IMG/VR virus record: IMGVR_UViG_3300022602_000038
Coordinates: 1-64,000 of that record
DNA from: a virus
DNA: 64,000 nt
Direction: 5' to 3' (one strand)
Shown: in pieces, positions 1 through 64,000 of the stretch
Layout of the letters: every line of letters starts with the position of its first letter
Position numbering within the stretch: the stretch's first letter is position 1
Notes under the pieces: generated by a model
The model's input: only the letters and a program-made list of their open reading frames with translations
The model's database searches: none
What the model was told of the DNA's origin: nothing
Made by a program: the position numbers and the translations under genes

Positions 1-343
1 AACCGGTAAACTCTAAATCAAACGTGTTACTACCACCATTAATATATAGACCTTGAGTGTTGCTGTCTCCGGTATTATATATTTTTAAGTTAGTATTTGA
101 TGCACTTGTAAAATTAAAATCAAGAGCGTTACCGTTACCGACTTGCTTAATGTCTATAAAAGCTGTATCACCGTTAAAAATAGAGTTCAAACCAGAGCTA
201 CCAATACGGTTAGCGCCACCAGCTTGTAATACGTTAACAATGGCTGAAGTTGAAATCTGTTGTACATATAAAGCGTTTTGCCCAAACGCGCGTGCTAATC
301 CGATTAGTAGGAATATAGCTATAATTTTAGTAAGGTGTTTCAT
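1..343 (-). CDS. Secreted curlin-like (CsgA/CsgB-type) repeat protein, truncated by window edge
   Basis: Not in ORF track. ATG at 343 reads MKHLTKIIAIFLLIGLARAFGQNALYVQQ...LQAGGANRI...IKQVGNGNAL...NTGDSNTQ. Signal peptide plus QxGxxN repeats, directly downstream of csgG. Confidence 0.65.
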   Translation of the reverse strand, partial: MKHLTKIIAIFLLIGLARAFGQNALYVQQISTSAIVNVLQAGGANRIGSSGLNSIFNGDTAFIDIKQVGNGNALDFNFTSASNTNLKIYNTGDSNTQGLYINGGSNTFDLEFTG

Positions 344-387
344 AGACTGTGGGTGTTACCTATATTTACTAATTTTGTATAAGATTA

Positions 388-1188
388 TTAGTTTTTACTA
401 TTGCTCTTAAAGTGCCACAAACCCTGCTTTTCGCCTTTGTAAATAAGCTGGATAACTGCTTCATCTACAGCGGCTCGCACTGCTACGTTACCGGATTCGT
501 TGTTCGCGAATCCAAACTCTCCTTCAGAATATTTTGTACCATTGGAGTACCAACTCATTAAGTTGCCGTTTACATTCACAGAAAATACAGTTTTGGTAGT
601 TGTAACACTCAATAATACTTCCGATGTGCTGACACTTACTAACCTTAAGGAAACAGTGACAACGTCTTTACTGTATTGCTGCTGTGCACCAATATTGAGT
701 ACATTAGCCCCGACACCGCCTGTAATTACATCTGAATCCCACCCAATAATACCCCCTTCTACTAATACCCCTGCAAACAACAAAGGAAGCATTCCTGGAG
801 ATTTAGTATTTTCAAACTCTTCACGGCTTTGTCGGTACATTTGACGCTCTTTTACTATGTCATCAAGCCCTGTACGCTCTAATACCTTAAAGTAACAACC
901 ATTACCCGCTAACTGTAAACTTTCTACCAGGTACGACTCGGCACCCTGTGTAACTGCAGAACTAAACAGAGCTAAGTTGTTTGATGTTTTACGTTGTCCG
1001 GTCTTGTCTTCAAGCTTGTAAACAGCTACAGTCATTTGAGGGGCGTCTAAAGCTGGTAAAATCTTTAATTGCTTTGATAAAGGACTTTCCTGTACAACGG
1101 GAGCATCTTGCATATCATAAGGATGACGGGCAAGCTTATAAGTCTGACATCCTGTTAATAGTAAACAAAGTAATAAAACGTATTTCAT
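388..1188 (-). CDS. csgG: Curli secretion channel lipoprotein CsgG
   Basis: Lipobox LLTGC; VAVY..DKTGQRK..FSSAVTQGA, VLERTGL...KERQ, EGGIIGWD, DVVTVSLRLVSVSTSEVL motifs typical of CsgG. Confidence 0.9.
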   Translation of the reverse strand: MKYVLLLCLLLTGCQTYKLARHPYDMQDAPVVQESPLSKQLKILPALDAPQMTVAVYKLEDKTGQRKTSNNLALFSSAVTQGAESYLVESLQLAGNGCYFKVLERTGLDDIVKERQMYRQSREEFENTKSPGMLPLLFAGVLVEGGIIGWDSDVITGGVGANVLNIGAQQQYSKDVVTVSLRLVSVSTSEVLLSVTTTKTVFSVNVNGNLMSWYSNGTKYSEGEFGFANNESGNVAVRAAVDEAVIQLIYKGEKQGLWHFKSNSKN

Positions 1189-1646
1189 TAACCACCCCCT
1201 GTACCTGCAGTTAATAATGTACCAACCGGTATTTGAATAGATGTTGTTGTGTTGGTAGCTGGGTCGTAAATCTGTAATGTAGCAATGCCTTTATTCTCCA
1301 CCCAATTAACAGTAGCACCAGAAGGTAGGTTAAACGTACCCTGTGTTGCAGTAGTAGAAAATAACTGCGAAGTTAAGTTAGCTGCTATTTGAGAATAAAC
1401 ACGTGCCTGTAAACCGCTAATGAATTGATTAATAGGAGTGTTTTGTGCAGCAGCTGCAGCTGTACTTGCTGCTGCTTCTTTTTGAGCAATAATAGTTTGC
1501 TGTCTATTGTAACCGGTGTTTTCTAAAGTTAACTCGTAGCCAGAAAATGACCCGTTAGTTTGGAAAGCTGATGACTTAAATGCGAAAGTCTGTTGTGTTG
1601 CGTTGGCAAGACTTGCCATAAATGCTAATAATAGCAGGTATTTCAT
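1188..1646 (-). CDS. csgF: Curli assembly protein CsgF-like
   Basis: Signal peptide, N-terminal FAFKSSAF, F..GLQARVYSQ, C-terminal TTTSIQIP; adjacent to csgG. Confidence 0.75.
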   Translation of the reverse strand: MKYLLLLAFMASLANATQQTFAFKSSAFQTNGSFSGYELTLENTGYNRQQTIIAQKEAAASTAAAAAQNTPINQFISGLQARVYSQIAANLTSQLFSTTATQGTFNLPSGATVNWVENKGIATLQIYDPATNTTTSIQIPVGTLLTAGTGGG

Positions 1647-1651
1647 ATCTA

Positions 1652-1665
1652 TATTTAGCTAAGTA
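1652..1665. promoter_or_regulatory. Back-to-back divergent late-type promoters (TAAATA on -, TAAGTA on +)
   Basis: tatttagctaagta between csgF start (1646) and ORF start 1673. Confidence 0.55.
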
Positions 1666-1672
1666 ATACTAT

Positions 1673-1864
1673 ATGAACGAAGCATTTGTCAAAACCTTAC
1701 CCGTATACTTCCCTTCCAAAGACTTTATGACAGTTCTTAAGCCAGACAATAAAATCTTATTGACTGATATACCAGCAAGCAAATTACGCTCTAAACAGAA
1801 CCAAATGTACGTGTTAGCTGATACTTCTGAGGGCTCAGTGCTTGTACCAGTAGATAATGGCTAA
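1673..1864 (+). CDS. Hypothetical protein
   Basis: 63 aa ORF after TAAGTA, overlaps next start. Confidence 0.6.
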   Translation: MNEAFVKTLPVYFPSKDFMTVLKPDNKILLTDIPASKLRSKQNQMYVLADTSEGSVLVPVDNG

Positions 1865-2498
1865 GAAACTAAAAGTTAAATTTGAAGAGATTCAAGCATC
1901 TGCTTTATTTGCTGGTGTACCGCCTAAAATTATAAAGAAGATTGCTACCTTTCCACGCGCTCAAGAACACCCGGCCGGTGATGTTATTATTAAAGAAGGT
2001 GATATTGGAGAATTCATGTTTGTAGTTCTATCCGGGCAGGTTGATGTCGTTAAACAAGCAGGAGATAAGGAAGTGTTTCTTGCAACCTTGCCACCGGGAG
2101 TGTTCGTTGGAGAAGGAGCTTTAGTGTCTGGTGCACCACGTAACGCTACTGTTAAAGCTAAAACACCTGTTAAGATTGCATACTTTGATAGGCAAGCTTA
2201 TAATAAAATGATAATGGCTGATCCAGCTATTAGTGCAACGCTAATGAAAGTACATAAAGAGCGCTGTAAAGATCAAATTAAAAAAGTTAATATAGCTAAA
2301 TCAAAAGCATTTTTAATATCAGGAGCAGTAGCTTTGATTCCAATGATACAATCTTTCTTAGTACCTCACTTAGGAGCATTATCTAGTCATATACCACCAG
2401 GTTTATTAGCAATGATTGGGCCTGCAGGTGCGGCGTTAGCCTTTAAATTTCAACAATCTGATATGGCTGGTTTAGCTGGTAAGTTTGATAAAATGTAA
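1857..2498 (+). CDS. Cyclic-nucleotide-binding domain protein with C-terminal hydrophobic helices
   Basis: GDVIIKEGD.G..MFVVLSG.V, GEGAL....PRNATVKA phosphate-binding cassette; no HTH. Confidence 0.85.
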   Translation: MAKKLKVKFEEIQASALFAGVPPKIIKKIATFPRAQEHPAGDVIIKEGDIGEFMFVVLSGQVDVVKQAGDKEVFLATLPPGVFVGEGALVSGAPRNATVKAKTPVKIAYFDRQAYNKMIMADPAISATLMKVHKERCKDQIKKVNIAKSKAFLISGAVALIPMIQSFLVPHLGALSSHIPPGLLAMIGPAGAALAFKFQQSDMAGLAGKFDKM

Positions 2499-2551
2499 TC
2501 TTTTTGGATTTACTAAGTTGATGTTTCAAAACGTACACTAAATATTGATGT

Positions 2552-2833
2552 ATGAATGAAACTGTAATAAACTCAATTCAAAATAATAACACACCTATAG
2601 CAGATCCAGTAAAACGTAAACGCGCACCTTCCGTTAAGCGAGCTGAAACAAAAGCTCAAAAAGAATCCACGCGTGGGTTTCCGTTACCTTTAGTTCTAAC
2701 TTGTCCAATAACTAACAAAACAGTAAAGTACACTTCTTTAACTTATATTCGTAAACTTATTGCAAAATACGGCACTGTAGAGAACTTACGTAAAAATTAT
2801 GTTTCAGTAGAAGGCCGTAAACAAAAGCAATAA
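2552..2833 (+). CDS. Small basic hypothetical protein, paralog of 39965..40237
   Basis: RGFPLPLVLTCPIT..TVKYTS..YI....YVS.EGR shared with 39965 ORF. Confidence 0.8.
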   Translation: MNETVINSIQNNNTPIADPVKRKRAPSVKRAETKAQKESTRGFPLPLVLTCPITNKTVKYTSLTYIRKLIAKYGTVENLRKNYVSVEGRKQKQ

Positions 2834-2840
2834 AACACTT

Positions 2841-3887
2841 ATGAAAAACAGCTCTGACATTAAATCTATTCAGAATTTCTTACCAGAAGATATTCTGAAT
2901 AAAATTGATGATCAAATTATTAAAAATCGTTGGGGGTATGGGTGGAAATCAGATACTACTATTGCATTCGGACATTGGCATATAGAATATAATTTGTCTC
3001 CTGAAAGAAGTATTAATGAAAATGCATTAGGTATTGAAGAATACGTGCCCCCTATACTACTTGAAGCATGGAATTATATTAAAACAAACCATTTACCTGA
3101 TTATAGGTTAATCCGTTGCTATTGTAATGCGCACACTTTCGGAACAGAAGGTCACCCACATTATGATTCTAACAGAGATGGAGATAGAACAGTTGTAATT
3201 TACCTTAATAAAAAATGGGACTGCTCTATGGGTGGTGAAACAATGTTTTACGAAGATAATAGAGAAGAAGTTATACATGCAGAGCTTCCTAAAAGAAATA
3301 AAGCAGTTATATTTCCTGGTAATATATTACACACTGCTACTGGAGTAGCGAGATTATGTCCAGACTTACGAATGACATTAATGTTTAAAGCAGTAGCGCC
3401 TGAATATTTTGATAAAGATAGAGATACATTACAATTATTCTTACAAGCAAAAGGTACACATTTAATTAAACATAGTGCTACTACATTTTGCGGGCATTTA
3501 CTACGTACATATGACCTATTAAAGAAGTATGGTATGAATAAAGATGTTTGTTTAGCTGGCGGTTTGCACTCCATATTTGGAACAAATGCATTCAAGCAAG
3601 TAACTGTACCTTTAGAAGAAAAAAATAAATTAATAGATTTGTTTGGAGAAAAAGCTGTACACTTAGCAGAATTGTTTTCTAAAATTGACCGTCCAAGAAC
3701 ATTGGAGCGTATATTAGTAAATCCGGTTTCTTTCTTAACAGATCCGCAAGGTAATAAAATAGATGTAACTGAACAGGAAATACAAGATTTAATTGCTATA
3801 GAATGCGTGAATCTATATGATCAAAAAAGTTTAAACTATTGGACTCACTTAACTAAACGCGGTAAAGAAATATTTAAAAATAATTAA
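2841..3887 (+). CDS. 2OG-Fe(II) oxygenase fused to DUF6817-like (HD-like) domain
   Basis: HYD...GGET.F...H....R..L; C-terminal HS...F.GHL..TY..L....VCLAGGLHSIFGT. Confidence 0.8.
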   Translation: MKNSSDIKSIQNFLPEDILNKIDDQIIKNRWGYGWKSDTTIAFGHWHIEYNLSPERSINENALGIEEYVPPILLEAWNYIKTNHLPDYRLIRCYCNAHTFGTEGHPHYDSNRDGDRTVVIYLNKKWDCSMGGETMFYEDNREEVIHAELPKRNKAVIFPGNILHTATGVARLCPDLRMTLMFKAVAPEYFDKDRDTLQLFLQAKGTHLIKHSATTFCGHLLRTYDLLKKYGMNKDVCLAGGLHSIFGTNAFKQVTVPLEEKNKLIDLFGEKAVHLAELFSKIDRPRTLERILVNPVSFLTDPQGNKIDVTEQEIQDLIAIECVNLYDQKSLNYWTHLTKRGKEIFKNN

Positions 3888-3962
3888 TCCTTTGTTAAAA
3901 GAAAACAATAATTAGCTTAAAAAACAAGTTAAAAACTCCTAAGTAATTATACTTAACATATT

Positions 3963-4445
3963 ATGTCCTACATCTACAACAACGCCCTTTATAGTACCAC
4001 AGGTGGTAATGGTTTTTATTCGCTGTCTTCAGCCAATGGTGAAATTGTTACAACCAATAACAACACTTTCACTGCAGCATATAATGTTTGTGGTAATGGT
4101 TATAATCAAGCTGATTTTACAGTAAATGGTACTACAGTTAAGCCAACTTCTGCTTACACATTTACAGTAAACAAGTATAATAATGGTACATTAGTTACAC
4201 CAAACAGCTCAACAACTTATACGATTACAGTAAGCTCAACTAATGCTATTCCTATGGCATTACTTCTTAATCCAGCAAACGCTGTATTTAATAATTTACA
4301 GCATGCTACATTAGCTGTTGCGTATAGCATTCCAGCAAGTGCAAATGGACTAGGTACAACTTCAATTAGCGTTGATTTAAGTGCTGCTACAGTGGATTTC
4401 TCAGACCCAGAAAGACGTCGTTTACACAACCTTGGTTATCTATAA
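3963..4445 (+). CDS. Hypothetical, likely virion structural protein
   Basis: T/N/S/G-rich composition; TAAGTA at 3940. Confidence 0.6.
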   Translation: MSYIYNNALYSTTGGNGFYSLSSANGEIVTTNNNTFTAAYNVCGNGYNQADFTVNGTTVKPTSAYTFTVNKYNNGTLVTPNSSTTYTITVSSTNAIPMALLLNPANAVFNNLQHATLAVAYSIPASANGLGTTSISVDLSAATVDFSDPERRRLHNLGYL

Positions 4446-4465
4446 TAGATTAAACTGAATTATAT

Positions 4466-4493
4466 AAAAAGCCGTTGAAAAACGGCTTTTTTT
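4466..4493 (+). terminator. Intrinsic terminator overlapping a sigma70-type promoter
   Basis: aaaaagccgtt-gaaa-aacggcttttttt; TTGAAA (4475) N17 TATTAT (4498) precedes ATG 4511. Confidence 0.75.
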
Positions 4494-4510
4494 ATCTTAT
4501 TATACTTTTT

Positions 4511-4915
4511 ATGAAACACTTCATCTCAATATTATTGTTAACGTTTTTTATAACAGGTTGTGTATCTACTAAAACATTAGTAGATGGAGTGCTTGGAAGA
4601 TATCCTCATTATGATGCCTTAGAGTATGATAGAGCAGTACAAGTAGAAATAATTGCAAAAGACTTAGAAGTACATTCTAATAGACTAGATGAGTTGATAA
4701 CTAATATAGAAGCGTTAAAGCTTTACGTAGCAGGTCGTCCTTATAATGAGCGTATCAGTAAACAGGTAGAATTATTAGACAAAGTAGTCAAAGAATTACA
4801 ACTTAGAGAGCAAAAAGGTATAACAATAAGTAAAGCTTACTATAAGATTAAGTGGGAGGATATAGTTAAGCTATCCGACAACATACGTAAGTCTATTGGT
4901 ATAGAAAAATTATAA
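4511..4915 (+). CDS. Lipoprotein
   Basis: Start reassigned to ATG 4511: MKHFISILLLTFFITGC lipobox. Confidence 0.75.
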   Translation: MKHFISILLLTFFITGCVSTKTLVDGVLGRYPHYDALEYDRAVQVEIIAKDLEVHSNRLDELITNIEALKLYVAGRPYNERISKQVELLDKVVKELQLREQKGITISKAYYKIKWEDIVKLSDNIRKSIGIEKL

Positions 4916-4923
4916 ATAACTTT

Positions 4924-5184
4924 ATGGCTACAGCAACAACATTATTAAAACAACTATCTCCTTTTAGCGATAATAGTAACAGTACCATCGCTGAATGTGC
5001 AGGCAAAATTGCCTCTTATGCAAAGCAAGTACAATCTGGTGACTTAACGCTTGATGAATTTAAGGAGCTTTCTTCTGATTTAGACGCTCTTAAAGAATCA
5101 GCAACAGCTGCTGACGAAGTACAAAACGTACAAGCTATAAATGATATATTTAATGGCTTAGTTGCTATATTAAGTAAGGTATAA
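4924..5184 (+). CDS. Hypothetical helical protein
   Basis: 86 aa ORF after TATAAATA (4911). Confidence 0.7.
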   Translation: MATATTLLKQLSPFSDNSNSTIAECAGKIASYAKQVQSGDLTLDEFKELSSDLDALKESATAADEVQNVQAINDIFNGLVAILSKV

Positions 5185-5195
5185 TATAATTTTTT

Positions 5196-5504
5196 ATGAG
5201 CAAATTACCTAAAGTATTAGTAGAAAAGTACGAAACAGTAGTTACTGTTACAGAAAGCACTAGACAAGAGTTTATTGGTCTTCTTAAAGAGAATATCTTA
5301 ATTGTTACATTTCTTAAAAAGAATGGTGAACGTAGAGTAATGAGATGTACTTTAAGGGAAGATCTCTTACCTCCTAAACCTGTTGATTATGTTCCTAAGG
5401 AAAGAACTCCTAACCCTAATGTAGTTGCAGTTTGGGACTTGGATAAGAATGAATGGCGTTCATTTCAAGTAGACTCAGTTATTAAATACGAAGTTGAAAA
5501 ATAA
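5196..5504 (+). CDS. WYL_2-type (Sm-like/SH3 barrel) phage protein
   Basis: VTFLKKNGERRVMRCTL...VWDLDKNEWRSF motif. Confidence 0.8.
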   Translation: MSKLPKVLVEKYETVVTVTESTRQEFIGLLKENILIVTFLKKNGERRVMRCTLREDLLPPKPVDYVPKERTPNPNVVAVWDLDKNEWRSFQVDSVIKYEVEK

Positions 5505-5562
5505 TATCTTCTGTTGCTGAAAAGTAACAAAGTGGTGGAGGTGAAGCAGTTTAAGACTGCTG

Positions 5563-5593
5563 AAAAGCTTTGGCGTAAGTCAAAGCTTTTTTT
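5563..5593 (+). terminator. Intrinsic terminator
   Basis: aaaagctttggc-gtaa-gtcaaagcttttttt. Confidence 0.8.
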
Positions 5594-5674
5594 ATGGTTG
5601 GATTTTACAGTAGCAAGCTAACTTCTTGATTGCAAAGACCTCATTTTCTTAGTGGAGCTTTTTTATAGTTACTA

Positions 5675-5682
5675 TATAAATA
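5675..5682 (+). promoter_or_regulatory. T4-type late promoter TATAAATA
   Basis: Exact consensus 7 nt before ATG 5690. Confidence 0.7.
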
Positions 5683-5689
5683 TAGTGGT

Positions 5690-8023
5690 ATGAATAAATT
5701 ATTAAAACTAATCGCATTAACTATATTGACGTTTGCAGTTAGTACTTCACTTGTAGCGAGTGGCAGCTCGCCAACAGTTGTTAGTACAACAAACGGTACA
5801 CCAATAGTAACCGTAACAACTACTCCAGTAGATGTAGTTGCAACTAACGCTTACGGTTTCTCTATTGATAATACATATGTTAATACAACTACCACGACAA
5901 TCCCTACTACAGTCACTTTATATAGTGATAATAGTTCAGTAACAACAAACGGCTCGCCAGTTGTCACTGTAAACCATGGTACAGTACCAGTACAGACTGT
6001 CACAACAGGTAATGTTACTACAACATCAACAGCACCTCGCACTGTTACATCAACAGCTAATGGTGCTACTATTGCTACAACATATCTTGATACAGTAACA
6101 ACAATTACACCGACAACCTGGACAACTGTTAACGGAGCAACAACATCTGTAACAGGCAACGCTGTCGTAACTACCACACCAGCAGTAACACCTTCTACAG
6201 TTGCTACTACGACTAATGCAGTAGCTGTAACTACATCAAACGGAACACCTATCGTAACATTAGCTAATTCATATGCCCCTGTTACTACTACAAGTGGTGG
6301 TTCAACTATTGTTACTACTAACTTAAACGTATTAACAACTACAACAGTTCCAGTTGCTACTACTACAGTGACGACGCCGATGACTGTTATTGCAGATAGT
6401 ACAGGTAATACTATTAGTACAGTATACGGTACACCAACATCTAATACAAATGTGTCATTTGCAATTTCAACAGCTAATAGCTCTTCTCTTTATACAGTAG
6501 CTACTACATCTAACCAAACATCTACAGTTACTAAAAACGGTACCGCGGTAGTTGGTGCTACTATTGCTTATTCAACTGCTAATAGCGTTGATGCAAGTAA
6601 TAATCCGGTTGTTAAGACTTATAAGTTAACAACTACAACAACTACTACTCCAGTAGATACAGCTACAACAGTTACACCTGTTACCGTTACTAAAGATGCT
6701 AATGGTAATCTTATTAGTACATATTACGGTGCACCAACAACTACGGATAATGTAGTTAACAATGCAGTTGTTACAACAGCTAATGCTTTATATAGCACAG
6801 CTACAACAACCCAGAACGTTGCTAATCAAACAGTATTTGGTAACCCAACAACCACATATGCAAGTGTAAATGGTACAGCTGCTTCTACTACTGCTTATTC
6901 GCAAGCTAAGGCAAAGTCAGCTGATGCTAAAGTGTTAAACATCGCTAAGACGACTACAGTTACTACTGTTACACCGGTAACAACAACAGCTACAACAGTT
7001 ACCCCTGTTACCAATGTAACTACTAATACAGCTGTTACTACTACAGTATATGCTGATGGCACTACACCAACATTAGTTACATATAGTGCTCCAGTAGTTA
7101 CGGAGAATACTTCAGTATCGACAGCTAAGATCGTTACTACTGGTAACTCTACAGCAGTAACAAGTTCAGTAGCTAATTACGGTACTCGTATCGATCAATA
7201 TTCATACCTACAGGCTGCAAGCCGTCGTTATAATATGCTTGTTGATTCTAACCCATTAGATCGCAACTACGGCGGTACTTGGAACGCTAATAAGAGTGAT
7301 GGTTGGAACTCTTATCTAACTTATACACGTACAAGCAGCAATACAGTTGATACATATAAGACTTCAAGCAACACATTCACTATTGGTGCTGAGTCGTTTG
7401 TAACTGCTGACGTATTATTCGGTATTAAGTACGATTTCGTTAATGCTAATATTAACGGTGATCAAGCTACTGGTACATTACAAAAACATCACTTAGGTCT
7501 ATATAACTTAACCACGTTCAACAATCTATTAGTATTAAAGTCTGATCTTGGTTTTGCTTATGACCGTTTTGCTAATACCCATACATTAGCTGCTTTAAAC
7601 TACGCTAATGCTGGTAAGGGTAATGGTAAAGACATTTGGTTAAATGAGCGTTTATATTCAAAGAGCTACTTTGGTTTTGCGCCTTTCATAGGTGGTCGTT
7701 TCGAAACAAGCTCACTAGATGCTATTGCTGAAACAGGCGATGCTTATACAGCTCAATCATTTGATGCTGCTAAAGTAACCCGCGCTGCAGCAGAAGGTGG
7801 CTTACGCTTTGATTATCAGTTCGGTGATGCTTTCAGAGTTATTGCTGAAGGTGGTTACCTAACACCTACTAAGTCAAAGGGTATTGATGGTATTACGTCA
7901 TACAAGCTTAACTTGCAAGCTACACCAACAAAGACCATCTCTGGTACTATTGGCGCCGGTCAGCAAAAACAAGCAACGTTAACTGATACTAACCTAACAG
8001 CTGACGTTACATTTAAGTTCTAA
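5690..8023 (+). CDS. Autotransporter-like outer-membrane protein with Thr-rich passenger
   Basis: Signal peptide; about 480 aa Thr/Val-rich repeats; C-terminal beta-barrel (APFIGGRF...ETG...) ending in TFKF. Confidence 0.75.
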   Translation: MNKLLKLIALTILTFAVSTSLVASGSSPTVVSTTNGTPIVTVTTTPVDVVATNAYGFSIDNTYVNTTTTTIPTTVTLYSDNSSVTTNGSPVVTVNHGTVPVQTVTTGNVTTTSTAPRTVTSTANGATIATTYLDTVTTITPTTWTTVNGATTSVTGNAVVTTTPAVTPSTVATTTNAVAVTTSNGTPIVTLANSYAPVTTTSGGSTIVTTNLNVLTTTTVPVATTTVTTPMTVIADSTGNTISTVYGTPTSNTNVSFAISTANSSSLYTVATTSNQTSTVTKNGTAVVGATIAYSTANSVDASNNPVVKTYKLTTTTTTTPVDTATTVTPVTVTKDANGNLISTYYGAPTTTDNVVNNAVVTTANALYSTATTTQNVANQTVFGNPTTTYASVNGTAASTTAYSQAKAKSADAKVLNIAKTTTVTTVTPVTTTATTVTPVTNVTTNTAVTTTVYADGTTPTLVTYSAPVVTENTSVSTAKIVTTGNSTAVTSSVANYGTRIDQYSYLQAASRRYNMLVDSNPLDRNYGGTWNANKSDGWNSYLTYTRTSSNTVDTYKTSSNTFTIGAESFVTADVLFGIKYDFVNANINGDQATGTLQKHHLGLYNLTTFNNLLVLKSDLGFAYDRFANTHTLAALNYANAGKGNGKDIWLNERLYSKSYFGFAPFIGGRFETSSLDAIAETGDAYTAQSFDAAKVTRAAAEGGLRFDYQFGDAFRVIAEGGYLTPTKSKGIDGITSYKLNLQATPTKTISGTIGAGQQKQATLTDTNLTADVTFKF

Positions 8024-8045
8024 TACAACAGTTTATAAAAGCTAC

Positions 8046-8073
8046 AAAGGCTCTAGAAATAGAGCCTTTTTTT
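8046..8073 (+). terminator. Intrinsic terminator
   Basis: aaaggctcta-gaaa-tagagccttttttt. Confidence 0.85.
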
Positions 8074-8108
8074 ATTGATTTTCTTAAAAAACACGTTAAT
8101 ATAATTAT

Positions 8109-8750
8109 ATGGAAGATGTATCATACACAGCAATACCGTTTAAAACACCAGGTTACATTTTAGGTGATTTAACAAATGAGCAATTAGCTCCTATTTGGGA
8201 TGAGGTCAACACTATACAAAATAGTATAGATATTCCTACAGTCGATAGTGAATTTGGAGGCAATGTAAATAAAGAAATCGGGTTAACCTTTAGTTTAAAA
8301 TATCAAGAACGTTTAATATTGCCTTATATTAAAAAATATTTACACGAGTATCCATTCTATAAATCAGATTTTGATATTAAAGATGATATAAGTAAAAAAA
8401 TCTCAATAAAAAGCGCAACCGTAAATTTTCAAGGCAAACATGACTTTCTTAATGCTAGAGCGTATCAAGGTATATTTCGTTATACAATTTGGTTAAGCAT
8501 ACTGGATTTTGTAGAACAAAAAAGAAAAAATATGTTTGGAGAAGATAATCCATACGATCCTAATAGTACTTTTGAACTTTCGTATGTAAATGTACTAGGT
8601 AATATAAGTAGTGTACCTATTCGTATCAATAAAACATTCGAAAATAAATTAATATTATATCCCTCTAAAATGAAGCATACCGTTTACCCTTATTATGTTA
8701 CTGATGGTTACAGAATTTCCGTTTCAGGTAATTTCATAATTAACCATTGA
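8109..8750 (+). CDS. 2OG-Fe(II) oxygenase-like protein (degenerate metal site)
   Basis: LILYPS.MKHTVYP....YRISVSGN C-terminal motif; HxH replaced. Confidence 0.65.
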   Translation: MEDVSYTAIPFKTPGYILGDLTNEQLAPIWDEVNTIQNSIDIPTVDSEFGGNVNKEIGLTFSLKYQERLILPYIKKYLHEYPFYKSDFDIKDDISKKISIKSATVNFQGKHDFLNARAYQGIFRYTIWLSILDFVEQKRKNMFGEDNPYDPNSTFELSYVNVLGNISSVPIRINKTFENKLILYPSKMKHTVYPYYVTDGYRISVSGNFIINH

Positions 8751-8787
8751 AATTAAATTAAATTAAAATTACAAGAATTTAAATACT

Positions 8788-9420
8788 ATGATTACATACA
8801 GTCCAGATTATCTTTACGCATTTGAAACAAATCATATCGATAATGCTCAGTTAATGAAGCGTTGTTTTAATATAGAAAGGAAACTCACACATACTCTACC
8901 TCCCGTAGAAAAGTCGTGGTTTGGTAACAAACCATCTGCATGGAATATGGAGTATAATCTCTTTACATTTCCGGTGCCTGAGCTTTATGAGTTATATGAA
9001 ACAATGCAAGAAAAGATATCTCCTTTGTTAGACTATAACAGATCTTACGCTCTTAAAAGCTGGATGAACATTTTTCGTAAAGGAGAAAATGTAAATCCAC
9101 ATCATCATTTTGAACCAGAGTTTGATGCTTGGCACGGCTTTTATTGTGTAAATGTGGGAAAAAACGCTTCCTATACTACTTATAAAATACCAGACGTTGA
9201 AAAAGAAATAGTAGTACCAAGTAAAAACGGGTTATTAGTTATTGGCCGTTCTAGAGACGACAGGCATTGGAGCTCCGTTTGGGAAGACGATACTCAACCT
9301 CGTATAACACTTGCTTTTGATATATGCCCAATCGATACATTAATACCTGAAGAAGAAAACGGTAGTTTTAGAAATTGTAAAATGAATTTTTTTTTACCTT
9401 TTAAGCACAGTAAAAGGTAA
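8788..9420 (+). CDS. 2OG-Fe(II) oxygenase-like protein
   Basis: SWMN....GE...PHHH....HGFYCV...H......RITLAFD. Confidence 0.65.
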   Translation: MITYSPDYLYAFETNHIDNAQLMKRCFNIERKLTHTLPPVEKSWFGNKPSAWNMEYNLFTFPVPELYELYETMQEKISPLLDYNRSYALKSWMNIFRKGENVNPHHHFEPEFDAWHGFYCVNVGKNASYTTYKIPDVEKEIVVPSKNGLLVIGRSRDDRHWSSVWEDDTQPRITLAFDICPIDTLIPEEENGSFRNCKMNFFLPFKHSKR

Positions 9421-9448
9421 GCTCTGCTTAGATCAATGTATGTAAAAG

Positions 9449-9934
9449 ATGAGTCCCGAACTACAAGATAAACTTTACAGTAAATATCCAAAAATATTTG
9501 CTGATAAAGATAAAAGCATGCAAGAGAGTTGTATGTGTTGGGGCATCGAGACGCCTGATGATTGGTATGACATTATTGATACATTGTGTCACGCTTTAAC
9601 TTATACCTATACTACATATCTGGATATAGATAAAGAGGATGCAGAGCGCTTAGGTATAAAACCAGTTAGATATAGAGATGAAGATAGCTACATTTATAGC
9701 GTAGAGTGTCCGCAGGTAATAGCTGAACAAGTGAAAGAGAAGTACGGTACGTTACGCTTTTATTATCGTTTAGAGTATAATGCGGATACAAAATATTTGT
9801 TAGAAACTAAAAAATATCCGCATTTGATAAACTTAAATACGGCTTTTCATAATTATGTTGACGGAGTGATACATTACGCTGAAGTAGTAACAGAAAGAAA
9901 AAATGAACAAAAAACAGATAGTTATTACAACTGA
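9449..9934 (+). CDS. Conserved phage hypothetical protein
   Basis: L..KYPKIF, QVKEKYGTLRFY motif. Confidence 0.7.
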   Translation: MSPELQDKLYSKYPKIFADKDKSMQESCMCWGIETPDDWYDIIDTLCHALTYTYTTYLDIDKEDAERLGIKPVRYRDEDSYIYSVECPQVIAEQVKEKYGTLRFYYRLEYNADTKYLLETKKYPHLINLNTAFHNYVDGVIHYAEVVTERKNEQKTDSYYN

Positions 9935-10526
9935 AGAGTGGTTGAAGTTGCCTCGCTCTGAAAAGGTACCTTGTAAATGGTACTGGCCTACTGGCTGGTA
10001 TGAAGCACCTTTTGCTATGATGATGAACGACTGGGATAACTGGGAAAAGCATATTAAGAAAGAATATCCTGTTCAGTATTGGTTAAGAGAAAACTTTCAA
10101 TACACATTTAGACAATTATATCGTACTGTTAAAGGGTTAAAGCGTTACATTATTAACCCTCGCCGCAGAATGCGTAAAGCTGTATTCCCAGTACAGTATA
10201 TGGACCTGGTTGAACTTGTACCGCATTTTCACTTTCAAGCTATTATTGAGTTTGTAGAAGTAGAAAAGACATTTGAAGTAACAGACTGGTCTGAGGAAAG
10301 TATATCTGAAAAAGGAAAAAAACTTAAAGAGTTATACAACTATGTTAAGTACGAACGACCGTTTTTATTAGAAAAGCTTAGTATGGCTTATGAAAAGGTA
10401 GAAATAACTATTGAATATGATCCGAATCGTTATGATAGAGTAGATGTAATAAATAAAGAGATTAAGGATAGAGATACTGAACTATGTATATGGGTAATAC
10501 AAAATAGAGATATACTTTGGACATAA
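9903..10526 (+). CDS. Hypothetical protein
   Basis: 207 aa ORF with normal codon usage. Confidence 0.7.
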   Translation: MNKKQIVITTEEWLKLPRSEKVPCKWYWPTGWYEAPFAMMMNDWDNWEKHIKKEYPVQYWLRENFQYTFRQLYRTVKGLKRYIINPRRRMRKAVFPVQYMDLVELVPHFHFQAIIEFVEVEKTFEVTDWSEESISEKGKKLKELYNYVKYERPFLLEKLSMAYEKVEITIEYDPNRYDRVDVINKEIKDRDTELCIWVIQNRDILWT

Positions 10527-10565
10527 CTTACTTGAATTTTATTAAAAATATTACATAATAATAAT

Positions 10566-10694
10566 ATGCACTTACTTGGTATAGTTTTTATTGTAGTACT
10601 TGGATTACTAGCAATATTAGCTATTATATTCCTTACACTACTAGGTAATGATGCTATATTAAAAAAATTAAGAGACGAAGGGTTTTTTGATTAA
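10566..10694 (+). CDS. Small single-TM protein
   Basis: Not in track; MHLLGIVFIVVLGLLAILAIIFLTLLGNDAILKKLRDEGFFD after TTGAAT-N16-CATAAT. Confidence 0.65.
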   Translation: MHLLGIVFIVVLGLLAILAIIFLTLLGNDAILKKLRDEGFFD

Positions 10695-10706
10695 AATAAA
10701 TCCCAA

Positions 10707-11123
10707 ATGAAAAGCAAGAAAAAAAATAAGAATTTAACAAGTAATACTTCTACTGAAGATCTTAATACAGCTGTAATCATGTATGTTAAAGATATAGTTG
10801 ATTGTATAAAAGAACATGATTATACCTTAGACATTGATATAGATACTGTTGAAATGGCTAATGTAAAAGAAACTGAAATAGCAAATGGAGCTGTTATTAC
10901 TACTCAATTAGGGGCAGTAGCAGTGATGCCTGATTTTGTTAAACGAAACGCAAAAGCCTGTATAGTTAAATTAGGAGAAATAAGTCGTTTATATAAAGAA
11001 GGTTTTGATGAAGAGTTTATAGACACTAAAGGACAGATATATGGTAGCCTTATGTCTTTTAATGAAAAGAATGTAAAAGCGCTTGGTTATTATCTAACTC
11101 ATAAAATAGATTTCAATGAGTAA
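10707..11123 (+). CDS. Hypothetical protein
   Basis: 138 aa ORF. Confidence 0.65.
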   Translation: MKSKKKNKNLTSNTSTEDLNTAVIMYVKDIVDCIKEHDYTLDIDIDTVEMANVKETEIANGAVITTQLGAVAVMPDFVKRNAKACIVKLGEISRLYKEGFDEEFIDTKGQIYGSLMSFNEKNVKALGYYLTHKIDFNE

Positions 11124-11628
11124 TAGAAGGACAACAAAACATTGGACTGCTACTTGTGCAGAATCGTACCCTGAAGAAGGGCCAGATGCACGCAAAGCTG
11201 AGCTTGCTGTATTAGATTACATTATCAAAAATAAAAGACTAGACGAACAAGTTAAAGACTTTGAAGCTGATAGAGATTATCAAATAAAAGGTTATGATTT
11301 ACAATATAAACATCATGTTATTGATGTAAAGAACAATCTTAAGAACGGTTTCTTTGCAGTAGAAGTGTTCAAATACAGTGAAGAACAAGACGAGTATTAT
11401 AACGGGTGGATAAGAGATCCTAATAAAGAAACTACTCTATACTGGCATTATGGTTTAAGTACTGGCAAAATGGCATTATACAATAGAAATAAAATGGTAG
11501 AGTATCTTAAAAGTCAAAATAAATATAAATGGGAAGACAGAAACAACTTAAAAGAATCTACAGACGGAGATTTATTAGCTTGGTTTTCTTTATCTTATTT
11601 ACCTAACTTTATTAAAACAACTTTATAA
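11116..11628 (+). CDS. Putative PD-(D/E)xK-fold nuclease-like protein
   Basis: E...DYQIKGYDL......IDVK motif. Confidence 0.5.
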   Translation: MSNRRTTKHWTATCAESYPEEGPDARKAELAVLDYIIKNKRLDEQVKDFEADRDYQIKGYDLQYKHHVIDVKNNLKNGFFAVEVFKYSEEQDEYYNGWIRDPNKETTLYWHYGLSTGKMALYNRNKMVEYLKSQNKYKWEDRNNLKESTDGDLLAWFSLSYLPNFIKTTL

Positions 11629-12404
11629 TGAGTACAGTAACAGTTAATTACGCTTTTGATCCTATATCTAACCCAGAATCAAGTACACTTCGTAAGGAAG
11701 TGTATGATATTGCTTTTTTGGAGCCTGTTAGTGCATATAAATACATACAAGAGAGGAGAGATGATATAGAATATATATTCTGCCCCGCTTTTGCAGATTA
11801 CTGTAAAAATGCTTATTTTATATTAGCTCCTTACAACATAAAAGTTGTACCTATTGTTGAAACTGGTCAAGTAGCTCTAGAAGGATTACTAGCAAAAAAT
11901 GCAAAGTTAATTAATTCTTTACTTTATAATAGAACAAAACCTAATGATTCTAATCCTTTCCTTGTTACATTAAATTCCCCGAGAATTGTATTTTGGGCAA
12001 ATGAGTCTGTATATGCAGAATCTATACCTGTATTTTTAGACTCCTCTCCTCATATAGCAAATACTAACCACATACCTGGCACTTTTGATATAGGCAAATG
12101 GGTACGCCCTGTAGATTTTTCTTTTGAAATAGTAGATCCTAGTAAACCTATAGTTATTAATAGAGGGGATCCTTTATTTTGTATAAGATTTAGAACTAAG
12201 GATAATTCTAAAGTAATCTTAAAAAGACAAAGATATGATGAACCTTTGTGTAACGCAATAAGCAATTGTGTTAATGTAAAAAAAATGTTACACAACAAAC
12301 CATTGTCTTTTTTATATGACTTAGCTGCACCATATTTTAAAATGACTAAATTCGGGGTAAAAGAAAAGAAGTGTCCTTTTAAGTGGCTACATAAAGATAA
12401 GTAA
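11628..12404 (+). CDS. Hypothetical protein of a family often beside phage oxygenases
   Basis: CPAF...PGTFDIGKWVRP...I.RGDPLF. Confidence 0.6.
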   Translation: MSTVTVNYAFDPISNPESSTLRKEVYDIAFLEPVSAYKYIQERRDDIEYIFCPAFADYCKNAYFILAPYNIKVVPIVETGQVALEGLLAKNAKLINSLLYNRTKPNDSNPFLVTLNSPRIVFWANESVYAESIPVFLDSSPHIANTNHIPGTFDIGKWVRPVDFSFEIVDPSKPIVINRGDPLFCIRFRTKDNSKVILKRQRYDEPLCNAISNCVNVKKMLHNKPLSFLYDLAAPYFKMTKFGVKEKKCPFKWLHKDK

Positions 12405-12409
12405 AGTAA

Positions 12410-12763
12410 ATGTCCAATGTATTAGATTATGTAAAAACTCTTCGTAAAGCAGGAGAAAAAGTCACTAATACTAATCCTAATAGTGATACTAGCTTACTTA
12501 AATTAGAGCTAATAGAGTATTATAAAAATAATATAACTAAAGCACAAGAGTTAGTCAAAAGCATAGAAGAAAACAATACACCTATGCAATCTACTAATCA
12601 TTCTCTTCATTATAATGCTGCAGTTATAGCTATACGAGGATATTCTGTACCTACTTTAACTAAACATTCAAATACACCAGTTATTGTTGATACTCAAACA
12701 GAATTGGAAAAACTAAAAAGCCAAGGGTGGGTACCATTAATATCTACAAATACCAGTAAATAA
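12410..12763 (+). CDS. Hypothetical protein
   Basis: 117 aa ORF. Confidence 0.6.
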   Translation: MSNVLDYVKTLRKAGEKVTNTNPNSDTSLLKLELIEYYKNNITKAQELVKSIEENNTPMQSTNHSLHYNAAVIAIRGYSVPTLTKHSNTPVIVDTQTELEKLKSQGWVPLISTNTSK

Positions 12764-12767
12764 TAAT

Positions 12768-13286
12768 ATGGATTCATTTTACTCTCCCTATATTAATAAT
12801 AATACTTCTGGTCAAAGTAATAATGCATTTTTAGTACAAGATTCTTTATCTGCTTGCCTGCCAACTATATATATGCCAGTAAGTAGTATTAAAGTAGTAT
12901 ATGAATACAGTCAATGGGCGGGGTTAAGTGGTATTAACTTTTCCAAAGAAGACACAGTTGCATTACAAGGTTATATTAACGATATTAATAACAACACGTT
13001 TGATTGGTCATCAAATATAATTTATGTAAGTTTTAAATCCGATACAAATATGTATTGGGTGCGTTATAATTACGTTCAGTTTTATGCTGCAGTAAGTGCG
13101 GGACTTTCAGCTGTACCTGTAATAGTAGTTAATTCAATATATGACGATATTTATAATAGAGTTTTAGAGCCAGGAGCTGCCGAAACAATAACTTTATTTA
13201 ACAAAAATACTGCCTCCAATAATTTTAATATACAACATATTATACCCCCACCTTCTAATTCAACGAGAAGATACGTTAGTAATTAA
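12768..13286 (+). CDS. Hypothetical protein
   Basis: 172 aa ORF after TAAATA. Confidence 0.6.
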   Translation: MDSFYSPYINNNTSGQSNNAFLVQDSLSACLPTIYMPVSSIKVVYEYSQWAGLSGINFSKEDTVALQGYINDINNNTFDWSSNIIYVSFKSDTNMYWVRYNYVQFYAAVSAGLSAVPVIVVNSIYDDIYNRVLEPGAAETITLFNKNTASNNFNIQHIIPPPSNSTRRYVSN

Positions 13287-13335
13287 TGTTTACTACTAAT
13301 TGATATATTAAAGGGTAAAGTAAGTAGTACTTATA

Positions 13336-14805
13336 ATGAGTACTGATAACAGGAAAAAAATAGTTATTGTTGGTGGTGGAACTGCAGGTTATATTGCAGC
13401 TCTTGTTTTAAAGGTTAGATTTCCTGGTATTAATATTACTATAATTAAATCGGAGCAAATCGGTATAGTTGGAGTCGGGGAAGGTAGTACTGAGCATTGG
13501 AATGAATTTATGAAATTTATCAATGTAAGTAATATTGATATAATTAAACACTGTAATGCTACATATAAGGGCGGTATAATGTATAAAAATTGGACCGATA
13601 AGGATTATTTGCATTCAGTGCAAGAGCCTTATGCAGGTGTGTTAGACGGGTATTCGTGTTATTATTCTAAGTTAATATGTGACGAGGCCGACTCTATAGA
13701 ATTTTCTAAAAAATCTTGGTGGAGCAATCGCCATGATATTTCATGTCTAGAGCAACTAAACAAGCCAATAGCGTATCAGTACCATTTTGATACATACAAG
13801 CTTAATAATTTTTTAAATGAAATAGCAATAAAAAAAGACATAGAAATTATTGAAGATGAAATAAAAGATGTAATTTTAAATGAAAACGGAGAAATTAAAA
13901 AATTAATAGGTAATAAAAAAGAATATGTATATAACTTTTATGTTGACTGTACAGGCTTTAAGAGACTTCTTATAACTAAACTTGGTGCAAAATGGCGGAG
14001 CTTTAGTAAACATTTAAAAATGAAAGCTGCTATTACTTTCAATACTGAAAAGGATGAAAACTATAACTTGTGGACAGCAACAACGGCATTAGACTATGGA
14101 TGGATGTTTACTATACCCACTCAAGAGAAAAACGGTAACGGTTACGTATTTGATAAAGATTACATAAGTGCAGATGATGCAAAATTAGAAGTTGAAAAAT
14201 TACTAGGTAAAGAAATAAAAATCAATAAATCATTTACTTTTGATCCTGGCATGTTAGATAGGGTTTGGATAAAAAATTGCGTCGCAATTGGTCTAAGTTC
14301 TAGTTTTATTGAACCATTAGAAGCAACCAGTATAGGTACAAGTATACAACAATCATTTCTGTTAATGCACAGGTTAATTAACTATCAGCAAAATGTAATT
14401 GATTCTTATAATAATTCAGTTACATCTATAGTTGAACAAATCCAAGAGTATGTTGCATTACATTATGTAACTAAAAAAAATAATAGTATCTTTTGGAAAG
14501 ATATGCAAAATATAGAGTTACCAAACGGATTAAATGATAAATTAAAGTACTGGCAACATAAATTACCGATTAGAGAGGATTTTTCCAACGGATCCACTCT
14601 TAGAATGTTTAATGTTGCAAATTATATACTTGTTTTGCAAGGATTGGGATTATTTAATAAAGAGAGTATTATTAAAGAATACTATTCTTTACCTTTAAAA
14701 ACTAAAGAAAAAGTAGCTAAAGATTTAAATCTACTTAAAACAATTGAACAGAATTTAAATACAATTACTCATAAACAATTAATAGAAACAATTAAAAACA
14801 GCTAA
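13336..14805 (+). CDS. Flavin-dependent tryptophan halogenase-like protein (PrnA family)
   Basis: IVGGGTAG, VGVGEGS, ATYKGGI, YHFD, VDCTGF, GWMFTIP, FIEPLEATSI. Confidence 0.88.
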   Translation: MSTDNRKKIVIVGGGTAGYIAALVLKVRFPGINITIIKSEQIGIVGVGEGSTEHWNEFMKFINVSNIDIIKHCNATYKGGIMYKNWTDKDYLHSVQEPYAGVLDGYSCYYSKLICDEADSIEFSKKSWWSNRHDISCLEQLNKPIAYQYHFDTYKLNNFLNEIAIKKDIEIIEDEIKDVILNENGEIKKLIGNKKEYVYNFYVDCTGFKRLLITKLGAKWRSFSKHLKMKAAITFNTEKDENYNLWTATTALDYGWMFTIPTQEKNGNGYVFDKDYISADDAKLEVEKLLGKEIKINKSFTFDPGMLDRVWIKNCVAIGLSSSFIEPLEATSIGTSIQQSFLLMHRLINYQQNVIDSYNNSVTSIVEQIQEYVALHYVTKKNNSIFWKDMQNIELPNGLNDKLKYWQHKLPIREDFSNGSTLRMFNVANYILVLQGLGLFNKESIIKEYYSLPLKTKEKVAKDLNLLKTIEQNLNTITHKQLIETIKNS

Positions 14806-14821
14806 ATAAATAATATCAATT

Positions 14822-15028
14822 ATGAACTTAGTTGCAAAATCTCCAAGTAGAAAAGAAACAATCAGCTGGGCAGATGCTTCTATCTCACAAAGATATTTAA
14901 CTGAGGCGCCAGCATTAAACGACTTAGTTGGTACCCCAACTGCTTTAGCAGCCGCATGGCAAGAAGTGCTTAATAAGGATGGTGGTACTTACTGCACTAA
15001 CGATTGGGTAGTTGTAGTAGAAAGCTAA
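14822..15028 (+). CDS. Hypothetical protein
   Basis: 68 aa ORF after TAAATA. Confidence 0.6.
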   Translation: MNLVAKSPSRKETISWADASISQRYLTEAPALNDLVGTPTALAAAWQEVLNKDGGTYCTNDWVVVVES

Positions 15029-15071
15029 AGAAATAGCTTGACTAAAGTTAAAGTGCCTTTATATATAATAT

Positions 15072-15659
15072 ATGTGGTACTTAAATACAGAAGAAAACTA
15101 TCAAGAAGCATGGTGGCAGGTGTTTAATGTAAATGAATGTAAAGAAATTATAAAACTCGGTACCAAAATAGGTTTACAACCGGCTAAAGTTGAAGTTATT
15201 AAGTCTGTACCTAGTAAAGTTGATGAGAATATAAGGAACAGTCTTATTACTTGGCTTAAACCTAACGAATTACCAGAGTATAAATGGATTTTTGAAAAAT
15301 GTGGGGAAGCTGTTGAAAAAGCAAACAAAACAGTTTTTCAATATGATCTAGATTATATAGAATTATTTCAATTCACTACATATACACCAGAGCATCCATA
15401 TTATGGTAAACATATTGATGTTATGCAAAAAACTAGAAGTAAGCCAAGAAAATTAAGCTTTACAATACAGTTATCAGATACTAATGACTATACTGGTGGA
15501 GACTTATTAGTTTACAGTCAAGCCAATCCTAAACCTTCTAATAGAACACAAGGTGTAATGAACTTGTTCCCTTCTCATGCATTACATGAAGTAACGCCTG
15601 TTACTTCTGGTACTCGTTATTCGTTAGTTGGTTGGGTTTGTGGACCTAAACTTAAGTAA
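15072..15659 (+). CDS. PKHD-type 2OG-Fe(II) oxygenase
   Basis: HID....RKLSFTIQLS...YTGGDL...FPS..LHEVTPVTSGTRYSLVGW. Confidence 0.9.
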   Translation: MWYLNTEENYQEAWWQVFNVNECKEIIKLGTKIGLQPAKVEVIKSVPSKVDENIRNSLITWLKPNELPEYKWIFEKCGEAVEKANKTVFQYDLDYIELFQFTTYTPEHPYYGKHIDVMQKTRSKPRKLSFTIQLSDTNDYTGGDLLVYSQANPKPSNRTQGVMNLFPSHALHEVTPVTSGTRYSLVGWVCGPKLK

Positions 15660-15702
15660 AATAGTAGTTGCCTTTAACTCTAAAAGTTAACATTATTACT
15701 GT

Positions 15703-15894
15703 ATGAAATCCATTAATCATACACCTGAATTAGTTTATCAACTTAACCGTTTAAGTAATATTGCTAAAGAAGTTGCTTATGCTAAGGATGAAACCGAAGC
15801 AGAGTATCTTACAATAAACTATCTACGTCCGTTACTTGTTGAGACTGAAGCTTTTTTAAATAATATTAAGAGCTCTAGAAACTTCCAGCTATAA
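15703..15894 (+). CDS. Hypothetical protein
   Basis: 63 aa ORF after TTGCCT...CATTAT promoter. Confidence 0.6.
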   Translation: MKSINHTPELVYQLNRLSNIAKEVAYAKDETEAEYLTINYLRPLLVETEAFLNNIKSSRNFQL

Positions 15895-15943
15895 AATTAT
15901 AGCTGGATTTAACTTTATAACTACTTTATTTACATCTATTTGT

Positions 15944-15951
15944 TATAAATA
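15944..15951 (+). promoter_or_regulatory. T4-type late promoter TATAAATA
   Basis: Exact consensus 8 nt before ATG 15960. Confidence 0.7.
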
Positions 15952-15959
15952 TATAACAC

Positions 15960-17807
15960 ATGGACATTAAAGCGTTACAAGGTATTTACACAAGCATGTT
16001 TACAGTTGAACGTGCTGCACCTAATGTAGTGCCTTTATATCTTACTGAAGCTTCCCCAGCTGCTCCTATTGCTTCTACATACATTTACACTGATAAACAA
16101 GTAGAAGAAATGATTAACAGTGTAAAGAGCGGTAAAGTAACAGTTTTAGATTTAGCTAAAAAAGTATCAAAAGATTGTGAAGATAACGACGCTTTAAAAA
16201 TAATACAGGGTATGTTTAACATTATACCCGTACAACCTGAATTAGTTAATTTTATTAATGATAAAATTGGAATTGATGTTGAAGCAAGTGTTATTGGTGG
16301 TAAGCACAGATTATTAGCTGTAGCACCTGAACTTGCTAGGTTGTTAAACAGATTGACTGTTAAGATAGTAAGCTTTCTTGATCCTGATGTAAAGACAATG
16401 GCTGTAGATGATTACGGTAACATTTATATCAGTCCAATATTCTCTCTTGATTTAACTGAAGAGGAATTTTATGGAGTGTTTGCTCACGAAGCGTTTCATA
16501 TAATTAATAAAACGTTTTTAAGAAAAGAATGGAGAGATCATACTCTATGGAACCTTGCTACTGATGCTGTAATGAATTGGTATTTGGCAGCAGATGGGTT
16601 TAAGTTACCTAAAGGTGGTATTATTCCTAATGTAGCCACAGGCGAATATACTTTCCCGTCTCCTATTAATGAAAAAATTAAAGTGTTAGATAGTAAAAAA
16701 GATATATTAAGTTGTGAAGATGTGTATGAACAGTTAGAAAAAATGAAAGAAAAAATAGGTGGTAACCCCCCCCCAGGTGGTGATGGCCCTCCAGGTGGTG
16801 ATGGTCCTCCAGGTGGTGACGGCCCCACTGTTCCAGGTAAAGGTGACGGCAAGCCAGGTAAAGGTGACGGTAAGGGTAATGGCGGTGAAGGCAATATTGA
16901 AGTTCATCCAGACGGTAAAGTTACTGTTGATGGTAAACCTGTTAAAGGTAAATTAACACCTGAAATAATTGATAAAATACTTGAGCAACTGGACAATAAA
17001 ACAGATAAACACTTAACCAAGGAACAAGCTAAGAGAGTTAATAAGGATGTAATAGAAGAATTTGACCCTGAGGAACAAAAAAGAAGAGAAAAAGAGATCG
17101 AAAATGATCTTAAACAAGGCGATATTGAAACTAGAGCATCCCGTACCTTTGGTAAAAGTGGCGGTAAAGTATTAGCTACAAGAAAAATGATCCAAAGAGC
17201 TATACCGCCTGATCCAATTAACTGGAGAGCTCTTATTAAAAGCTATTTGCAACAAGCAAACAGTAAATCATATACATGGGCTAAGCCTTCCCGTCGTGGC
17301 ATGGCAGCTGGTGTACCGTTGCCAGGTCGTGGAGCAACTGCACCTAACAAATTAGACGCAGTATTTGCAATAGACACTTCTGGTTCAATTGGTTCTGATC
17401 AACTTTCAGTATTTGTTCATTATGTTGAAAAAATTGCTAAACAAGCAGAACACTTAAATGTCTATGTTATATTGTGGCATCATAATGCTTATTATTGTAG
17501 TGCACCTCTTGCAACTAAAGGCACTCTTCATACCTTACTACAAAAAATAACAAAAAAAACACAACCAGGTGGTAATGATATAGGGGATATTAATAATTTA
17601 ATTATAGCAAAAAATATTAAACCAACTGTATGTATATATGTTACTGACGGACAAGAAGGAGAGGATACAGCAATAAAGTTAAGGCTTGCAAAATATAAGA
17701 AACTCTTCATTATAGTGAATAAATTCTTAGATTCAAATATGATAGAATACATTGAAAGAGTTCTTGGTTCACATGGAAGAGCTGTTTTTACACCTAAATT
17801 AGACTAA
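15960..17807 (+). CDS. Metallopeptidase-like (HExxH) plus VWA domain protein (DUF2201-like)
   Basis: TMAVD, AHEAFH, WNLATD..MN; PPGGDG linker; AIDTSGS MIDAS, GG, VTDG. Confidence 0.85.
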   Translation: MDIKALQGIYTSMFTVERAAPNVVPLYLTEASPAAPIASTYIYTDKQVEEMINSVKSGKVTVLDLAKKVSKDCEDNDALKIIQGMFNIIPVQPELVNFINDKIGIDVEASVIGGKHRLLAVAPELARLLNRLTVKIVSFLDPDVKTMAVDDYGNIYISPIFSLDLTEEEFYGVFAHEAFHIINKTFLRKEWRDHTLWNLATDAVMNWYLAADGFKLPKGGIIPNVATGEYTFPSPINEKIKVLDSKKDILSCEDVYEQLEKMKEKIGGNPPPGGDGPPGGDGPPGGDGPTVPGKGDGKPGKGDGKGNGGEGNIEVHPDGKVTVDGKPVKGKLTPEIIDKILEQLDNKTDKHLTKEQAKRVNKDVIEEFDPEEQKRREKEIENDLKQGDIETRASRTFGKSGGKVLATRKMIQRAIPPDPINWRALIKSYLQQANSKSYTWAKPSRRGMAAGVPLPGRGATAPNKLDAVFAIDTSGSIGSDQLSVFVHYVEKIAKQAEHLNVYVILWHHNAYYCSAPLATKGTLHTLLQKITKKTQPGGNDIGDINNLIIAKNIKPTVCIYVTDGQEGEDTAIKLRLAKYKKLFIIVNKFLDSNMIEYIERVLGSHGRAVFTPKLD

Positions 17808-17822
17808 ATATTGTATAATTAA

Positions 17823-19310
17823 ATGAGTACTAGTAAAATCGATACCACTTCAGGCTCTCAAATGCCTGACATTTATAAGCGTTTCGGTGGTTCTGCATCA
17901 AAAGCAGAGCCTTTGTCCCGTGCTGCTAACGATGTTAATTTACCAGTATGGTCAATGAAGAACATAATGTACCTATTAAACGGTGCATACAATGATAAAT
18001 CTCGTTCCTTTTTAGTACTCGGTGCAGCTGGTATCGGTAAGAGCGCTGTAATGAAACAATTTGCACAAACTGCTGCTAAAAAAGAAGGTAGAGTATATGT
18101 TAAATTTAACAACTTAGCCGGTTTACAGCGATCTGAAGCTATAAAAGACCCTAGTCAGTATTATGTATTTTTAGACTTACGTGCTGGTGAACTTAACCCA
18201 GAACAAGTACAAGGTATACCAGATGTAGATTACGGTAAACAACATGGTTATTTAAGGTTTTTACCGCCTGATTGGGTTAAGCTTGTATCTAATCCAAAAT
18301 TCAGCGGTATGTTATTTTTAGATGAACTTAATAGAAGTGATAAGAATATTCTTAATTCATTATTACAATTAAGTTTGGATAGAGAAATTAGTGGTCACAC
18401 ACTAAGCAAAAACGCTATGGTGTGTGCAGCAGCTAATTGGGGTGCAGAGTTTGAAGGCAACGTACAAGAGCTTGATACAGCACATATGCGTCGTTTTAAA
18501 GCAGGTGTATTAGTATTAAAACCTGAGGAATGGGCAGAATATGCTATGGAAATAGGCATTAGCAAATATATAATTGATTTTGCTATGTCTAACCCAAGCG
18601 ATAATATGTTTGGTAAGGGTAAACAAATAAATAAAGATATACCTATTAATCCTGCTTCGTTGGAGTTTGCTAGTAATTCTTTAAAAGAAGTTGAACGTCA
18701 ATATCACGATCATTGGACATCTAACACTCCTTTACCAGCAGGAGCAACAGGGGACATTTATCAAGATTTATCTGTAGCTTTAAGTGGGGACTTAGGTGAA
18801 GAGTGGGTTAATAAGTTTGTAGAGTGGTTAAGAATAGTGCATAAGTTTAACTGGAATGATATTGTTGGTAAAGCTAAAGAGGGCGCATTTAAAACCAAAT
18901 CAAAAGAGTTTGGAGCTTCTGAAAAGTTTGCTCTTACATCTTATATAACTGATCAAACCTATTCACGTTGGCTTCAAGCGCGGGAAAGTAAAAACCCAGC
19001 TGAAAAGCAAAAAGCCATAGACATGCTAAACATACAATTAGCTACAATACTTACAGGTGTAGATAAAGAACAGGCTTCTATGATTGCTAAAGTTATAAAG
19101 CATCAAATGTTAAAAGATACACCTAAAGAAATGAATGAGTTAGATGCAAATTTACTAGCAGCAGAACGTTGGACTGAATTTATTGTACCTATATTAAAAT
19201 CAGTTAAAGAAGAATACCCTAATGACTTTCAAGCGTTTCAAAAAGTATTTGCATCAATGAAATCAGCTAATGCAAATGCATTAGGAAGAGAAAAAGAAGA
19301 TAAAAATTAA
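17823..19310 (+). CDS. MoxR-like AAA+ ATPase
   Basis: Walker A GAAGIGKS, Walker B LFLDELNR, AAAN, RRF; adjacent to VWA gene. Confidence 0.85.
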   Translation: MSTSKIDTTSGSQMPDIYKRFGGSASKAEPLSRAANDVNLPVWSMKNIMYLLNGAYNDKSRSFLVLGAAGIGKSAVMKQFAQTAAKKEGRVYVKFNNLAGLQRSEAIKDPSQYYVFLDLRAGELNPEQVQGIPDVDYGKQHGYLRFLPPDWVKLVSNPKFSGMLFLDELNRSDKNILNSLLQLSLDREISGHTLSKNAMVCAAANWGAEFEGNVQELDTAHMRRFKAGVLVLKPEEWAEYAMEIGISKYIIDFAMSNPSDNMFGKGKQINKDIPINPASLEFASNSLKEVERQYHDHWTSNTPLPAGATGDIYQDLSVALSGDLGEEWVNKFVEWLRIVHKFNWNDIVGKAKEGAFKTKSKEFGASEKFALTSYITDQTYSRWLQARESKNPAEKQKAIDMLNIQLATILTGVDKEQASMIAKVIKHQMLKDTPKEMNELDANLLAAERWTEFIVPILKSVKEEYPNDFQAFQKVFASMKSANANALGREKEDKN

Positions 19311-19317
19311 ATATAAT

Positions 19318-19755
19318 ATGAAAAAACCTACTCCTAAAAAAATTTACGAAGACATTATATTGGGTGGTAAGACTCCAGAACCTGAGCATTTAAAACTGCT
19401 TAAAGGTACACGTTGGGAGCACAAGCTTAACGGAACTACTCCAGAAAAAGCTGATATATATCGTAGCTTTAAAGCACATTTTGAATCAGAAACTCCTTCA
19501 ATTAGTTTTCAAGACCGTTCAGAACTAGCTGATTCAATTGTAGACAAAGTAGAAGATAAGTTTGGTTTACATTTTAGTGATTTAAAAGCTAATCCTGTTA
19601 ATCATAATAAGTTCGATGAAATTAAAAGCTTTGTTGAAAATCACGTAAAACATAGTAAAGCAGCTGATAGCGATAAGCACTCTATTTTGAAGGCAGTTAA
19701 TAAAGCAGACGATATTTACGAGTTAATGATCAAGCTTAATTCTTTAACTTCATAA
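19318..19755 (+). CDS. Hypothetical protein
   Basis: 145 aa ORF after TAAATA. Confidence 0.65.
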   Translation: MKKPTPKKIYEDIILGGKTPEPEHLKLLKGTRWEHKLNGTTPEKADIYRSFKAHFESETPSISFQDRSELADSIVDKVEDKFGLHFSDLKANPVNHNKFDEIKSFVENHVKHSKAADSDKHSILKAVNKADDIYELMIKLNSLTS

Positions 19756-19789
19756 GTTGATTTATTAAGATTATATATTAATATAAGGT

Positions 19790-20101
19790 GTGTTAATAGG
19801 TCAAGATAAATACGTCAAATTTAATATTGAAAATAAAAAGCGTGAAAAGCTTTTTGATCAAATGATCCCGTATCAAGTGTTTGCTTTGTTGCCAATAAAA
19901 CTTGAGAACGAACAATGGGCATGGTTACAAAATGTGTGGAGATTTACACATTTTAAATCTGCTGTTGACAAGGATGTTACATATGTGTATACCTTAACTG
20001 AAAAAGCAGCATGGGATTTAACAAGAAATTATCACCCTATAAACACTAGTAGTCAGTATGATGACACTATTGCACAAGCTGCACGTAAACGTTTAAGATA
20101 A
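19790..20101 (+). CDS. Hypothetical protein
   Basis: 103 aa ORF after TTGATT promoter. Confidence 0.6.
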   Translation: MLIGQDKYVKFNIENKKREKLFDQMIPYQVFALLPIKLENEQWAWLQNVWRFTHFKSAVDKDVTYVYTLTEKAAWDLTRNYHPINTSSQYDDTIAQAARKRLR

Positions 20102-20129
20102 CCATACAATAAAAGTAAGTATATATAGA

Positions 20130-20675
20130 GTGCTTACCTTTAAACAATTTACAGAAAATTGGACTAGTAAAACCCAAAAAATGAACGGGAAAAACTTATC
20201 CATATTTAATACTGCAAAGATTAATCCTGAAGCAATGTATTATAGGTTTTATTACGTAGACGAAACTCAAAAGTGGGTACCTAAGGCACACGGTTGGGAT
20301 ATTTATTCGGTTACAATTAAGGGGTCAGAAATTATAACGAGTGTTTTAAATTTTAATAAAGCCATTCTTAGCGGTATCACACCTTACTTCCTTTATGTAG
20401 AAAATTTAAGTATGTCAGAAATCGTATTTGTTAAAATAGCAAATGTACGGGGAATTATAAAAGGTTATATTTTTGTAGAAGCAGAAAAACTAGACAATAT
20501 ACCTAATATGGACACTTTTAAAGAACTTAGACTTAAATTACCTGAAGGATGTCCAGCAAAAGATATAGAACAAAACCTATATAAACACTTTATTCCTTTT
20601 GTACATAATAAAGTAAAGATAAAAGAAGTATATAGAAAGGGATCAGAAGAAGCTGGTATAGACATTGATATATGA
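20130..20675 (+). CDS. Single-module tagged protein (putative head-internal protein)
   Basis: TAAGTA at 20116; N-terminus MLTFKQFTE resembles the T4 capsid-targeting sequence; ends RKGSEEAGIDIDI. Confidence 0.75.
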   Translation: MLTFKQFTENWTSKTQKMNGKNLSIFNTAKINPEAMYYRFYYVDETQKWVPKAHGWDIYSVTIKGSEIITSVLNFNKAILSGITPYFLYVENLSMSEIVFVKIANVRGIIKGYIFVEAEKLDNIPNMDTFKELRLKLPEGCPAKDIEQNLYKHFIPFVHNKVKIKEVYRKGSEEAGIDIDI

Positions 20676-23600
20676 GAAACCAATATAAAACTCTATTTGA
20701 AGTTTACTCTGAAAATGTACATAGTGTGGCGCCTAGTAGTATTTTAGATAAAGTAGACGTGGACGTGGCACATATAAAAGCTAGAAAAGTTACCGATCCA
20801 TGGTCATCAGAGTTTATAAAGTACAAAGATTATTATAAAGAATATTTAATTAACAAAGCTAAAAAAGAAGGCTTCTTTGATAACCAAAGTAGAATTGATG
20901 TAGATAGTATGTGGAAAGAGTATAGTGAATTAACAGAAGAAAGAATGAGAGAGGAGCTTATTGATAATTTAGGAGATGAAGCTGTAGACTATGTAATAGA
21001 ACAAGATGAGTTAGATGAAGAAGTAGATGAAAATTTTTATCAAGACTTTAAAAGAAACTATTTACCTAAAATAAAAGCTGAATACGAAAAGAAGTATAAT
21101 GATATAATGGGGAAGCCAAGTAAAGAGCTTGGTATAGATATTGATATAGAAGAAAGCAAAGAGAAACCATCTGCAAGTAAAATAATGGCTGATGCACCGC
21201 CTCCATTAAAGATAATAAAAAATGTCAGTATAAACCCTAAAAAAACATATTATTTATTTCAACAACACAAGGATACAGACAAGGATAGCTATAGGTGGTA
21301 TTTTGTAACGTGGCAGTATGGTACGGATATAAATAGTGCTTTAGAACAATTGGAAAGAAAGAGAGATTTTTTATATAAAAGCGACACACTAAATGTGGTA
21401 CCGTTAGTAGAAGATTGTAATGATGTGTTTCTTTTTGTTTATTCTAATTCTAAAAAAGCGGATTCTATTAACTCCCCATCTTTATATATAAGTAAAGAGG
21501 TAATTAATAAAGTTTATGCAGTCCCTAACGACCCAAGAACACTCGATTCAAATTTAGTAAAGTGTATTGCAGAAATAAACAAAACAACTAACGATAAAAC
21601 AGGCATGGTAGCTCTTCAAGGGTTTAAGAGAAAAGTAGAGAAAGCATTACAAACTGAATTAAAAACAAAAAGTATACTTAAAAAGGGTTCTGAAGAAGCT
21701 GGTATAGAAATTGATATAGAAGAAGCTTACCAACATGTAAAGTCTGAATCGAGAGACCCATCCGATTCACCCGCTTTAGTTAAAGGATTACGCAGCAAGG
21801 TAGTAAGCCTGTGTGATAGTATATTAGGTATAAAAGATGCTAGAGTGGTTAATGATATTATAAGATACTTGGAAGAAGTGGTAGGTCCTAGTTTAAGTTA
21901 TGATGGCTATGCAGACGGGGTAATGCAGAAGTACGTAAGCAGATATATAAATAAAAATCTTAATTCGGGTAGGAAAGTTGATCAACATTTGTTAGATAAT
22001 ATGAATCTTGTGTATGGTTACTGGTCACCAAAAATTAAAAAAGCTATCGCTGATAGCTTTAAGCAAATGTATAAAGAATATAATGCATGGAAAAAAACAC
22101 AAGAAGTACTTAAAAAAGGGTCTGAAGAAGCTGGCATGGAGATTGATATAGAAGAAAGTAATAATGATTTTGATTACGAGTGGGAAACTTTAATAACAAG
22201 TTATCCAGATTCTAATATTTTTATTGAATGGCTATATAAGCATTTAATAGAAGAAGGCAGTATAGATGTAGATAATGATTTAGAGTGTGATATTAAACCT
22301 GGTTTTGAATCTATTCAAATATGGTATAATAGTAGAATAGAAAATGCTTCTTATGACGGTAATAATATTGAAGAAAATATAAAAAGTGAAATAAAGAAGC
22401 TTTATAATAGCCCGGAATACAAAAACTATAAAAAGATTTATAAAAAAAGACAAGACGTGCTTAAAAAAGGCTCTAAAGAAGCTGGTATAGACATTGATAT
22501 AGAAGAGGCTACTTCATGGGATGAATGGGAAATTAATTTTGATATTTTTAAACTTACAGATAAAATTAAAGACTGGAAATGTGTAAATGATTTTTATAAA
22601 TGGCTATATTTAAAGGTAGTTAATAATCCAGATTTTGATCAAGGGCATTGGGACATGTATCCAGAGGAACTTGATAATATAACTAAAAAACTTAATCACT
22701 ACTACCAACATGTATACTCTGAGAATATGTTTAATGTAGCGCCCTTACATATAAAGGATTATATTTATCAAAAGAGTGTTCAATTAGGTGGAACAACACA
22801 TGACGTTTATGTAAAAGTAAAAAATAAATTTCCAGAAGTTGCTAAAGATGCAGAAAAAGTTACAATAGCCCTTATTAAAAGATTTTACAATGAATTTAGA
22901 AAAACTAAAGAATATAAAAATTGTGTAAAAACCCAAGCAGTATACAAAAAAGGGTCTGAAGAAGCTGGTATAGACATTGATATAGAAGAAAACAATGAAC
23001 CTTATTCTGATTTAAATTCATCGTATCATATTTTTCCGTATTTTAAAGTTGTACATAATTGGAAAAATAAAGACGAGTTTACAGAATGGTTGTATAAAGA
23101 AATAGATATAGAGCCAGGTATTAATATAGACTCTAAAGCTGAAAATTGGACACACGCTCAAATGGTGGCTTGTTATATTGATGAACACTGCTACCTAACT
23201 CGTGATGATTACTATGAGGATACTACTGATGAGGATGAAGTTGATAGTTTAGCTTATGAAGATACTTTAAAATTGTTAAAGAAGTATTATAAAAAATTTA
23301 AAATATGGAAAAAAACACAAGACGTGCTTAAAAAAGGTTCTAAAGAAGCTGGCATGGAGATTGACATAGAAGAATCTAATAATAATAATATTCTATTAAA
23401 ACGTAGCAATAATGAACATGATTATGGGGATATATATAGTTTAGTTAAGCACTGGGAAGATGGAGATTTGTTTATAAAGTGGTTATCTGAACGAGTAGAT
23501 AACTGGCCAAGTCACAACAAAGATAATCCATTACAAGAATGGTGGGATAATACAGTTGATGAGTTTTCGAGACTAGATCCTAATCGTTATAACAGTAAAA

Positions 23601-23755
23601 AACGTACAGTTGAAGATAATATAGAATTAGCATTAACCTCTATAGAGTTCTCTTATGATGAGTTTGTTAATACTGATCATTATTTAAAGACAAAAGCTAC
23701 ACGAGATGTACTAAATAAAGGGTCAAAAGAAGCTGGAATAGAAATAGATATATGA
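20672..23755 (+). CDS. 7-module tag-linked polyprotein
   Basis: Leader MRNQYKTLFEVYSE; internal tags at 21110, 21680, 22112, 22463, 22946, 23330; terminal tag 23714. Confidence 0.85.
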   Translation: MRNQYKTLFEVYSENVHSVAPSSILDKVDVDVAHIKARKVTDPWSSEFIKYKDYYKEYLINKAKKEGFFDNQSRIDVDSMWKEYSELTEERMREELIDNLGDEAVDYVIEQDELDEEVDENFYQDFKRNYLPKIKAEYEKKYNDIMGKPSKELGIDIDIEESKEKPSASKIMADAPPPLKIIKNVSINPKKTYYLFQQHKDTDKDSYRWYFVTWQYGTDINSALEQLERKRDFLYKSDTLNVVPLVEDCNDVFLFVYSNSKKADSINSPSLYISKEVINKVYAVPNDPRTLDSNLVKCIAEINKTTNDKTGMVALQGFKRKVEKALQTELKTKSILKKGSEEAGIEIDIEEAYQHVKSESRDPSDSPALVKGLRSKVVSLCDSILGIKDARVVNDIIRYLEEVVGPSLSYDGYADGVMQKYVSRYINKNLNSGRKVDQHLLDNMNLVYGYWSPKIKKAIADSFKQMYKEYNAWKKTQEVLKKGSEEAGMEIDIEESNNDFDYEWETLITSYPDSNIFIEWLYKHLIEEGSIDVDNDLECDIKPGFESIQIWYNSRIENASYDGNNIEENIKSEIKKLYNSPEYKNYKKIYKKRQDVLKKGSKEAGIDIDIEEATSWDEWEINFDIFKLTDKIKDWKCVNDFYKWLYLKVVNNPDFDQGHWDMYPEELDNITKKLNHYYQHVYSENMFNVAPLHIKDYIYQKSVQLGGTTHDVYVKVKNKFPEVAKDAEKVTIALIKRFYNEFRKTKEYKNCVKTQAVYKKGSEEAGIDIDIEENNEPYSDLNSSYHIFPYFKVVHNWKNKDEFTEWLYKEIDIEPGINIDSKAENWTHAQMVACYIDEHCYLTRDDYYEDTTDEDEVDSLAYEDTLKLLKKYYKKFKIWKKTQDVLKKGSKEAGMEIDIEESNNNNILLKRSNNEHDYGDIYSLVKHWEDGDLFIKWLSERVDNWPSHNKDNPLQEWWDNTVDEFSRLDPNRYNSKKRTVEDNIELALTSIEFSYDEFVNTDHYLKTKATRDVLNKGSKEAGIEIDI

Positions 23756-26700
23756 AAAAATTAGATAAAAATATAGCTAAAAAATACAGTCAAATGTACG
23801 ATGAAGATACCTTTTCAAAAGTACCAGCAATACCTTATGATAAGAATTTAAAGTGTATTGAACTTATACGTACCTTTTGTAGAGGGGAGTATACTGTAGA
23901 TTTATCTGAAAAAACGTTGGGAGAACTAGTAGATGAGTTTTACGAATCATATGAACCAGGTGGAGAATTTGCAGAGTATGGGAACCCTTTTAATGAATTT
24001 AGCGAAGACTTTCCTACTAAAACAGAGTTTATTCAACATATTACAAATGGTCATGTAGTAAAAGGTATAAGAACAGAAGAGCAAGAGTTTTTAATGGCTA
24101 GAAAGGATCAAGAGCTACAAATGTATGAAGAGCTTGAACGACTAGAATCAGAAGAAGAATTGGAACCCGATCCTGAGTTTGAAATTATAAAGAATAAAAG
24201 AATAATTAGTATTAAAACAGCTCCTATCTTTAAAAAAGGATCAGAAGAAGCTGGTATGGAGATTGATATTGAAGAGGGGGTTAAGGAAGACTATAAAAAG
24301 TTCGATATTGAAATACCAAGTATAGGGGAGATAATTGATATTGATATGAAAGAGTTTGAGAAAATTTTTAAAAACACTCATAAAGACGAAATCGATTTTG
24401 CCCAGGTAGGTTGTGAAATAGTTAAAGATATAGATGTAAAAAATGAAATGTTGTATGTAATGCTAGGTAAACACGTATTTAATGAAGATACTTTGAGTTT
24501 TCTGAAAGACGAACAAATAACCTATACTCATAAACCTAAAATAAACACAGTATTTTATAGTCGGTCGCATAAAGGACCTATATTTGCTAGCCATTATTTT
24601 GATACAGGATTTAAAGGCGGTGGTATTGAATATTGGACATTAGTGCCTGATAAATCTCATTCACATTTGCCTTTAGTTACAGCTGTGCCTTTTAGTATTG
24701 GGGTAGATAATTGGGCTGAATATAAAAATTGGTTAGAAACTCAAAAAATATTTAAAAAAGGATCAGAAGAAGCTGGTATAGAGATTGATATAGAAGAAAG
24801 TAAAAAAACTAAAGACTTGTACAACACAACTGAAGTAATTAATAAAATAAAACAACGGTTTGGAACTTGTACTTATGCCTTCTGTAAATGGCTATACGAA
24901 GAAGATTTTGCTGATTTCGATTCAGATCTATCTCTTGAAGAAAATATACGAAGTATCTGGGAAAATATGGTTGAAAACGGTATAGATGGCGGTATGAGTA
25001 AAAGTGATTCTATAGAACAAGCTCAAAACTATCTTGATAGTAACATTGAAATGTTTGAAAATAGTAAAGCGTATAAAAATTGTTTAGAAATTCAAGCAGT
25101 ATACAAAAAAGGTTCTAAAGAAGCTGGTATGGAAATTGATATAGAAGAGAACGCTAAAGGCAAATCTAGTAAAAAACAAAGCTCTTTTTATTTAGATAAA
25201 AAAAGCGTGTTTGACCCGCTTCATCCGGAAGATCCAAGTAATTTATATAATATAATAAAACAAGAACTTGGTGATTTTACTGATACATTTTACAAATGGC
25301 TAAGTACAAATACAGTACGAACACATCTTGGGACATTTTTTTTTAATCCATATGAACATTTAGTATTTAATTTGAAGGATTTATGGGATGATCTTTTCAG
25401 TAAGGACTATATTGCTATTTGTGAAGACGGTATAGATAAAAAGGAAGCAGAAAAAATGTGCTTAAAAACAGCACTAAAAGACCTTGAGTCTATTTTTAAA
25501 CAATTTAGAAAAAGTAAAGAATATGAAATTTGTTTAAAAAAAATAATATCCAAGAAAACCGAACCAATATATAAAAAAGGTTCTGAAGAAGCTGGTATAG
25601 ACATTGATATAGAAGAAAATGCTAAAGGCAAATCTAGTAAAAAACAGAGCTTATCTGCTTTAGATAAAAAAAGTGTATTTGCTCCGAACGATCCGAAAGA
25701 TCCAAGTAATTTATATAATATAATAAAACAAGAACTTGGTGATTGTGCTTATACATTCTACAAATGGTTAGGCGCAAGTGCAATTCAAACTTATAGCGGT
25801 GTAACTGCTTGGTCTCCAGAAGAAACTTTTGAACAGAATTTGGAGGATTTATGGGATGATCTTTTTATAAGTGGTTATCTTTACACAGTTAAAGATGGTA
25901 CAGATGAAAAAACAGCAGAAAAAATATGTTTACAATCAGCATTAAAAGAACTTAGGTCTTGGTTTAGAGAGTTTAGAAAAAGTAAAGAATATAAAAATTA
26001 TGTAAAAACCCAAGCAGTATACAAAAAAGGGTCTAAAGAAGCTGGTATGGAAATTGATATAGAAGAAAATGCTAAAAGCAAATCTAGTAAAAAACAAATC
26101 TTAGCCGATTTAGAAAAAAAATTTAAGTTTATTGACCCGTATAATCCGGAAGACCCAATTAATTTATATAGTATATTACAACAAGAATTTGGTGCTTGTG
26201 CTGATTCATTTTTCAAAGGAATTGGTTGGCATTATTTAGACTCTTTTGAAGAGAATTTGGAGTACTTATGGTATGTAGCTTTTGTAGAGGACTACAATGA
26301 GGCACTTGAAAAAGGTATGGATGAAGAGGAAGCAAAAAAGAAGTGCTTTAAATTAGCACTGTATTTTCTTGAGATAGATTATTTTAAGAAATTTAGAGAA
26401 AGTAAAGAATATGAAATTTGTTTAAAAACCCAAGCAGTATTAAAGAAAGGCTCTAAAGAAGCTGGTATGGAGATTGATATAGAAGAAAATGCTGAAGGCA
26501 AAACTAGTAAAAAACAAATCTTAACCGATTTAGAAAAAAAATTTAAACTTGTTGACCCGATTTGGCCGGAAGATCCAATTAATTTATATAATATATTACG
26601 ACAAGAATTTGGTGCTTGTGCTGATTCATTTTTCAAAGGGATTAAAAAAATCAAAAACTATTGGGGGTATAGAGAACCCTCTGAAGATTTTGAAGAGAAT

Positions 26701-27318
26701 TTGTATTTTTTATGGAATATAGTTTTTATAGAAGACTATACTAAGGCCCTTATAAAAACAGAGCACTTAGGTACAAATGAAAAAGAAAAAGAGGAAATAC
26801 AAAAGAAATGCTTTAAATCAGCACTAAGAAATCTTGAGATAAACTATTTTAGTGAATTTAGAAAAAGTGAAATATATAAAAATTGTGTAAAAACCCAAGC
26901 AGTATACAAAAAAGGGTCTGAAGAAGCTGGTATGGAGATTGATATAGAAGAAAATGCTAAAGACTTCATGCCTGTAGGTGCTGGTGATACGTTTTATTTT
27001 ACTAAAAAATATATAGGTATTGAAAATAAAAACGAGATATTTGACTTTATAAAGTTTTTAGATACTTACATTAAACCTAAACAGCGTAAAACAGACGCTA
27101 ATACAGTTGATAGTATGTATGAGCAAATGACTTGGGATGCAGCTGAAAAGCTACCAAGCACTACTTCAAAAGGATATTATAGAGTACAAGATGAAGAACT
27201 AGCATTATGTCGTAAAAAAATTATACAACAGCTTTGGGAAAAGTATGAACTATGGCAAAAAGCGCAAGAAGTGCTTAAAAAAGGTTCCAAAGAAGCCGGG
27301 GTAGACATTGACATATAA
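23752..27318 (+). CDS. 8-module tag-linked polyprotein
   Basis: Internal tags at 24232, 24754, 25105, 25573, 26023, 26443, 26908; terminal tag 27277. Confidence 0.85.
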   Translation: MKKLDKNIAKKYSQMYDEDTFSKVPAIPYDKNLKCIELIRTFCRGEYTVDLSEKTLGELVDEFYESYEPGGEFAEYGNPFNEFSEDFPTKTEFIQHITNGHVVKGIRTEEQEFLMARKDQELQMYEELERLESEEELEPDPEFEIIKNKRIISIKTAPIFKKGSEEAGMEIDIEEGVKEDYKKFDIEIPSIGEIIDIDMKEFEKIFKNTHKDEIDFAQVGCEIVKDIDVKNEMLYVMLGKHVFNEDTLSFLKDEQITYTHKPKINTVFYSRSHKGPIFASHYFDTGFKGGGIEYWTLVPDKSHSHLPLVTAVPFSIGVDNWAEYKNWLETQKIFKKGSEEAGIEIDIEESKKTKDLYNTTEVINKIKQRFGTCTYAFCKWLYEEDFADFDSDLSLEENIRSIWENMVENGIDGGMSKSDSIEQAQNYLDSNIEMFENSKAYKNCLEIQAVYKKGSKEAGMEIDIEENAKGKSSKKQSSFYLDKKSVFDPLHPEDPSNLYNIIKQELGDFTDTFYKWLSTNTVRTHLGTFFFNPYEHLVFNLKDLWDDLFSKDYIAICEDGIDKKEAEKMCLKTALKDLESIFKQFRKSKEYEICLKKIISKKTEPIYKKGSEEAGIDIDIEENAKGKSSKKQSLSALDKKSVFAPNDPKDPSNLYNIIKQELGDCAYTFYKWLGASAIQTYSGVTAWSPEETFEQNLEDLWDDLFISGYLYTVKDGTDEKTAEKICLQSALKELRSWFREFRKSKEYKNYVKTQAVYKKGSKEAGMEIDIEENAKSKSSKKQILADLEKKFKFIDPYNPEDPINLYSILQQEFGACADSFFKGIGWHYLDSFEENLEYLWYVAFVEDYNEALEKGMDEEEAKKKCFKLALYFLEIDYFKKFRESKEYEICLKTQAVLKKGSKEAGMEIDIEENAEGKTSKKQILTDLEKKFKLVDPIWPEDPINLYNILRQEFGACADSFFKGIKKIKNYWGYREPSEDFEENLYFLWNIVFIEDYTKALIKTEHLGTNEKEKEEIQKKCFKSALRNLEINYFSEFRKSEIYKNCVKTQAVYKKGSEEAGMEIDIEENAKDFMPVGAGDTFYFTKKYIGIENKNEIFDFIKFLDTYIKPKQRKTDANTVDSMYEQMTWDAAEKLPSTTSKGYYRVQDEELALCRKKIIQQLWEKYELWQKAQEVLKKGSKEAGVDIDI

Positions 27319-27539
27319 TGTATTCATTCAACGAAGATAAAACGTATAAGGTTACTAGTATAGGATTTAATAAGATAGATGAAATAGCTATTAAAGCTAT
27401 GGTTAAGGGTATGGTTGATACTGGAGAGTATAATAGAACCTATATGCAAGAGGTTGTTATTGCCAATTACCCTAATGTTACTAGAGACAGAGCAGCTATT
27501 CTAGTATTAGAAGGTATGTATTTAGCTAGTAAAAACTAG
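27318..27539 (+). CDS. Hypothetical protein
   Basis: 73 aa ORF translationally coupled to upstream stop. Confidence 0.6.
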   Translation: MYSFNEDKTYKVTSIGFNKIDEIAIKAMVKGMVDTGEYNRTYMQEVVIANYPNVTRDRAAILVLEGMYLASKN

Positions 27540-27564
27540 TACTAGATTACATAAGTAATACAAT

Positions 27565-28911
27565 ATGAAGAATGATCAAGCTTTAAGGTTACTTGCTGAA
27601 CAGTATCAACAAGTACAGGTCAATGAAATTTTAATAGAAGGTTTCAACAGAGACCTTGAAGCTTTTGAAGCATATCTTATTAAAGAAGGCCTTTGGGACA
27701 CCATTAAACAGAAAGGTGCTGCTTTAGCATCTGGTGCAAAGAGCGCTTTAGTGCAGCCTTTAATTAAAGCTATCATGAATAAGATCGCTCAAAGCGATCC
27801 AGAAGGTTTTAAAAAGATTCAAGCAGCAGCTGCTTCTGGTGAAAGTGGTATACAACAATTATTAAATAGCCCTGAGGTTAAGCAACAACAGCAACAAATC
27901 AGTCAAGACGTTGCTGCTACAACTGAAAGTATTGATGATGGTTTATATAGCGAAGTGTTTGAAGAGGCAATCGGTTATTTAATTGAAGCTAGAGTACTAA
28001 GCAATGACCCTCGTAATGTTCGCCGTAGAGAGTTAGCTGCACAAAAGAGAGCTGCTTCTCAGCAACCAGCTTCAAATAAAGCTGCTCCAGGTAAACAACC
28101 TCCAGTGCTTAAGCCAAGTGCAAAACCAGCAGCTCCAGCAACTCCATCAGCTAAACCCACTACACCTACTACTGCTCAACCTCCAGCAGCACAAGGTGGT
28201 TTTATTCAAAAAGCTTATGCATGGATGAAACAACATCCTAAACTAACAGCCGCGGGTGGTTTGGCTTTAATGGCCGCACTTGGTGTCGCTACATTAGGTG
28301 CTGGTGGTATTGTTCCTTTAATTGCTTCAGTAGCACATGGTGCTGCAGCAGGTGCTGCAGGTGCTGGTGTTGTTGGTGGTGCTTTAAAGGGTGGTGCTAA
28401 TGTAGTAGGTCAAATGTCTAAAGGCGGTAAGGTAGACTGGAAACAGGCTGGTAAAGCTGCTTTACAAGGAGCTAAAGCTGGTGCTAAAGCTGGTGCTGTT
28501 GCCGGTGGTGTAGGTGCTGCATTAGGTGGACTTATTGCTGGTGGTGTTAAGATCGCACATGGATTGCAATCAGTTTTACAAGGCGGTAGTGGTACAGTAT
28601 CATTAAACGATTTACATCAAGCAACTCAATCTGCTCAACAAGTTGGTACACATAAGAGTGCTTTAAGTCAGGAAGTTGATCAGATTAATGCAGATTGTGA
28701 CGCTAAAGCAAATGCAATGCAATCATTAGGTCTTAAAAGCGCTACAATTTATGGCGATGGTAATGGAGCATTCCACATACAAGGTAATGACGGTATGGTT
28801 CACAACTTTAATGCCCAAGGTGTTGAAATTGGTAAATCCGCCGCTAGTGCAGCTCAGTCAGCTGCTACTTCAGCACCTAATGCTGCTGGAAAATTAGATA
28901 CAGGATTTTAA
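27565..28911 (+). CDS. Leader-bearing Ala/Gly-rich protein with hydrophobic segments (putative internal/ejected virion protein)
   Basis: TAAGTA 27552; leader MKNDQALRLLAEQYQQVQVNE; several L/I-x-E sites; GxxxG-rich hydrophobic region. Confidence 0.7.
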   Translation: MKNDQALRLLAEQYQQVQVNEILIEGFNRDLEAFEAYLIKEGLWDTIKQKGAALASGAKSALVQPLIKAIMNKIAQSDPEGFKKIQAAAASGESGIQQLLNSPEVKQQQQQISQDVAATTESIDDGLYSEVFEEAIGYLIEARVLSNDPRNVRRRELAAQKRAASQQPASNKAAPGKQPPVLKPSAKPAAPATPSAKPTTPTTAQPPAAQGGFIQKAYAWMKQHPKLTAAGGLALMAALGVATLGAGGIVPLIASVAHGAAAGAAGAGVVGGALKGGANVVGQMSKGGKVDWKQAGKAALQGAKAGAKAGAVAGGVGAALGGLIAGGVKIAHGLQSVLQGGSGTVSLNDLHQATQSAQQVGTHKSALSQEVDQINADCDAKANAMQSLGLKSATIYGDGNGAFHIQGNDGMVHNFNAQGVEIGKSAASAAQSAATSAPNAAGKLDTGF

Positions 28912-28922
28912 ATAAAAGTTAA

Positions 28923-29054
28923 ATGACACAAACAGTTATTGTATTTGGAGTAGTGATTGGGGCAGTTGTTTATAGTATCCGTAAAGCGTTTGTAAATAAA
29001 TCCAAATGCTGTACTTGTGGTAAATGTAAATGTAAAGACAAGTTAAAGAAATAA
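28923..29054 (+). CDS. Small Cys-rich membrane protein (FeoB-associated-like architecture)
   Basis: Not in track; MTQTVIVFGVVIGAVVYSIRKAFVNKSKCCTCGKCKCKDKLKK. Confidence 0.6.
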   Translation: MTQTVIVFGVVIGAVVYSIRKAFVNKSKCCTCGKCKCKDKLKK

Positions 29055-29090
29055 CTTGAACTTTTATTCTTGTGTACCATAATATGGTGT

Positions 29091-29393
29091 ATGAGAGCTT
29101 ATTCAGCCATCCCAGGTCTAATCACCCACAAAGTTTGGTTACATGATCCAATTGCTCCATCTGTTTATTTAAAAGAAAACGGATATAAGGAATGGTGGTT
29201 AAACAATTTATTGCACCGAGAAGATGGTCCAGCAATTGAGCATATTAACGGGGATAGGGAATACTATCTAAATGGTACACGACATAGAACTGATGGTCCA
29301 GCTATTATTTTTAAAAATAAGACCTATTTTGAGTACTGGGTTGACGGAAAACAGTTAACTGAACAAGAATTTAAACACAATTATCCTGTATAA
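29091..29393 (+). CDS. LHRxDGPA-repeat protein
   Basis: LHREDGPAIE, RHRTDGPAII; start moved to ATG 29091 after TTGAAC-N16-CATAAT. Confidence 0.75.
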   Translation: MRAYSAIPGLITHKVWLHDPIAPSVYLKENGYKEWWLNNLLHREDGPAIEHINGDREYYLNGTRHRTDGPAIIFKNKTYFEYWVDGKQLTEQEFKHNYPV

Positions 29394-29474
29394 AATCCCA
29401 ATTACACTTTATTATATCCGTTAATATGTATCTATACGTACTAACGCTCACTGTGGAATACTAGAAATACTAAT

Positions 29475-29663
29475 ATGAGACAAAGAATACTACAAGTAAC
29501 CAAAGAAGCTTTCAATAACATCTATGGTAATGCTTATCTAAAAGGCAAGTACGGAGATGAATGGGTTGAGGTAATGTTAAAAGACCTTGCAAGAGAGGGC
29601 ACGGTTGTTAAGTTCTTAGATGTTGAGAAAAAAGAAACTAAAAGAGAAGTAAATAAGCTATAA
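29475..29663 (+). CDS. Hypothetical protein, paralog of 38034..38189
   Basis: F...Y.N.YL..KY.D.W..V....L......F.D shared. Confidence 0.7.
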   Translation: MRQRILQVTKEAFNNIYGNAYLKGKYGDEWVEVMLKDLAREGTVVKFLDVEKKETKREVNKL

Positions 29664-29664
29664 C

Positions 29665-29862
29665 ATGAAAAAGAAATCCATTATTAAACAAACAGCTTCT
29701 TGGCTTGTGATGGTTCAAAAGAATTCAAGAACGCAAAGCCATTATGTTGAGTTGCCAACCTCTCTTGTAAACGAATTAGGTTGGACAAATGATGATGCTC
29801 TTATTTGGACTCCACAAGAGGGTGGTTCGTTTAAGGTATCCAAGGTAGAAAGAAAAAAGTGA
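29665..29862 (+). CDS. AbrB/MazE-like DNA-binding protein
   Basis: VELPTSLVNELGWTNDDALIW. Confidence 0.6.
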   Translation: MKKKSIIKQTASWLVMVQKNSRTQSHYVELPTSLVNELGWTNDDALIWTPQEGGSFKVSKVERKK

Positions 29863-30161
29863 AAGACTATCTTCGTTATTTAATTGATGAGGGATTTGCG
29901 GATATTAGGTACTGGTTTGATGAAAATGATAAAATAGAAGGACGTATATCCACTATTAAAGAGTATGAGCCATTATACCTTGAATCAGATGAAGAGGATT
30001 ATAAAGGAACTTTACTTTTGTGGCGGGATTATGGTAAATGCTATACCTATAAAACTACAAGAGAATTTTTTGTTAACTATGGTAAGAGGTGTTTAAATGA
30101 AAGTCAAGCTCTCTTACAATCAAATAAATGGATAAGAGAAATAAAAGAAGCATACCGTTAA
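29859..30161 (+). CDS. Hypothetical protein
   Basis: 100 aa ORF. Confidence 0.6.
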   Translation: MKDYLRYLIDEGFADIRYWFDENDKIEGRISTIKEYEPLYLESDEEDYKGTLLLWRDYGKCYTYKTTREFFVNYGKRCLNESQALLQSNKWIREIKEAYR

Positions 30162-30170
30162 ACCTATACT

Positions 30171-30302
30171 ATGAAGATAATAAAGCACTTAACATATCAG
30201 GAACCATTACCTTCAACTACTTCAGGCAAGATATGGTATTATGCTAAATGGTTATTGTTAGGAGTTATTATAGGTTTCCTCTTTGGGTGTATCTTTTTAT
30301 AA
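30171..30302 (+). CDS. Small C-terminally anchored membrane protein
   Basis: Not in track; MKIIKHLTYQEPLPSTTSGKIWYYAKWLLLGVIIGFLFGCIFL. Confidence 0.55.
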   Translation: MKIIKHLTYQEPLPSTTSGKIWYYAKWLLLGVIIGFLFGCIFL

Positions 30303-30346
30303 GCTATATAGATTGGATTCAACTAGTACTTCAGATAAGTAATAAG

Positions 30347-31816
30347 GTGCGCAACCAATACAAACTTTTAGCAGAAAAATACATTCAGATTAAAGAATGG
30401 GTAAACAAAGAAGATGAATACTTAGCAAATATTGATTTTGATAAATCACCTGAAAGCATTCAAAATAAAATTATTGATTTAGTGATAGAGCCTGAAACGA
30501 TTGAGAGTTTTAAAGTTGAGGATTACTGGGTAGATGATCATTTGCTATGTTACGGGGTTATCATAAACGATTTAAAGCTTAGTTTTTGGTGGCAAGACGA
30601 CCCTGAAGATACAGATGAAGCGGATGATCAACCACCTAAAAATTCAATGTATGTTGTGTTAGATAAAATGTGTAATAATGGTAATCTTCAATTAAAAGAC
30701 CACCCTAAATTACAAAAAGAGGTAGCAAATTTATTAAAAGTACATTTTATTAGAGATGATTCTCTTATAAAGAGCCGCTTTGAAAAAAAGAAAATCGATC
30801 CAATATATAAAAAAGGTTCTGAAGAAGCTGGTATAGAGATTGATATAGAAGAAGCTTACCAGCAGGTAATATCTGAAGAGAGGAATCCAGATGATCCACC
30901 TGCTTTAGTTAATTTTTACAACGGGGAATTAGTAGAATTATTAGGTAAAATACTAGGTATAAAAGATGCTAGAGAAGTTAATAATATTATAAAATTTTTG
31001 GAAGAGGTGGTAGGGCCTAGTCTAGGTTATCAGGACTATGCAGGCGCTGCAATGCAAAGGTACGTAAACGAATATATAGATAAAAATCTTAACGGTAAAG
31101 ATTTTTTGGATCCGCGTATATACGATTATATAAATATTAATTATAATTGGTCGTCAAAACCGCCAAAAATTAAAAAAGCTATCGCTGATAGCTTTAAGCA
31201 AATGTACAAAGAATATACTGTGTGGAAAAAAACACAAGAAGTACTTAAAAAGGGTTCTGAAGAAGCTGGTATAGAGATTGATATAGAAGAAGGTGTTGAA
31301 GAAGACTATAAAAAATTCGATATTGAAATACCAAGGGTAGGAGATATTGCTCAAGTTAATCCGGAAGAGTGGGATAAAATTTATAAAAACACTTTTAAAA
31401 ACAAAACTCATTATACGAAATTTGGGACATTAGTAGTTACAGATATAGATGTAAAAAATGAAATGTTATATGTAGTACTAGGTAAATATAAAAAACAGGA
31501 ATCTACTTTAAATTTTTTAAAAGACGAACAAATAACCTATGATCATAAACCTAAAATAAATACTATATTTTATAGCCGATTTTATAAAGTACCTATACTT
31601 GTTAATAGTTACTATAGTGTAACACAATTAGATGGTGGTGAAGCTATTGAATATTGGTTATTATGTCCCGATAAATCTCAACCGCACTTACCTTTAGCTA
31701 CCACTGTACCTTTTAGTGTCGGGGTAGATAATTGGTCTAAATATAAAAATTGGTTAAAAACTCAAAAAATACTTAAAAAGGGTTCTGAAGAAGCTGGTAT
31801 AGAGATTGACATATAA
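30347..31816 (+). CDS. 3-module tag-linked polyprotein
   Basis: Start reassigned to GTG 30347 (MRNQYKLLAEKYIQIKE) after TAAGTA 30336; tags at 30809, 31247, 31775. Confidence 0.85.
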   Translation: MRNQYKLLAEKYIQIKEWVNKEDEYLANIDFDKSPESIQNKIIDLVIEPETIESFKVEDYWVDDHLLCYGVIINDLKLSFWWQDDPEDTDEADDQPPKNSMYVVLDKMCNNGNLQLKDHPKLQKEVANLLKVHFIRDDSLIKSRFEKKKIDPIYKKGSEEAGIEIDIEEAYQQVISEERNPDDPPALVNFYNGELVELLGKILGIKDAREVNNIIKFLEEVVGPSLGYQDYAGAAMQRYVNEYIDKNLNGKDFLDPRIYDYININYNWSSKPPKIKKAIADSFKQMYKEYTVWKKTQEVLKKGSEEAGIEIDIEEGVEEDYKKFDIEIPRVGDIAQVNPEEWDKIYKNTFKNKTHYTKFGTLVVTDIDVKNEMLYVVLGKYKKQESTLNFLKDEQITYDHKPKINTIFYSRFYKVPILVNSYYSVTQLDGGEAIEYWLLCPDKSQPHLPLATTVPFSVGVDNWSKYKNWLKTQKILKKGSEEAGIEIDI

Positions 31817-31994
31817 AAAATTTATGAATTCATTAAGTGACTGGAAGAAAATGCCTCAAGAGCATTATACTGAATATAAAGGTCGCAGAATGAAAGTCAA
31901 AGAAGTAGTTGCCTTCTTAGAAGGAGAGCTTAAAAGAGTAGATGAACTATTAAAGCGCTCTGAAAAAGATAAACAAACAACTAACATAAAATGA
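31806..31994 (+). CDS. Hypothetical protein (start uncertain, perhaps ATG 31824)
   Basis: Short ORF in operon. Confidence 0.5.
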   Translation: MTYKKFMNSLSDWKKMPQEHYTEYKGRRMKVKEVVAFLEGELKRVDELLKRSEKDKQTTNIK

Positions 31995-32218
31995 ACAGAC
32001 AAGAACAACAAACCATTGATATGAAATGGATGTTAAAGTTTTACGGTTATAAGACCGAAGACAATCTAAAGTTTACAAAGGTAGTGGGTAAGAATATAGC
32101 CCGATCGGTTACCTTTCTAGAAGACTTTAAAGTAGCTATTAAGTACTTAAACAAAGAGACCAAGTTTACGTTCTCTGAAACTATGTTAATTGAGGACGGG
32201 TTTAATTGGATAGCATAA
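31991..32218 (+). CDS. Hypothetical protein
   Basis: 75 aa ORF. Confidence 0.6.
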   Translation: MNRQEQQTIDMKWMLKFYGYKTEDNLKFTKVVGKNIARSVTFLEDFKVAIKYLNKETKFTFSETMLIEDGFNWIA

Positions 32219-32227
32219 AAAAATAAC

Positions 32228-32416
32228 ATGACATTATTAGAAGCGTTTAAGCATGTGCAGTACTTTGCAGATAATTACTATCAAGGTAGTGTAACCAAAG
32301 CTGTTGCAGCCCTAGAAGCCTCTCACGAACATATAACAGATGATAGTAAAGAGGCACTAACTCTGTTTAAAGAGTGGCAACAAAGAATGAATAACTGGTT
32401 AGAGTATGTAAAATGA
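32228..32416 (+). CDS. Hypothetical protein
   Basis: 62 aa ORF. Confidence 0.6.
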   Translation: MTLLEAFKHVQYFADNYYQGSVTKAVAALEASHEHITDDSKEALTLFKEWQQRMNNWLEYVK

Positions 32417-32469
32417 GACTTAAAGAATAGCTTGATAACACCTTAAGAATAGTATAAGTATTAATATAT

Positions 32470-32823
32470 ATGCGCGACCAATATAAAGTTTTACTAGAAA
32501 GATATCAGGAAATGCCTTCTAATGAACCAGAAGAGGAACCAGAAATGGATATGGACGAAGAAGAAGGTAACCATGAACTAATAGTTAGATATGAATTTGT
32601 TATGGAAACAGATGATAAGGTGCTTAGTAAGCTTGATAGAATAGCTGCTCAAGTAGGAATAACAGAAGGGTATGATGGTGCTGAAATATATGGAGCTTTT
32701 AATCCACCTATGCGTCAGGTGTATTATGTCAGTAAAGATGTCAGGCAATTAGAGAAATTAGCTGATCTTATTGTTTCACAAATACCTGATATAGAGTTTG
32801 AAACTTACATACAAGAAGCGTAA
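32470..32823 (+). CDS. Leader-bearing acidic protein
   Basis: TATAAGTA 32453; MRDQYKVLLERYQE. Confidence 0.75.
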   Translation: MRDQYKVLLERYQEMPSNEPEEEPEMDMDEEEGNHELIVRYEFVMETDDKVLSKLDRIAAQVGITEGYDGAEIYGAFNPPMRQVYYVSKDVRQLEKLADLIVSQIPDIEFETYIQEA

Positions 32824-32829
32824 TAAAGT

Positions 32830-33189
32830 ATGCGCAACCGGTACAAAGTACTAGAAGAGGCATATGATAAAGTAAAAGAGAACAATTGGTGGGAGGAGCT
32901 TAAGAAAAAGAACCCTATTTTATATGCCAAGCACAGAGAGAAGTACAAGGCCAAGATGCGCGAGTACAACAAAAAGAGGTTAGATGCAATTAAACCAGAC
33001 AGAAAACCTAAACCAGAAAAGCCATCTGGTTTAGTGCACCCAACAGTGCCAAGAGCAATACAAAGTGCGCAATGGTGGAGGGATTTAAAAGCACAAAACC
33101 CAGAAGAATACGCTAGAAGAAACGCCATAAAGACTCAAAGAGCTAGAGAAAGAAGAGCACAGCTAAAGAACACCAATAAGGCAAGCTAA
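32830..33189 (+). CDS. Leader-bearing basic protein with two WW..LK..NP..YA repeats
   Basis: MRNRYKVLEEAYDKVKE; WWEELKKKNPILYA and WWRDLKAQNPEEYA. Confidence 0.75.
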   Translation: MRNRYKVLEEAYDKVKENNWWEELKKKNPILYAKHREKYKAKMREYNKKRLDAIKPDRKPKPEKPSGLVHPTVPRAIQSAQWWRDLKAQNPEEYARRNAIKTQRARERRAQLKNTNKAS

Positions 33190-33217
33190 AAAAAGGTAAA
33201 AAAAAGGTAATATTTTG

Positions 33218-33246
33218 TTGCCTTTATACCTTAAAGTATGCATAAT
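33218..33246 (+). promoter_or_regulatory. Sigma70-type early promoter with A-tract UP region
   Basis: TTGCCT-N17-CATAAT preceded by aaaaaaaggt x2; similar upstream context at 39182-39206. Confidence 0.65.
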
Positions 33247-33293
33247 GTACGTATAATAAAAGAAACAATTACGTTTCATTATTATAATGTTCT

Positions 33294-33554
33294 ATGAAAG
33301 TTAAAAATCATCTATTATCAAAGAAATCTCTACCTATTGATACAACCATACCAGTACGTTATGCCACTCAACTTAAAAACAAGAAAGGTGAATGGTACTT
33401 TCCAGGTGGTACATTAACGCACGATTCAATGAGAAGTGCTAACAAGATACTAAAGGTTTATAGCCTTGGACCTAAATCGTTTAAGGATGCCGTTGGTAAG
33501 ACTGTTAGATTTATTAGATTTGACCCGGTTATTGTTAAAGAAGTAGAGCTATAA
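33294..33554 (+). CDS. Basic hypothetical protein
   Basis: 86 aa ORF between promoter and terminator. Confidence 0.65.
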   Translation: MKVKNHLLSKKSLPIDTTIPVRYATQLKNKKGEWYFPGGTLTHDSMRSANKILKVYSLGPKSFKDAVGKTVRFIRFDPVIVKEVEL

Positions 33555-33560
33555 CATATT

Positions 33561-33595
33561 AAAAGGATATATCTTAATTGGTATATCCTTTTTTT
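33561..33595 (+). terminator. Intrinsic terminator
   Basis: aaaaggatatat...gtatatccttttttt. Confidence 0.75.
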
Positions 33596-33623
33596 ATTGT
33601 ATTATAATGATAAGTAATGGTAC

Positions 33624-34103
33624 ATGAGGAGTCAATATAAAGTTTTAGCAGAAGCTTATAATAGGGTACTTGAAACAAGTAAGCCTATTACAAAAGAAGA
33701 CACCTCTAATGAGTGGTACAATGATGCAAGAAAGCAGATAGATAGTTCCGACGGAGCCTACGGGTTTTCTTTCTTTAAAACAATAAAGGATTGGCCACAT
33801 CCAGATGAATTTATAAAGTTTTTATGTAAACACATATACGGTGTTAGTGTAGATTATTTTGAAATAGTTACGTATGGTATTGATAAATTCATTACTACGA
33901 TGTTTGGACATGAGGTAGACAGTATTGCAGGGGATATAAGAGATAAGAACCCGCATTTAAGTCATAAAGAGATAAATGATATTTCAGATAAATTAGCGGT
34001 AAAAAAACTAAAAGAATATTATAACCAATTTAAAACTTACCAAAAGGCTCAAGCAGTACTTAAAAAAGGTTCCGAAGAATCCGGAGTAGACATAGACATA
34101 TAA
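33624..34103 (+). CDS. Single-module protein with both leader and tag
   Basis: TAAGTA 33611; MRSQYKVLAEAYNRVLE ... KKGSEESGVDIDI. Confidence 0.85.
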   Translation: MRSQYKVLAEAYNRVLETSKPITKEDTSNEWYNDARKQIDSSDGAYGFSFFKTIKDWPHPDEFIKFLCKHIYGVSVDYFEIVTYGIDKFITTMFGHEVDSIAGDIRDKNPHLSHKEINDISDKLAVKKLKEYYNQFKTYQKAQAVLKKGSEESGVDIDI

Positions 34104-34107
34104 TAAC

Positions 34108-34560
34108 ATGAGAGACAACACTACCAAACTACTAGAAGAGGCATATAAAAAGGTTCAAGAAAGAGATGGACGTTTAGAGACATGGGTAAAAGGAGATCAA
34201 AATGAACGTAATGAATATAAAAACTACGTTCAAACCAAGTTTAATGGGGATTATAGAAAGGGTGCACAAGCGTGGGCTCAAATGAAGAACAGACCCACGG
34301 ATGATGTCTTTAATGATAAAGCACGTTTAGATGCATTTATGAAAGCAGACTTCGACTTCAACACATTTGATGAACAGGATTGGAACAATTATTGGCTCCT
34401 AGCACAGCACTGCGATAAAAATAGGGAATTTCAAAAGAAAGCACTAGACATTATCGAACAGTATCTTGGCACCGAACACAGTCATTATAAGTACCTTTAC
34501 GATAGATTATCCTTAGCACTGACCGGTAAACAGAAGTACGGCACACAGAATGCAAAATAA
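34108..34560 (+). CDS. Leader-bearing DUF6624-like protein
   Basis: MRDNTTKLLEEAYKKVQE; WLLAQHCD...Q...YLYDR.....GKQKYGTQ. Confidence 0.7.
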   Translation: MRDNTTKLLEEAYKKVQERDGRLETWVKGDQNERNEYKNYVQTKFNGDYRKGAQAWAQMKNRPTDDVFNDKARLDAFMKADFDFNTFDEQDWNNYWLLAQHCDKNREFQKKALDIIEQYLGTEHSHYKYLYDRLSLALTGKQKYGTQNAK

Positions 34561-34576
34561 GGACTATATAAGGGGA

Positions 34577-35044
34577 TTATCTTAGTTCACCTTCGTCAGC
34601 ATTATGATCCTTGATCCACTGTAACAGATCATTGCCCTTTAGTACATTATCAATAGTTATAGTTTCTGTGCTTGTGTAGTTGCCCGGTTCAATGCTACCC
34701 ATATTTTGATTAGAGATATGTTTATTAAACTTACCAGCATTTGTATGTATCACTAATAAAGCACCGTGTTTGGATATATCTGCACTAGAAGGGATATAGT
34801 TACCTTTGTTTAATTTTCTTTGTATCTGACTAGACAGTGCACAGTATACCGCTCTTGCCCCTTTTGAATCACTAGCAAACACCGCCGGTATGGCCTCTTT
34901 CTTATAAAGCTCTTGAGTAAACTTTCCTACAGTCGGAGTTAACCCCTGTGCAAGTATTGACGGAACATTATCAATTAGGGTACCGTGATACAGTCTAAGA
35001 CTATCATCAGTTGTATTTTCATAAAAGAAATCTCTAAACGTCAT
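34577..35044 (-). CDS. NAD-dependent ADP-ribosyltransferase/Tpt1-like fold protein with capsid-targeting-like N-terminus
   Basis: Start reassigned to ATG 35044 (MTFRDFFYE); LYHGT....SIL..GL.P and AVFAS motifs. Confidence 0.65.
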   Translation of the reverse strand: MTFRDFFYENTTDDSLRLYHGTLIDNVPSILAQGLTPTVGKFTQELYKKEAIPAVFASDSKGARAVYCALSSQIQRKLNKGNYIPSSADISKHGALLVIHTNAGKFNKHISNQNMGSIEPGNYTSTETITIDNVLKGNDLLQWIKDHNADEGELR

Positions 35045-35049
35045 TATAG

Positions 35050-35057
35050 TATTTATA
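35050..35057 (-). promoter_or_regulatory. T4-type late promoter TATAAATA
   Basis: Exact consensus on minus strand 5 nt before ATG 35044. Confidence 0.7.
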
Positions 35058-35100
35058 AAAAAGCTTGATATAATGCAATAAGTTACCATAATACGGTGTT

Positions 35101-35250
35101 ATGAGTAACTTTAACTGTGAACAATATGTACTAGATAACTACGGTGAAGAAATAGTAGATATGTTCGTAGAGGAGTATGGTATATATGCTACAACATATC
35201 TATATAGCTTAACACAGGATGAAGTAGATGATGTATTAGCTAAGTACTAA
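35101..35250 (+). CDS. Small acidic early protein
   Basis: Not in track; MSNFNCEQYVLDNYGEEIVDMFVEEYGIYATTYLYSLTQDEVDDVLAKY after TTGATA-N16-CATAAT. Confidence 0.65.
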   Translation: MSNFNCEQYVLDNYGEEIVDMFVEEYGIYATTYLYSLTQDEVDDVLAKY

Positions 35251-35251
35251 T

Positions 35252-36472
35252 ATGAGAGATAGGACTACCATACTACTAGAAGAGGCATATGAAAAGGTTA
35301 AAGAAGCGGCTATACTACCGGATGAATCTAAAGTTGATAAAGTAATGGATATATTGAACAAAGCACAACAGTTAAGACAGCAAGGATATAGTGTAAAAAA
35401 AACAGAACAAAATGCAATAAAAGAGTTGGCACTTCTTAATATAACCATTAAGGATTTGGAAGCGCCTATAGGCGCCGGGATTGTATACAATCCCATCAAT
35501 TTTTATGATACAGGAAGAATAGTAATTAGTAGAGATTTATTTAAAAGGTACATAGACTTGCCCTTTAGTAAAAGTAAGGTCGAGTGTAAACATAGAGAGA
35601 AAGTAATGAGACGATTAATCGGTCACGAATATATTCATCAATTGCAACTTATACGTAAATTAAAAAGGATCCATTCATTAAATAAGCCTGCAGGCATCTA
35701 TGATAATGAAGAAAGGATCAATTCATTAAAAAAGCTTGCAGGCATCTATAATAATGAAGTACGGTATCATAGCCGCCATTTTGATAATAAAGACCCTAAG
35801 TTTTATTATAACAATTATAACGAAATAATGACCTATGCCTATGAAATGGCAAAGAAGATATACGATAAGTTGAATATAGATAAGTACAAAGCAAGGAACT
35901 TTACCAAGGATCAAATTTACAAAGTAGTACAAAGGTTTATGCAAGTAGATAGATTTGCTACAAACAAAATGAGTAAAGAAATTGTTCAGCACCTCACCCC
36001 AGATAATGTAAAACGGTACTACAAGTACATTTACGATTATGTAGGACAGTTGTATGATGGTATATTAAAAGAACCAAACAATAAGGTAAGGGATTCATTA
36101 AACGAAAAGGGTGTTATAGTTAGTGGAAGATTTTATGGTCAAACGATACAAGACTATGTAGAGAGGTTTTTACCTAAGCATTTTAAAGAAAAAAATAAAG
36201 TCAACAAAGAAGAATTATTAGACTTTGTAAAGTATATTCAAGATAATATCTATAAACATATACCAGTTACTCGTACTAAATTCTCCAGTAAAAATGTATT
36301 ACCTTTATTGTATCTAGCAAATAAGATTATACTAAGTAATCCTAATTTAACTTCAAATGCAGTATATAAACAAGTATTAGAGTTCCTTTATAAAGAGTAC
36401 ACCTACCATAAGAAGACACAAGCAGTACTTAAGAAGGGCTCTAAAGAAGCAGGCATTGATATAGATATATAA
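35252..36472 (+). CDS. Leader- and tag-bearing protein with zincin-like HExxH domain
   Basis: MRDRTTILLEEAYEKVKE; GHEYIHQLQ...Y....NEI..YAYE; ends KKGSKEAGIDIDI. Confidence 0.8.
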   Translation: MRDRTTILLEEAYEKVKEAAILPDESKVDKVMDILNKAQQLRQQGYSVKKTEQNAIKELALLNITIKDLEAPIGAGIVYNPINFYDTGRIVISRDLFKRYIDLPFSKSKVECKHREKVMRRLIGHEYIHQLQLIRKLKRIHSLNKPAGIYDNEERINSLKKLAGIYNNEVRYHSRHFDNKDPKFYYNNYNEIMTYAYEMAKKIYDKLNIDKYKARNFTKDQIYKVVQRFMQVDRFATNKMSKEIVQHLTPDNVKRYYKYIYDYVGQLYDGILKEPNNKVRDSLNEKGVIVSGRFYGQTIQDYVERFLPKHFKEKNKVNKEELLDFVKYIQDNIYKHIPVTRTKFSSKNVLPLLYLANKIILSNPNLTSNAVYKQVLEFLYKEYTYHKKTQAVLKKGSKEAGIDIDI

Positions 36473-36516
36473 GTACGTAGTTATTACATCTACTTTAAAA
36501 TCTATATCCGTTTTGA

Positions 36517-36697
36517 GAAATTCGAATTTCTAAATCCAGAAGTGCATACAAATTTGGCTCCCTATATAGAGAACACTTATAGCCTATAGAGCACTAACTG
36601 GACTGTGCCCCGGACTATATCAGACGAAGTAGATATCACTAAGCACCTATAAAAGTAAATCCAGTAACGGAAATTTGAATTTTGTAAAACAGAAGTG
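36517..36697. repeat. Left pair of 28-bp palindrome-core repeats
   Basis: gaaattcgaatttctaaatccagaagtg at 36517; degenerate copy at 36670. Confidence 0.85.
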
Positions 36698-36875
36698 CAA
36701 CTAATTACGGAAGCACTATTGGAAATGAAATAGAGAGAAATGGAATACAGGAGAAAAATGTGTGGAGATGAGTGGAGTGTATTAAACTAAGTCTCTCCGC
36801 CAATTTTTTTCAAGCTTTTTTTTGCAAAATTTTGTAATATGGCTTTTTTTATTGCACATTCTAAGGTATGTTTAT

Positions 36876-37244
36876 ATGAATAACACGTGGAGGTATAGTG
36901 TCCCGACTAGGAGTGATTTGCCAATATATGTTTCTTTTGGTGATGTCAACGATTATGATATACGGTTATTTGACAAGGAGGTACCTGCAGGTAAGGTGTT
37001 ATGGGTGCATGCAGATATACCTAAGTTACCGGTCAATAAGGAGCAAACGGTAATAGACTCTAGGTTTCAGGAGCTAGCTAACAGTGATAGTACAACAGAG
37101 TGGTTTGATAACGACTGGTTTGCTGCAGGGTTCCACTATGCTGTAGAGGTGATACATAATGAGGTACAGAAGGTTAGTACTAAGAAATCCACCAAAACAT
37201 CTCCTTTTATTGATCCGGCAATATATTTCAAAAAAGATATATAG
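36876..37244 (+). CDS. Hypothetical early protein
   Basis: Start reassigned to ATG 36876 (MNNTWRY). Confidence 0.6.
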   Translation: MNNTWRYSVPTRSDLPIYVSFGDVNDYDIRLFDKEVPAGKVLWVHADIPKLPVNKEQTVIDSRFQELANSDSTTEWFDNDWFAAGFHYAVEVIHNEVQKVSTKKSTKTSPFIDPAIYFKKDI

Positions 37245-37475
37245 CAATTTAATAAGGTGAGTCTATAAAAGAATCCCTTAATCAACTGTATTACATCCCT
37301 TTTATCCCTATTAGAAATAATAATTGGAGTATTCGTATATAAACTTTCTTTATATTGGATTTTTTTGGAGTATAACTTATAAGTTGCTCTAATAGCACCT
37401 GTATAAAATTAATGATGTTAATAGAGAGTGTAAATTTCAATAAATTATTAGATTTATTTGGATTAAAAAAAAGAG

Positions 37476-37504
37476 TTGCCTGTTATTAAAAAATAGCCTA
37501 AAAT
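37476..37504 (+). promoter_or_regulatory. Sigma70-type promoter with no adjacent ORF
   Basis: TTGCCT-N17-TAAAAT. Confidence 0.6.
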
Positions 37505-37507
37505 GAA

Positions 37508-37580
37508 GTACTGGGGTGAAAGCGCCGTAATCTGCAGTACCCCAATGGCTAGGCGCTTCTTGGAGGAGGTTCCTTATACG
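37508..37580. ncRNA. Candidate pseudoknotted small RNA
   Basis: GC-rich island; tggggt/acccca and aagcgcc/ggcgctt crossing stems; convergent promoters on both sides. Confidence 0.4.
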
Positions 37581-37658
37581 CCAATAATGAGGATTTAATT
37601 AAAAAGGTCAACTAAAAAAGGGATTATTTAATAAAAAAAAGAGTTGTAATATTACAAA

Positions 37659-37734
37659 AAATCTAGATTATTAATTTTGTATTAGTTATAAAACACTTAT
37701 AATTAAACATTAACAAAATAAACCAAAATAATAA
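37659..37734 (+). repeat. 76-bp exact direct repeat (promoter/leader cassette), copy 1
   Basis: Identical to 38294..38369; ends 1 nt before an ATG. Confidence 0.9.
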
Positions 37735-37735
37735 T

Positions 37736-37972
37736 ATGAGTAATAATAAAAGAGAAGTTAAATTAATAAATTGTAACTTATTAGATGTTAAAAATAACAA
37801 ACTAATTAAAATGGAGGGGTATGTTAAAATTGTAAATTATGATAATAAAGAGTATTTTGAGGTAAATTTAAGAGATGGGGATTTTAATAATGAGAAGTAT
37901 ATTTTAATAGGAAGTAATGAGAAGTTTAAGATTTTTGGTAAAGATGATGATGGAGGATATTTTGTAATTTAA
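37736..37972 (+). CDS. Hypothetical early protein (C-depleted)
   Basis: 78 aa ORF after cassette repeat. Confidence 0.7.
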   Translation: MSNNKREVKLINCNLLDVKNNKLIKMEGYVKIVNYDNKEYFEVNLRDGDFNNEKYILIGSNEKFKIFGKDDDGGYFVI

Positions 37973-38033
37973 ATAAATTAAGTAATTTGAATTTTAGTGT
38001 TGATTTAATAATAAAATAATATAGATTAATAAT

Positions 38034-38189
38034 ATGAAAAATAATTATAAAATAATTAAATTAAGTGTTGAAGAATTTATAGAAAAATATTATAATAAGT
38101 ATTTAGAAGAAAAATATGAAGATAATTGGATGGATGTAGTTATAGAAGAATTATTAAAAGATAATATTAAAATAGAATTTATAGATTAA
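38034..38189 (+). CDS. Small acidic protein encoded without any cytosine
   Basis: Not in track; MKNNYKIIKLSVEEFIEKYYNKYLEEKYEDNWMDVVIEELLKDNIKIEFID; paralog of 29475 ORF; flanked by ~45-bp repeats at 37975 and 38193. Confidence 0.7.
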   Translation: MKNNYKIIKLSVEEFIEKYYNKYLEEKYEDNWMDVVIEELLKDNIKIEFID

Positions 38190-38293
38190 TAGAAATTAAG
38201 TAGTTTGAATTTTAGTGTTGATTTAAATAATAAAATAAAAAAATAATTAAAAAAAGTTTGTAATAATGCAAAAAAGAGTTGCATTAATAAGAG

Positions 38294-38369
38294 AAATCTA
38301 GATTATTAATTTTGTATTAGTTATAAAACACTTATAATTAAACATTAACAAAATAAACCAAAATAATAA
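38294..38369 (+). repeat. 76-bp exact direct repeat, copy 2
   Basis: Identical to 37659..37734. Confidence 0.9.
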
Positions 38370-38370
38370 C

Positions 38371-38631
38371 ATGTCAGTCGAAATACAAAATAAAGTTAGT
38401 CTACCTATTAAAATCGAGAAAGGCATTAAAATGCCTTTCTCTTCTAAAGTAGCCACTCCTACTAAAAAATATAATAACTATAAAAAAATATTTAATAAAA
38501 TGCAAACAGGCGATTCTTTTATAGTAGAGCAAACAAAATTATCTGGCATTTCACAAGCATCTAAAAAATTAAACTTTAACTACATTAGTAGATCTATTAA
38601 CGATCAAGTAGTAAGAGTTTGGAAGGTATAA
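38371..38631 (+). CDS. Conserved small phage protein, putative DNA-binding
   Basis: IEKGIKMP...MQTGDSFIV...R....VRVWK motif. Confidence 0.7.
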   Translation: MSVEIQNKVSLPIKIEKGIKMPFSSKVATPTKKYNNYKKIFNKMQTGDSFIVEQTKLSGISQASKKLNFNYISRSINDQVVRVWKV

Positions 38632-38658
38632 CTAATACAACAATACACAACAAAACTA

Positions 38659-38691
38659 GCTTGCCCTTTTAATTAAGGGCAAGCATTTTTT
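38659..38691 (+). terminator. Intrinsic terminator
   Basis: gcttgccctt-ttaatt-aagggcaagc-atttttt. Confidence 0.75.
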
Positions 38692-38699
38692 ATTTAAAA

Positions 38700-38810
38700 A
38701 TGAAAGCTTTCTTAATTATCTCTACCCTAATCTTATTCGTTATTTTCTGGTTCTTATTAGATATGAACTCTTTATTAGAAGAGTTAGAAGAAGAGGATTT
38801 TTACGAATAA
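38700..38810 (+). CDS. Small TM protein with acidic tail
   Basis: Not in track; MKAFLIISTLILFVIFWFLLDMNSLLEELEEEDFYE. Confidence 0.55.
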   Translation: MKAFLIISTLILFVIFWFLLDMNSLLEELEEEDFYE

Positions 38811-38865
38811 TATAGTTGCAAGGTTTAATAAAAACAGATATATTATAAGAGTAAACTAAAATAAC

Positions 38866-39012
38866 ATGAACAACAAAAATATATTAAATAAAATCAGTAA
38901 AGTAGACGAACTCTTACAAGAATTAAAGGAGTTATATGATGCAGGTAAAATGACAGTAGAGGAAGAAGCTAGTTATGAAAACTTTCTCTATAATTTAAAC
39001 GACACAATTTAA
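38866..39012 (+). CDS. Small acidic helical protein (SHOCT-like motif)
   Basis: Not in track; LQELKELYDAGKMTVEEE; own TTGCAA promoter. Confidence 0.6.
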   Translation: MNNKNILNKISKVDELLQELKELYDAGKMTVEEEASYENFLYNLNDTI

Positions 39013-39053
39013 AGCTATTAAAATAGTGTTGATTTAATAATATTATATAATAG

Positions 39054-39090
39054 AGGAGATATATATTAGGTTATATATCTCCTATTTTTT
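39054..39090 (+). terminator. Intrinsic terminator
   Basis: aggagatatata...tatatatctcct-atttttt. Confidence 0.75.
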
Positions 39091-39235
39091 ATATGCTTCC
39101 AATTATACCTGCCCACACCTCCCCATTATTATAATAAAACTTTCTCATTAAAAGGCAACTTAAAAAGGATTTTATTTTCTTAAAAAAGGATAATATTTTG
39201 TTGACCTTACTAATAATTTAATCCACATTGTTTGT

Positions 39236-39841
39236 ATGAAACGATACCAACAACCAATTGCAGTAGATGGGTGTATGGCTAGTGATTACAATCATCTTAC
39301 ACTCAATATAAAAGGTTTAAAGAAAGAAGAACAACCACCTTTAAACCAGTCAAGCTATTTAGTTTACAATGCAACTGGTGCATATGTAGGGTGGATAGAT
39401 GATAAATCTGTAAAGAAGTACCTTTACAGCTACTTACCTTATCATTATAGCAATTTAACCAAGAGTACAGTAAAGGGATCTAACATTAAACTAGTATGTA
39501 GTAAGTCTACAGGTAAGATAGTATTATTGTTTAAGTCAACTTATATAAATGAAGAGAGTGTATTAGAATTGAATGATAAGGTGGAACTAGCCAATTACTT
39601 TCTTAAACACGAACTCAATAACATTACATTTGACAAGGTTTATGATGGACGTCAGTATCAGATATACTGGACTGATAAGCACAATCTAGCACCACATCTT
39701 ATAAAGGTATTAGATGATAAGTTAGATAAAGTAATGAAAGAGTTCAAGCAAGAAGTTGAACGTTCAATAACAAACATAATCAAAGAAAGAGAAGTAATAA
39801 GGCTTGCCGAACAGGAAACAGGCATTACTATTGACATATGA
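39236..39841 (+). CDS. Hypothetical early protein ending in a tag-like motif
   Basis: TTGACC promoter at 39201; C-terminus RLAEQETGITIDI. Confidence 0.75.
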   Translation: MKRYQQPIAVDGCMASDYNHLTLNIKGLKKEEQPPLNQSSYLVYNATGAYVGWIDDKSVKKYLYSYLPYHYSNLTKSTVKGSNIKLVCSKSTGKIVLLFKSTYINEESVLELNDKVELANYFLKHELNNITFDKVYDGRQYQIYWTDKHNLAPHLIKVLDDKLDKVMKEFKQEVERSITNIIKEREVIRLAEQETGITIDI

Positions 39842-39964
39842 CATTAGATCAACAACTACAGGCCTTTGTAGAACAGACAAATAAGGACATAGAATATTTT
39901 CAGGAAATAATTAGAAATAATAGTTGCAATTCGGATGAATCCATCCATAATAGATTTGTTAACC

Positions 39965-40237
39965 ATGACAACCACAACAAATACAACAATGAATACTACA
40001 GCTACACAAACAGCTGAAGCTAAGTTAAAACGTGCGACCACAATCGCTACTAACCAAGCAGTTAAGTCTTCTGCAAGAGGTTACACTCTTCCATTAGTTT
40101 TAACATGTACGGTAACAGGAAAGAGTGTTAAGTACACATCAGCAGCATATATTGAAAAATGTATCGACCGTGCTGGTTCACTCGAGAAGTTAATCGCTAC
40201 TTACGTATCGCGTGAGGGCCGTCGTCAATCAAAGTAA
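39965..40237 (+). CDS. Small basic protein, paralog of 2552..2833
   Basis: Start reassigned after TTGCAA-N16-CATAAT; RGYTLPLVLTCTVTGKSVKYTS...YVSREGRRQ. Confidence 0.8.
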   Translation: MTTTTNTTMNTTATQTAEAKLKRATTIATNQAVKSSARGYTLPLVLTCTVTGKSVKYTSAAYIEKCIDRAGSLEKLIATYVSREGRRQSK

Positions 40238-40301
40238 TACAACAATCAACCTATAATACAATAATATAAACTAACTGAGTCCTTAGACTAATACGGATTA
40301 T

Positions 40302-40345
40302 AAAAAAAATAGGGTACCTGTTAATGTGTAGCAGGTACCCTATTT
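40302..40345. terminator. Terminator-like hairpin
   Basis: aaatagggtacctgtta...tagcaggtaccctattt. Confidence 0.65.
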
Positions 40346-40369
40346 AATTATACCACCAAAGCAGCTAAC

Positions 40370-40570
40370 ATGATAGACCCATACAACACATTAACGGATG
40401 ATATATCACTCTGCTTTAGACAAGTAGCATTAGATTTTAGATTATTAGACATTATTGACAGTTTAGATCAGAAAGACAAAGACCATGTTTTTAATTGGCG
40501 ATACCGTTCAAATCAAAACAAACTCCGTAGTAGGAGAGATAACAGACATCGATTACTCCAAAAAGGGTGA
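40370..40570 (+). CDS. Hypothetical protein
   Basis: 66 aa ORF. Confidence 0.45.
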   Translation: MIDPYNTLTDDISLCFRQVALDFRLLDIIDSLDQKDKDHVFNWRYRSNQNKLRSRRDNRHRLLQKG

Positions 40571-40641
40571 CCCAGTGTACCTAGTACATTCACAAGGCAA
40601 ACAATATTTAACAGAAGACAAAGACTTAACTTTTATACCAG

Positions 40642-40842
40642 ATGAATACAAAGAATAAGAACAACAATAACATTAGCTTCTTTTTAGGCACTACCATACT
40701 ACTAACTGCTGTTGGGTGTGGTGTAATAATAGGCATAAAATATCTTGCACTAAAGACCTTTTTATCTATATTAATTACATCATCAATGATAGCTCTATTA
40801 AGTACATTCATTACTGATGATGCTGATAGAGATGACATATAA
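40642..40842 (+). CDS. Small two-TM membrane protein
   Basis: Two hydrophobic segments, acidic tail. Confidence 0.55.
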   Translation: MNTKNKNNNNISFFLGTTILLTAVGCGVIIGIKYLALKTFLSILITSSMIALLSTFITDDADRDDI

Positions 40843-40969
40843 CATTTTACCTAACCTATTGGAGTGGGTTAGGTGGTAAGAACATAAGATGGCTCACTAG
40901 ATGGTTTGTTATTATCCATCTAGTGGGCTCATCTATTTAATATGACCTACATATATAGATCCGGTATTG

Positions 40970-41080
40970 GAAATTCGAATTTCTAAATCCAGAAGTGGTA
41001 CCAAATTTGGATGCACTACCCAATTTGACTTATGTATATAGATCCGGTATTAGAAATTCAAATATTAAAATCCAGAAGTG
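40970..41080. repeat. Right pair of 28-bp palindrome-core repeats
   Basis: Exact copy of the 36517 motif at 40970; variant at 41053; both within a ~55-bp duplicated unit. Confidence 0.85.
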
Positions 41081-41151
41081 GTACCAAATTCAAATACACT
41101 ATCTGAAACAAATAGCTTGATTAGAGTAATAAACAATATACAAACATATAA

Positions 41152-41382
41152 ATGAAACAACAACCCCTTAACATTAATAGAAAGATACTACTCAATAGCA
41201 TTATACAATTGGCTGAAATAGCTAGCGTATATGAACAAGAGGACATCAGTCAAGTACTCTTTGCTACTGCTGGTACCATTCATGCTAATAGCACCCCACA
41301 ACTAGCCCAACACATCATGCCCTTTGTTAAGAAAGAACTTGATAGAGTAACCTTCCTACAACGCACCACCGATAACAACTAA
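41152..41382 (+). CDS. Hypothetical protein
   Basis: 76 aa ORF after TTGATT promoter. Confidence 0.65.
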   Translation: MKQQPLNINRKILLNSIIQLAEIASVYEQEDISQVLFATAGTIHANSTPQLAQHIMPFVKKELDRVTFLQRTTDNN

Positions 41383-41558
41383 TGCTCTATACACTACACT
41401 GGACCAGACCTAATGGCCAGATCATTACCGGCACCATTACCTTTAATGAAGAGGATACATTCTTTGGTATCAAACTCTATAACAATAATAGATGGCTTGC
41501 TACAGCACACCACTCGCTATATGAAGGAGGCTTTTATAGAGTAACACTCCAATCATAA
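41382..41558 (+). CDS. Hypothetical protein
   Basis: Not in track; MLYTLHWTRPNGQIITGTITFNEEDTFFGIKLY...; TAATG overlap with upstream stop. Confidence 0.55.
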   Translation: MLYTLHWTRPNGQIITGTITFNEEDTFFGIKLYNNNRWLATAHHSLYEGGFYRVTLQS

Positions 41559-41890
41559 CCAAGTCCCGTTTCTGACTATGGTTTGTTTCCAAACCAGGTT
41601 TTCAAACGGACTTAAGCGCACAAATTAACTTTATATACACAATAGAAAAAAATCAATAAAAAACTGCATGCCAACTTTTTAGCACATCCCCGTAGGCAAA
41701 TTCCCATAGTACGCTTTTCTTCAGTAATCCCGTTTTTTGCGTAACACAAATTTTTTTTCGCGCGAATTTTTTTTTGGCTAAATTACATATATGGGGGTTT
41801 TGGGTAATCCCGTATATACAGTGCGCAGGTATAATAATACATAAAGAGGTAGTTGTTATGGGTGCATGATTACATAAGTATTGGGTACTC

Positions 41891-42268
41891 ATGCAAGCAC
41901 GTTCTATAAAAATATTACAAGAAGCATACGAACAAGTTAACCGGAGTAGAATGCACAGTATCACTAAGCCGGTGATGAACGAGAGAGGCGGCGAACAAGA
42001 AGACGATGATGATATCAACTCGGCAGCTGACGGGGCAACGCTACACATAGCTAAAGCCGGCATATGGTCTGTAGTGAACGGGTTCTTAAGGGGTAATTTA
42101 ACGTTTATTGGTAAGGGTGGTAAAGTTTACACTTTATCTATGGTAGACAAGCTATTGCAATCGGCTACTAATAAGGAGGAATTAAGGCACGTATTTGACT
42201 TATTAGATATGGAGAGGTATATGAGTGGTAAAGCACCGGAACGATTTGACCCATCTAACAACGAATAA
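41891..42268 (+). CDS. Leader-bearing protein
   Basis: TAAGTA 41875; MQARSIKILQEAYEQVNR...VMNE. Confidence 0.7.
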   Translation: MQARSIKILQEAYEQVNRSRMHSITKPVMNERGGEQEDDDDINSAADGATLHIAKAGIWSVVNGFLRGNLTFIGKGGKVYTLSMVDKLLQSATNKEELRHVFDLLDMERYMSGKAPERFDPSNNE

Positions 42269-42287
42269 CTATAAATTTATATAAGAT

Positions 42288-42321
42288 ATCCCAAACTGAG
42301 AAAAGGTTTGGGATTTTTTTT
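42288..42321 (+). terminator. Intrinsic terminator
   Basis: atcccaaact...ggtttgggat-ttttttt. Confidence 0.7.
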
Positions 42322-42387
42322 GCGCGTAATTTTTTAGTTGCTTTTCCCTATATAGGGGTTATTATTATATCCGTATTAATAACAATT

Positions 42388-42756
42388 ATGCATATGTACA
42401 AATCTGAATTTTTCAAGCAACTATACACGGCTTCTCTGCAGACGCTTGCCGGGAAGATGGACACCACACACTCTACAGACAAGTTTACTGTAGCTACTGA
42501 GGCATGGAGGTTGGCACAGATTGCAGAGTTTGTGTATAGTAGGGAGGTGGATAAAACTGATATACAGAAAGATAGGGAACTAAGCGAGAGTATAGCTCAA
42601 TTGAACCGTAGTATGTCTAGTAATAAGCCTGACAGTTATGCTAGTAATAATGAGGCTGTTAAGGAGACGACGGAGAGTAATAAGGTTAACCTATCCGGTT
42701 ATAAGAAGACCATGAATACTATTAACCCGTACCCTTCTAATTACTACGAACTTTAA
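42388..42756 (+). CDS. Hypothetical protein
   Basis: 122 aa ORF after TTGCTT promoter. Confidence 0.65.
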   Translation: MHMYKSEFFKQLYTASLQTLAGKMDTTHSTDKFTVATEAWRLAQIAEFVYSREVDKTDIQKDRELSESIAQLNRSMSSNKPDSYASNNEAVKETTESNKVNLSGYKKTMNTINPYPSNYYEL

Positions 42757-42865
42757 CTGGTTTAAAACGGGATATAACGTAGTTATCTAATAAGTTAATA
42801 TTAAGCGTAGCTGGGGGGTGCCTGCGGCGGGAGGATCAAGCTACGCTTGATAAAAGTAACTCTAT

Positions 42866-43672
42866 ATGAATCTATTTAATTTGTTTAAGAAGAAAAGTAA
42901 TAAGGTGAGGTTTATTAACCCAATACCGGGGTTGGCGGCTGCGCATCCTATTATTGAAGCCCAGGACCTAAAACGGGAGTGGATGGAGCGCAATGCCAAG
43001 GACATGGCCTTGCAAAAAGAAATGCTCAAAACATGCCCCATGGATAAGATAAAGGGACTGGTCATGTCCACGGGCTTTATTATACGGTGCCCGGGCATTC
43101 GTACTGTTCAAAATACCGGCTACATCGTGCCCCTACCCTATGATGTGGTGATTGAAACGTACGGGGACGGGGAGAAGTTCAATACCGTGTTCTTTGTACC
43201 GGACAATGCTGCTTATAAAACCTCTATTGATTATCACCCCAAAGAACAGTACCACAATTATATCCCTGTACCGGACAATACTCTTAAAACGTTGATTAAA
43301 ATAGGTACCGGGTGGAACATTGTACCAGATGAAAACTATGTGTGGATGTTTTGCCCGGTGTTACATTCTGGGGAAACACGCTTTACGGTGGCTACCGGCA
43401 TAGTGGATCCTTATCTTGACCCACAAATCAATGCTCAGCTATTCTGGCACGTACTCAAGGGCAGAACCTTTATTAAAGCCGGTACCCCACTACTTCAAAT
43501 AATTCCTTTACCGCGTAACTTTGTACAACCAGAGTTTGAATGCGGTATGGGCAATATAACTGACTTTAATAAATTATTAGGTAACTTTAATGCTAATAAA
43601 GTATCCTCTAATAGAGATTATCGTAAATTAAATGAATCCGGTCAACGTCTTTGGAACGATCCTACTACTTAA
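42866..43672 (+). CDS. Hypothetical protein of an oxygenase-associated phage family
   Basis: RCPGI.....GYIVP..D, GIVD, IKAGTPLLQIIP. Confidence 0.7.
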   Translation: MNLFNLFKKKSNKVRFINPIPGLAAAHPIIEAQDLKREWMERNAKDMALQKEMLKTCPMDKIKGLVMSTGFIIRCPGIRTVQNTGYIVPLPYDVVIETYGDGEKFNTVFFVPDNAAYKTSIDYHPKEQYHNYIPVPDNTLKTLIKIGTGWNIVPDENYVWMFCPVLHSGETRFTVATGIVDPYLDPQINAQLFWHVLKGRTFIKAGTPLLQIIPLPRNFVQPEFECGMGNITDFNKLLGNFNANKVSSNRDYRKLNESGQRLWNDPTT

Positions 43673-44329
43673 ATGAAAATACCAGTCTTTGATACCTTTA
43701 TAGATGTGTTCGAGTTTACTAGAGTTGATGATTACCCTGGTAAAGAGTTTTTTGATTCAAAAGTAGAAGAGCTATTTAACTTACCACAAGTAGTTAACGC
43801 AAAAACTCCTATCACTGAACGCAACGGAAATGCTCTATCTACTATTCATTTATGCAGTGGTAAATTTAGAAAACATATACTGTATTTTTTACAACTAACA
43901 GATCATGTTTTAGGGGTATGGATAATAGAGCAATTAAGAATTGCAGGAATAGATTATAATCTTAGTAGAACCCGAGATGTTACTGCGTATAAGTTTCATC
44001 GGGCATGGGCCAATAGAATGTTTAAAGGTTGTGATGGACAGGCCCACAGACATAAATTACCAGGCGAGGAGAAGCCTGATTTAGTAGCCATTTATTATCA
44101 TCAAGTACCGGATAATAGTGCAGAGTTAATCTTTATTAATGAAAAAGATATGTCTATAGGTGTTGGTAAACATTACTTAGAATATCCAGAAGAACAACGG
44201 TTCCACTTTAAACCAAAAGCCGGAATGCTTGTAGTACATGATCCGCATATAATGCATGCCATTTCTACCCACCAAAGCGATTTACCCCGGACGTGTATTA
44301 TATTTGAACCGGCTTATAAACAGATTTAA
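43673..44329 (+). CDS. 2OG-Fe(II) oxygenase-like protein
   Basis: AWAN...HRH....VAIYY...PK.G.L.....H......R. Confidence 0.7.
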   Translation: MKIPVFDTFIDVFEFTRVDDYPGKEFFDSKVEELFNLPQVVNAKTPITERNGNALSTIHLCSGKFRKHILYFLQLTDHVLGVWIIEQLRIAGIDYNLSRTRDVTAYKFHRAWANRMFKGCDGQAHRHKLPGEEKPDLVAIYYHQVPDNSAELIFINEKDMSIGVGKHYLEYPEEQRFHFKPKAGMLVVHDPHIMHAISTHQSDLPRTCIIFEPAYKQI

Positions 44330-44362
44330 ACGAATCTTAATCTTTATTATTCTATCCGGTGG

Positions 44363-44370
44363 TATAAATA
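44363..44370 (+). promoter_or_regulatory. T4-type late promoter TATAAATA
   Basis: Exact consensus 9 nt before ATG 44380. Confidence 0.7.
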
Positions 44371-44379
44371 TTTTCTTTC

Positions 44380-45441
44380 ATGGGCGCGCAGCATATACTT
44401 TTTATTTTAAAACGTAGAGAAGATTATAATCCAATGGGTTATAACCCTAAAGGTTTGAGTACCGGACTCTACAATTCAGCTTCTTTTATGGTTAATATGC
44501 TTAATAAAAATGGCATTAAAGCTTCTATGGAAGTAGCCATTGATAATAATTGTATTGATCGGTTAGTTACCTTACACAAACCTACTCACGTTATAATAGA
44601 AGCCTTGTGGGTGGTGCCGCAAAAGTTTGCTGAACTTATTCCTCTACACCCTACTGTAAAGTGGATAGTGCGTTTACATTCTGAAATGCCTTTTATGGCA
44701 GGTGAAGGTATAGCTATGAATTGGTTAGGAGATTACCTTTCCTACTCTAATGTTTCGTTAGGTGTGAATGCACCTCGTATGCATAATGAAGTACAAACAT
44801 ATGCTAAAATAAAGTATAAGTGGACTAAAAAACAAGTAAATGAACGAGTAATTTATTTACCTAACTATTACCCACAAGAGTATTGGGCACCTCGTGGTAT
44901 TATAAAAAAATTACAAGTAGTAGATGTAGGTTGTTTTGGTGCTATTAGACCTTTAAAAAACCATTTAGTACAAGCTTTCGGTGCATTAAAGTTTGCTGAA
45001 AAAATAGGCAAACAGTTACGTTTTCATGTTAATATAGGTCGTACTGAAATGAAAGGTGAACCAGTAATTAATAATATTAAAGGACTGTTTATGCAATTAG
45101 CTGATTCCGGTCACCAGCTTATATGTCATGAGTGGTCAGAAAGAGAACAGTTCTTAGAACTTTGTAGGTCTATGGACATTGGTATGCAATGTAACTTTAG
45201 CGAAACATTTAATATAGTAGGAGCTGATTTAATTAGCCAAGGTGTACCATTAGTTGCTACAAAAGAAGTGCCTTGGTCTAGTTGTATCTTTAATGCAGAT
45301 CCTACAGAGAGTGATGATATATGTAAAGCATTACTAGCATCTTATTATTTTCCTGGTTTAAATGTACGAATTAATCAACGGAATTTGACTAAGTATACTA
45401 ATCAGACTGCTAAGGTCTGGTTCAAACAATTTAAATCATGA
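44380..45441 (+). CDS. GT-B-fold glycosyltransferase
   Basis: FGAIRPLKNH, SETFNIVGAD..SQGVPLV. Confidence 0.75.
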   Translation: MGAQHILFILKRREDYNPMGYNPKGLSTGLYNSASFMVNMLNKNGIKASMEVAIDNNCIDRLVTLHKPTHVIIEALWVVPQKFAELIPLHPTVKWIVRLHSEMPFMAGEGIAMNWLGDYLSYSNVSLGVNAPRMHNEVQTYAKIKYKWTKKQVNERVIYLPNYYPQEYWAPRGIIKKLQVVDVGCFGAIRPLKNHLVQAFGALKFAEKIGKQLRFHVNIGRTEMKGEPVINNIKGLFMQLADSGHQLICHEWSEREQFLELCRSMDIGMQCNFSETFNIVGADLISQGVPLVATKEVPWSSCIFNADPTESDDICKALLASYYFPGLNVRINQRNLTKYTNQTAKVWFKQFKS

Positions 45442-45656
45442 AGGCTAATAAACACAAGACCACTAAACACACTGTACATGTATTTACATGGGTAAACGGC
45501 GCGCTAGAACGAGTTACTCACAGACACAACTCGTACAAAGAATCTACAGACTTTGTTAAGCGTTGGCCTTGCCATGTTGCTAAAATATATGACGAAGAAG
45601 GTAACATGGTGTATGAATACAATAAAGAGCCGTTACCACAAGGTGTTTACGCCTAA
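45438..45656 (+). CDS. Hypothetical protein
   Basis: 72 aa ORF coupled to glycosyltransferase. Confidence 0.6.
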   Translation: MKANKHKTTKHTVHVFTWVNGALERVTHRHNSYKESTDFVKRWPCHVAKIYDEEGNMVYEYNKEPLPQGVYA

Positions 45657-45657
45657 T

Positions 45658-45695
45658 AAAAAAGCCGTAGATTTATTCTACGGCTTTTATTTTTT
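45658..45695. terminator. Bidirectional intrinsic terminator
   Basis: aaaaaagccgtaga-tttat-tctacggctttt between convergent genes. Confidence 0.8.
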
Positions 45696-45822
45696 ATTTA
45701 ATCTTTCGTGTTCGTATCTTTCCAGCATCTGAACGTCGTGCACGGGACTTTTGTCCCATCATACGTCCATATCTAGACATCATCTTATTCGGTGCAATAC
45801 TGTTTTTAGTTTTATATGCCAT
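45694..45822 (-). CDS. Tiny basic RSDxG peptide 3
   Basis: Not in track; MAYKTKNSIAPNKMMSRYGRMMGQKSRARRSDAGKIRTRKIK. Confidence 0.7.
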   Translation of the reverse strand: MAYKTKNSIAPNKMMSRYGRMMGQKSRARRSDAGKIRTRKIK

Positions 45823-45861
45823 AATTAAATGTTATTAATTGTTAATATTGAGTTTATTGAC

Positions 45862-46443
45862 TTAAAGTCTATCTTTATATTTGTATATATATTTGGTTGG
45901 TAGTAAAGATATATTAAGTAGTACTCTTAAATTGTTTTCAAAAGGAAGTTTACCACTATGCTTAATATCATTATTAAAGTAAACAAGGGTACCTTTTTTA
46001 GGTGATACTGCTTTATATATCTCATTCTTTTCATTAAAGAAAACTGTATCCCCATCACTATCGTTTACATAGTATATAACTGATATTGCTTCTTTAAAAG
46101 GAGTATCTATATGTGGACCGTTAAACCAATCCTTTTCATAGTCTTGTTGAGGGTAAGTAATATTTGCTTTAAATCTTATTATATACATATCTTCATTTAA
46201 TAACGAAGATAATTTTGTAATAATATGCTCAACATGTTCCCATTTAGTAGATATTTTTTTGTTGTAATTTACAAACCCGTGTACAAATTGACTAGTATCT
46301 TTAACCTGATCTGTATGAAATGAAATTTTTTCTGTTGTAAAATTACTGTAGTAATAAGGCACTTTTCTAGAAAAAATTAAGAGGTTTTCTAAAAAATCTT
46401 GTTGTTCTTTTTCTAAAAAGTTTTCTATTACAGTTATTTCCAT
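45862..46443 (-). CDS. 2OG-Fe(II) oxygenase
   Basis: PHID...IYYVNDSDGDTVFF...PKKG....F....H....R. Confidence 0.85.
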   Translation of the reverse strand: MEITVIENFLEKEQQDFLENLLIFSRKVPYYYSNFTTEKISFHTDQVKDTSQFVHGFVNYNKKISTKWEHVEHIITKLSSLLNEDMYIIRFKANITYPQQDYEKDWFNGPHIDTPFKEAISVIYYVNDSDGDTVFFNEKNEIYKAVSPKKGTLVYFNNDIKHSGKLPFENNLRVLLNISLLPTKYIYKYKDRL

Positions 46444-46461
46444 AATAAACTTACTTTTTTA

Positions 46462-47073
46462 TTAGTATACATTTTTTTCATCAGCTTCTCTTGCTTTAAG
46501 AACTAGATCTATATTTTTATTCCGAGTAATATTAAAATTTATTATTGAACGCATTTTAGTTTCAAAAGGTGGTTGTCCTGTATGAACAATATTGCTATTA
46601 AAATAGCAAATAGATCCTTTTTTAGGGGTTACTGCTTTACATACTTCATCTTTTTCATTAAAGAAAACCGTATCCCCGTCACTATCGTTTACATAATATA
46701 TACAAGCTAATACTTCTTTATAAGGAGAGTCTACATGAGGGTTATGAAAACTGTCTTTATTGTAATTTCGATGCGGATAATTAAAATTCATTTTACATCT
46801 AACTATAAACATTTGTTCATTAAACAATTCACATAATTTATTATAAATAGGTTTCACATCAATCCAAAACGGAGAAACCGCTTTATTGAAGCTCACAAAT
46901 TGATGAACAAATTGTGGAGTATCAATAACTTTATCATTTATAAATTCAGGTCTAGGCGTAGTACCTGGTTGGTAATACACGGGTAAACTTCTAGAATGCA
47001 ATAAAAGTTTTTCAATATGATCTTGCTGTTCTTTTTTAATAAAATCTTCTATTACTACTATTTCGTTTTCCAT
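46462..47073 (-). CDS. 2OG-Fe(II) oxygenase, tandem paralog
   Basis: PHVD...IYYVNDSDGDTVFF; TAAGTA at 47079-47084 (-). Confidence 0.85.
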   Translation of the reverse strand: MENEIVVIEDFIKKEQQDHIEKLLLHSRSLPVYYQPGTTPRPEFINDKVIDTPQFVHQFVSFNKAVSPFWIDVKPIYNKLCELFNEQMFIVRCKMNFNYPHRNYNKDSFHNPHVDSPYKEVLACIYYVNDSDGDTVFFNEKDEVCKAVTPKKGSICYFNSNIVHTGQPPFETKMRSIINFNITRNKNIDLVLKAREADEKNVY

Positions 47074-47084
47074 TATAATACTTA

Positions 47085-47201
47085 CTAGCGTTTCTTACCC
47101 TTATCTGATCTTTGTTTTCTGTATTTTGGCAATCCTAGCTTACGCATTGACTTCGCCATTGTACCAGAAATGAGAATACTATTTTTAGGTTTATATGCCA
47201 T
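47085..47201 (-). CDS. Tiny basic RSDxG peptide 2
   Basis: Not in track; MAYKPKNSILISGTMAKSMRKLGLPKYRKQRSDKGKKR. Confidence 0.7.
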   Translation of the reverse strand: MAYKPKNSILISGTMAKSMRKLGLPKYRKQRSDKGKKR

Positions 47202-47202
47202 G

Positions 47203-47340
47203 TTACTTTCTTTTTCTACCTTTATCAGAACGAGTGGCCCGTATTGTTTTAGCAACACCTCCACGAGAGCGGTATTCTGCAGCTTTTGATTTACTAATGT
47301 GACCGTTTGGGATGATCACTCCCCATTTATTAGTTGCCAT
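47203..47340 (-). CDS. Tiny basic RSDxG peptide 1
   Basis: Not in track; MATNKWGVIIPNGHISKSKAAEYRSRGGVAKTIRATRSDKGRKRK. Confidence 0.7.
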   Translation of the reverse strand: MATNKWGVIIPNGHISKSKAAEYRSRGGVAKTIRATRSDKGRKRK

Positions 47341-47343
47341 AAA

Positions 47344-47595
47344 TTAACCCTCAAAATCAATTTGATTAAAGTCGTTTTCAGAATCAGCAACTTTCTTTTC
47401 AAACTTTGCAAACTCAAAACCGTTTGCACATTTCTTTGCTGCATCAAACATTTCACCAGGATTGCTAAATCTACCTTTTGCAATCACTTCATTAACACGA
47501 GAGTATAAACTTGCGTCTTTAAATCTAAGGATCTTACCATTTGGAAAGCTAAGGGCATAACTACCTTTGCTTTTAGTTTTAATAATTTTAGCCAT
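47344..47595 (-). CDS. Hypothetical protein
   Basis: 83 aa ORF after minus-strand TTGATT-N17-TATAAT. Confidence 0.65.
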   Translation of the reverse strand: MAKIIKTKSKGSYALSFPNGKILRFKDASLYSRVNEVIAKGRFSNPGEMFDAAKKCANGFEFAKFEKKVADSENDFNQIDFEG

Positions 47596-47655
47596 ATTTT
47601 ATGATATATTATTATAGTATATATTTTTAGGAAATCAACGTAAGTATTGGAATAA

Positions 47656-49419
47656 ATGGCAAAAGCTAAAGACCAGACGTTTTACTTAGGCAATAAAAAC
47701 TTACCTGTACCCGAAACAGAGTTTAAATGGACTCCAGAGATGGTAGAGGACCTAGAACGAGCACGCAAGTCCATTTTACATTTTGCTAGGTTTTTCTATA
47801 TTGTTAATCTCGACGAAGGTAAACAACCAATCAAGCTTTACAATTATCAGAAACGTATACTTAAAGCGTTGGTAGAGAATAGGTTCAATGTAGTACTAGC
47901 TTCTAGACAGATTGGTAAAACAACCATATTAACCATATTTGCATTATGGATGATATGCTTTATGGATGATTATAGAGTACTACTAATTGCTAATAAAGAA
48001 GGTACTGCTATTAACATCTTTAAACGTATTAGATTGGCGTATGAAATGTTACCAAATTTTTTAAAACCTGGTGTTGTTAATTATGCTAAAACAGGGTTGG
48101 AATTAGCCAACGGTAGTTCAATTGGTATTAGTACTACAACGTCTGATGCTGCCAGAGGTGAGTCCATTAACTGTCTATTAATTGACGAAGCTGCGTTTAT
48201 TCCTGCTGAGTTTATGAATGACTTTTGGGAATCAGTATTTCCTGTAATTTCGTCTTCTAAGAAATCTAAAATCTTTATGTTATCTACACCTAACGGGGTA
48301 GGTAATTTGTTTTATAACATATATACAGAAGCTGTAAAAGGAGAGAGTGGGTGGCATCAAGAACGTGTAGATTGGTGGGAGGTTCCTGGTAGAGATGAAA
48401 AATGGAAAGAAATGACGATGAAAGCTCTTGGTTCTGCTGAAGCATTTAATCAAGAGTACGGCAACGAATTTAGAGCAGCAGGTGAAAACGCTTTTGATAA
48501 AGAACAGTTTGATGAAATGGAAGCTAATGCTATAGAACCTATTTTAATGGATGATGACGGTACATATCGTATTTTTAAAGACAGACAAGCATTTCATTTC
48601 TATACAATAGGCGTTGATATTGGAGAGGGTATTGGTAGGTCTAACTCTGTTATACAAGTAGTGGATATTACGGATTTAACTAACATAGAACAAGTTGCTG
48701 TATATGCTAATAATAAACTAGACCCTCATAATTTCGCAACAAAACTAGTAGATATAGCTAGAGAGTGGGGGTCTCCTCCTTTATTAGTCGAACGCAATAA
48801 TTGCGGTGCACAAGTAATAGACGCTTTAGTGCATACTCACCATTATGAAAGTATTATAAAGTACACTCCAAGTATGGGTACATTTACTGATAAAATAGAT
48901 AAAGAAAACCGTTTAGGTGTATTCTCCCACACTAACAGTAAATTCAATTCAATGGCTAATTTTAGGTACTGGATGAATGTGTTACGTTGTTTAAAAATAT
49001 ACGATAAACCTACATTACAGGAATTTAAAACCTATATAAGACAAGCAAACGGGGTATGGAAAAAACAATCTGATAGGTATTTAGATGATAGAGTAGAAGC
49101 TTTAATTTGGGCATTATTTGCTTTAGATAGTAAAGTAGTAGAACAATTTTATGAAGTTACTGAAAAAGACGGTACAGGGAAGCCTTTAAAAGTTAAACCA
49201 TATAATTTTGATCCGTATGAGGCTAATGCTCCTAAACTTGATACAGTATATAATAAACTTTCAAACGGTAAAATAAAAGACGAACAAAATATTCGTAACC
49301 CTGCTTTTTTTGCTTCTAAAGGAGAAGACAATAGCGATTTAGAAGACCTAAAAGCACAGGGCTGGAAAGTACCTAACTATGATAGTGCATCAGGTAGGTT
49401 TGGTGGTTTTATAATGTAA
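47656..49419 (+). CDS. terL: Terminase large subunit (T4 gp17-like)
   Basis: YQ, SRQIGKT Walker A, LLIDEAAFI Walker B, STPNG, FNQEY, GVDIGEG, ERNN, DDRV. Confidence 0.95.
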   Translation: MAKAKDQTFYLGNKNLPVPETEFKWTPEMVEDLERARKSILHFARFFYIVNLDEGKQPIKLYNYQKRILKALVENRFNVVLASRQIGKTTILTIFALWMICFMDDYRVLLIANKEGTAINIFKRIRLAYEMLPNFLKPGVVNYAKTGLELANGSSIGISTTTSDAARGESINCLLIDEAAFIPAEFMNDFWESVFPVISSSKKSKIFMLSTPNGVGNLFYNIYTEAVKGESGWHQERVDWWEVPGRDEKWKEMTMKALGSAEAFNQEYGNEFRAAGENAFDKEQFDEMEANAIEPILMDDDGTYRIFKDRQAFHFYTIGVDIGEGIGRSNSVIQVVDITDLTNIEQVAVYANNKLDPHNFATKLVDIAREWGSPPLLVERNNCGAQVIDALVHTHHYESIIKYTPSMGTFTDKIDKENRLGVFSHTNSKFNSMANFRYWMNVLRCLKIYDKPTLQEFKTYIRQANGVWKKQSDRYLDDRVEALIWALFALDSKVVEQFYEVTEKDGTGKPLKVKPYNFDPYEANAPKLDTVYNKLSNGKIKDEQNIRNPAFFASKGEDNSDLEDLKAQGWKVPNYDSASGRFGGFIM

Positions 49420-49423
49420 CAAT

Positions 49424-49451
49424 AAAAAAGCCCGTTGTTTCCAACGGGCTT
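49424..49451 (-). terminator. Intrinsic terminator between convergent genes
   Basis: aaaaaagcccgttg-tttc-caacgggctt. Confidence 0.75.
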
Positions 49452-49473
49452 GCAATTGTACTATGTCTAAATC

Positions 49474-50535
49474 TTATCCGAAAAGATCTTCACCGACTTT
49501 TGGCTCTTTGGTAGCACCAGCAGTGAACTTCTTAGTGTTCTGAAGTTTGTTCTTATTACCATGAAGTGCAGATTCATCACCTTCTACTTCTTTTGGTTCT
49601 GGCTCGTTGCGTAACTTACCATCTACTGCTTTACCAGCACCAGTGGTCTTTGCTGCACCTTTTGAACCAACAACAACTGGCTTACTAACTGCATCTGGGT
49701 TACCTTTCTTTAAGGAACCATTAGCTTTAGTAAGAACGTGACCTTCGTCTTCAGCATCTACGTCTTCAGCGATTGTGTCTTCTTCCTCTTCTTCAGTGGA
49801 ACCAGCAATCTCTTGATCTTCGTCGCCGAGATCTCCGTGAGCTGTATCAACTTCTTTATCCTTCTTGAGGAATGCTAAAAGTTTTTCGCAAGCTTCAATA
49901 GCTTCTTCATGCGTGAAGTTTTCTTCTTCACCACCGACTTGATCTTCTGCACCATCAGCTGCTGCATCTGTAGCATCCATTGGTTCATGTTGATCAGTTG
50001 GAAGGGTTGCATCATCTGCTTCATCTTCCATGTTTTCATTGAATGGAGCGCGCTGAATAGCGGCTTCGTAATAGATATCGAATTTTGATTTTGACATAGT
50101 AAACTTTGGTTTGTAATTATATTTATTGTTCTCGTGTACAGAATTCCCTACTTTTTCTTCAGAAGTTGTAAGTTTTGCATTATCCATTTCTTTTTCGTTG
50201 GTTTCAGCATTATCTTCATGTTCTTCTTCTTTCTTCATTGTTGCTTTATCTGAACCAGGATCTTGTAACTTATCAACCTTTTTAAAGTTATTTCCTTTAA
50301 GACCCTCAGGTCCACTCTTTGGACGTAATGGGGATACATCTTTTCCATCTACTTTTTTAGTGCCAGGACCACCACCCATTGCACTACCTGGTTTAACTAA
50401 TTCCTCATTTAAGTAATGGGTAGTATCAGTTAAGAGAACCTCATTTTGATTGTTTTCTACAACCACATTTGAGCGTTCTTCATTGGCAATATCACTGTAT
50501 ATATTACCTAGGTCGGAAAAGTTTTTAATCTTCAT
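49474..50535 (-). CDS. Acidic low-complexity late protein, possible prohead core/scaffold component
   Basis: TAAATA 50545-50550 (-); many hydrophobic-x-E sites (YLNEE, VHE, FNE, IAE); next to terL. Confidence 0.6.
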   Translation of the reverse strand: MKIKNFSDLGNIYSDIANEERSNVVVENNQNEVLLTDTTHYLNEELVKPGSAMGGGPGTKKVDGKDVSPLRPKSGPEGLKGNNFKKVDKLQDPGSDKATMKKEEEHEDNAETNEKEMDNAKLTTSEEKVGNSVHENNKYNYKPKFTMSKSKFDIYYEAAIQRAPFNENMEDEADDATLPTDQHEPMDATDAAADGAEDQVGGEEENFTHEEAIEACEKLLAFLKKDKEVDTAHGDLGDEDQEIAGSTEEEEEDTIAEDVDAEDEGHVLTKANGSLKKGNPDAVSKPVVVGSKGAAKTTGAGKAVDGKLRNEPEPKEVEGDESALHGNKNKLQNTKKFTAGATKEPKVGEDLFG

Positions 50536-50592
50536 TATCAATATTATTTAGTATATCTATCTTTATTTCTACATATTATAGTAAATATTTCC

Positions 50593-51630
50593 GTGGCTTC
50601 GCCTTATATATCACAATATTGTATAGATACTGGTACTTATGTAGCTCCTGGAACAGTAGGACCAACAGTGAGTGGCGGGTATGAATGTACTGTAGGACCA
50701 ATAAGAGTTTTAGATGTAGCAGACAACGCTTCTCAAATAGCTTTATTTAATAGTTGGTGGAAAGAACAAATTAATATGTTCGGACAGCAAATTAACTATT
50801 ATATTAATGGTTATAACTTATCCGCCCATGATTATTTTTACGGTGAACAGCCTTTAGTACAATATGCTCCACCTATCCCGATGGTAATGGCTATTACTGT
50901 TAGTAATGACAATGCTATATTAAGTAGGTTTGGTTTAGAAGGGCAAGCAGATTTAACAGCATTAATAGCTATAAACACTTTTACATCAACAGTTACTGCA
51001 GTAAGTGGTGCACTTTCAGCAGCCAATTACGAACCGAAATCCGGAGATCTTATTGAGTTATCTGAATACGGATCTACTAGACCGAATGGTAGAAGCGGTC
51101 AGATATATGAAATAACGGAACGTTTGGATCAAAGCGGTAGTGAAGAAGCAAATCAATTGTTAGGGCATTATATATGGACTATAAAAGCTAAACGCTTTGA
51201 TTACAATTACGAAATTAATGCACCTCGTGAAAAGCTTATGGATCAAGTATATGATAATAAGTTTGACGGTACAGTTAATAACTTACCTAAAGTACTTGAA
51301 ACAAAAGTATATACTCAATTTGTTGATAAAGACTCTGAACAGGTATTTGATTACAGAGATAACACGGATGCAAATACAAGTGTATACGGAGATTACGATG
51401 ATCAAAACTCTCTTGTACGTCTTATTGGTGTAACAAATTCGTCTGGTGCTAATACAGGTGCATTAGCTGCTTCCGGTTCATATGTAGTAGCAAACAGTCC
51501 AAGCAACTATATTTCTTCTTCTAACCAAGCTATAAGCATTGCAAATGCAAATCAAACCCAATTAACACTTCTTACTGCTTTACTATCGAGTAATCCTGCT
51601 CTAAGTGCTCTACAAGTGCTATCTATTTAA
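50593..51630 (+). CDS. Neck/head-completion protein, T4 gp14-like
   Basis: EQI.MFG..I.Y, D.FYGE, LSRFGL, PK.GDLI, YEI. Confidence 0.65.
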   Translation: MASPYISQYCIDTGTYVAPGTVGPTVSGGYECTVGPIRVLDVADNASQIALFNSWWKEQINMFGQQINYYINGYNLSAHDYFYGEQPLVQYAPPIPMVMAITVSNDNAILSRFGLEGQADLTALIAINTFTSTVTAVSGALSAANYEPKSGDLIELSEYGSTRPNGRSGQIYEITERLDQSGSEEANQLLGHYIWTIKAKRFDYNYEINAPREKLMDQVYDNKFDGTVNNLPKVLETKVYTQFVDKDSEQVFDYRDNTDANTSVYGDYDDQNSLVRLIGVTNSSGANTGALAASGSYVVANSPSNYISSSNQAISIANANQTQLTLLTALLSSNPALSALQVLSI

Positions 51631-51658
51631 TAACCTCTTCTATAAGTATTTAAATTAA

Positions 51659-53677
51659 ATGTCCTCAGATACGCCTAACTATATTTATCCGCACGAGTTA
51701 CCGTCAGCAACTCCGCTACCTTATGATTTAATATATTTAGAACAGCCTAATTCAGACGGCACTTATTCTTCTTATAGTACTTCCCTTTCTGCACTTTCAG
51801 CGGCCGGGTTTGTTGGACCGCAAGGTGTTTCTGGTTATTCCGGTTATTCTGGTTTAGGTCTATCTGGTTATTCTGGTTTTAGTGGTTTTAGTGGTTCCGG
51901 GGTTTCTGGTTATAGTGGTTATAGCGGGCAACCCGGTGCAGGAGCTGCTTCTGGTTATTCCGGTATAAGCGGTTATTCTGGTATTTCTGGTTACTCAAGT
52001 TACTCTGGTTACTCTGGTATTTCAGGCTTTAGCGGTATTAGTGGTTATAGTGGTATAAGCGGTTATTCAGGTATTTCAGGCTTTAGTGGTATTAGTGGTT
52101 ACTCCGGTTATAGTGGTATTTCTGGCTACAGTGGTTATTCAGGCTATAGCGGTATAAGTGGTTACGTTGGTATTTCAGGTTATAGCGGTATTAGTGGCTA
52201 CTCTGGTTATTCTGGCCAGTCAGGTTTTAGTGGTATAAGTGGTTGGTCTGGTTATTCTGGCTGGTCGGGCATTTCTGGTTATTCTGGTACTTCTGGCTAT
52301 AGTGGTTGGAGTGGGTACTCAGGTATTAGCGGTTATTCAGGCTTCTCTGGCTACAGCGGCTACAGCGGTATTTCTGGCTACTCAGGTTATTCTGGTCAAT
52401 CAGGTTTTAGTGGTATTAGTGGTTACAGTGGTACGAGTGGTTATAGTGGTACGAGTGGTTATAGCGGCACAAGCGGGTTTAGCGGTTGGTCCGGTATTTC
52501 AGGTTTCTCTGGAGTAGAACCTACATTTTCAAGTAATATAGTTGTTAATATTTCTGCAGGTTATTTCGGTCAATACTCTAACGGTATGACAATACCGGCA
52601 GCTGGCTTAACACCATCTCAAGTCATATTACTTGCTTGTCAACAACAAATACCTCCAACAGCTAGCATATCTTCTTCTACAACTATAGCATTTAATCAAA
52701 CTTCAATTAGTAACGTAATAAACTTTGGTTATACACTTAATAGTTTAGGAGCTACAGCTTTATCTGGTACATTATATTATAGAAGAAATAGTTCTGGTTC
52801 ATATGCAGTATTATTAAGCGGTACACCAGCAATATCTGCAACAAGTATGTCTTATACTCATACTTTAACAGATACGAATTATAATACTCAAAATTTTCAA
52901 TATCAATATACATTTGTAGATTCTAACAATCAATCTGCTACACCGGTTACAAAAACAATAACCCCTACATCTTATGTCAACCCTACTGTATCGTTGTCGG
53001 TAGTAGCAGCAAGCGGAACAACTTCTCCAGAAACAAACGCTTCAAGAGAATTAGGTAATATAGCTTCTACTATTACCGGTACTATAACTAATAACAATAA
53101 TAGCACATATGTACCATTAAGTGCATATGTACTACAATATAATGTTAATGGTGGTAGTTATACAAACTTAACTTCTGCAATATCAATAGGTCCTGGTACA
53201 TCATCAATGACCTCGTTTACACATAACGCTCCAACGTTAAGTGCTTCTACATCTATTGCATACCGTTTAGCAGTATACGACTCATATCAAAATTACATTT
53301 CAAGTAGTGTCGCGACTGGTACAAACACAGTAAACTTCTACACCTTAGTATGGTATGGACCTACTTCAGTGTTACCGGTCAATACAGCTAATATTAGAGC
53401 TTTACCTAGCAAATCATTTATAAGTGGTTTAGCTAATCCGTTTAACTTAGTAACAGGCACCACATACGACACGTTTACAGTTGCGTTCCCAAGCCCGCAT
53501 ACAATTACTCAAGTAATTGATACTGGTAACTTAAATGCTAATATTACTTCTAGTTATGTATTATCGGCTTGGAGCGTTAACAGTTATAACTTAGTACCTG
53601 TCACGTACAATGTATATACATTGTCTAACGCTACTCCATATTCACCATCGACTACACATCAAATTACGTGGTCTTAA
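51659..53677 (+). CDS. (Gly-X-Ser)n repeat fibre/structural protein
   Basis: TATAAGTA 51641; about 230 aa SGY/SGI/SGF triplets followed by beta-rich domains. Confidence 0.8.
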   Translation: MSSDTPNYIYPHELPSATPLPYDLIYLEQPNSDGTYSSYSTSLSALSAAGFVGPQGVSGYSGYSGLGLSGYSGFSGFSGSGVSGYSGYSGQPGAGAASGYSGISGYSGISGYSSYSGYSGISGFSGISGYSGISGYSGISGFSGISGYSGYSGISGYSGYSGYSGISGYVGISGYSGISGYSGYSGQSGFSGISGWSGYSGWSGISGYSGTSGYSGWSGYSGISGYSGFSGYSGYSGISGYSGYSGQSGFSGISGYSGTSGYSGTSGYSGTSGFSGWSGISGFSGVEPTFSSNIVVNISAGYFGQYSNGMTIPAAGLTPSQVILLACQQQIPPTASISSSTTIAFNQTSISNVINFGYTLNSLGATALSGTLYYRRNSSGSYAVLLSGTPAISATSMSYTHTLTDTNYNTQNFQYQYTFVDSNNQSATPVTKTITPTSYVNPTVSLSVVAASGTTSPETNASRELGNIASTITGTITNNNNSTYVPLSAYVLQYNVNGGSYTNLTSAISIGPGTSSMTSFTHNAPTLSASTSIAYRLAVYDSYQNYISSSVATGTNTVNFYTLVWYGPTSVLPVNTANIRALPSKSFISGLANPFNLVTGTTYDTFTVAFPSPHTITQVIDTGNLNANITSSYVLSAWSVNSYNLVPVTYNVYTLSNATPYSPSTTHQITWS

Positions 53678-53691
53678 TAAATATTTAAAAA

Positions 53692-55617
53692 ATGTCTTTA
53701 ACAACAGGCCTACAACTTCCATACGGTATACAACCAGTTGACCCACTACCGGTTGATACGTGGTCAGGTCCTTATACAGGCGCAACTGTTACAGCAGCAC
53801 TTTCAGCTGCAAATGCAACTATACCGTCTGGTGTAAGGTTCCAGTCCATGCAAGTACGGCTTATTGTAGCTGGTACACCTTATATATATTGGTACTATGC
53901 AGGTATAGCAGATACTAACTTAGTTTTATTTCCTGGTGTTAATGTACCTAATTTAACTAACGGTTCTTATACTTTTCAATTAAGTGCTACTGCTCTTTCT
54001 GGTGGTGCAATAATATGGCCTGATGGTACTGTACAATATACAGCTGCAACAGGTATATCTGGTTACTCAGGCTATTCAGGTACAAGTGGCTACTCTGGTA
54101 TAAGTGGTTATAGCGGTGTATCTGGTTACTCTGGTATAAGTGGTTATTCTAGCTACTCTGGTTATTCTGGTATCTCAGGATTTTCTGGCATAAGTGGTTA
54201 TAGCGGTTACTCTGGTATAAGCGGCTATAGTGGTTATTCAGGCATTTCAGGCTATTCTGGTACATCAGGTTATTCCGGTTATTCCGGTATATCAGGTTAT
54301 AGTGGGTTATCTGGTTTTAGTGGTATTTCAGGTTACAGCGGTATAAGTGGTTATTCTGGTTATTCCGGCTATAGCGGTATTTCCGGCTACTCAGGTTATT
54401 CTGGTCAGTCAGGTTTTAGTGGTATCTCTGGCTACTCAGGTATAAGTGGCTACTCTGGTTGGTCTGGTATTTCAGGTTATTCAGGCGTATCAGGTTATTC
54501 TGGTATATCTGGTTACAGTGGTTATTCTGGTATTTCCGGTTACTCAGGCATTTCTGGTTATAGTGGTTATTCAGGCATTTCTGGTTATTCAGGCATTTCC
54601 GGGTATAGCGGTATAAGTGGTTACTCCGGTTATAGCGGTATATCTGGCTATAGTGGTTACTCTGGTATATCTGGCTATAGCGGTATTTCAGGTTATTCAG
54701 GTATAAGTGGTTATTCAGGCTATAGTGGTATAAGCGGTTACTCTGGTATCTCTGGTTACAGTGGCTATAGCGGTGTATCAGGTTACTCTGGTATCTCTGG
54801 TTACAGTGGTTACTCAGGCATTAGTGGTTACAGCGGCATCTCTGGTTATAGTGGTATATCTGGTTACAGTGGTTACTCTGGTATTTCAGGTTACTCAGGT
54901 ATATCAGGCTTTAGCGGTATAAGCGGTTACTCTGGTATCTCTGGTTACAGTGGTACATCTATTAATATTTCTAGCCAGGTAATTACATATAGTAATTCAT
55001 TTAGCGCTGGACAAGTAGTACGTTTAGATAATACCGCTGGTAACTGGTATCTTGCAAAAGCAGATAACGCAACAGATGCTGAGTCTACTGGCGTGGTTCA
55101 ATCAGCTACATCTTCAAATTTCTTAATTGTATATGACGGTTTAATTACAGGTTTAACTGGCTTAACGCCAGGAGAATGTTATTATTTAAGTGATGTAACA
55201 GCTGGTGCTACTGTAACATATTCTCCAAGCGCGTACGGCACTGTTTCAAAACCGATTATGCGCGCTATTACTTCTACTACCGCATTAGTAGTTAATGAGC
55301 GTGGTATACAAAACTCTGCAGTTACTTCTTATAGAGTCCCAACAACATCAGTTTCTTTATCAGCATATACTGTACAAGCAAGTGACTATTATGTTGGAGT
55401 AAATTACAACGGATTAGCTTTAATTCAATTACCAGTAGGTATAACCGGTACAACTTATATTATTAAAGACGAGTCTGGTTTGTTAAATGGTACAACAAAT
55501 GCAATTACTGTATCTGCAACAACGCCAAATAGAATAGATGCTTTAACTCAGGCAAACTTAGTTGGACCACATGCATGTCTAACTCTTATATTTAACAATC
55601 AATGGAACTTAACATAA
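53692..55617 (+). CDS. (Gly-X-Ser)n repeat fibre/structural protein
   Basis: About 300 aa triplet tract; LAKAD...GVV...G.ITGLTG...YYLSD..AG domain. Confidence 0.8.
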   Translation: MSLTTGLQLPYGIQPVDPLPVDTWSGPYTGATVTAALSAANATIPSGVRFQSMQVRLIVAGTPYIYWYYAGIADTNLVLFPGVNVPNLTNGSYTFQLSATALSGGAIIWPDGTVQYTAATGISGYSGYSGTSGYSGISGYSGVSGYSGISGYSSYSGYSGISGFSGISGYSGYSGISGYSGYSGISGYSGTSGYSGYSGISGYSGLSGFSGISGYSGISGYSGYSGYSGISGYSGYSGQSGFSGISGYSGISGYSGWSGISGYSGVSGYSGISGYSGYSGISGYSGISGYSGYSGISGYSGISGYSGISGYSGYSGISGYSGYSGISGYSGISGYSGISGYSGYSGISGYSGISGYSGYSGVSGYSGISGYSGYSGISGYSGISGYSGISGYSGYSGISGYSGISGFSGISGYSGISGYSGTSINISSQVITYSNSFSAGQVVRLDNTAGNWYLAKADNATDAESTGVVQSATSSNFLIVYDGLITGLTGLTPGECYYLSDVTAGATVTYSPSAYGTVSKPIMRAITSTTALVVNERGIQNSAVTSYRVPTTSVSLSAYTVQASDYYVGVNYNGLALIQLPVGITGTTYIIKDESGLLNGTTNAITVSATTPNRIDALTQANLVGPHACLTLIFNNQWNLT

Positions 55618-55618
55618 A

Positions 55619-56818
55619 ATGAGTTATAACTATTTTCAAGAAACATTAGTACCTTCAACAAGTGCCTGGTCTATAGGTACAGTTAGCAGACCATTTAAAG
55701 ATATTTGGTTAGGTTACGGTTCTCTTAATTTAGCTAATGTTAATACAGGAGCATCTGGTATTGCGTTAGATAATACTAATAACATTCTTACATTAGCACA
55801 GGGCAGTGCAGGGTTTCAAATAATAGACCCGTACAGTAATACAATATTTCAAACTACAAGCGCAGGTCAGACTACATTATATACTTCCCAAGCTTCAGCT
55901 GGTACGTTAGGCGCTTTTGCAGTTGTTGGTAGCGGTAACCGTACTACACAAGTAGTAACTAACCCCGGTGTAATGTTTCATGTCACTGGTAACGATAATT
56001 TAAATAATCGTATAATATATGATGCTTTCGGTTCAAGTGGTAGTGTTAATGTATTCCCTCAACTTATTGGACGTAGTGCTAGAGGTTCAGCAACAACCCC
56101 TACAAATGTATTATCTGGAGATGTTCTTTTTAGAATAACAGCAAACGGGTATAATGCTTTAAGCGGCTTTACAAACCCATCTGGTGGTACTAGTAGCCCG
56201 TCAACTATAGAATGCGTAGCTACAGAGCCGTTTAGTGGTTCTTCTGTTGGTACAGAATGGCACATTTATAATGCTACAAAAGGAGATACATCAAATACAA
56301 AAACTCTTGATTTAATCATTAATGATAAAGGTGTAACAGTACCTGTAGCAAGCGCTGGCATTACATTTGGAGACGGATCATTTCAAAATACAGCATTTAA
56401 TGCAGTTTCCGGAACGTGGGTACCGCAATTATCTGCAGCAACAAACGGCACTGGGTTTAAGTATAATATGTCTAGTACTACAGGTAATTATTATAAAACC
56501 GGACGTAGTGTATTTGCAACATTTTCTATAGTTGTTTCATCTACAGACACCGCAAGCGGACAGGTATATTTGACTAATTTACCTTTTCCGGTAGTTAATG
56601 GTAGTGGTGTTTGGGGAACATTAAGCGTGTACCGGTACGGAAATATGTCTACATCTGTATCTCAAATAGAAGGTGGTAATGAAGGTAACGCACAAGACTT
56701 CACTTTATATTATCAAGATACTGGTCCTGGTGCAGGTGGCGTTAACGGTCTTACAGTAGCACAATTTACAAGTACATCCTTCTTATATGGATCTATGACT
56801 TACATCAGTCAAACCTAA
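55619..56818 (+). CDS. Tail-fibre-like structural protein
   Basis: RSARGS.T.PT.V.SGD.L, GITFGDGSFQNTA, GTWVP....G.YYKTG..V motifs. Confidence 0.7.
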   Translation: MSYNYFQETLVPSTSAWSIGTVSRPFKDIWLGYGSLNLANVNTGASGIALDNTNNILTLAQGSAGFQIIDPYSNTIFQTTSAGQTTLYTSQASAGTLGAFAVVGSGNRTTQVVTNPGVMFHVTGNDNLNNRIIYDAFGSSGSVNVFPQLIGRSARGSATTPTNVLSGDVLFRITANGYNALSGFTNPSGGTSSPSTIECVATEPFSGSSVGTEWHIYNATKGDTSNTKTLDLIINDKGVTVPVASAGITFGDGSFQNTAFNAVSGTWVPQLSAATNGTGFKYNMSSTTGNYYKTGRSVFATFSIVVSSTDTASGQVYLTNLPFPVVNGSGVWGTLSVYRYGNMSTSVSQIEGGNEGNAQDFTLYYQDTGPGAGGVNGLTVAQFTSTSFLYGSMTYISQT

Positions 56819-56827
56819 GTATAATCA

Positions 56828-59800
56828 ATGAGTAACACTTTCGTATATCAAGCAGTTCAAGGACCAATAGGATTTTCTGGTACATCCGGATATTCTGGTT
56901 TCTCAGGTTTTTCTGGTTACTCAGGTATACCTGCAGTTGGTATAACATATTATTATACTAATAGTGCAGCAGATATAGCAGGCTATGATTACATGGCTAG
57001 TCAACCGGACTACGATCCGGAGGTATATTTTACAGCCACTGCACCAGCTAATTCAAGTATAAATCTATTACAGCAAATAACGCGTGTTTTAGATCCAGAT
57101 CAAACTACTATACCAGCAGGTACTTGGCAGTTTAATACGTATTATGTAACAGCAAGTGGTTCGAACCTATACATTGTTTATTACCTTTACGCTTATCATA
57201 CTGATACTACCTCTACATTATTATTTTCAGCTACAGGTGCAACATTAACCAATACAGTTTACCCACCTGCCCAACAAACAACGCGGTATACTATTAGTGC
57301 GCCTATTAACATTAATATTAATGATAGGTTTAAATTAATAGCAGCAGTATATAACCCTTCATTAACAACAAACTATTCTGTTTCAGCTTATTACGAAGGC
57401 ACTCAGCATTATAGTAATATTGCTACTGGTATATACGAAGGTGCTGTTGGTGCTTCTGGTATATCTGGTTACAGTGGTTATAGTGGAACAAGTGGTTACT
57501 CTGGTATAAGCGGTTATTCTGGTATATCAGGTTATAGTGGATACTCTGGTATATCAGGTTACTCCGGGTACAGCGGTATTTCTGGTTACAGTGGTTACAG
57601 TGGTATCTCAGGGTTTTCCGGTATAAGCGGTTATAGTAGTTATAGTGGTTACTCCGGTATAAGCGGTTATTCTGGTTATAGTGGTATTAGTGGGTACTCA
57701 GGCTATAGCGGTATTAGTGGCTACTCAGGTTATTCTGGTATCTCTGGTTATTCTGGCTATTCAGGTATAAGTGGTTATTCAGGCTATAGTGGTATTAGCG
57801 GCTACTCAGGCATTTCTGGTTATAGTGGTTATAGTGGTATTTCTGGCTATAGTGGGTATTCTGGTATAAGTGGCTATAGTGGTATAAGTGGTTATAGCGG
57901 TATTTCAGGTTACTCTAGCTATAGTGGTTATAGTGGTATTAGCGGTTATTCAGGTTATAGCGGCATTTCAGGCTACAGCGGTTATAGCGGTCAATCAGGC
58001 TTTAGTGGTATAAGTGGTTATTCCGGTATTTCAGGCTACAGCGGTTGGTCAGGTATTTCAGGTTACTCTGGTGCATCTGGTTATTCTGGTACGTCTGGTT
58101 ATTCTGGAGTTTCAGGTTATTCAGGCTATAGCGGTATAAGCGGTTTTAGTGGCTACTCTGGTTACTCTGGTCAATCAGGTTTTAGTGGAACCTCAGGCTA
58201 TTCTGGTTATTCCGGACAATCAGGTTTCAGTGGTTACTCAGGTATTTCCGGTTACTCTAGCTTCAGCGGTTATAGTGGTATATCAGGCTATAGTGGTATT
58301 AGTGGTTATAGTGGCTACTCTGGTATTTCAGGTTACAGCGGTATAAGCGGGTATAGTGGCTACTCAGGCTACTCAGGTATCTCCGGTTACAGTGGTATAA
58401 GTGGTTATTCTGGTTACTCCGGTATTTCTGGCTACTCAAGTTACTCCGGCTACTCTGGTATTTCAGGCTATAGCGGCATTAGTGGTTACTCTGGTATTTC
58501 TGGTTATAGCGGTTACAGTGGTTACAGTGGTATGTCTGGTTATAGCGGTTATTCAGGTATAAGTGGTTTTAGCGGTATATCAGGCTTTAGTGGTATCTCT
58601 GGTTACAGTGGTTACTCAGGCATTTCTGGTTACTCAGGCATATCTGGTTACTCTGGTTATAGCGGTACTTCCGGTTATTCTGGCCAATCAGGTTACTCGG
58701 GCTATAGTGGTTGGTCTGGGTTATCAGGCTACTCTGGTACATCTGGTTATAGCGGTTGGTCAGGTATTTCAGGTTACTCTGGTATAAGCGGTTATAGCGG
58801 TATTTCAGGCTACTCAGGTATATCAGGTTATAGCGGTTACTCTGGTCAATCTGGCTTTAGTGGTCAATCAGGATATTCAGGTTATAGTGGTTGGTCCGGT
58901 ATAAGTGGTTATTCTGGTACATCTGGCTATAGCGGTTTTAGTGGTATAAGTGGTTACTCTGGTATTTCCGGTTACTCCGGTATTAGCGGTTACTCAAGCT
59001 ATTCCGGTTATAGTGGTATATCAGGTTATTCTGGTTACTCAGGTATATCTGGTTACTCCGGTGTTAGTGGTTATTCTGGTTATAGTGGCTCTGGAGTTTC
59101 TGGTTATAGTGGTTGGTCGGGGTATTCCGGTACTGCTGCGCCATTACAACAAACTGTTACAGGTTATTCAAATTCCTTTACAGCTGGTCAAGTAATATAC
59201 AGAACTACAGGCGGTGCTTATGCTTTAGCTAAAGCAAATAATCCAGCTACTACAGATGCAATTGGTGTTGTGCAATACGCTGATTCAAATAACTTTACAT
59301 ATATCATTAACGGTTATATAACCGGTTTAACTGGTATAACAGACGGGGCTGAATATTACCTTTCAGATTCAACCGCCGGTTTAATGACCACTACAGTACC
59401 AACTGCAAGTGGTTCTCTTATTAAACCAATACTAATAGGTGTAGGTACAACAGCTGGTATTGTTGTAGAGTACCCACCAGTTATTATTAGCGGTATTAGT
59501 AATGGCACTAGCGGTTATTACGCAAAGTGGGTCGGTACAAACACAATCAATAACGGTTTAATTACCGATAACGGTTCAACTGTAACAATTTTAGGTAATT
59601 TATCAGCTACTGGTACAATATACGGAGTAGCAAGTGGTGGTTCTAATGCAGCTGCACCAGTGCCTTACTTAAGAGGCCGTCAAACAGCACTACAGGGTAT
59701 GTCATTAAGTGCTACAGTTGCATTTAATACTGCTGATGCAAATCTCGGTCAAGGTTATATTTCTCTTAATACTTCAACAGGTGTTATAACACTATCTGCT

Positions 59801-60856
59801 GGTTATACATATAGTTTAAGAGCAGAAGTACCCGCTGTATCAGCAAACCCAAGCGGTGGTAGTGTTTCGTTTGGTTGGGTTAATACAACTACAGGTACAC
59901 AAATTGGTAGTGTAAGTCCTTTATATGGAACTACAAGTAACGCTGCATATCTAGCTTTTGGCGGGGTAGCACAAGCTGTTATTACACCAGTAACAACTAC
60001 TAACGTAGCTTTACAATTATTATCTACTTCTATAAGCACTATTGGTATTAATGGTAATACAGATTTTAGTACTAATACAAACCCTTGGTTTGAAGTAGAA
60101 GTAGTAGGACTTGGCGGTGTTAGTGGGTATTCTGGTATCTCTGGTTATTCCGGCTACTCCGGTTATTCAGGTACGCCTGTTAAAACAGGTCTTTACTGGA
60201 GTAGTTTAGCAAACGGTAACCCTACTACTACGGGTGGTTCTCTCAGTTCTACTGGTGGGAATACAGTCTACAATAGTAGTAACTATGGTGTACAATTAAC
60301 GCCAGCTACAAGCAGTTATGCTGGTTTCGTTGTATGGAATGCTTCTAGTATAAACTATACAACAGATTTTACAGTACAGGCAAATCTTGCAAGTTTTGGT
60401 GGTTCAGGTGCAGACGGTCCATACCTTTTAATTGGTAGTGCATTAAGTGCTATACCAGGAGGTAACCCTACAGGCTCAACATTTACTGGTTTAAGTGCAA
60501 TCGCAACACATGTACATTTTTATAGTGGTGCAGAACAATTTGAATTATGCTGGAATGGTAACACTAACACGTTAAGTATTCCGTTTAACCCAGCGGGTCA
60601 AAATAGTAGTTCTGGTGGTGTAACAGTATATAATTCATCTGTAACAGCAGTTAGTGCAGCTACGTTCTATACATTAAAGTTAGAATTCAGAACAGTAGGT
60701 AGTAGCCGCTATATGGACTTCTATTTAAATAACAACTTACAAGGTAGTTATAATATAACTGGTTTTAATTTTGGTGGTACATATTGCGCTGTTGGTGCTT
60801 GGACGGGTGGATCTAATTCAATTAACTTTTGTAGAAGTTTCCGTATAGACCAGTAA
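56828..60856 (+). CDS. Large (Gly-X-Ser)n fibre protein with C-terminal lectin-like domain
   Basis: About 560 aa triplet tract; QLTP....AG..W, GADG, VGAWTGG resemble a legume-lectin fold. Confidence 0.8.
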   Translation: MSNTFVYQAVQGPIGFSGTSGYSGFSGFSGYSGIPAVGITYYYTNSAADIAGYDYMASQPDYDPEVYFTATAPANSSINLLQQITRVLDPDQTTIPAGTWQFNTYYVTASGSNLYIVYYLYAYHTDTTSTLLFSATGATLTNTVYPPAQQTTRYTISAPINININDRFKLIAAVYNPSLTTNYSVSAYYEGTQHYSNIATGIYEGAVGASGISGYSGYSGTSGYSGISGYSGISGYSGYSGISGYSGYSGISGYSGYSGISGFSGISGYSSYSGYSGISGYSGYSGISGYSGYSGISGYSGYSGISGYSGYSGISGYSGYSGISGYSGISGYSGYSGISGYSGYSGISGYSGISGYSGISGYSSYSGYSGISGYSGYSGISGYSGYSGQSGFSGISGYSGISGYSGWSGISGYSGASGYSGTSGYSGVSGYSGYSGISGFSGYSGYSGQSGFSGTSGYSGYSGQSGFSGYSGISGYSSFSGYSGISGYSGISGYSGYSGISGYSGISGYSGYSGYSGISGYSGISGYSGYSGISGYSSYSGYSGISGYSGISGYSGISGYSGYSGYSGMSGYSGYSGISGFSGISGFSGISGYSGYSGISGYSGISGYSGYSGTSGYSGQSGYSGYSGWSGLSGYSGTSGYSGWSGISGYSGISGYSGISGYSGISGYSGYSGQSGFSGQSGYSGYSGWSGISGYSGTSGYSGFSGISGYSGISGYSGISGYSSYSGYSGISGYSGYSGISGYSGVSGYSGYSGSGVSGYSGWSGYSGTAAPLQQTVTGYSNSFTAGQVIYRTTGGAYALAKANNPATTDAIGVVQYADSNNFTYIINGYITGLTGITDGAEYYLSDSTAGLMTTTVPTASGSLIKPILIGVGTTAGIVVEYPPVIISGISNGTSGYYAKWVGTNTINNGLITDNGSTVTILGNLSATGTIYGVASGGSNAAAPVPYLRGRQTALQGMSLSATVAFNTADANLGQGYISLNTSTGVITLSAGYTYSLRAEVPAVSANPSGGSVSFGWVNTTTGTQIGSVSPLYGTTSNAAYLAFGGVAQAVITPVTTTNVALQLLSTSISTIGINGNTDFSTNTNPWFEVEVVGLGGVSGYSGISGYSGYSGYSGTPVKTGLYWSSLANGNPTTTGGSLSSTGGNTVYNSSNYGVQLTPATSSYAGFVVWNASSINYTTDFTVQANLASFGGSGADGPYLLIGSALSAIPGGNPTGSTFTGLSAIATHVHFYSGAEQFELCWNGNTNTLSIPFNPAGQNSSSGGVTVYNSSVTAVSAATFYTLKLEFRTVGSSRYMDFYLNNNLQGSYNITGFNFGGTYCAVGAWTGGSNSINFCRSFRIDQ

Positions 60857-60865
60857 AAATAATGT

Positions 60866-61558
60866 ATGTTACTACAAAATATTAGTTTAAATAATGTTGT
60901 GTTATATGAAACAACTAATATAACAGATACTATATTTGGGTCGTTAACTGCAACTAGTTCTATTTCAGCGTATAATGCAGCGTCAGTTAATAGTTGGGTT
61001 CAAGTTACAGGTGGAGAATATGCTAAAGTGCAAACTTTAATAGGCACTGTTACATATGGTATGTCTAATACTCAGTTTCTTGGTGCTCAAACTGGTAATT
61101 CATTTAATGCTACATTCTCTGTAGCTATGTCTTCTAATCCTAGTACTGCATTACCAACTGGAACTTATTTAATAGGTTTCGCTACTAGAAGTGGTGTAAC
61201 AAGTACAGCAGTAGTAGCATTCCCGTTAGTAGGACCATCTTATTTATCTGGTACATATACTAGCGTTGGTAGTGCAAGCTACACTACTCCTGGAACGATT
61301 TCTAATACTTATTTTGTAAGAAAAGCACCAACATCTTCTTTATCTGCTCCAAGTTATATTGCTTATGGCAATTACCCTACAAGTGCAAGTTATGCTTATT
61401 TAGCAACTGGTGCAACAACTTGGCCAAACATGGGTGGTTACGCTACTACAAGCTTTAATACAGATCATACTGCTGCATCTGCAATTGCACCTTTTACAAC
61501 CTACAATTCAAACTTACCGTTCTATCAAATGCTCGGTACAACTACAAAGACTTGGTGA
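60866..61558 (+). CDS. Structural hypothetical protein
   Basis: T/S-rich 230 aa ORF in fibre cluster. Confidence 0.65.
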   Translation: MLLQNISLNNVVLYETTNITDTIFGSLTATSSISAYNAASVNSWVQVTGGEYAKVQTLIGTVTYGMSNTQFLGAQTGNSFNATFSVAMSSNPSTALPTGTYLIGFATRSGVTSTAVVAFPLVGPSYLSGTYTSVGSASYTTPGTISNTYFVRKAPTSSLSAPSYIAYGNYPTSASYAYLATGATTWPNMGGYATTSFNTDHTAASAIAPFTTYNSNLPFYQMLGTTTKTW

Positions 61559-61574
61559 TAAAATCAATTTTTAC

Positions 61575-61582
61575 TATAAATA
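61575..61582 (+). promoter_or_regulatory. T4-type late promoter TATAAATA
   Basis: Exact consensus 7 nt before ATG 61590. Confidence 0.7.
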
Positions 61583-61589
61583 ATACGTA

Positions 61590-61937
61590 ATGGCCACTCC
61601 TTTTGCATATACATATAATTCAGTAGGTTTCTCTGGTTATTCCGGTTATAGTGGTTATTCTGGTATTTCCGGTTATATTGGTATATCCGGTTATTCTGGA
61701 ACAAGTGGATATAGCGGCATATCAGGGTATTCAGGTATAAGTGGTTATTCCGGTTTAGGTATATCCGGTTATTCCGGTTATAGTGGTATTTCTGGAGCTG
61801 CTGCAGCATCTGGTTATAGCGGATATTCTGGTAGTGCAGGTTCACCTGGAACACCTGGTTCACCTGGAACATCTGGTTATTCTGGTTTTAGTGGTGATTC
61901 ATCTATAGCACTCGTGTATTCAATAGCATTAGGATAA
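61590..61937 (+). CDS. Short (Gly-X-Ser)n protein ending in SIALG
   Basis: Triplet tract; C-terminal IALVYSIALG. Confidence 0.75.
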   Translation: MATPFAYTYNSVGFSGYSGYSGYSGISGYIGISGYSGTSGYSGISGYSGISGYSGLGISGYSGYSGISGAAAASGYSGYSGSAGSPGTPGSPGTSGYSGFSGDSSIALVYSIALG

Positions 61938-61995
61938 AATAATATAAACAAATACCTCATTATACTATTACAATATCGATAAATAATTAAACAGA

Positions 61996-62337
61996 ATGAC
62001 TTCTAATTTTACAGTACAAACATCAAGAAGTATAGGAACAACTTTAACCGCAATTGGTAGTTATACAGTACCTAGTTCAGCGACAGGTGGAGCAACAGTT
62101 ATAGGTTTATCAATTGCAAATACTACTATTGCTCCTGTTAATGCAAATGTTTCTATAAACGATGGAACAAACGATACATATATAATGAAGAACGTAGACC
62201 TACCAAACGGTTCAACATTAGTTGTAATTGGTGGTGAGCAAAAAGTAGTATTATTATCTGGTTATTCAATAAAAGTACAAAGTAGTAACGCTTCAAGTAT
62301 AGACGCAATAATGTCTGTACTGGAACTTGCTAATTAA
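61996..62337 (+). CDS. Conserved small phage structural protein
   Basis: YTVPS...TVIGLSIAN...P.GSTL...GG.QKVVL...D...SVLE. Confidence 0.7.
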   Translation: MTSNFTVQTSRSIGTTLTAIGSYTVPSSATGGATVIGLSIANTTIAPVNANVSINDGTNDTYIMKNVDLPNGSTLVVIGGEQKVVLLSGYSIKVQSSNASSIDAIMSVLELAN

Positions 62338-62354
62338 AATTTTAACAAAACATC

Positions 62355-64000
62355 ATGGGATATCTAGGCTTAAATCCAAATGCAATTTCAGGTTACTCAG
62401 GCGCTTCTGGTTACTCCAGCTTTTCTGGGTACTCAGGCTATTCTGGTTATTCCAGTTTTTCTGGGTTTAGCGGTATCTCAGGTTTTAGCGGTATAAGCGG
62501 TTTCAGCGGTTCAGGTATATCAGGTTATTCAGGTACAAGTGGTTTCAGCGGCACTAGTGGTTATAGCGGTTATAGCGGCATTTCTGGTTATTCAGGTATT
62601 TCTGGTTATTCTAGTTTTTCTGGTTTTAGTGGTATATCAGGCTTTAGCGGTTACTCAGGTATTTCTGGGTACAGTGGTATAAGTGGTTACTCAGGCTATA
62701 GCGGTATAAGCGGGTATTCAGGTATTTCTGGTTGGTCCGGTATTTCTGGTTATAGTGGTATTTCTGGTTATAGTGGTTTTAGCGGTATATCAGGTTACTC
62801 TGGTTATTCCGGTTTTTCTGGTATAAGCGGTTACTCCGGCCAATCAGGCTTTAGTGGTATTTCAGGTTGGTCTGGTTATTCAGGTATAAGCGGTTACTCA
62901 GGCATTTCTGGATATAGTGGTACATCTGGTTACAGTGGTTGGTCCGGTATTTCTGGCTACTCCGGTATAAGTGGTTATTCTAGCTATTCCGGTTATAGTG
63001 GTATAAGTGGTTATAGTGGTATTAGTGGTTTTAGTGGCTTTAGCGGTATATCTGGTTACTCCGGTATTTCAGGTTATAGTGGTATATCAGGTTACAGTGG
63101 TTATTCTGGCATTTCAGGTTATAGTGGTATATCAGGCTATTCAGGTTATAGTGGTTTATCTGGTTATAGCGGTTACTCTGGTCAATCTGGTTTTAGTGGT
63201 ATATCAGGTTACAGTGGTATTTCCGGTTATTCTGGTATTTCTGGTTACTCAAGTTATTCAGGATACTCCGGTATATCTGGTTATAGTGGTTATTCTGGTA
63301 TAAGCGGCTATTCAGGCTACTCTGGTATTTCAGGTTATAGTGGTATTTCTGGTTATAGCGGTTACTCTGGTCAATCAGGCTTTAGTGGTATTTCTGGTTA
63401 TAGCGGCTACTCTGGTTGGTCTGGTATTTCAGGTTACTCTGGTATTTCAGGTTACTCAGGTATAAGTGGTTACTCAGGCATCTCTGGTTATAGTAGCTAT
63501 TCTGGTATTTCAGGTTACTCTGGTATTTCTGGTTACAGTGGTATAAGCGGTTACTCTGGTATTACAGGTGCATCAATTTATGGTAGAACGTACTATCTAC
63601 AAGAGGTAAATAGTGATCAAAACCCAGCTATATATGAAGTAATGTCATTATTTCCTGGTGGCGGTGGTACAACTATCAATGATGATAATATAATAATTAC
63701 CTCGAGTACAGGCTTAACTGCGTTTGGTTGGTATTTAACACCTATTAATGAACCTAGTGTGGTTGAAATACCAGCTGGTTTATGGGAATTTGATTTTTAT
63801 CGTTATGTAACAGGTGGTACAGCTAATTTCGTAGCTAGTGTATATACGTATTCAATGGCTACAAGCGCAACAAGCGCATTTGTATTAAGTGCTGATTCAG
63901 GCCCTGTTTCTGACACAACCTCAACGTATCAAAAGCTAGGCTATGTTACAAGTACAATTACAAGATTAGCTCAAACAGATCGTATTTTATTACAAATTTC
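62355..64000 (+). CDS. (Gly-X-Ser)n fibre protein, truncated by window edge
   Basis: Not in track; MGYLGLNPNAISGYSG..., about 390 aa tract, then a domain (EPSVVEIPAGLWEF) homologous to the 56828 ORF (DPDQTTIPAGTWQF). Confidence 0.8.
   Translation, partial: MGYLGLNPNAISGYSGASGYSSFSGYSGYSGYSSFSGFSGISGFSGISGFSGSGISGYSGTSGFSGTSGYSGYSGISGYSGISGYSSFSGFSGISGFSGYSGISGYSGISGYSGYSGISGYSGISGWSGISGYSGISGYSGFSGISGYSGYSGFSGISGYSGQSGFSGISGWSGYSGISGYSGISGYSGTSGYSGWSGISGYSGISGYSSYSGYSGISGYSGISGFSGFSGISGYSGISGYSGISGYSGYSGISGYSGISGYSGYSGLSGYSGYSGQSGFSGISGYSGISGYSGISGYSSYSGYSGISGYSGYSGISGYSGYSGISGYSGISGYSGYSGQSGFSGISGYSGYSGWSGISGYSGISGYSGISGYSGISGYSSYSGISGYSGISGYSGISGYSGITGASIYGRTYYLQEVNSDQNPAIYEVMSLFPGGGGTTINDDNIIITSSTGLTAFGWYLTPINEPSVVEIPAGLWEFDFYRYVTGGTANFVASVYTYSMATSATSAFVLSADSGPVSDTTSTYQKLGYVTSTITRLAQTDRILLQI

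Follow-up and report, generated by a model that had tools for sequence, protein, structure and literature searches.

Here, we describe a locus of an uncultured freshwater T4-type phage in which six late genes carry a common tag of 13 residues (consensus KKGSEEAGIEIDI) that closes every one of these genes and, in three of them, also joins unrelated protein modules into chains of up to eight. We consider it rather probable that the locus is a hypervariable set of late genes for cargo packaged in the head, a counterpart of the T4 internal-protein genes that is organised as polyproteins. The phage probably packs the chains into its capsid and cleaves them into individual proteins for injection; packaging, cleavage, injection and the roles of the modules are what we infer from sequence comparison and structure prediction. 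The record spans 140,720 bp and is 65% complete, and the window is the whole stretch of 64,000 nucleotides of it that was analysed. We call the phage T4-type because a large terminase with Terminase_6N/6C domains and collagen-like fibres are encoded in the window. Megablast and tblastn searches against cultured phages gave no match to the locus, and the best hit of the terminase was only 36% identical.

A six-frame scan of the window revealed 21 copies of the tag, all on the plus strand between positions 20634 and 36469 and one of them, at 21110, degenerate. They are distributed over the genes A to F with 1, 7, 8, 3, 1 and 1 copies, respectively. A degenerate DNA pattern for the tag matched 20 times in the window, with 0.00 matches expected from 100 shuffles; no further copies were found elsewhere in the 140,720-bp record, and scanning IMG/VR and 185,579 species genomes with the DNA pattern yielded no matches. 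The first-pass annotation of this DNA, which had counted 21 copies in six genes, was thus confirmed with none expected by chance. It was equally correct on the two contexts of the tag: all 15 internal copies are directly followed by Glu-Glu and read Ile-Glu-Glu, and in all six genes the stop codon stands right behind the last Ile.

Synonymous variation between the copies had been taken as a sign of selection on the peptide, and codon counts agree with this. Pairwise comparison inside the tag gave 729 synonymous versus 450 non-synonymous differences, whereas the 13 codons upstream gave 268 versus 1854. Internal copies are nearly identical as DNA across ~40 nt and deviate from the DNA consensus by 0-4 nucleotides, terminal copies by 2-9; the tags of F (9 differences) and E (8) nevertheless contain only 0-2 unusual residues. 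To judge from these sequences, the peptide of the terminal copies is under selection. The same data bear on the idea that the tag matters as DNA alone, i.e. as a recombination handle held uniform by gene conversion whose peptide has no role. The near-identity of the internal copies would fit this, as would the natural variants that break at tags and a part of D2 in the relative L002 that looks converted towards B3. However, synonymous differences exceed non-synonymous ones in the tag, the reverse of its flanks, and the tag DNA of E and F has diverged yet still encodes the tag, which makes a role as DNA alone very improbable.

All genes of the locus lie on the plus strand. Gene A (20130-20675) encodes one module with a terminal tag behind an N-terminus resembling the T4 IPI leader, with TAAGTA at 20116; its GTG start is backed by ATG-started homologues in L004 and P0015. 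Gene B (20672-23755), ATGA-coupled to A, consists of a 10-residue leader and seven modules (B1-B7) with six internal joints and the terminal tag, and gene C (23752-27318), ATGA-coupled to B, of eight modules (C1-C8) with seven internal joints and the terminal tag. The start of gene D (30347-31816), which encodes a leader and three modules, is most likely the GTG at 30347 and not the ATG at 30248: the corrected start restores the common leader, lies 5 nt downstream of TAAGTA and agrees with the database gene call P0008. Modules D2 and B3 are paralogues (61%), as are D3 and C2 (62%). Gene E (33624-34103) carries a leader, one helical 'WLY' module and the terminal tag, gene F (35252-36472) a leader, a body of 406 aa with a His-Glu-x-x-His motif (a weak zincin lead) and the terminal tag. 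The chains of seven, eight and three modules were hence as first described, with module lengths measured at 117-200 aa; most modules are acidic (pI 4.5-6). A seventh gene (39236-39841) without leader ends in a degenerate tag that keeps the final Ile-Asp-Ile. Leader genes without tag were found at 27565-28911 (448 aa, preceded by TAAGTA), 32470-32823, 32830-33189, 34108-34560 (immediately behind E) and 41891-42268 (likewise preceded by TAAGTA), and an untagged ORF at 29070-29393 is homologous to tagged repeat modules of the P0015 polyprotein (51% over 55 aa, E 1e-16). Searches for Pfam and PHROG domains in A-F returned nothing usable, a lone weak rIII-like PHROG match having no passing stretch, and neither these searches nor fold searches with a model of E pointed to a recognisable function of any module.

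The leaders of B, D, E and F end in Leu-x-Glu at positions 8-10, and Leu/Ile at position 8 with Glu at position 10 is shared by these four genes and six untagged ones. T4 IPII and IPIII, compared along with IPI from NC_000866, have the same leader format. Processing in T4 is governed by positions 8 and 10, ten residues are enough for targeting, and gp21 cleaves after L/I-X-E (PMC9026906). An earlier statement that most of the tagged genes share an N-terminal leader holds with two qualifications: T4-like starts were seen on all six genes, but A, although identical to the IPI leader in six of its first nine residues, is devoid of the canonical (L/I)-x-Glu site, and the leader-like N-terminus of C has Lys in place of Glu at position 10. 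Leaders were also found in the relatives G001 and G005, and close relatives differ in gene content while the leader is kept. As had been noted, the tagged genes follow a TAAGTA late-type motif or are ATGA-coupled; A, D, E and F start 5-8 nt downstream of the motif, whereas coupling applies to B and C, each with the gene before it. Within 4-10 nt before the start, TAAGTA also precedes the terminase, fibre, tube and baseplate genes and all leader genes.

Between related phages, modules have been rearranged, lost and duplicated with breaks precisely at the joints. Close relatives show the orders C1-C2-C3-C8(-B4), B1-B6-B7 and B1-B6-B6-B7 as well as a fusion of the A leader with B6, all with breakpoints at joints, and the module sets vary among P0005-P0010, L004 and P0016. 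The tag type tracks the phage and not the module: in P0016, a module body that shares 89% identity with C6 bears another tag. Relatives with five further tag types have (I/L)-x-Glu at the end of 45 of 45 true internal joints (46 pattern matches minus a false regex match at residue 53 of P0017), mostly followed by Asn, Ser, Ala or Gly. Because homologous modules bear different tags yet all these joints keep (I/L)-x-Glu, the tag is most likely a phage-specific protease joint. Terminal copies end one or two residues short of the joint Glu, and some terminal tags of relatives are shortened or altered.

Structure prediction suggests that the joint is a disordered linker between separately folded modules. 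In an AlphaFold model of C5-C6, two separate helical modules flank residues 143-158 (the end of the tag, Glu-Glu and the start of the next module), which are modelled as coil with pLDDT <50; in the model of E, the leader forms a helix apart from the rest, with a disordered segment behind it. The last 6-7 residues of the tag are predicted as coil in both. Foldseek searches (PDB, BFVD) and a wide VIA-align search with the E model gave nothing above helical-bundle noise. We also checked whether the tag could be an integral strand of an ordinary repeat domain, which would contradict the first-pass interpretation; the predicted coil and the sharing of the tag by at least nine unrelated module types led us to reject this. 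The same diversity of modules is at odds with ordinary multi-domain proteins that remain uncut and use the tag as a conserved interdomain linker. Such linkers are common in repeat proteins, and cleavage has so far been deduced from sequence. Against uncut proteins, stand-alone genes end in the tag, (I/L)-x-Glu is kept in the joints of six tag types, and copy number and order of modules vary freely among near relatives, so that we regard this explanation as improbable.

If the locus encodes head-packaged cargo, as we favour, a short capsid-targeting leader would open each gene and one to eight unrelated modules of ~13-22 kDa each would follow in a chain. In each joint, Lys-Lys-Gly-Ser would act as a helix cap, followed by a short, flexible run in which acidic and hydrophobic residues alternate and by an (Ile/Leu)-x-Glu site. 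A gp21-type protease inside the prohead would take off the leader and cleave every joint behind its Glu, which would free three to eight small proteins per chain that exit together with the DNA. The terminal tag would be a joint with a stop codon in place of Glu, and the near-identical joint DNA would double as crossover point for the swap, duplication and loss of modules. Since every phage uses one joint sequence of its own throughout, this sequence probably must match the protease or core of that phage. The original proposal of a packaged polyprotein cut at Ile-Glu-Glu thus gains from the fit to the gp21 rule, the 45 joints, the modelled disorder of the linker, the T4-like leaders and the start motif of virion genes. 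PF03420 (gp21-family protease), PF07068 (gp23) and PF07230 (T4 portal) were not found in the 65%-complete 140-kb record and five related partial records. Since gp23 and the portal are likewise missing, the head module probably lies outside the available DNA, and we assume that the phage has one of T4 type. Further points count against head-packaged cargo: (I/L)-x-Glu is a low-information motif, the leaders of A and C deviate as described, the gene at 39236 has no leader, and T4 internal proteins are basic, in contrast to the mostly acidic modules here.

A different protease would be at work if the chains were unpackaged effector arrays, cut in the cytoplasm of the infected cell by a dedicated metallopeptidase. 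Candidates are gene F with its His-Glu-x-x-His motif and weak zincin/SprT/ArdC-like leads, or a DUF2201_N metallopeptidase-VWA protein and a MoxR-type ATPase encoded directly upstream of the locus (15960-19310); self-processing by such peptidases has been proposed for polyvalent proteins (PMC5512222). However, the Atlas scores of F stay below 0.9 for every named family and are leads only, the conserved junction with Glu at P1 and Ile/Leu at P3 follows the gp21 rule, and the leaders fit the T4 targeting format. Processing in the cytoplasm therefore appears unlikely.

A purely joint-like function would leave the single-module genes E and F without need for a tag, yet both keep the peptide despite 8-9 nucleotide changes. 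It is therefore possible, though we doubt it, that the tag is mainly an address peptide, i.e. a phage-specific cargo-loading or docking signal for the inner shell, core, portal or a host target, and that joint cleavage only frees modules with a copy of their own. This was the view of the first-pass annotation, and it is compatible with packaging. A homologue of E with 63% identity (P0002) retains 12 of 13 tag residues, the tag follows the phage and not the module, tag and leader can occur independently of each other (some genes carry the leader only, that at 39236 the tag only), and the last 6-7 residues of the tag are modelled as free coil. As terminal copies stop just before Glu, the C-termini of terminal and released modules would be nearly alike. 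On the other side, terminal tags are more diverged than internal ones, here and in relatives, which points to a weaker constraint at sites that require no cut; gene conversion can likewise make the tags of one genome uniform, and the tag is unlike the encapsulin consensus. Some partner of the tag, which could be one for docking or ejection, is favoured by the conservation of terminal copies and the phage-specific variants, but the tag could also be only a protease joint and recombination handle. More tentatively still, a dedicated partner (the inner capsid wall, the core/portal, or a host protein after injection) might read the tag as a phage-specific C-terminal address, a lineage 'postcode' for a plug-in set of injected proteins, in which case a tagged zincin of L003/L001 would be captured or decoy cargo that makes use of this postcode.

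The closest known counterparts of the proposed cargo proteins are T4 IPI, IPII, IPIII and Alt, which share the short leader with Leu/Ile-8 and Glu-10 and the fit to cleavage after (L/I)-x-Glu; the C-terminus of Alt is trimmed as well (PMC9026906). The gene set is variable between related phages in both systems, and late expression is known in T4 and deduced here. T4 internal proteins are single, whereas up to eight unrelated modules are chained here by a fixed joint of 13-20 residues that also stands at the C-terminus; unlike in T4, the modules are mostly acidic and the 65%-complete record yielded no protease gene. Polyvalent proteins (Iyer et al. 2017, PMC5512222) likewise unite many effector-like domains (2-15) in one polypeptide near virion genes and are expected to enter the virion, perhaps undergo processing, and reach the host along with the DNA, as we predict here for chains of 3-8 modules with the start motif common to structural genes. 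Known conflict domains plus an embedded peptidase are their defining features, in contrast to the present chains, in which Pfam and PHROGs revealed neither; among A-F, a weak peptidase lead was seen in the separate gene F only. The word 'linker' is absent from the main text of PMC5512222, and we therefore take a uniform repeated joint as not described there. In the giant phages phiKZ, 201phi2-1 and SPN3US, gp21-like proteases cleave numerous head and ejection proteins behind the Glu of a short motif; this motif is Ser/Ala-x-Glu in place of (I/L)-x-Glu, and the consulted passages of PMC9026906 mention neither a long conserved joint nor shuffled chains. Encapsulins of family 1 also use a short common C-terminal peptide, by which unrelated cargo docks in an HK97-fold shell (PMC8346489), an analogy for the address function only: by eye, the tag does not match their consensus, and no encapsulin shell gene was seen among the scanned ORFs. 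Internal proteins with a targeting leader are thus of a known kind from T4, and joint-linked module chains are without published description in the searchable literature. The initial claim that no such system has been described stands to this extent, with T4 internal proteins and polyvalent proteins as close precedents.

Provided that the chains do enter the capsid and are cleaved, the DNA of this phage group is delivered together with about twenty small proteins that form a shuffled set. Leader, module and joint would then form a plug-in grammar, which would explain the quick turnover of injected counter-defence proteins in T4-type phages, mark out a large pool of uncharacterised injected effectors for functional screens and serve as a natural blueprint for filling a capsid with several proteins encoded by a single gene. 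Joint variants that differ between phages are a direct handle on the specificity of protease or partner.

Several other candidate roles were rejected. A role as a sliding-clamp-binding tail is not favoured, as the phage DNA polymerase (121906-124470) ends in an aromatic tail of the Leu-Phe-x-Leu-Phe type, to which the tag bears no likeness; the tag of the phage tmRNA ends in Ala-Leu-Ala-Ala-Ala and is unrelated; and the phage ClpP sits among nucleotide-metabolism genes. Asn-Pro-Gly-Pro occurs in no joint, which speaks against 2A-like ribosome skipping, and a slippery site for a B-C frameshift fusion was not seen at the ATGA overlap, where ordinary termination-reinitiation coupling fits. As a side observation, the small zincin of L003/L001 bears the same tag and is encoded in a cellular-looking low-GC island.

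A six-frame scan of the window recovered 21 copies of a 13-residue peptide tag (consensus KKGSEEAGIEIDI), one of them degenerate, all on the plus strand and confined to a single stretch (20634-36469). This agrees with the first-pass annotation, which had placed 21 copies in six genes. These are A (20130-20675, 1 copy), B (20672-23755, 7), C (23752-27318, 8), D (30347-31816, 3; start better placed at GTG 30347), E (33624-34103, 1) and F (35252-36472, 1). Searched as a degenerate DNA pattern, the tag gave 20 matches in the window versus 0.00 expected from shuffles. At the protein level, the full 140,720-bp record held no copies beyond the 21. That internal copies run into Glu-Glu and that the genes end at the tag, as also claimed, proved true throughout: Glu-Glu follows 15 of 15 internal copies, and the stop codon comes directly after the final Ile in 6 of 6 genes. 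A diverged tag also closes a seventh gene (39236-39841).

Splitting the genes at the tags yields 21 modules of 117-200 aa, plus F at 406 aa. Stripped of the tag, the modules (numbered from N- to C-terminus) form one larger helical family (B4-B7, C3-C7, E), two paralogue pairs (B3/D2, 61%; C2/D3, 62%) and several singletons, so the same tag sits on unrelated bodies. No Pfam or PHROG family was matched in any of the six genes, and fold searches with the model of E matched no known fold. An untagged ORF with Asp-Gly-Pro-Ala-Ile-Glu repeats (29070-29393) has homologues among the tagged modules of P0015, a polyprotein from a relative; hence, one module family occurs both with and without the tag. 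Selection on the peptide, proposed earlier, is borne out by 729 synonymous versus 450 non-synonymous codon differences within the tag and the reverse in its flanks (268 versus 1854). The E and F tags still encode the peptide despite 8-9 changes in 39 bases relative to the DNA consensus. Both observations show that the peptide is under selection, also in terminal copies, which need no cut.

E, modelled with AlphaFold using 13 paralogues as input, is predicted to be a helical bundle (mean pLDDT 75). Its N-terminal leader is a low-confidence helix detached from the bundle, with a disordered stretch behind it. The last helix of E extends through the first half of the tag, the final six residues being coil. 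A two-module model of C5-C6 gave two separate helical modules, with coil at pLDDT <50 in residues 143-158 (tag end, Glu-Glu and start of the next module). Together, the models predict that the tag is a helix cap plus exposed linker rather than a strand of a repeat domain.

Related metagenomic phages carry the same genes with different module sets, as protein searches revealed. C-type chains read C1-C2-C3-C8-B4 or C1-C2-C3-C8, and B-type chains B1-B3-B5-B6-B7, B1-B6-B6-B7 or B1-B6-B7; on one contig, the first 17 residues of gene A are joined via a partial tag to a B6-like module. In a near-identical gene D (L002:665-2233), the middle of D2 looks, when read by eye, closer to its paralogue B3; if this likeness holds, gene conversion has acted between modules that belong to separate genes. 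From 1.84 billion representatives, a profile search retrieved only 15 proteins at E 0.001 or better, including an unrelated repeat protein (P0020). The matches include chains of other phages with different tags, in which variant cores (e.g. GEWDMTGL, GLKMTGLL, GEWDIKGL, GWDLSAL) follow a conserved Lys-Gly-Ser/Thr. P0016, whose bodies reach 89% identity to window modules, has its own tag throughout. In a relative whose terminase is 80% identical, a variant-tag chain lies at the contig end. Across all tag types, (I/L)-x-Glu ends 45 of 45 true internal joints (a 46th script match, in P0017, was a false regex match and is excluded), mostly followed by Asn, Ser, Ala or Gly; terminal copies end one or two residues short of the joint Glu. 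The grammar of leader, module and joint is conserved, the modules are shuffled, and the joints are predicted to be flexible.

Four tagged genes (B, D, E and F) and six untagged ones (27565, 32470, 32830, 34108 and 41891 in the window, 100804 beyond it) start with a common 10-residue leader (MRNQYKVLAE in E), in which position 8 is Leu/Ile and position 10 is Glu. T4 IPII and IPIII start with MKTYQEFIAE (NC_000866); T4 IPI starts with MKTFKEFT and gene A with MLTFKQFT, and gene C has a leader-like N-terminus with Lys at position 10. In T4, ten leader residues are enough to target a protein to the capsid, processing depends on positions 8 and 10, the prohead protease gp21 cleaves after L/I-X-E, and T-even phages place varied proteins behind such leaders (PMC9026906). 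TAAGTA lies 4-10 nt upstream of the leader-gene starts and likewise of terminase, fibre, tube and baseplate genes (20116, 27552, 30336, 32455, 33611, 35241, 41875, 47641, 51643, 56816 and others), which suggests co-expression with virion genes. The motif could serve as a late promoter or start signal, one that would leave the mRNA almost without a 5' leader.

In the simplest reading, the chains of A-F would be head-targeted cargo: we infer that they are packaged, cut by a gp21-type protease at every joint and injected. Each phage would have a joint tuned to it, which would double as a crossover site for module exchange. The data leave room for the docking signal suggested in the first-pass annotation, by analogy to encapsulin cargo with its C-terminal targeting peptides (PMC8346489): peptide-level selection that includes terminal copies and phage-specific tag variants would fit it, but terminal copies have diverged further than internal ones and the tag is not known to have a partner. 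As for the head-targeted cargo reading, leader-bearing proteins are a kind already known from T4 internal proteins, and polyvalent proteins are a second conceptual precedent (PMC5512222). The earlier remark that no described system is known with this layout holds within the searchable literature, where we found no account of shuffled unknown modules linked by a fixed, phage-specific joint that is retained at the C-terminus.

The record, from IMG/VR, is an estimated 65% complete and has no close cultured phage (best terminase match 36% identical). Its first 64 kb, the window, encode a T4-type large terminase, collagen-like fibre proteins, a tryptophan halogenase and a MoxR-ATPase/VWA-metallopeptidase pair; the remainder holds long ORFs resembling tail sheath, tube and baseplate genes by size and position, a DNA polymerase, a ClpP homologue (107117-107680 of the record) and a tmRNA (100377-100759) whose degradation tag ends in Ala-Leu-Ala-Ala-Ala. 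Neither gp21 protease, gp23 nor T4 portal was detected here or in five partial records of related phages, so the head module probably lies outside the available DNA. The metallopeptidase-ATPase pair, a DUF2201_N metallopeptidase-VWA protein with a MoxR-type AAA ATPase (15960-19310), sits immediately upstream of the tag cluster and may be linked to processing or assembly. Along the window, the halogenase and several genes for 2OG-Fe(II) oxygenases lie at scattered positions (13336-14805, 2841-3887, 8109-9420, 43673-47073).

One tag copy looks cellular. Two metagenome contigs, L003 and L001, have the same 3' flank and therefore represent one locus, encoding on the minus strand a 171-aa protein with His-Glu-x-x-His that ends in a perfect tag (L003:46-561, L001:3769-3836). 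It adjoins a 1264-aa Ser/Thr kinase with Sel1 repeats in an island of ~27% GC, flanked by SIMPL and AAA-ATPase genes at 39-45% GC, and could be phage cargo captured in a host.

Follow-up and report, generated by a model that had tools for sequence, protein, structure and literature searches.

In-frame Peptide Tags Bound Variable Modules in the Polyprotein Genes of an Uncultured T4-type Lake Phage

Results

Polyprotein Genes Built from Tagged Modules

In an uncultured T4-type lake phage and its relatives, whole protein modules are lost, doubled or moved between polyprotein chains exactly at a short peptide tag that closes each module. The best explanation, to which we give a probability of about 0.62, is that recombination between the tag repeats shuffles the modules and that the chains are cut at the same tags in the phage head. 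The window, i.e., the whole stretch of DNA analysed, comprises the first 64,000 nt of a 140-kb record (IMG/VR IMGVR_UViG_3300022602_000038) that is about 65% complete. Between approximately 20 and 36.5 kb it carries a variable locus of small-protein genes, including three polyprotein genes with three to eight modules of 100–175 amino acids each. The genes of the locus and two upstream genes are listed below, with modules given as letters.

15960–17807, plus strand: zincin-like (DUF2201_N) metallopeptidase fused to a VWA domain, HExxH and MIDAS motifs intact; candidate tag-processing enzyme only
17823–19310, plus strand: MoxR-type AAA+ ATPase, the usual partner of VWA proteins; candidate for tag processing only
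20130–20675, plus strand: single-module gene, module M, terminal tag at its end; TGA stop overlaps the next ATG
20672–23755, plus strand: polyprotein gene 1, E-N-B-I-L-C-F; CTS-like N-terminal leader, six full tags and a degenerate first tag
23752–27318, plus strand: polyprotein gene 2, G-D-A-A-A-A-A-H; eight tags
30347–31816, plus strand: polyprotein gene 3, O-B-D; probable GTG start at 30347, CTS-like leader, three tags
33624–34103, plus strand: single-module gene with leader and terminal tag; tag peptide retained, codons randomised
35252–36472, plus strand: single-module gene with leader and terminal tag; tag peptide retained, codons randomised

The tag is an acidic peptide of 15 residues, KKGS-[EK]-EAG-[IM]-[ED]-IDI-EE, which is disordered and follows a conserved helix closing each module; in the AlphaFold2 model of module B, a helical bundle (pLDDT 74), this helix extends to the two Lys residues at which the disordered tag begins. 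Twenty copies lie on the plus strand between 20.6 and 36.5 kb (14 internal and 6 terminal, spaced 350–570 nt apart), in addition to one degenerate copy at 21119–21154. Two Glu codons close every internal tag and a stop codon directly follows the last Ile of every terminal tag, so that the tag of the last module in each gene lacks EE and is otherwise the same. In all cases in the window and in the relatives, and for both tag types described below, EE is present only where a further module follows. The first-pass annotation had pointed to a one-base difference between terminal ATA-TAA and internal ATA-GAA, which holds for four of the six terminal stops, the other two being TGA codons that overlap the ATG of the next gene. 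Its suggestion that chain length could switch by point mutation found no support as regards lengthening, as read-through of the six terminal stops adds 0–38 residues and no module.

When clustered at 40% identity, the modules form no fewer than 17 groups; C is linked with J and P in profile comparison, and looser BLAST clustering also brings I into the C/J/P group. They evolve fast, with dN/dS values of 0.45–1.1. Searches of PHROGs and Pfam gave zero matches for any module, including no similarity to IPI, IPII, IPIII or Alt, and no silent modules were found elsewhere in the 140-kb record.

Homology between Module Copies Starts and Stops at the Tag

Modules B and D each occur in two copies in the window. 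As the first-pass annotation had reported, the third module of gene 1 recurs as the second module of gene 3 (B), and the second module of gene 2 recurs as the third module of gene 3 (D). With the tags removed, the B bodies (21725–22111 versus 30854–31246) share 80 of 131 residues (E value 3e-54) and the D bodies (24277–24753 versus 31292–31774) share 100 of 161 (E value 5e-74), confirming both recurrences.

21680–21724, plus strand: 45-nt tag upstream of B copy 1; homology with 30809–30853 begins here, 43 of 45 nt identical
21725–22156, plus strand: module B copy 1, body and tag; AlphaFold2 helical bundle
22112–22156, plus strand: 45-nt tag closing B copy 1; homology with 31247–31291 stops here
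24232–24276, plus strand: 45-nt tag upstream of D copy 1
24277–24798, plus strand: module D copy 1
24754–24798, plus strand: 45-nt tag closing D copy 1, internal form
30809–30853, plus strand: 45-nt tag upstream of B copy 2
30854–31291, plus strand: module B copy 2, body and tag; 61% amino acid identity to copy 1, dS 0.43, dN/dS 0.66
30968–31221, plus strand: patch in module B copy 2, replaced in the relative L009
31247–31291, plus strand: 45-nt tag between B copy 2 and D copy 2
31292–31813, plus strand: module D copy 2 with its terminal tag; 62% amino acid identity to copy 1, dS 0.47
31775–31816, plus strand: terminal tag of D copy 2, with TAA immediately after it

The further claim that homology begins and ends at the tag was borne out at all four boundaries, using 15-nt bins anchored on the tags. 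DNA identity was 1–7 of 15 per bin in the flanks, rose to 12–15 of 15 from position −45, which is the first base of the upstream tag, and returned to 1–10 of 15 directly past the downstream tag. With dS values of 0.43 and 0.47, the B pair and the D pair of the window diverged long ago and are not fresh shuffles.

Module Order Varies among Relatives with Breakpoints at Tags

We compared the module map with those of 12 relatives, all of which are metagenome contigs whose assemblies can misjoin at repeats. The order of modules across these contigs is variable and not fixed, and the module-level breakpoints coincide with tags; each difference between genes in the map consists of one or more whole modules with tags at both edges. 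In the window and relatives, genes of the gene 1 type form the series E-N-B-I-L-C-F, E-N-B-L-C-F, E-B-L-C-F, E-C-C-F and E-C-F, and those of the gene 2 type the series G-D-A5-H, G-D-A-H and G-D-A-H-I. Further orders are O-B-D, A-A-J-B-B-K and A-A-A-A-J-B-B-K.

Two pairs of proteins from relatives, compared at the protein level only, are 98.5–99% identical and each one module apart, the indels being very recent. P0018 and P0009 differ at 7 of 712 residues and by one 177-aa indel that corresponds exactly to module N with its tag, whereas between P0010 and P0011 there are 6 differences in 412 residues and a single indel of 128 aa, which is a tandem, 100% identical copy of C.

The tags are not the sole sites of exchange. 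In L009, a contig with the O-B-D order of gene 3, the patch within module B shows approximately 63 differences over 254 nt in a surrounding region that is about 99.9% identical. In addition, a second phage lineage has module bodies 85–93% identical to their counterparts but carries a different tag, K-G-T-Q-A-T-N-G-E-W-D-M-x-G-L (type 2, the tag of the window being type 1). Both types have an alternating acidic/hydrophobic core.

Probable Recombination between Tag Repeats

The internal 45-nt copies are 84–98% identical to one another and the mean identity of 45-nt tags is 91%. Exact runs common to tag pairs have a median length of 16.5 nt and a maximum of 56 nt, most being 10–40 nt, and crossover frequency may therefore be low. 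Among polyprotein tags, 23% of codons for the same residue differ, compared with 50% expected from random draws on the genes' own codon usage; the Ala codon is GCT in 17 of 19 tags (background 45%) and the Ser codon is TCN in 20 of 20 (background 44%). Such synonymous homogeneity is the pattern predicted by recurrent tag-to-tag exchange. The three tags of gene 3 are only 1–2 nt apart over the 39 nt compared and 2–5 nt from the tags of the paralogous modules, but overall the tags are not closer within genes than between genes (4.63 versus 4.47 differences, permutation p = 0.66). In comparisons with four outlier tags, namely those of the three single-module genes and the terminal tag of gene 2, 45–58% of same-residue codons differ. 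The peptide is kept while its codons are randomised, which indicates that the tag peptide itself is under selection.

Crossover at the tag, which the first-pass annotation had proposed, is supported only indirectly as a reading of the module shuffling: junctions at tags, variable order, copy number and gene membership, and synonymous homogeneity all point to it. Exchange takes place inside modules as well. We infer from these patterns that tag homology is the cause of the rearrangements. The 45-nt tags would act as short direct repeats for homologous recombination, with unequal crossover and gene conversion between them carried out by the phage recombination machinery. A single event would delete, duplicate or transfer one or more whole modules, and the gene would stay readable because all tags are in the same frame.

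The same junctions would be seen if illegitimate recombination or slippage acted anywhere and selection merely retained linker junctions that leave the protein folded and in frame, the similarity of tag DNA then reflecting peptide constraint and shared descent. The outlier tags agree with such a filter, as do the short exact runs and the lack of overall homogenisation within genes. It appears unlikely, however, given that polyprotein tags show half as many synonymous differences as expected at random, that the two recent indels are exactly in register with a repeat on either side, and that the tandem C copies are identical, as unequal crossover predicts; at least 16 illegitimate events in about 10% of the sequence would also require very strong filtering. 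That the module orders are only apparent, created when contigs were joined or collapsed at tag repeats during assembly, is very unlikely, even though the relatives are metagenome contigs with a repeat every few hundred nucleotides. A different JGI metagenome record (L009) also has O-B-D, the three window polyproteins recur without a single difference on a contig with a listed length of 27,033 nt, albeit possibly from the same assembly, and P0009 and P0018 lie on separate contigs, accompanied by the matching neighbours P0007 and P0021. Typical reads and large assembler k-mers are, in our judgement, longer than most of the exact runs shared by tags, and the window paralogs, being only 61–62% identical, are not assembly duplicates.

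Leaders and Probable Cleavage of the Chains

Genes 1 and 3 and at least six neighbouring genes start with the leader M-R-x-Q-Y-K-x-L-x-E-x-Y, which has hydrophobic residues at positions 7–8 and Glu at position 10; the gene at 20130 lacks a CTS-like leader and in gene 2 position 10 is Lys. In the T4 CTS, residues 8 and 10 govern processing and Asp at position 10 blocks it, and the prohead proteases of giant phages likewise cut after Glu (PMC9026906). The leaders carry L-x-E at residues 8–10, and internal tags end in I-E-E (type 1) or L-E-E (type 2). This [IL]-E-E junction matches the specificity of T4-type prohead proteases (hydrophobic P3, Glu P1), suggesting that the chains are probably cut at the tags in the head. 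Each would yield single modules that retain the tag as a C-terminal signal. Cleavage, the identity of the enzyme and the packaging of the products are what we infer.

The head genes, including the protease, are not on the 140-kb record (about 65% complete), where Peptidase_S77, Gp23 and Portal_T4 gave no match. This would agree with chains that stay uncleaved, in which the tags would be recurring linkers or binding peptides within large multidomain proteins and the variation ordinary expansion and contraction of tandem domains, and so would the conservation of terminal tags with nothing downstream to cut off, which shows that the role of the tag goes beyond marking a cleavage site. We doubt this explanation, since the same modules also exist as free-standing single genes ending in the same tag (33624, 35252 and P0016), EE is restricted to tags followed by a module, and the junction matches a Glu-specific protease rule. 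It is also improbable that the adjacent zincin-VWA protein and MoxR ATPase, rather than a prohead protease, process the chains, with the metal site of the VWA domain binding an acidic tag residue and the zincin cutting beside it, possibly between Ile and Glu, so that the products end alike. The catalytic and metal-binding motifs of this protein are intact, and the genes run in close succession on one strand, from the peptidase and the ATPase through two small genes to the first tagged gene and two polyprotein genes, with a T4 late-promoter-like octamer at 15944–15951; moreover, terminal tags stop exactly before EE, for which identical mature C-termini are the simplest reading. The octamer, however, is not enriched in the window (12 found versus 18.8 expected), only remote relatives of the peptidase occur in isolated phages, none known to have tags, and L010, a contig with type 2 tags, has no such peptidase within 10 kb.

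Discussion

It is tempting to speculate, though we rate this as somewhat unlikely, that the tag is dual-purpose, serving both as a C-terminal address that is specific to the lineage and recognised by a phage factor and as an in-frame, integron-like recombination site that reassorts head-packaged effector modules without breaking the frame. If tag-to-tag recombination is real, it would constitute a natural frame-preserving cassette system for proteins, in which one short translated repeat sets both the cut or address point of the polyprotein and the rearrangement point of the gene. The modular shuffling of T4-type phages, described for intergenic PeSLs and IP loci, would be extended from whole genes to intragenic domains, which would explain quick variation in the set and dose of small, fast-evolving proteins that are probably carried into the host. 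The two tag dialects on nearly identical bodies provide a direct route to the factor that recognises the tag, and tag and leader could be used as naturally occurring elements for packing several cargos encoded by a single gene into T4-type heads.

Comparison with Known Systems

Multi-core precursor peptides of the cyanobactin PatE type hold variable cassettes between nucleotide-conserved recognition sequences, and the number and identity of the cassettes vary by strain. Their cores are modified peptides of 6–10 residues, in contrast to the modules described here, which have 100–175 residues and are in at least one case (B) a predicted helical bundle. The polyvalent proteins of phages and conjugative elements combine two to fifteen unrelated domains per polypeptide, and the proposal is that these travel with the DNA and are freed by proteolysis (Iyer et al., 2017, PMC5512222). 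The window genes likewise encode many unrelated domains per phage polypeptide, but have none of the domains catalogued there (Pfam gave no domain for any module) and no embedded peptidase, the only peptidase being the separate upstream gene, whereas polyvalent proteins lack a uniform repeated tag between domains.

Closer parallels are found in T4-type phages themselves. In promoter-early stem-loop (PeSL) cassettes, short conserved flanking repeats drive indels between near-identical phages, and mini-circles have been shown to exist (Arbiol et al., 2010, PMC2839356; PMC4122927). The 20 tags resemble them as short conserved direct repeats around variable cassettes, presumed in both cases to be substrates of the phage's own recombination machinery, and the indels of P0009/P0018 and P0010/P0011, at the protein level, also end in repeats. 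PeSLs are non-coding, regulatory and placed between ORFs, whereas the tag is translated in frame inside genes and the cassette is a protein module. For the T-even IP loci, which encode proteins with a capsid targeting sequence (Mullaney and Black; PMC9026906; PMC12373910), conserved short border sequences have been proposed to confine shuffling (Repoila et al., 1994, as cited in PMC3012670 and PMC2839356). The present locus shares with them the hyperplastic array of unrelated small proteins in T4-type phages, the differing content between close relatives and a short leader of about 10 residues with the same hydrophobic and Glu positions. It departs from them in that its units are fused in frame into polyproteins, with no module similar to IPI–III, and in that its border is a coding C-terminal tag instead of a promoter-like intergenic element. 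The tag-bounded modules are a coding-sequence version of the cassette shuffling already known in T4-type phages.

Tagged Polyprotein Genes in the Phage Record

The window covers the opening 64 kb of an IMG/VR virus record that is 140.7 kb long, with an estimated completeness of 65%. Its large terminase belongs to the T4 superfamily (36% identity to Sinorhizobium phages phiN3/phiM12), and a head-closure gene and collagen-like tail fibres are also encoded, with the tail genes lying further along the record; portal, prohead protease and major capsid genes were sought on the 140.7 kb and not found. Six plus-strand genes between 20.1 and 36.5 kb bear a C-terminal type-1 tag of 13-15 residues, KKGS-[EK]-EAG-[IM]-[ED]-IDI, to which two Glu are appended wherever a further module comes after. 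Three of the six encode polyproteins, of seven, eight and three modules. At this locus, several genes start with a leader that mirrors the T4 capsid targeting sequence (L-x-E at residues 8-10), whose processing is governed by residues 8 and 10 (PMC9026906).

Consecutive genes overlap through ATGA or TAATG at 20669-20675, 23749-23755 and 27313-27319, joining the 20130 gene to the 20672 gene, the latter to the 23752 gene, and this in turn to a 74-codon ORF (27317-27541), which suggests translational coupling along the row. Positions 27565-28911 (GC 0.39, above the surroundings) encode a leader-bearing protein of 448 residues in which Ala, Gly, Gln and Pro abound and Gly and Ala form long hydrophobic stretches; it may be a head protein, either membrane-active or scaffold-like. 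The leaderless 201-residue product of 39236-39841 has a C-terminus that resembles a degenerate tag (...E-T-G-I-T-I-D-I). Several genes for tryptophan-halogenase-like flavoenzymes are present in the window (13336-14805), at 97-103 kb of the record and on the relative contig L010 (5065-6693), and in each of the two tag lineages one of them lies beside the tagged genes.

Modules B and D Recur between Tags

Modules were defined by cutting each gene at its tags, followed by BLASTP clustering. The first-pass annotation had claimed that one module of the 20672 gene and one of the 23752 gene recur in the 30347 gene, with homology starting and stopping at the tag. Both recurrences were confirmed, as modules B and D:

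21725-22156, plus strand, module B of the 20672 gene
30854-31291, plus strand, module B of the 30347 gene
24277-24798, plus strand, module D of the 23752 gene
31292-31813, plus strand, module D of the 30347 gene

With tags removed, identity is 61% between the two copies of B (E 3e-54) and 62% between those of D (E 5e-74). In 15-nt bins, DNA identity is at background in the flanks (1-7/15), jumps to 12-15/15 exactly where the upstream tag begins and drops directly past the downstream tag, so that homology does switch at the tags, at all four boundaries. The modules next to the copies (N/O, I/D and G/B) are unrelated to each other. Given dS values of 0.43 (B) and 0.47 (D), similar to the divergence from a second phage lineage, the copies are old. 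Further copies of B or D were sought across the 140-kb record and none was found; the order O-B-D was found again on L009, a contig of another JGI metagenome record.

Whole Modules Are Gained and Lost among Relatives

Members of the family are scarce: searches of 5.8 billion proteins and of 1.84 billion representatives, the latter exhaustive and profile-free, yielded about 16 proteins, all metagenomic. IMG/VR scans with the B+D protein, the type-1 tag pattern, an alignment of module B and the type-2 tag pattern returned no relative, and the 30347 protein had no match in the isolated-phage collection.

Table. Module order in polyprotein genes of the window and in metagenomic relatives
20672 gene: E-N-B-I-L-C-F
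P0018: E-N-B-L-C-F
P0009: E-B-L-C-F
P0010: E-C-C-F
P0011: E-C-F
23752 gene: G-D-A-A-A-A-A-H
P0007, P0021: G-D-A-H
P0006: G-D-A-H-I
30347 gene: O-B-D
P0008, L010: A-A-J-B-B-K
P0012: A-A-A-A-J-B-B-K
P0013: different leader, C, untagged domain

Module order varies among these relatives with breakpoints at tags, and gene-to-gene differences in the module maps consist of whole tag-bounded modules in every case. Module I, which the window has inside its E-type gene, closes the G-type gene of P0006. Apart from differences at 7/712 residues, P0009 and P0018 are distinguished by a single indel of 177 residues, which corresponds exactly to N plus its tag; the repeat on either side of N in the window is identical at 23/24 nt (21131-21154 versus 21701-21724). 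P0010 and P0011 differ at 6/412 residues, and P0010 has in addition a second, tandem C of 128 residues, 100% identical to the adjacent one. Both indels are recent events.

Exchange is evidently not limited to tags. The window and L009 share ~99.9% identity over 2.6 kb, interrupted by 63 differences that fall within module B, at 30968-31221. This 254-nt patch (~75% identity), with its left end within a conserved motif and its right end just before the pre-tag helix, is a replaced segment in L009; the B of that contig is a third allele, mosaic between the window's two copies. Another divergent block begins at 32226. Comparison of P0008 residues 1-30 with P0012 shows a leader running straight into an A-module body, and because this junction is off-tag, leader-module fusions must arise by another route. 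P0012 bears the JGI name 'inhibitor of KinA...', for which its sequence offers no support.

The first-pass annotation had also proposed that chain length could switch by point mutation, the terminal ATA-TAA and internal ATA-GAA differing by one base. The one-base difference holds for four terminal stops, which are TAA; the other two are TGA and overlap the ATG of the next gene. Read-through of the terminal stops would add 0-38 residues and no module, so point mutation could shorten a chain and would not lengthen it, and the proposal is not supported. No silent modules were found downstream of the stops, and a similarity between the sequence past the 36472 stop and the region upstream of 30248 was dismissed as chance. 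The sole observed terminal-to-internal change, that of the H tag (terminal in the window, internal in P0006), arrived with a whole added module, through recombination.

The Tag Is Also Conserved as a Peptide

In an AlphaFold2 model (pLDDT 74), module B is a helical bundle whose last helix spans the pre-tag region as far as the two Lys; the tag itself is disordered, as would be expected of a linker that is cleaved. At internal junctions the sequence is I-E-E or L-E-E and then a small residue, which fits the rule of T4-type prohead proteases, Glu-specific with a hydrophobic P3; a cut placed before the two Glu is possible. Since terminal tags are conserved as peptides though nothing comes after them, and always lack the two Glu, we infer that the tag must also function as a signal at the C-terminus of mature modules. 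Processing might instead fall to a zincin-VWA protein and a MoxR ATPase, whose genes (15960-19310, same strand) lie directly upstream of the tagged genes; the HExxH and MIDAS motifs of the former are intact, but the peptidase has only remote matches in the isolated-phage collection, and we consider this role unlikely. The protein comprises a zincin (HEAFH), a Gly/Pro/Lys-rich spacer and a VWA domain (D-T-S-G-S MIDAS); its gene is preceded by the octamer TATAAATA (15944-15951), which is not enriched in the window.

A type-2 tag, K-G-T-Q-A-T-N-G-[ED]-W-D-M-x-G-L, is used by P0008, P0012, P0013, P0017 and L010. Here too the two Glu are appended only if another module comes next, the terminal copy stopping at Leu, and both tags have an alternating acidic/hydrophobic core (E-I-D-I versus E-W-D-M). 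Both lineages have the same leader, and module bodies are common to the two at high identity. The sixth module of the 23752 gene and the second of P0012 are ~93% identical up to the pre-tag helix and 80% (111/138) over the whole aligned module; at the DNA level, the former matches L010 at 48/48 positions and then decays. Window C and P0013 C are ~85% identical in the body and 78% (100/129) with the tag included, divergence starting directly past K-K-G. All tags within a genome are alike, yet orthologous bodies occur in both lineages; this implies that the tags either evolve in concert or have co-adapted with a lineage-specific reader.

The modules themselves gave nothing above cut-offs against Pfam and PHROGs; weak CdiI, Ly49 and rIII-like matches fell below these cut-offs and were treated as noise. 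The module B model matched no PDB fold, the module D model (pLDDT 37) was too poor for use, and an ESM Atlas search with the modules gave no usable lead. Profile comparison joined only C, J and P, with I added by looser BLAST clustering, and the remaining cross-family similarity is mostly the pre-tag helix. A RiPP-type precursor reading was rejected because of the excessive size of the modules and the predicted fold of at least one. In comparisons of paralogs and of orthologs, module dN/dS is 0.45-1.1 (1.1 in one adjacent A pair), which is high for phage genes and compatible with arms-race proteins.

Tag DNA as a Probable Recombination Substrate

That tag DNA itself acts as a crossover site, as first proposed, goes beyond the shuffling that the comparative data support, and concerns mechanism. 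Among 16 polyprotein-gene tags, with the divergent 23752 terminal tag set aside, codons for the same residue differ in 23% of comparisons, versus 50% when codons are sampled at random according to the usage of these genes. The figure is 45% between these and four outlier tags (those of three single-module genes and the 23752 terminal tag, grouped after codon inspection) and 58% among the outliers. Tag Ala is GCT in 17/19 cases (background 45%), and tag Ser is never AGY (background 56%). On these codon data, selection acts on the peptide everywhere, and the polyprotein tags are additionally kept alike as DNA, as tag-tag exchange predicts. The three tags of the 30347 gene are 1-2 nt apart mutually and 2-5 nt from the tags on paralogous modules; an overall signal of local homogenisation within each gene was absent (p 0.66). 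Exact runs common to tags are short (median 16.5 nt), which counts against simple crossover.

Selection for in-frame junctions would likewise place surviving breakpoints in the linker; that it acts as a pure filter we regard as improbable. We favour tag DNA as a recombination substrate, with a probability of about 0.6.

No description of a polyprotein system of tagged modules was found in the literature searched. For recombination at such repeats there is a precedent: in T4-type phages, short conserved promoter-early stem-loop (PeSL) elements flank ORFan cassettes, recombine and form mini-circles, giving rise to indels between near-identical phages, and PeSL-like elements have been noted at the internal protein loci of T-even phages (PMC2839356). 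The system described here is a variant of this known T4-type cassette shuffling, set within polyprotein genes.

Follow-up and report, generated by a model that had tools for sequence, protein, structure and literature searches.

Results

A cytosine-free tract across two small genes

Two small genes, ORF A and ORF B, lie in tandem on the plus strand of the window (the whole stretch of viral DNA analysed, 64,000 nucleotides long), and from position 37803 to position 38268 this strand contains no cytosine. The 466 nt of the tract comprise 219 A (47%), 169 T (36%) and 78 G. The original prediction had read by eye that C was absent between 37802 and 38269 and that it came back straight after the tract; both readings are correct, the run extending exactly from 37803 to 38268 with C at position 38269, and the two open reading frames exist as it had described them (37736-37972, 78 amino acids, and 38034-38189, 51 amino acids). 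The parts of the locus, together with related genes and elements elsewhere in the window, are as follows.

29475-29663, plus strand: C-containing paralog of ORF B, 62 amino acids
37610-37738, plus strand: P1, C-containing copy of a promoter/leader element (repeat family D3; the second copy is P2)
37736-37972, plus strand: ORF A, small protein of 78 amino acids
37803-38268, plus strand: C-free tract, remnant of a C-free early-gene cassette island
37967-38032, plus strand: IE1, intergenic cassette element of 66 nt (repeat family D5) with a sigma70-type promoter
38034-38189, plus strand: ORF B, 51 amino acids, wholly C-free, with an ortholog and a paralog that contain C
38185-38250, plus strand: IE2, second copy of the cassette element, with TTGATT at 38218-38223
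38245-38373, plus strand: P2, the other copy of the P1 element, bounding the tract on its right
38659-38684, no strand assigned: two-way hairpin terminator of 10 pairs, the first downstream of the tract
38866-39012, plus strand: C-containing gene of 48 amino acids, homologous to a C-free island cassette (contig L035, 3881-4024, minus strand)
39016-39078, plus strand: IE3, partial third copy of the cassette element (family D8), inside a 63-nt C-free run

The elements P1 and P2, which flank the tract, are 129 nt long each, have an identical core and both contain C. P1 stands where the relatives described below have a C-free promoter spacer before ORF A, and its transcript contains C both in the leader and at three synonymous positions (37777, 37798 and 37802) within the first 67 nt of ORF A. 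P2 drives an ordinary C-containing gene, ORF C (38371-38631). The promoter of IE1 consists of TTGATT (38000-38005), a 16-nt spacer and TAGATT (38022-38027), and ends 6 nt before the ATG of ORF B; folding revealed no significant stem-loop in IE1. IE2 is orphaned, in that it is followed by the P2 copy and by no gene, and the 3' end of IE3 is overlapped by a hairpin terminator (39054-39083). A terminator scan of the window found none inside the tract.

The tract has no counterpart elsewhere in the genome. The next longest C-free run is 67 nt, whether one looks at the window alone or at all 140,720 bp of the viral record, and G-free runs in that record do not exceed 67 nt either; the scattered runs of comparable length that might have made the tract commonplace, as the original prediction had allowed, do not occur. 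Every other 466-nt segment of the genome contains at least 35 C and at least 46 G. Even with a local C frequency of 7%, about 4 × 10−11 such runs are expected per genome, and chance is excluded as the source of the tract. The same C-free sequences, differing by point changes, are found in 2 IMG/VR contigs and 23 metagenome contigs from more than 20 assemblies; since these assemblies are independent and agree, the tract is not the assembly artefact that had also been considered.

Proteins encoded in the tract

The family of ORF A comprises 74 homologs at 77-96% identity (75 sequences and 5,663 residues with the window copy). It contains no Ala and no Pro, and only 10 of the 5,663 residues require a C-containing codon. 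The ratio pN/pS is 0.30, which indicates that ORF A is under purifying selection. An AlphaFold model of ORF A has four strands at low confidence (pLDDT 61), and the predicted fold is probably all-beta. As had been stated, Ala, Pro, Thr, His and Gln are all absent from ORF B, while Ala, Thr and Gln do occur in the paralog at 29475-29663. An ortholog of ORF B that does contain C (nine Cs, 69% identity) occupies the syntenic place in L005, which comes from a more distant relative. Eight close homologs of ORF B together have a single residue that needs a C-containing codon.

Searches of Pfam and PHROGs with the window ORFs and ten island proteins gave no meaningful match, and a protein atlas gave no usable match for ORF A or a 104-residue island protein, so that none of the island proteins received a functional assignment. 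BLAST of positions 36500-39500 against deposited phage genomes returned zero matches, and Rfam and tRNA scans found no known RNA genes.

Cytosine-free islands in related phages

The original prediction had proposed that the orthologous tract be checked in relatives; there it is C-free too, and larger. In two IMG/VR contigs an ortholog of ORF A (94-96% identity) lies in C-free runs of at least 776 and at least 466 nt, which are lower bounds because both runs reach the contig end. A scan of metagenomes by homology to ORF A yielded 23 loci. The longest C-free runs that end within a contig are 2,520 nt (L035) and 2,407 nt (L039); runs of at least 2,217 and at least 2,126 nt abut contig ends, and two contigs are C-free throughout (2,018 and 1,547 nt). 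Fourteen of the 23 related contigs terminate inside the island. These islands belong to a group of freshwater T4-like phages.

Full islands hold 10-15 small cassette genes, 46-104 codons long, in one array or in two convergent arrays, the latter in L035 and L039. The layout of L035 is the following.

411-2836, plus strand: array of about 10 small genes within a C-free run at 330-2849
2883-2902, between the arrays: sole strong hairpin terminator
3010-4024, minus strand: array of five small genes within a G-free run at 3000-4110, 1,111 nt

In both orientations it is thus the sense strand that lacks C and the template that lacks G. The two arrays converge on a segment of about 150 nt that holds both C and G; in each array, 10-13 nt separate the final stop codon from the point where C reappears. 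ACA, UAC and ACU are present in the 3' untranslated regions that lead up to the terminator. At the other end, the first promoter region of each array is about 80 nt of pure A/T, so that neither strand has a G. Ten genes of L035 stand behind TTGATT, a 17-nt spacer and TATATT, an arrangement that ends 6 nt before the ATG and suggests that the island messages are leaderless or near-leaderless; other island junctions carry AAGGAG Shine-Dalgarno sequences. From these promoter elements and junctions it follows that the host uses sigma70-type promoters and Shine-Dalgarno sites. A promoter of the same type drives C-containing genes at 8075, 88358, 103253, 105476 and 118804 of the genome, and we therefore rejected the idea that this promoter class demands freedom from C. 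The 17-nt spacer core also turns up in 20 other viral contigs, a sharing that proved to be due to chance.

Cassette order and content vary among the window and contigs L028, L030, L035 and L042. Cassettes of the minus array of L035 are found in plus orientation in other contigs, where they have diverged by 14-17% and are still C-free. The proteins of strict islands are built of 15 amino acids only. Because in the window P1 has displaced the C-free spacer and ORF A holds three synonymous Cs, comparison of these sequences shows the window tract to be an eroded two-gene remnant of a larger C-free early-gene island.

Selection against cytosine

To compare substitutions, the L035 island was taken as reference on the basis of ORF A homology alone, and every homologous position was counted.

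L029 against L035: 1,809 nt aligned, 310 differences, of which 118 A/G and 0 involving C
L034 against L035: 2,326 nt aligned, 246 differences, of which 80 A/G and 0 involving C
L039 against L035: 2,504 nt aligned, 119 differences, of which 43 A/G and 0 involving C

The ordinary flanks in the same contigs show 317 C/T vs. 348 A/G differences, so that the two kinds of change are about equally frequent there. The maximum island divergence compared was about 17% (L029). Identity within the same contigs is 87-98% in the island vs. 98-100% in the flanks, a high variability that is as expected of mosaic or arms-race genes.

Five contigs (L033, L037, L046, L048 and L049) form a leaky clade with 1.5% C and ten fixed Cs in 800 nt. 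Their variable columns comprise 2 C/T vs. 51 A/G differences, so that C is still being purged at this level; each further C is therefore still selected against, and its cost is graded. We had considered an all-or-none cost, under which ORF A gained its Cs after it came to stand behind a C-containing leader, and rejected it because the leaky clade, which has the leaderless-type promoter, still purges C. Strict islands lack AAC, GAC and GGC as well as any Thr (ACN) or Ala (GCN) codon; with purine-C codons purged too, the cost is independent of context. The rare Cs that are tolerated belong mostly to the cassette junctions, where they occupy a CTGATA box that separates the stop codon of one gene from the start of the next, or are synonymous purine-C changes. 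Among T-to-C events, 4 of 30 create pyrimidine-C compared to 36% expected (p = 0.006 raw, and about 0.02 when homologous duplicates are removed), a weak hint of a deficit of pyrimidine-C. Taken together, these results make it highly probable that, throughout each transcription unit, selection works on C whatever its neighbours.

Replacement of cytosine and position in the genome

As one source of the tract, the original prediction had offered extreme deamination of C to T on DNA exposed as single strand close to an origin or genome end. Deamination is expected to turn Thr into Ile, Ala into Val and Gln into a stop codon. Of the nine Cs in the L005 ortholog of ORF B, three, at synonymous or first-position sites, correspond to T in the window; the amino acid replacements from L005 to the window are Thr (ACN) to Asn (three times), to Lys (once) and to Ser (once), and Gln to Glu. 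A second family, in which the window gene at 38866 and its L005 counterpart are compared to the C-free L035 cassette, shows Thr to Ser, Ala to Gly and Gln to Glu at conserved positions, with C-to-T mostly at synonymous sites. At the non-synonymous ortholog C sites of both families Thr thus corresponds to Asn, Ser or Lys, Ala to Gly or Lys, and Gln to Glu, and at poorly conserved positions Thr corresponds to Leu (two) and Gln to Phe (one). Because Ile, Val and stop never appear at these sites, we reject deamination: the replacements are not deamination products, the frames are intact, and ORF A evolves under the constraint noted above.

The cumulative G-C skew is lowest at 7.6 kb and highest at 95.3 kb, where the genes change orientation, and this check, which had been suggested to locate an origin or terminus, places the tract mid-slope, away from either extreme. 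A replication origin or genome end was rejected on this ground and because the polarity flips within one island and survives inversion of cassettes. The proposal that the tract marks the first-entering DNA likewise finds no support in an entry polarity, since C-freedom tracks gene orientation and persists in inverted cassettes. This link to orientation has to be read with one constraint in mind. All start codons contain G; a rule that keeps one strand of coding DNA free of G or C must therefore appear as a C-free sense strand, and the link to gene orientation alone is no proof of a cause at the RNA level.

Discussion

Possible causes of cytosine exclusion

The evidence calls, in our inference, for an agent that strikes the C:G pair base by base within each transcription unit, and a base-targeting attack is a possible cause. 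We consider it a serious possibility, a little short of an even chance, that the islands are sets of three-letter, swappable immediate-early genes that act as a protein-free, cis-encoded counter-defence from the moment of DNA entry, their expression being uninterruptible by a single-base attack. Such fast-evolving immediate-early genes would probably act in host takeover or counter-defence, and they would be built so that an attack on the C:G pair, one base at a time, could not stop their expression.

The version of this explanation that we rank first, tentatively, places the target at G in the template strand, and it is ranked first because the phage carries genes for G modification. Genes for QueF, a formyltransferase and a kinase-like protein adjoin the DNA polymerase gene in this genome (profile search: QueF_N E = 3 × 10−28, QueF E = 3 × 10−17, formyltransferase domain E = 3 × 10−6), and a neighbouring gene of 268 codons matches the tRNA-guanine transglycosylase family TIGR00449 at E = 0.003 (16 bits, below the family cut-off). 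The Pfam TGT family had no match in the genome, and the 268-residue protein had none among solved structures. Given QueF, the formyltransferase, the kinase-like gene and the weak transglycosylase-like gene, G in the phage DNA is probably replaced by a preQ1-type 7-deazaguanine. A template free of G would then offer no modified base for a host enzyme to excise, nick or bind, and nothing modified that might hinder or stall the unmodified host RNA polymerase, so that the island genes would be readable at time zero. With G confined to one strand, damage at G could not cut the island through both strands, and the first promoters would present no G or C at all. The analysis identified no defence directed against 7-deazaguanine DNA, and we know of none. 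Modified template G can be no absolute block, because other genes behind the same promoter type have ordinary C. Two further findings speak against the template-G version: C is absent for only 10-13 nt beyond the last stop codon, so that a polymerase blocked at that point would be sitting on the 3' end of the final gene, and in the window three Cs have already arisen in ORF A and the P1 leader contains C.

Ranked second, and rather unlikely in our estimate, is immunity at the RNA level, by which messages without C would escape endoribonucleases that need C in their site; candidates are abortive-infection toxins of the MazF, ChpB, Kid or MqsR type, an enzyme like RNase A, or a shut-off RNase that the phage itself encodes. 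As one cut kills a message, a graded cost per C fits this reading. So does the unit of exclusion, which is the message of each gene from start to stop, with Cs tolerated at junctions and in 3' regions, and the island genes are fast-evolving. Messages without ACA reportedly resist MazF (Suzuki and colleagues are said to have found this in 2005). However, known toxins read motifs of 3-7 nt, and one toxin would not purge C in all contexts; ACA, UAC and ACU persist in the 3' untranslated regions, where cutting would strip the protective hairpin, and the other messages of the phage contain C. No C-specific nuclease was identified in the window.

Protection from the termination factor Rho, which we regard as improbable, would make arrays of small, poorly ribosome-shielded genes invisible to Rho from time zero by the lack of C. 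Rho is loaded onto naked RNA that is rich in C and poor in G; the clefts of its primary site bind 5'-YC, and Rut sites are biased to C over G (PMC12360218, PMC13650167); Rho avoidance drives the purine bias of bacterial sense strands (PMC13323073). Tiny genes, untranslated spacers of about 60 nt and leaderless starts amount to poor ribosome cover, both arrays end at one intrinsic hairpin, and the T-to-C changes that are tolerated are mostly purine-C, as expected if YC were the target. The inequality C < G that marks Rho-driven bias holds on the sense strand of the islands, with C at 0 and G at 17-23%. Yet Rho avoidance needs merely C < G, which is already true of the ordinary genes of this phage, and the purge of C continues at 1.5% C, far below G. 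The purine-C codons AAC, GAC, GGC, ACN and GCN have been purged, though a reader of YC would ignore them, and the loss of five amino acids seems too dear for a marginal gain. Rho avoidance is insufficient as the whole story.

Two further readings appear to us more improbable still, and about equally so. By the first, C-free units would escape a shortage of CTP or chain-terminating analogues such as the ddhCTP of prokaryotic viperins. The original prediction had named transcripts that need no CTP, and the claim holds for the strict islands of the relatives, whose units lack C from the promoter to just beyond the stop codon; it fails in the window, where the P1 transcript has C. The cost per C is multiplicative, as this reading would have it, and laboratory C-less cassettes operate in this way. 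A full lack of CTP would, however, be all-or-none, and the graded selection observed fits CTP starvation poorly; the remainder of the phage needs CTP regardless. The sigma70-type promoters imply the multisubunit RNA polymerase of the host, which reportedly tolerates viperin products. The action of viperin products that has been shown is, as cited in PMC13128918, on the own polymerase of T7.

By the second, a cytosine deaminase that attacks the RNA of heavily transcribed genes, or their displaced non-template strand, would make each C a mutational hazard, and lineages free of C would prevail. Such a hazard would be C-specific, bounded by transcription units, graded and confined to the sense strand, and the island is indeed more variable than its flanks. 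Against it, ortholog C sites have been replaced by transversions to conservative residues and not by C-to-T products, ten Cs are stably common to the five diverged members of the leaky clade, and the Cs of terminators are kept, so that an overwhelming pressure from C to T is not apparent; no deaminase was identified.

Avoidance of restriction sites, with or without first entry of the tract into the host, is very improbable. It had been noted that a C-free strand cannot hold a palindromic site with G or C, which is true by construction, and, as the G of start codons forces C-freedom onto the sense strand, the link to gene orientation is compatible with a cause at the DNA level. Selection on palindromic sites, however, would not remove all Cs in all contexts, the rest of the roughly 200-kb genome would still be cuttable, and the tract coincides with neither a genome end nor a skew extreme. 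Chance, low-complexity DNA or an assembly artefact, suggested by the A+T content of about 83% in the region and by the contigs that stop inside the island, can practically be dismissed given expected runs of about 1 × 10−10 or lower, the concurrence of the independent assemblies and reading frames kept intact under purifying selection.

Significance

Literature searches on phage genes without cytosine brought up laboratory C-less cassettes and nothing else, and we found no published description of kilobases of protein-coding genes that exclude one nucleotide and are held in that state by selection through 17% divergence. The islands demonstrate that nucleotide-level selection is able to prevail over the amino-acid alphabet, about 15 real proteins being made from 15 amino acids, and they point to an agent, active in the conflict between phage and host, whose target is either C in RNA or template G. 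The C-free rule is a simple signature by which the earliest-acting, probably counter-defence, genes of uncultured phages can be found. If the proposed three-letter counter-defence is real, proteins from only 15 amino acids would be its price, and in G-modifying phages the C-free state would mark the genes that are readable while modified DNA is under attack. If the driver is Rho or motif-reading toxins, the islands would rather be avoidance strategies of a known kind in extreme form.

Comparison with known systems

Phage DNA modification systems based on 7-deazaguanine (preQ1-type), of the DpdA type, have reportedly been described by Cui, Hutinet and colleagues in 2023, and the present genome resembles them in having QueF, the formyltransferase and the kinase-like gene beside the DNA polymerase, together with the gene whose transglycosylase match is weak and below the cut-off. 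To our knowledge, no paper ties these systems to genes, some but not all, whose template is free of G, and the tie between G modification and G-free templates proposed above is one that we infer.

In their promoters and genomic setting the island elements are similar to the promoter-early stem-loop (PeSL) cassettes of T4-type phages (Arbiol et al. 2010, PMC2839356; Comeau et al. 2014, PMC4122927), which have a conserved intergenic near-consensus sigma70 promoter with a 17-nt spacer; the ten L035 copies have a spacer of 17 nt and IE1 of the window one of 16 nt. Like PeSLs, they sit between small orphan early genes in variable regions whose order and content shift between close relatives. Unlike PeSLs, they are without the G/C stem-loop half, which is unwritable without C, and their folding z-scores against shuffles (+0.84, +0.10 and −0.59) give no sign of a PeSL stem-loop. 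Nor do the PeSL papers (PMC2839356, PMC4122927) report that the genes on either side lack any one nucleotide.

GRINS (PMC8256042) are likewise cases of proteins recoded with strongly skewed nucleotide composition. They are repeats in long polyketide synthase genes, mostly of high-GC Actinobacteria, and are tied to gene conversion, whereas the islands repeat only their spacers of about 60 nt, have a modest A/T skew and wholly lack one letter; multi-copy skewed repeats in long modular genes are not what we observed.

The Rho-avoiding purine bias (Dierksheide et al. 2026, PMC13323073) shares with the islands a sense strand with less C than G, an effect on codon use and the protection of messages poorly covered by ribosomes. 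It concerns bacterial genomes and amounts merely to C < G, whereas the islands have zero C over kilobases at the expense of five amino acids. Messages without ACA that resist MazF, and the avoidance of restriction sites in phages, are cases of immunity in cis by deletion of what an enzyme reads, and ACA is absent from the coding message in the C-free tract, trivially, as there is no C. What is removed in those cases, however, is a motif of 3-8 nt, whereas the islands drop a whole letter, in all contexts, from promoters and spacers as well as from genes. The C-less and G-less cassettes used in the laboratory to stall RNA polymerase are transcribed in the absence of one nucleotide until that base first occurs, as island genes could be. 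None of these four, that is, Rho bias, ACA-less messages, restriction-site avoidance and laboratory cassettes, involves the loss of a whole letter from natural genes: the cassettes are short, synthetic and non-coding, whereas the islands are natural, multi-gene, coding and maintained by selection.

Repeats around the block of early-type genes

A block of approximately 4.4 kb of small early-type genes, which includes the C-free tract, is flanked on both sides by copies, four in all, of an 80-nt direct repeat with the palindromic core GAAATTCGAATTTC, and these repeats may represent recombination or binding sites. The promoter/leader element of 129 nt is present in the window in two copies that are identical over a core of roughly 76 nt, within which lies the palindrome ATCTAGAT. 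The genes to which the two copies are fused, ORF A and ORF C, are both small and are unrelated to each other.

Repeats in the window
36486-36565, 80-nt direct repeat
36639-36718, 80-nt direct repeat
37610-37738, 129-nt promoter/leader element
38245-38373, 129-nt promoter/leader element
40939-41018, 80-nt direct repeat
41022-41101, 80-nt direct repeat

A separate repeat family, D1, is found at 20672-36472 of the window, where the peptide KKGSEEAG(I/M/V)(E/D)IDI recurs in several large genes, both as internal copies and at C termini.

Variation of the island among related contigs

Among five related contigs (L033, L037, L046, L048 and L049), identity is 87-98% in the island region (800 nt, counted from the start of ORF A) vs. 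98-100% in the adjacent flank (300 nt upstream), which makes the island a local diversity hotspot. The island touches a contig end in 14 of the 23 related metagenome contigs (L028-L050), and this seems to be a point at which assemblies break, the probable causes being the repeated spacers and strain-level variation in cassette content. In relatives, the left border of the island is adjoined by two genes on the minus strand, one of 209 codons and one of 85 (contig L003, 1278-2294). In the reference island, L035, the only segment that contains both C and G is the one that holds three tandem units with GTGTTCAAA (2900-2960). These units have the terminator hairpin on one side and the end of the minus-strand array on the other.

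Promoters and probable DNA modification genes elsewhere in the genome

In several ordinary genes of the complete phage genome, the end of the -10 box of a sigma70-type promoter is exactly 6 nt upstream of the ATG. Messages with no leader or almost none may be common in this phage.

Features of the complete genome
8075-8102, sigma70-type promoter
88358-88385, sigma70-type promoter
103226-103253, sigma70-type promoter
105476-105505, sigma70-type promoter
117000-126000, gene cluster (L051)
118777-118804, sigma70-type promoter

The L051 cluster, which encompasses a RecA/UvsX-like gene, QueF, a kinase-like AAA_28 gene, a formyltransferase, a weakly transglycosylase-like gene (268 aa), a family-B DNA polymerase and a glycosyltransferase-like gene, is probably a 7-deazaguanine DNA modification cassette.
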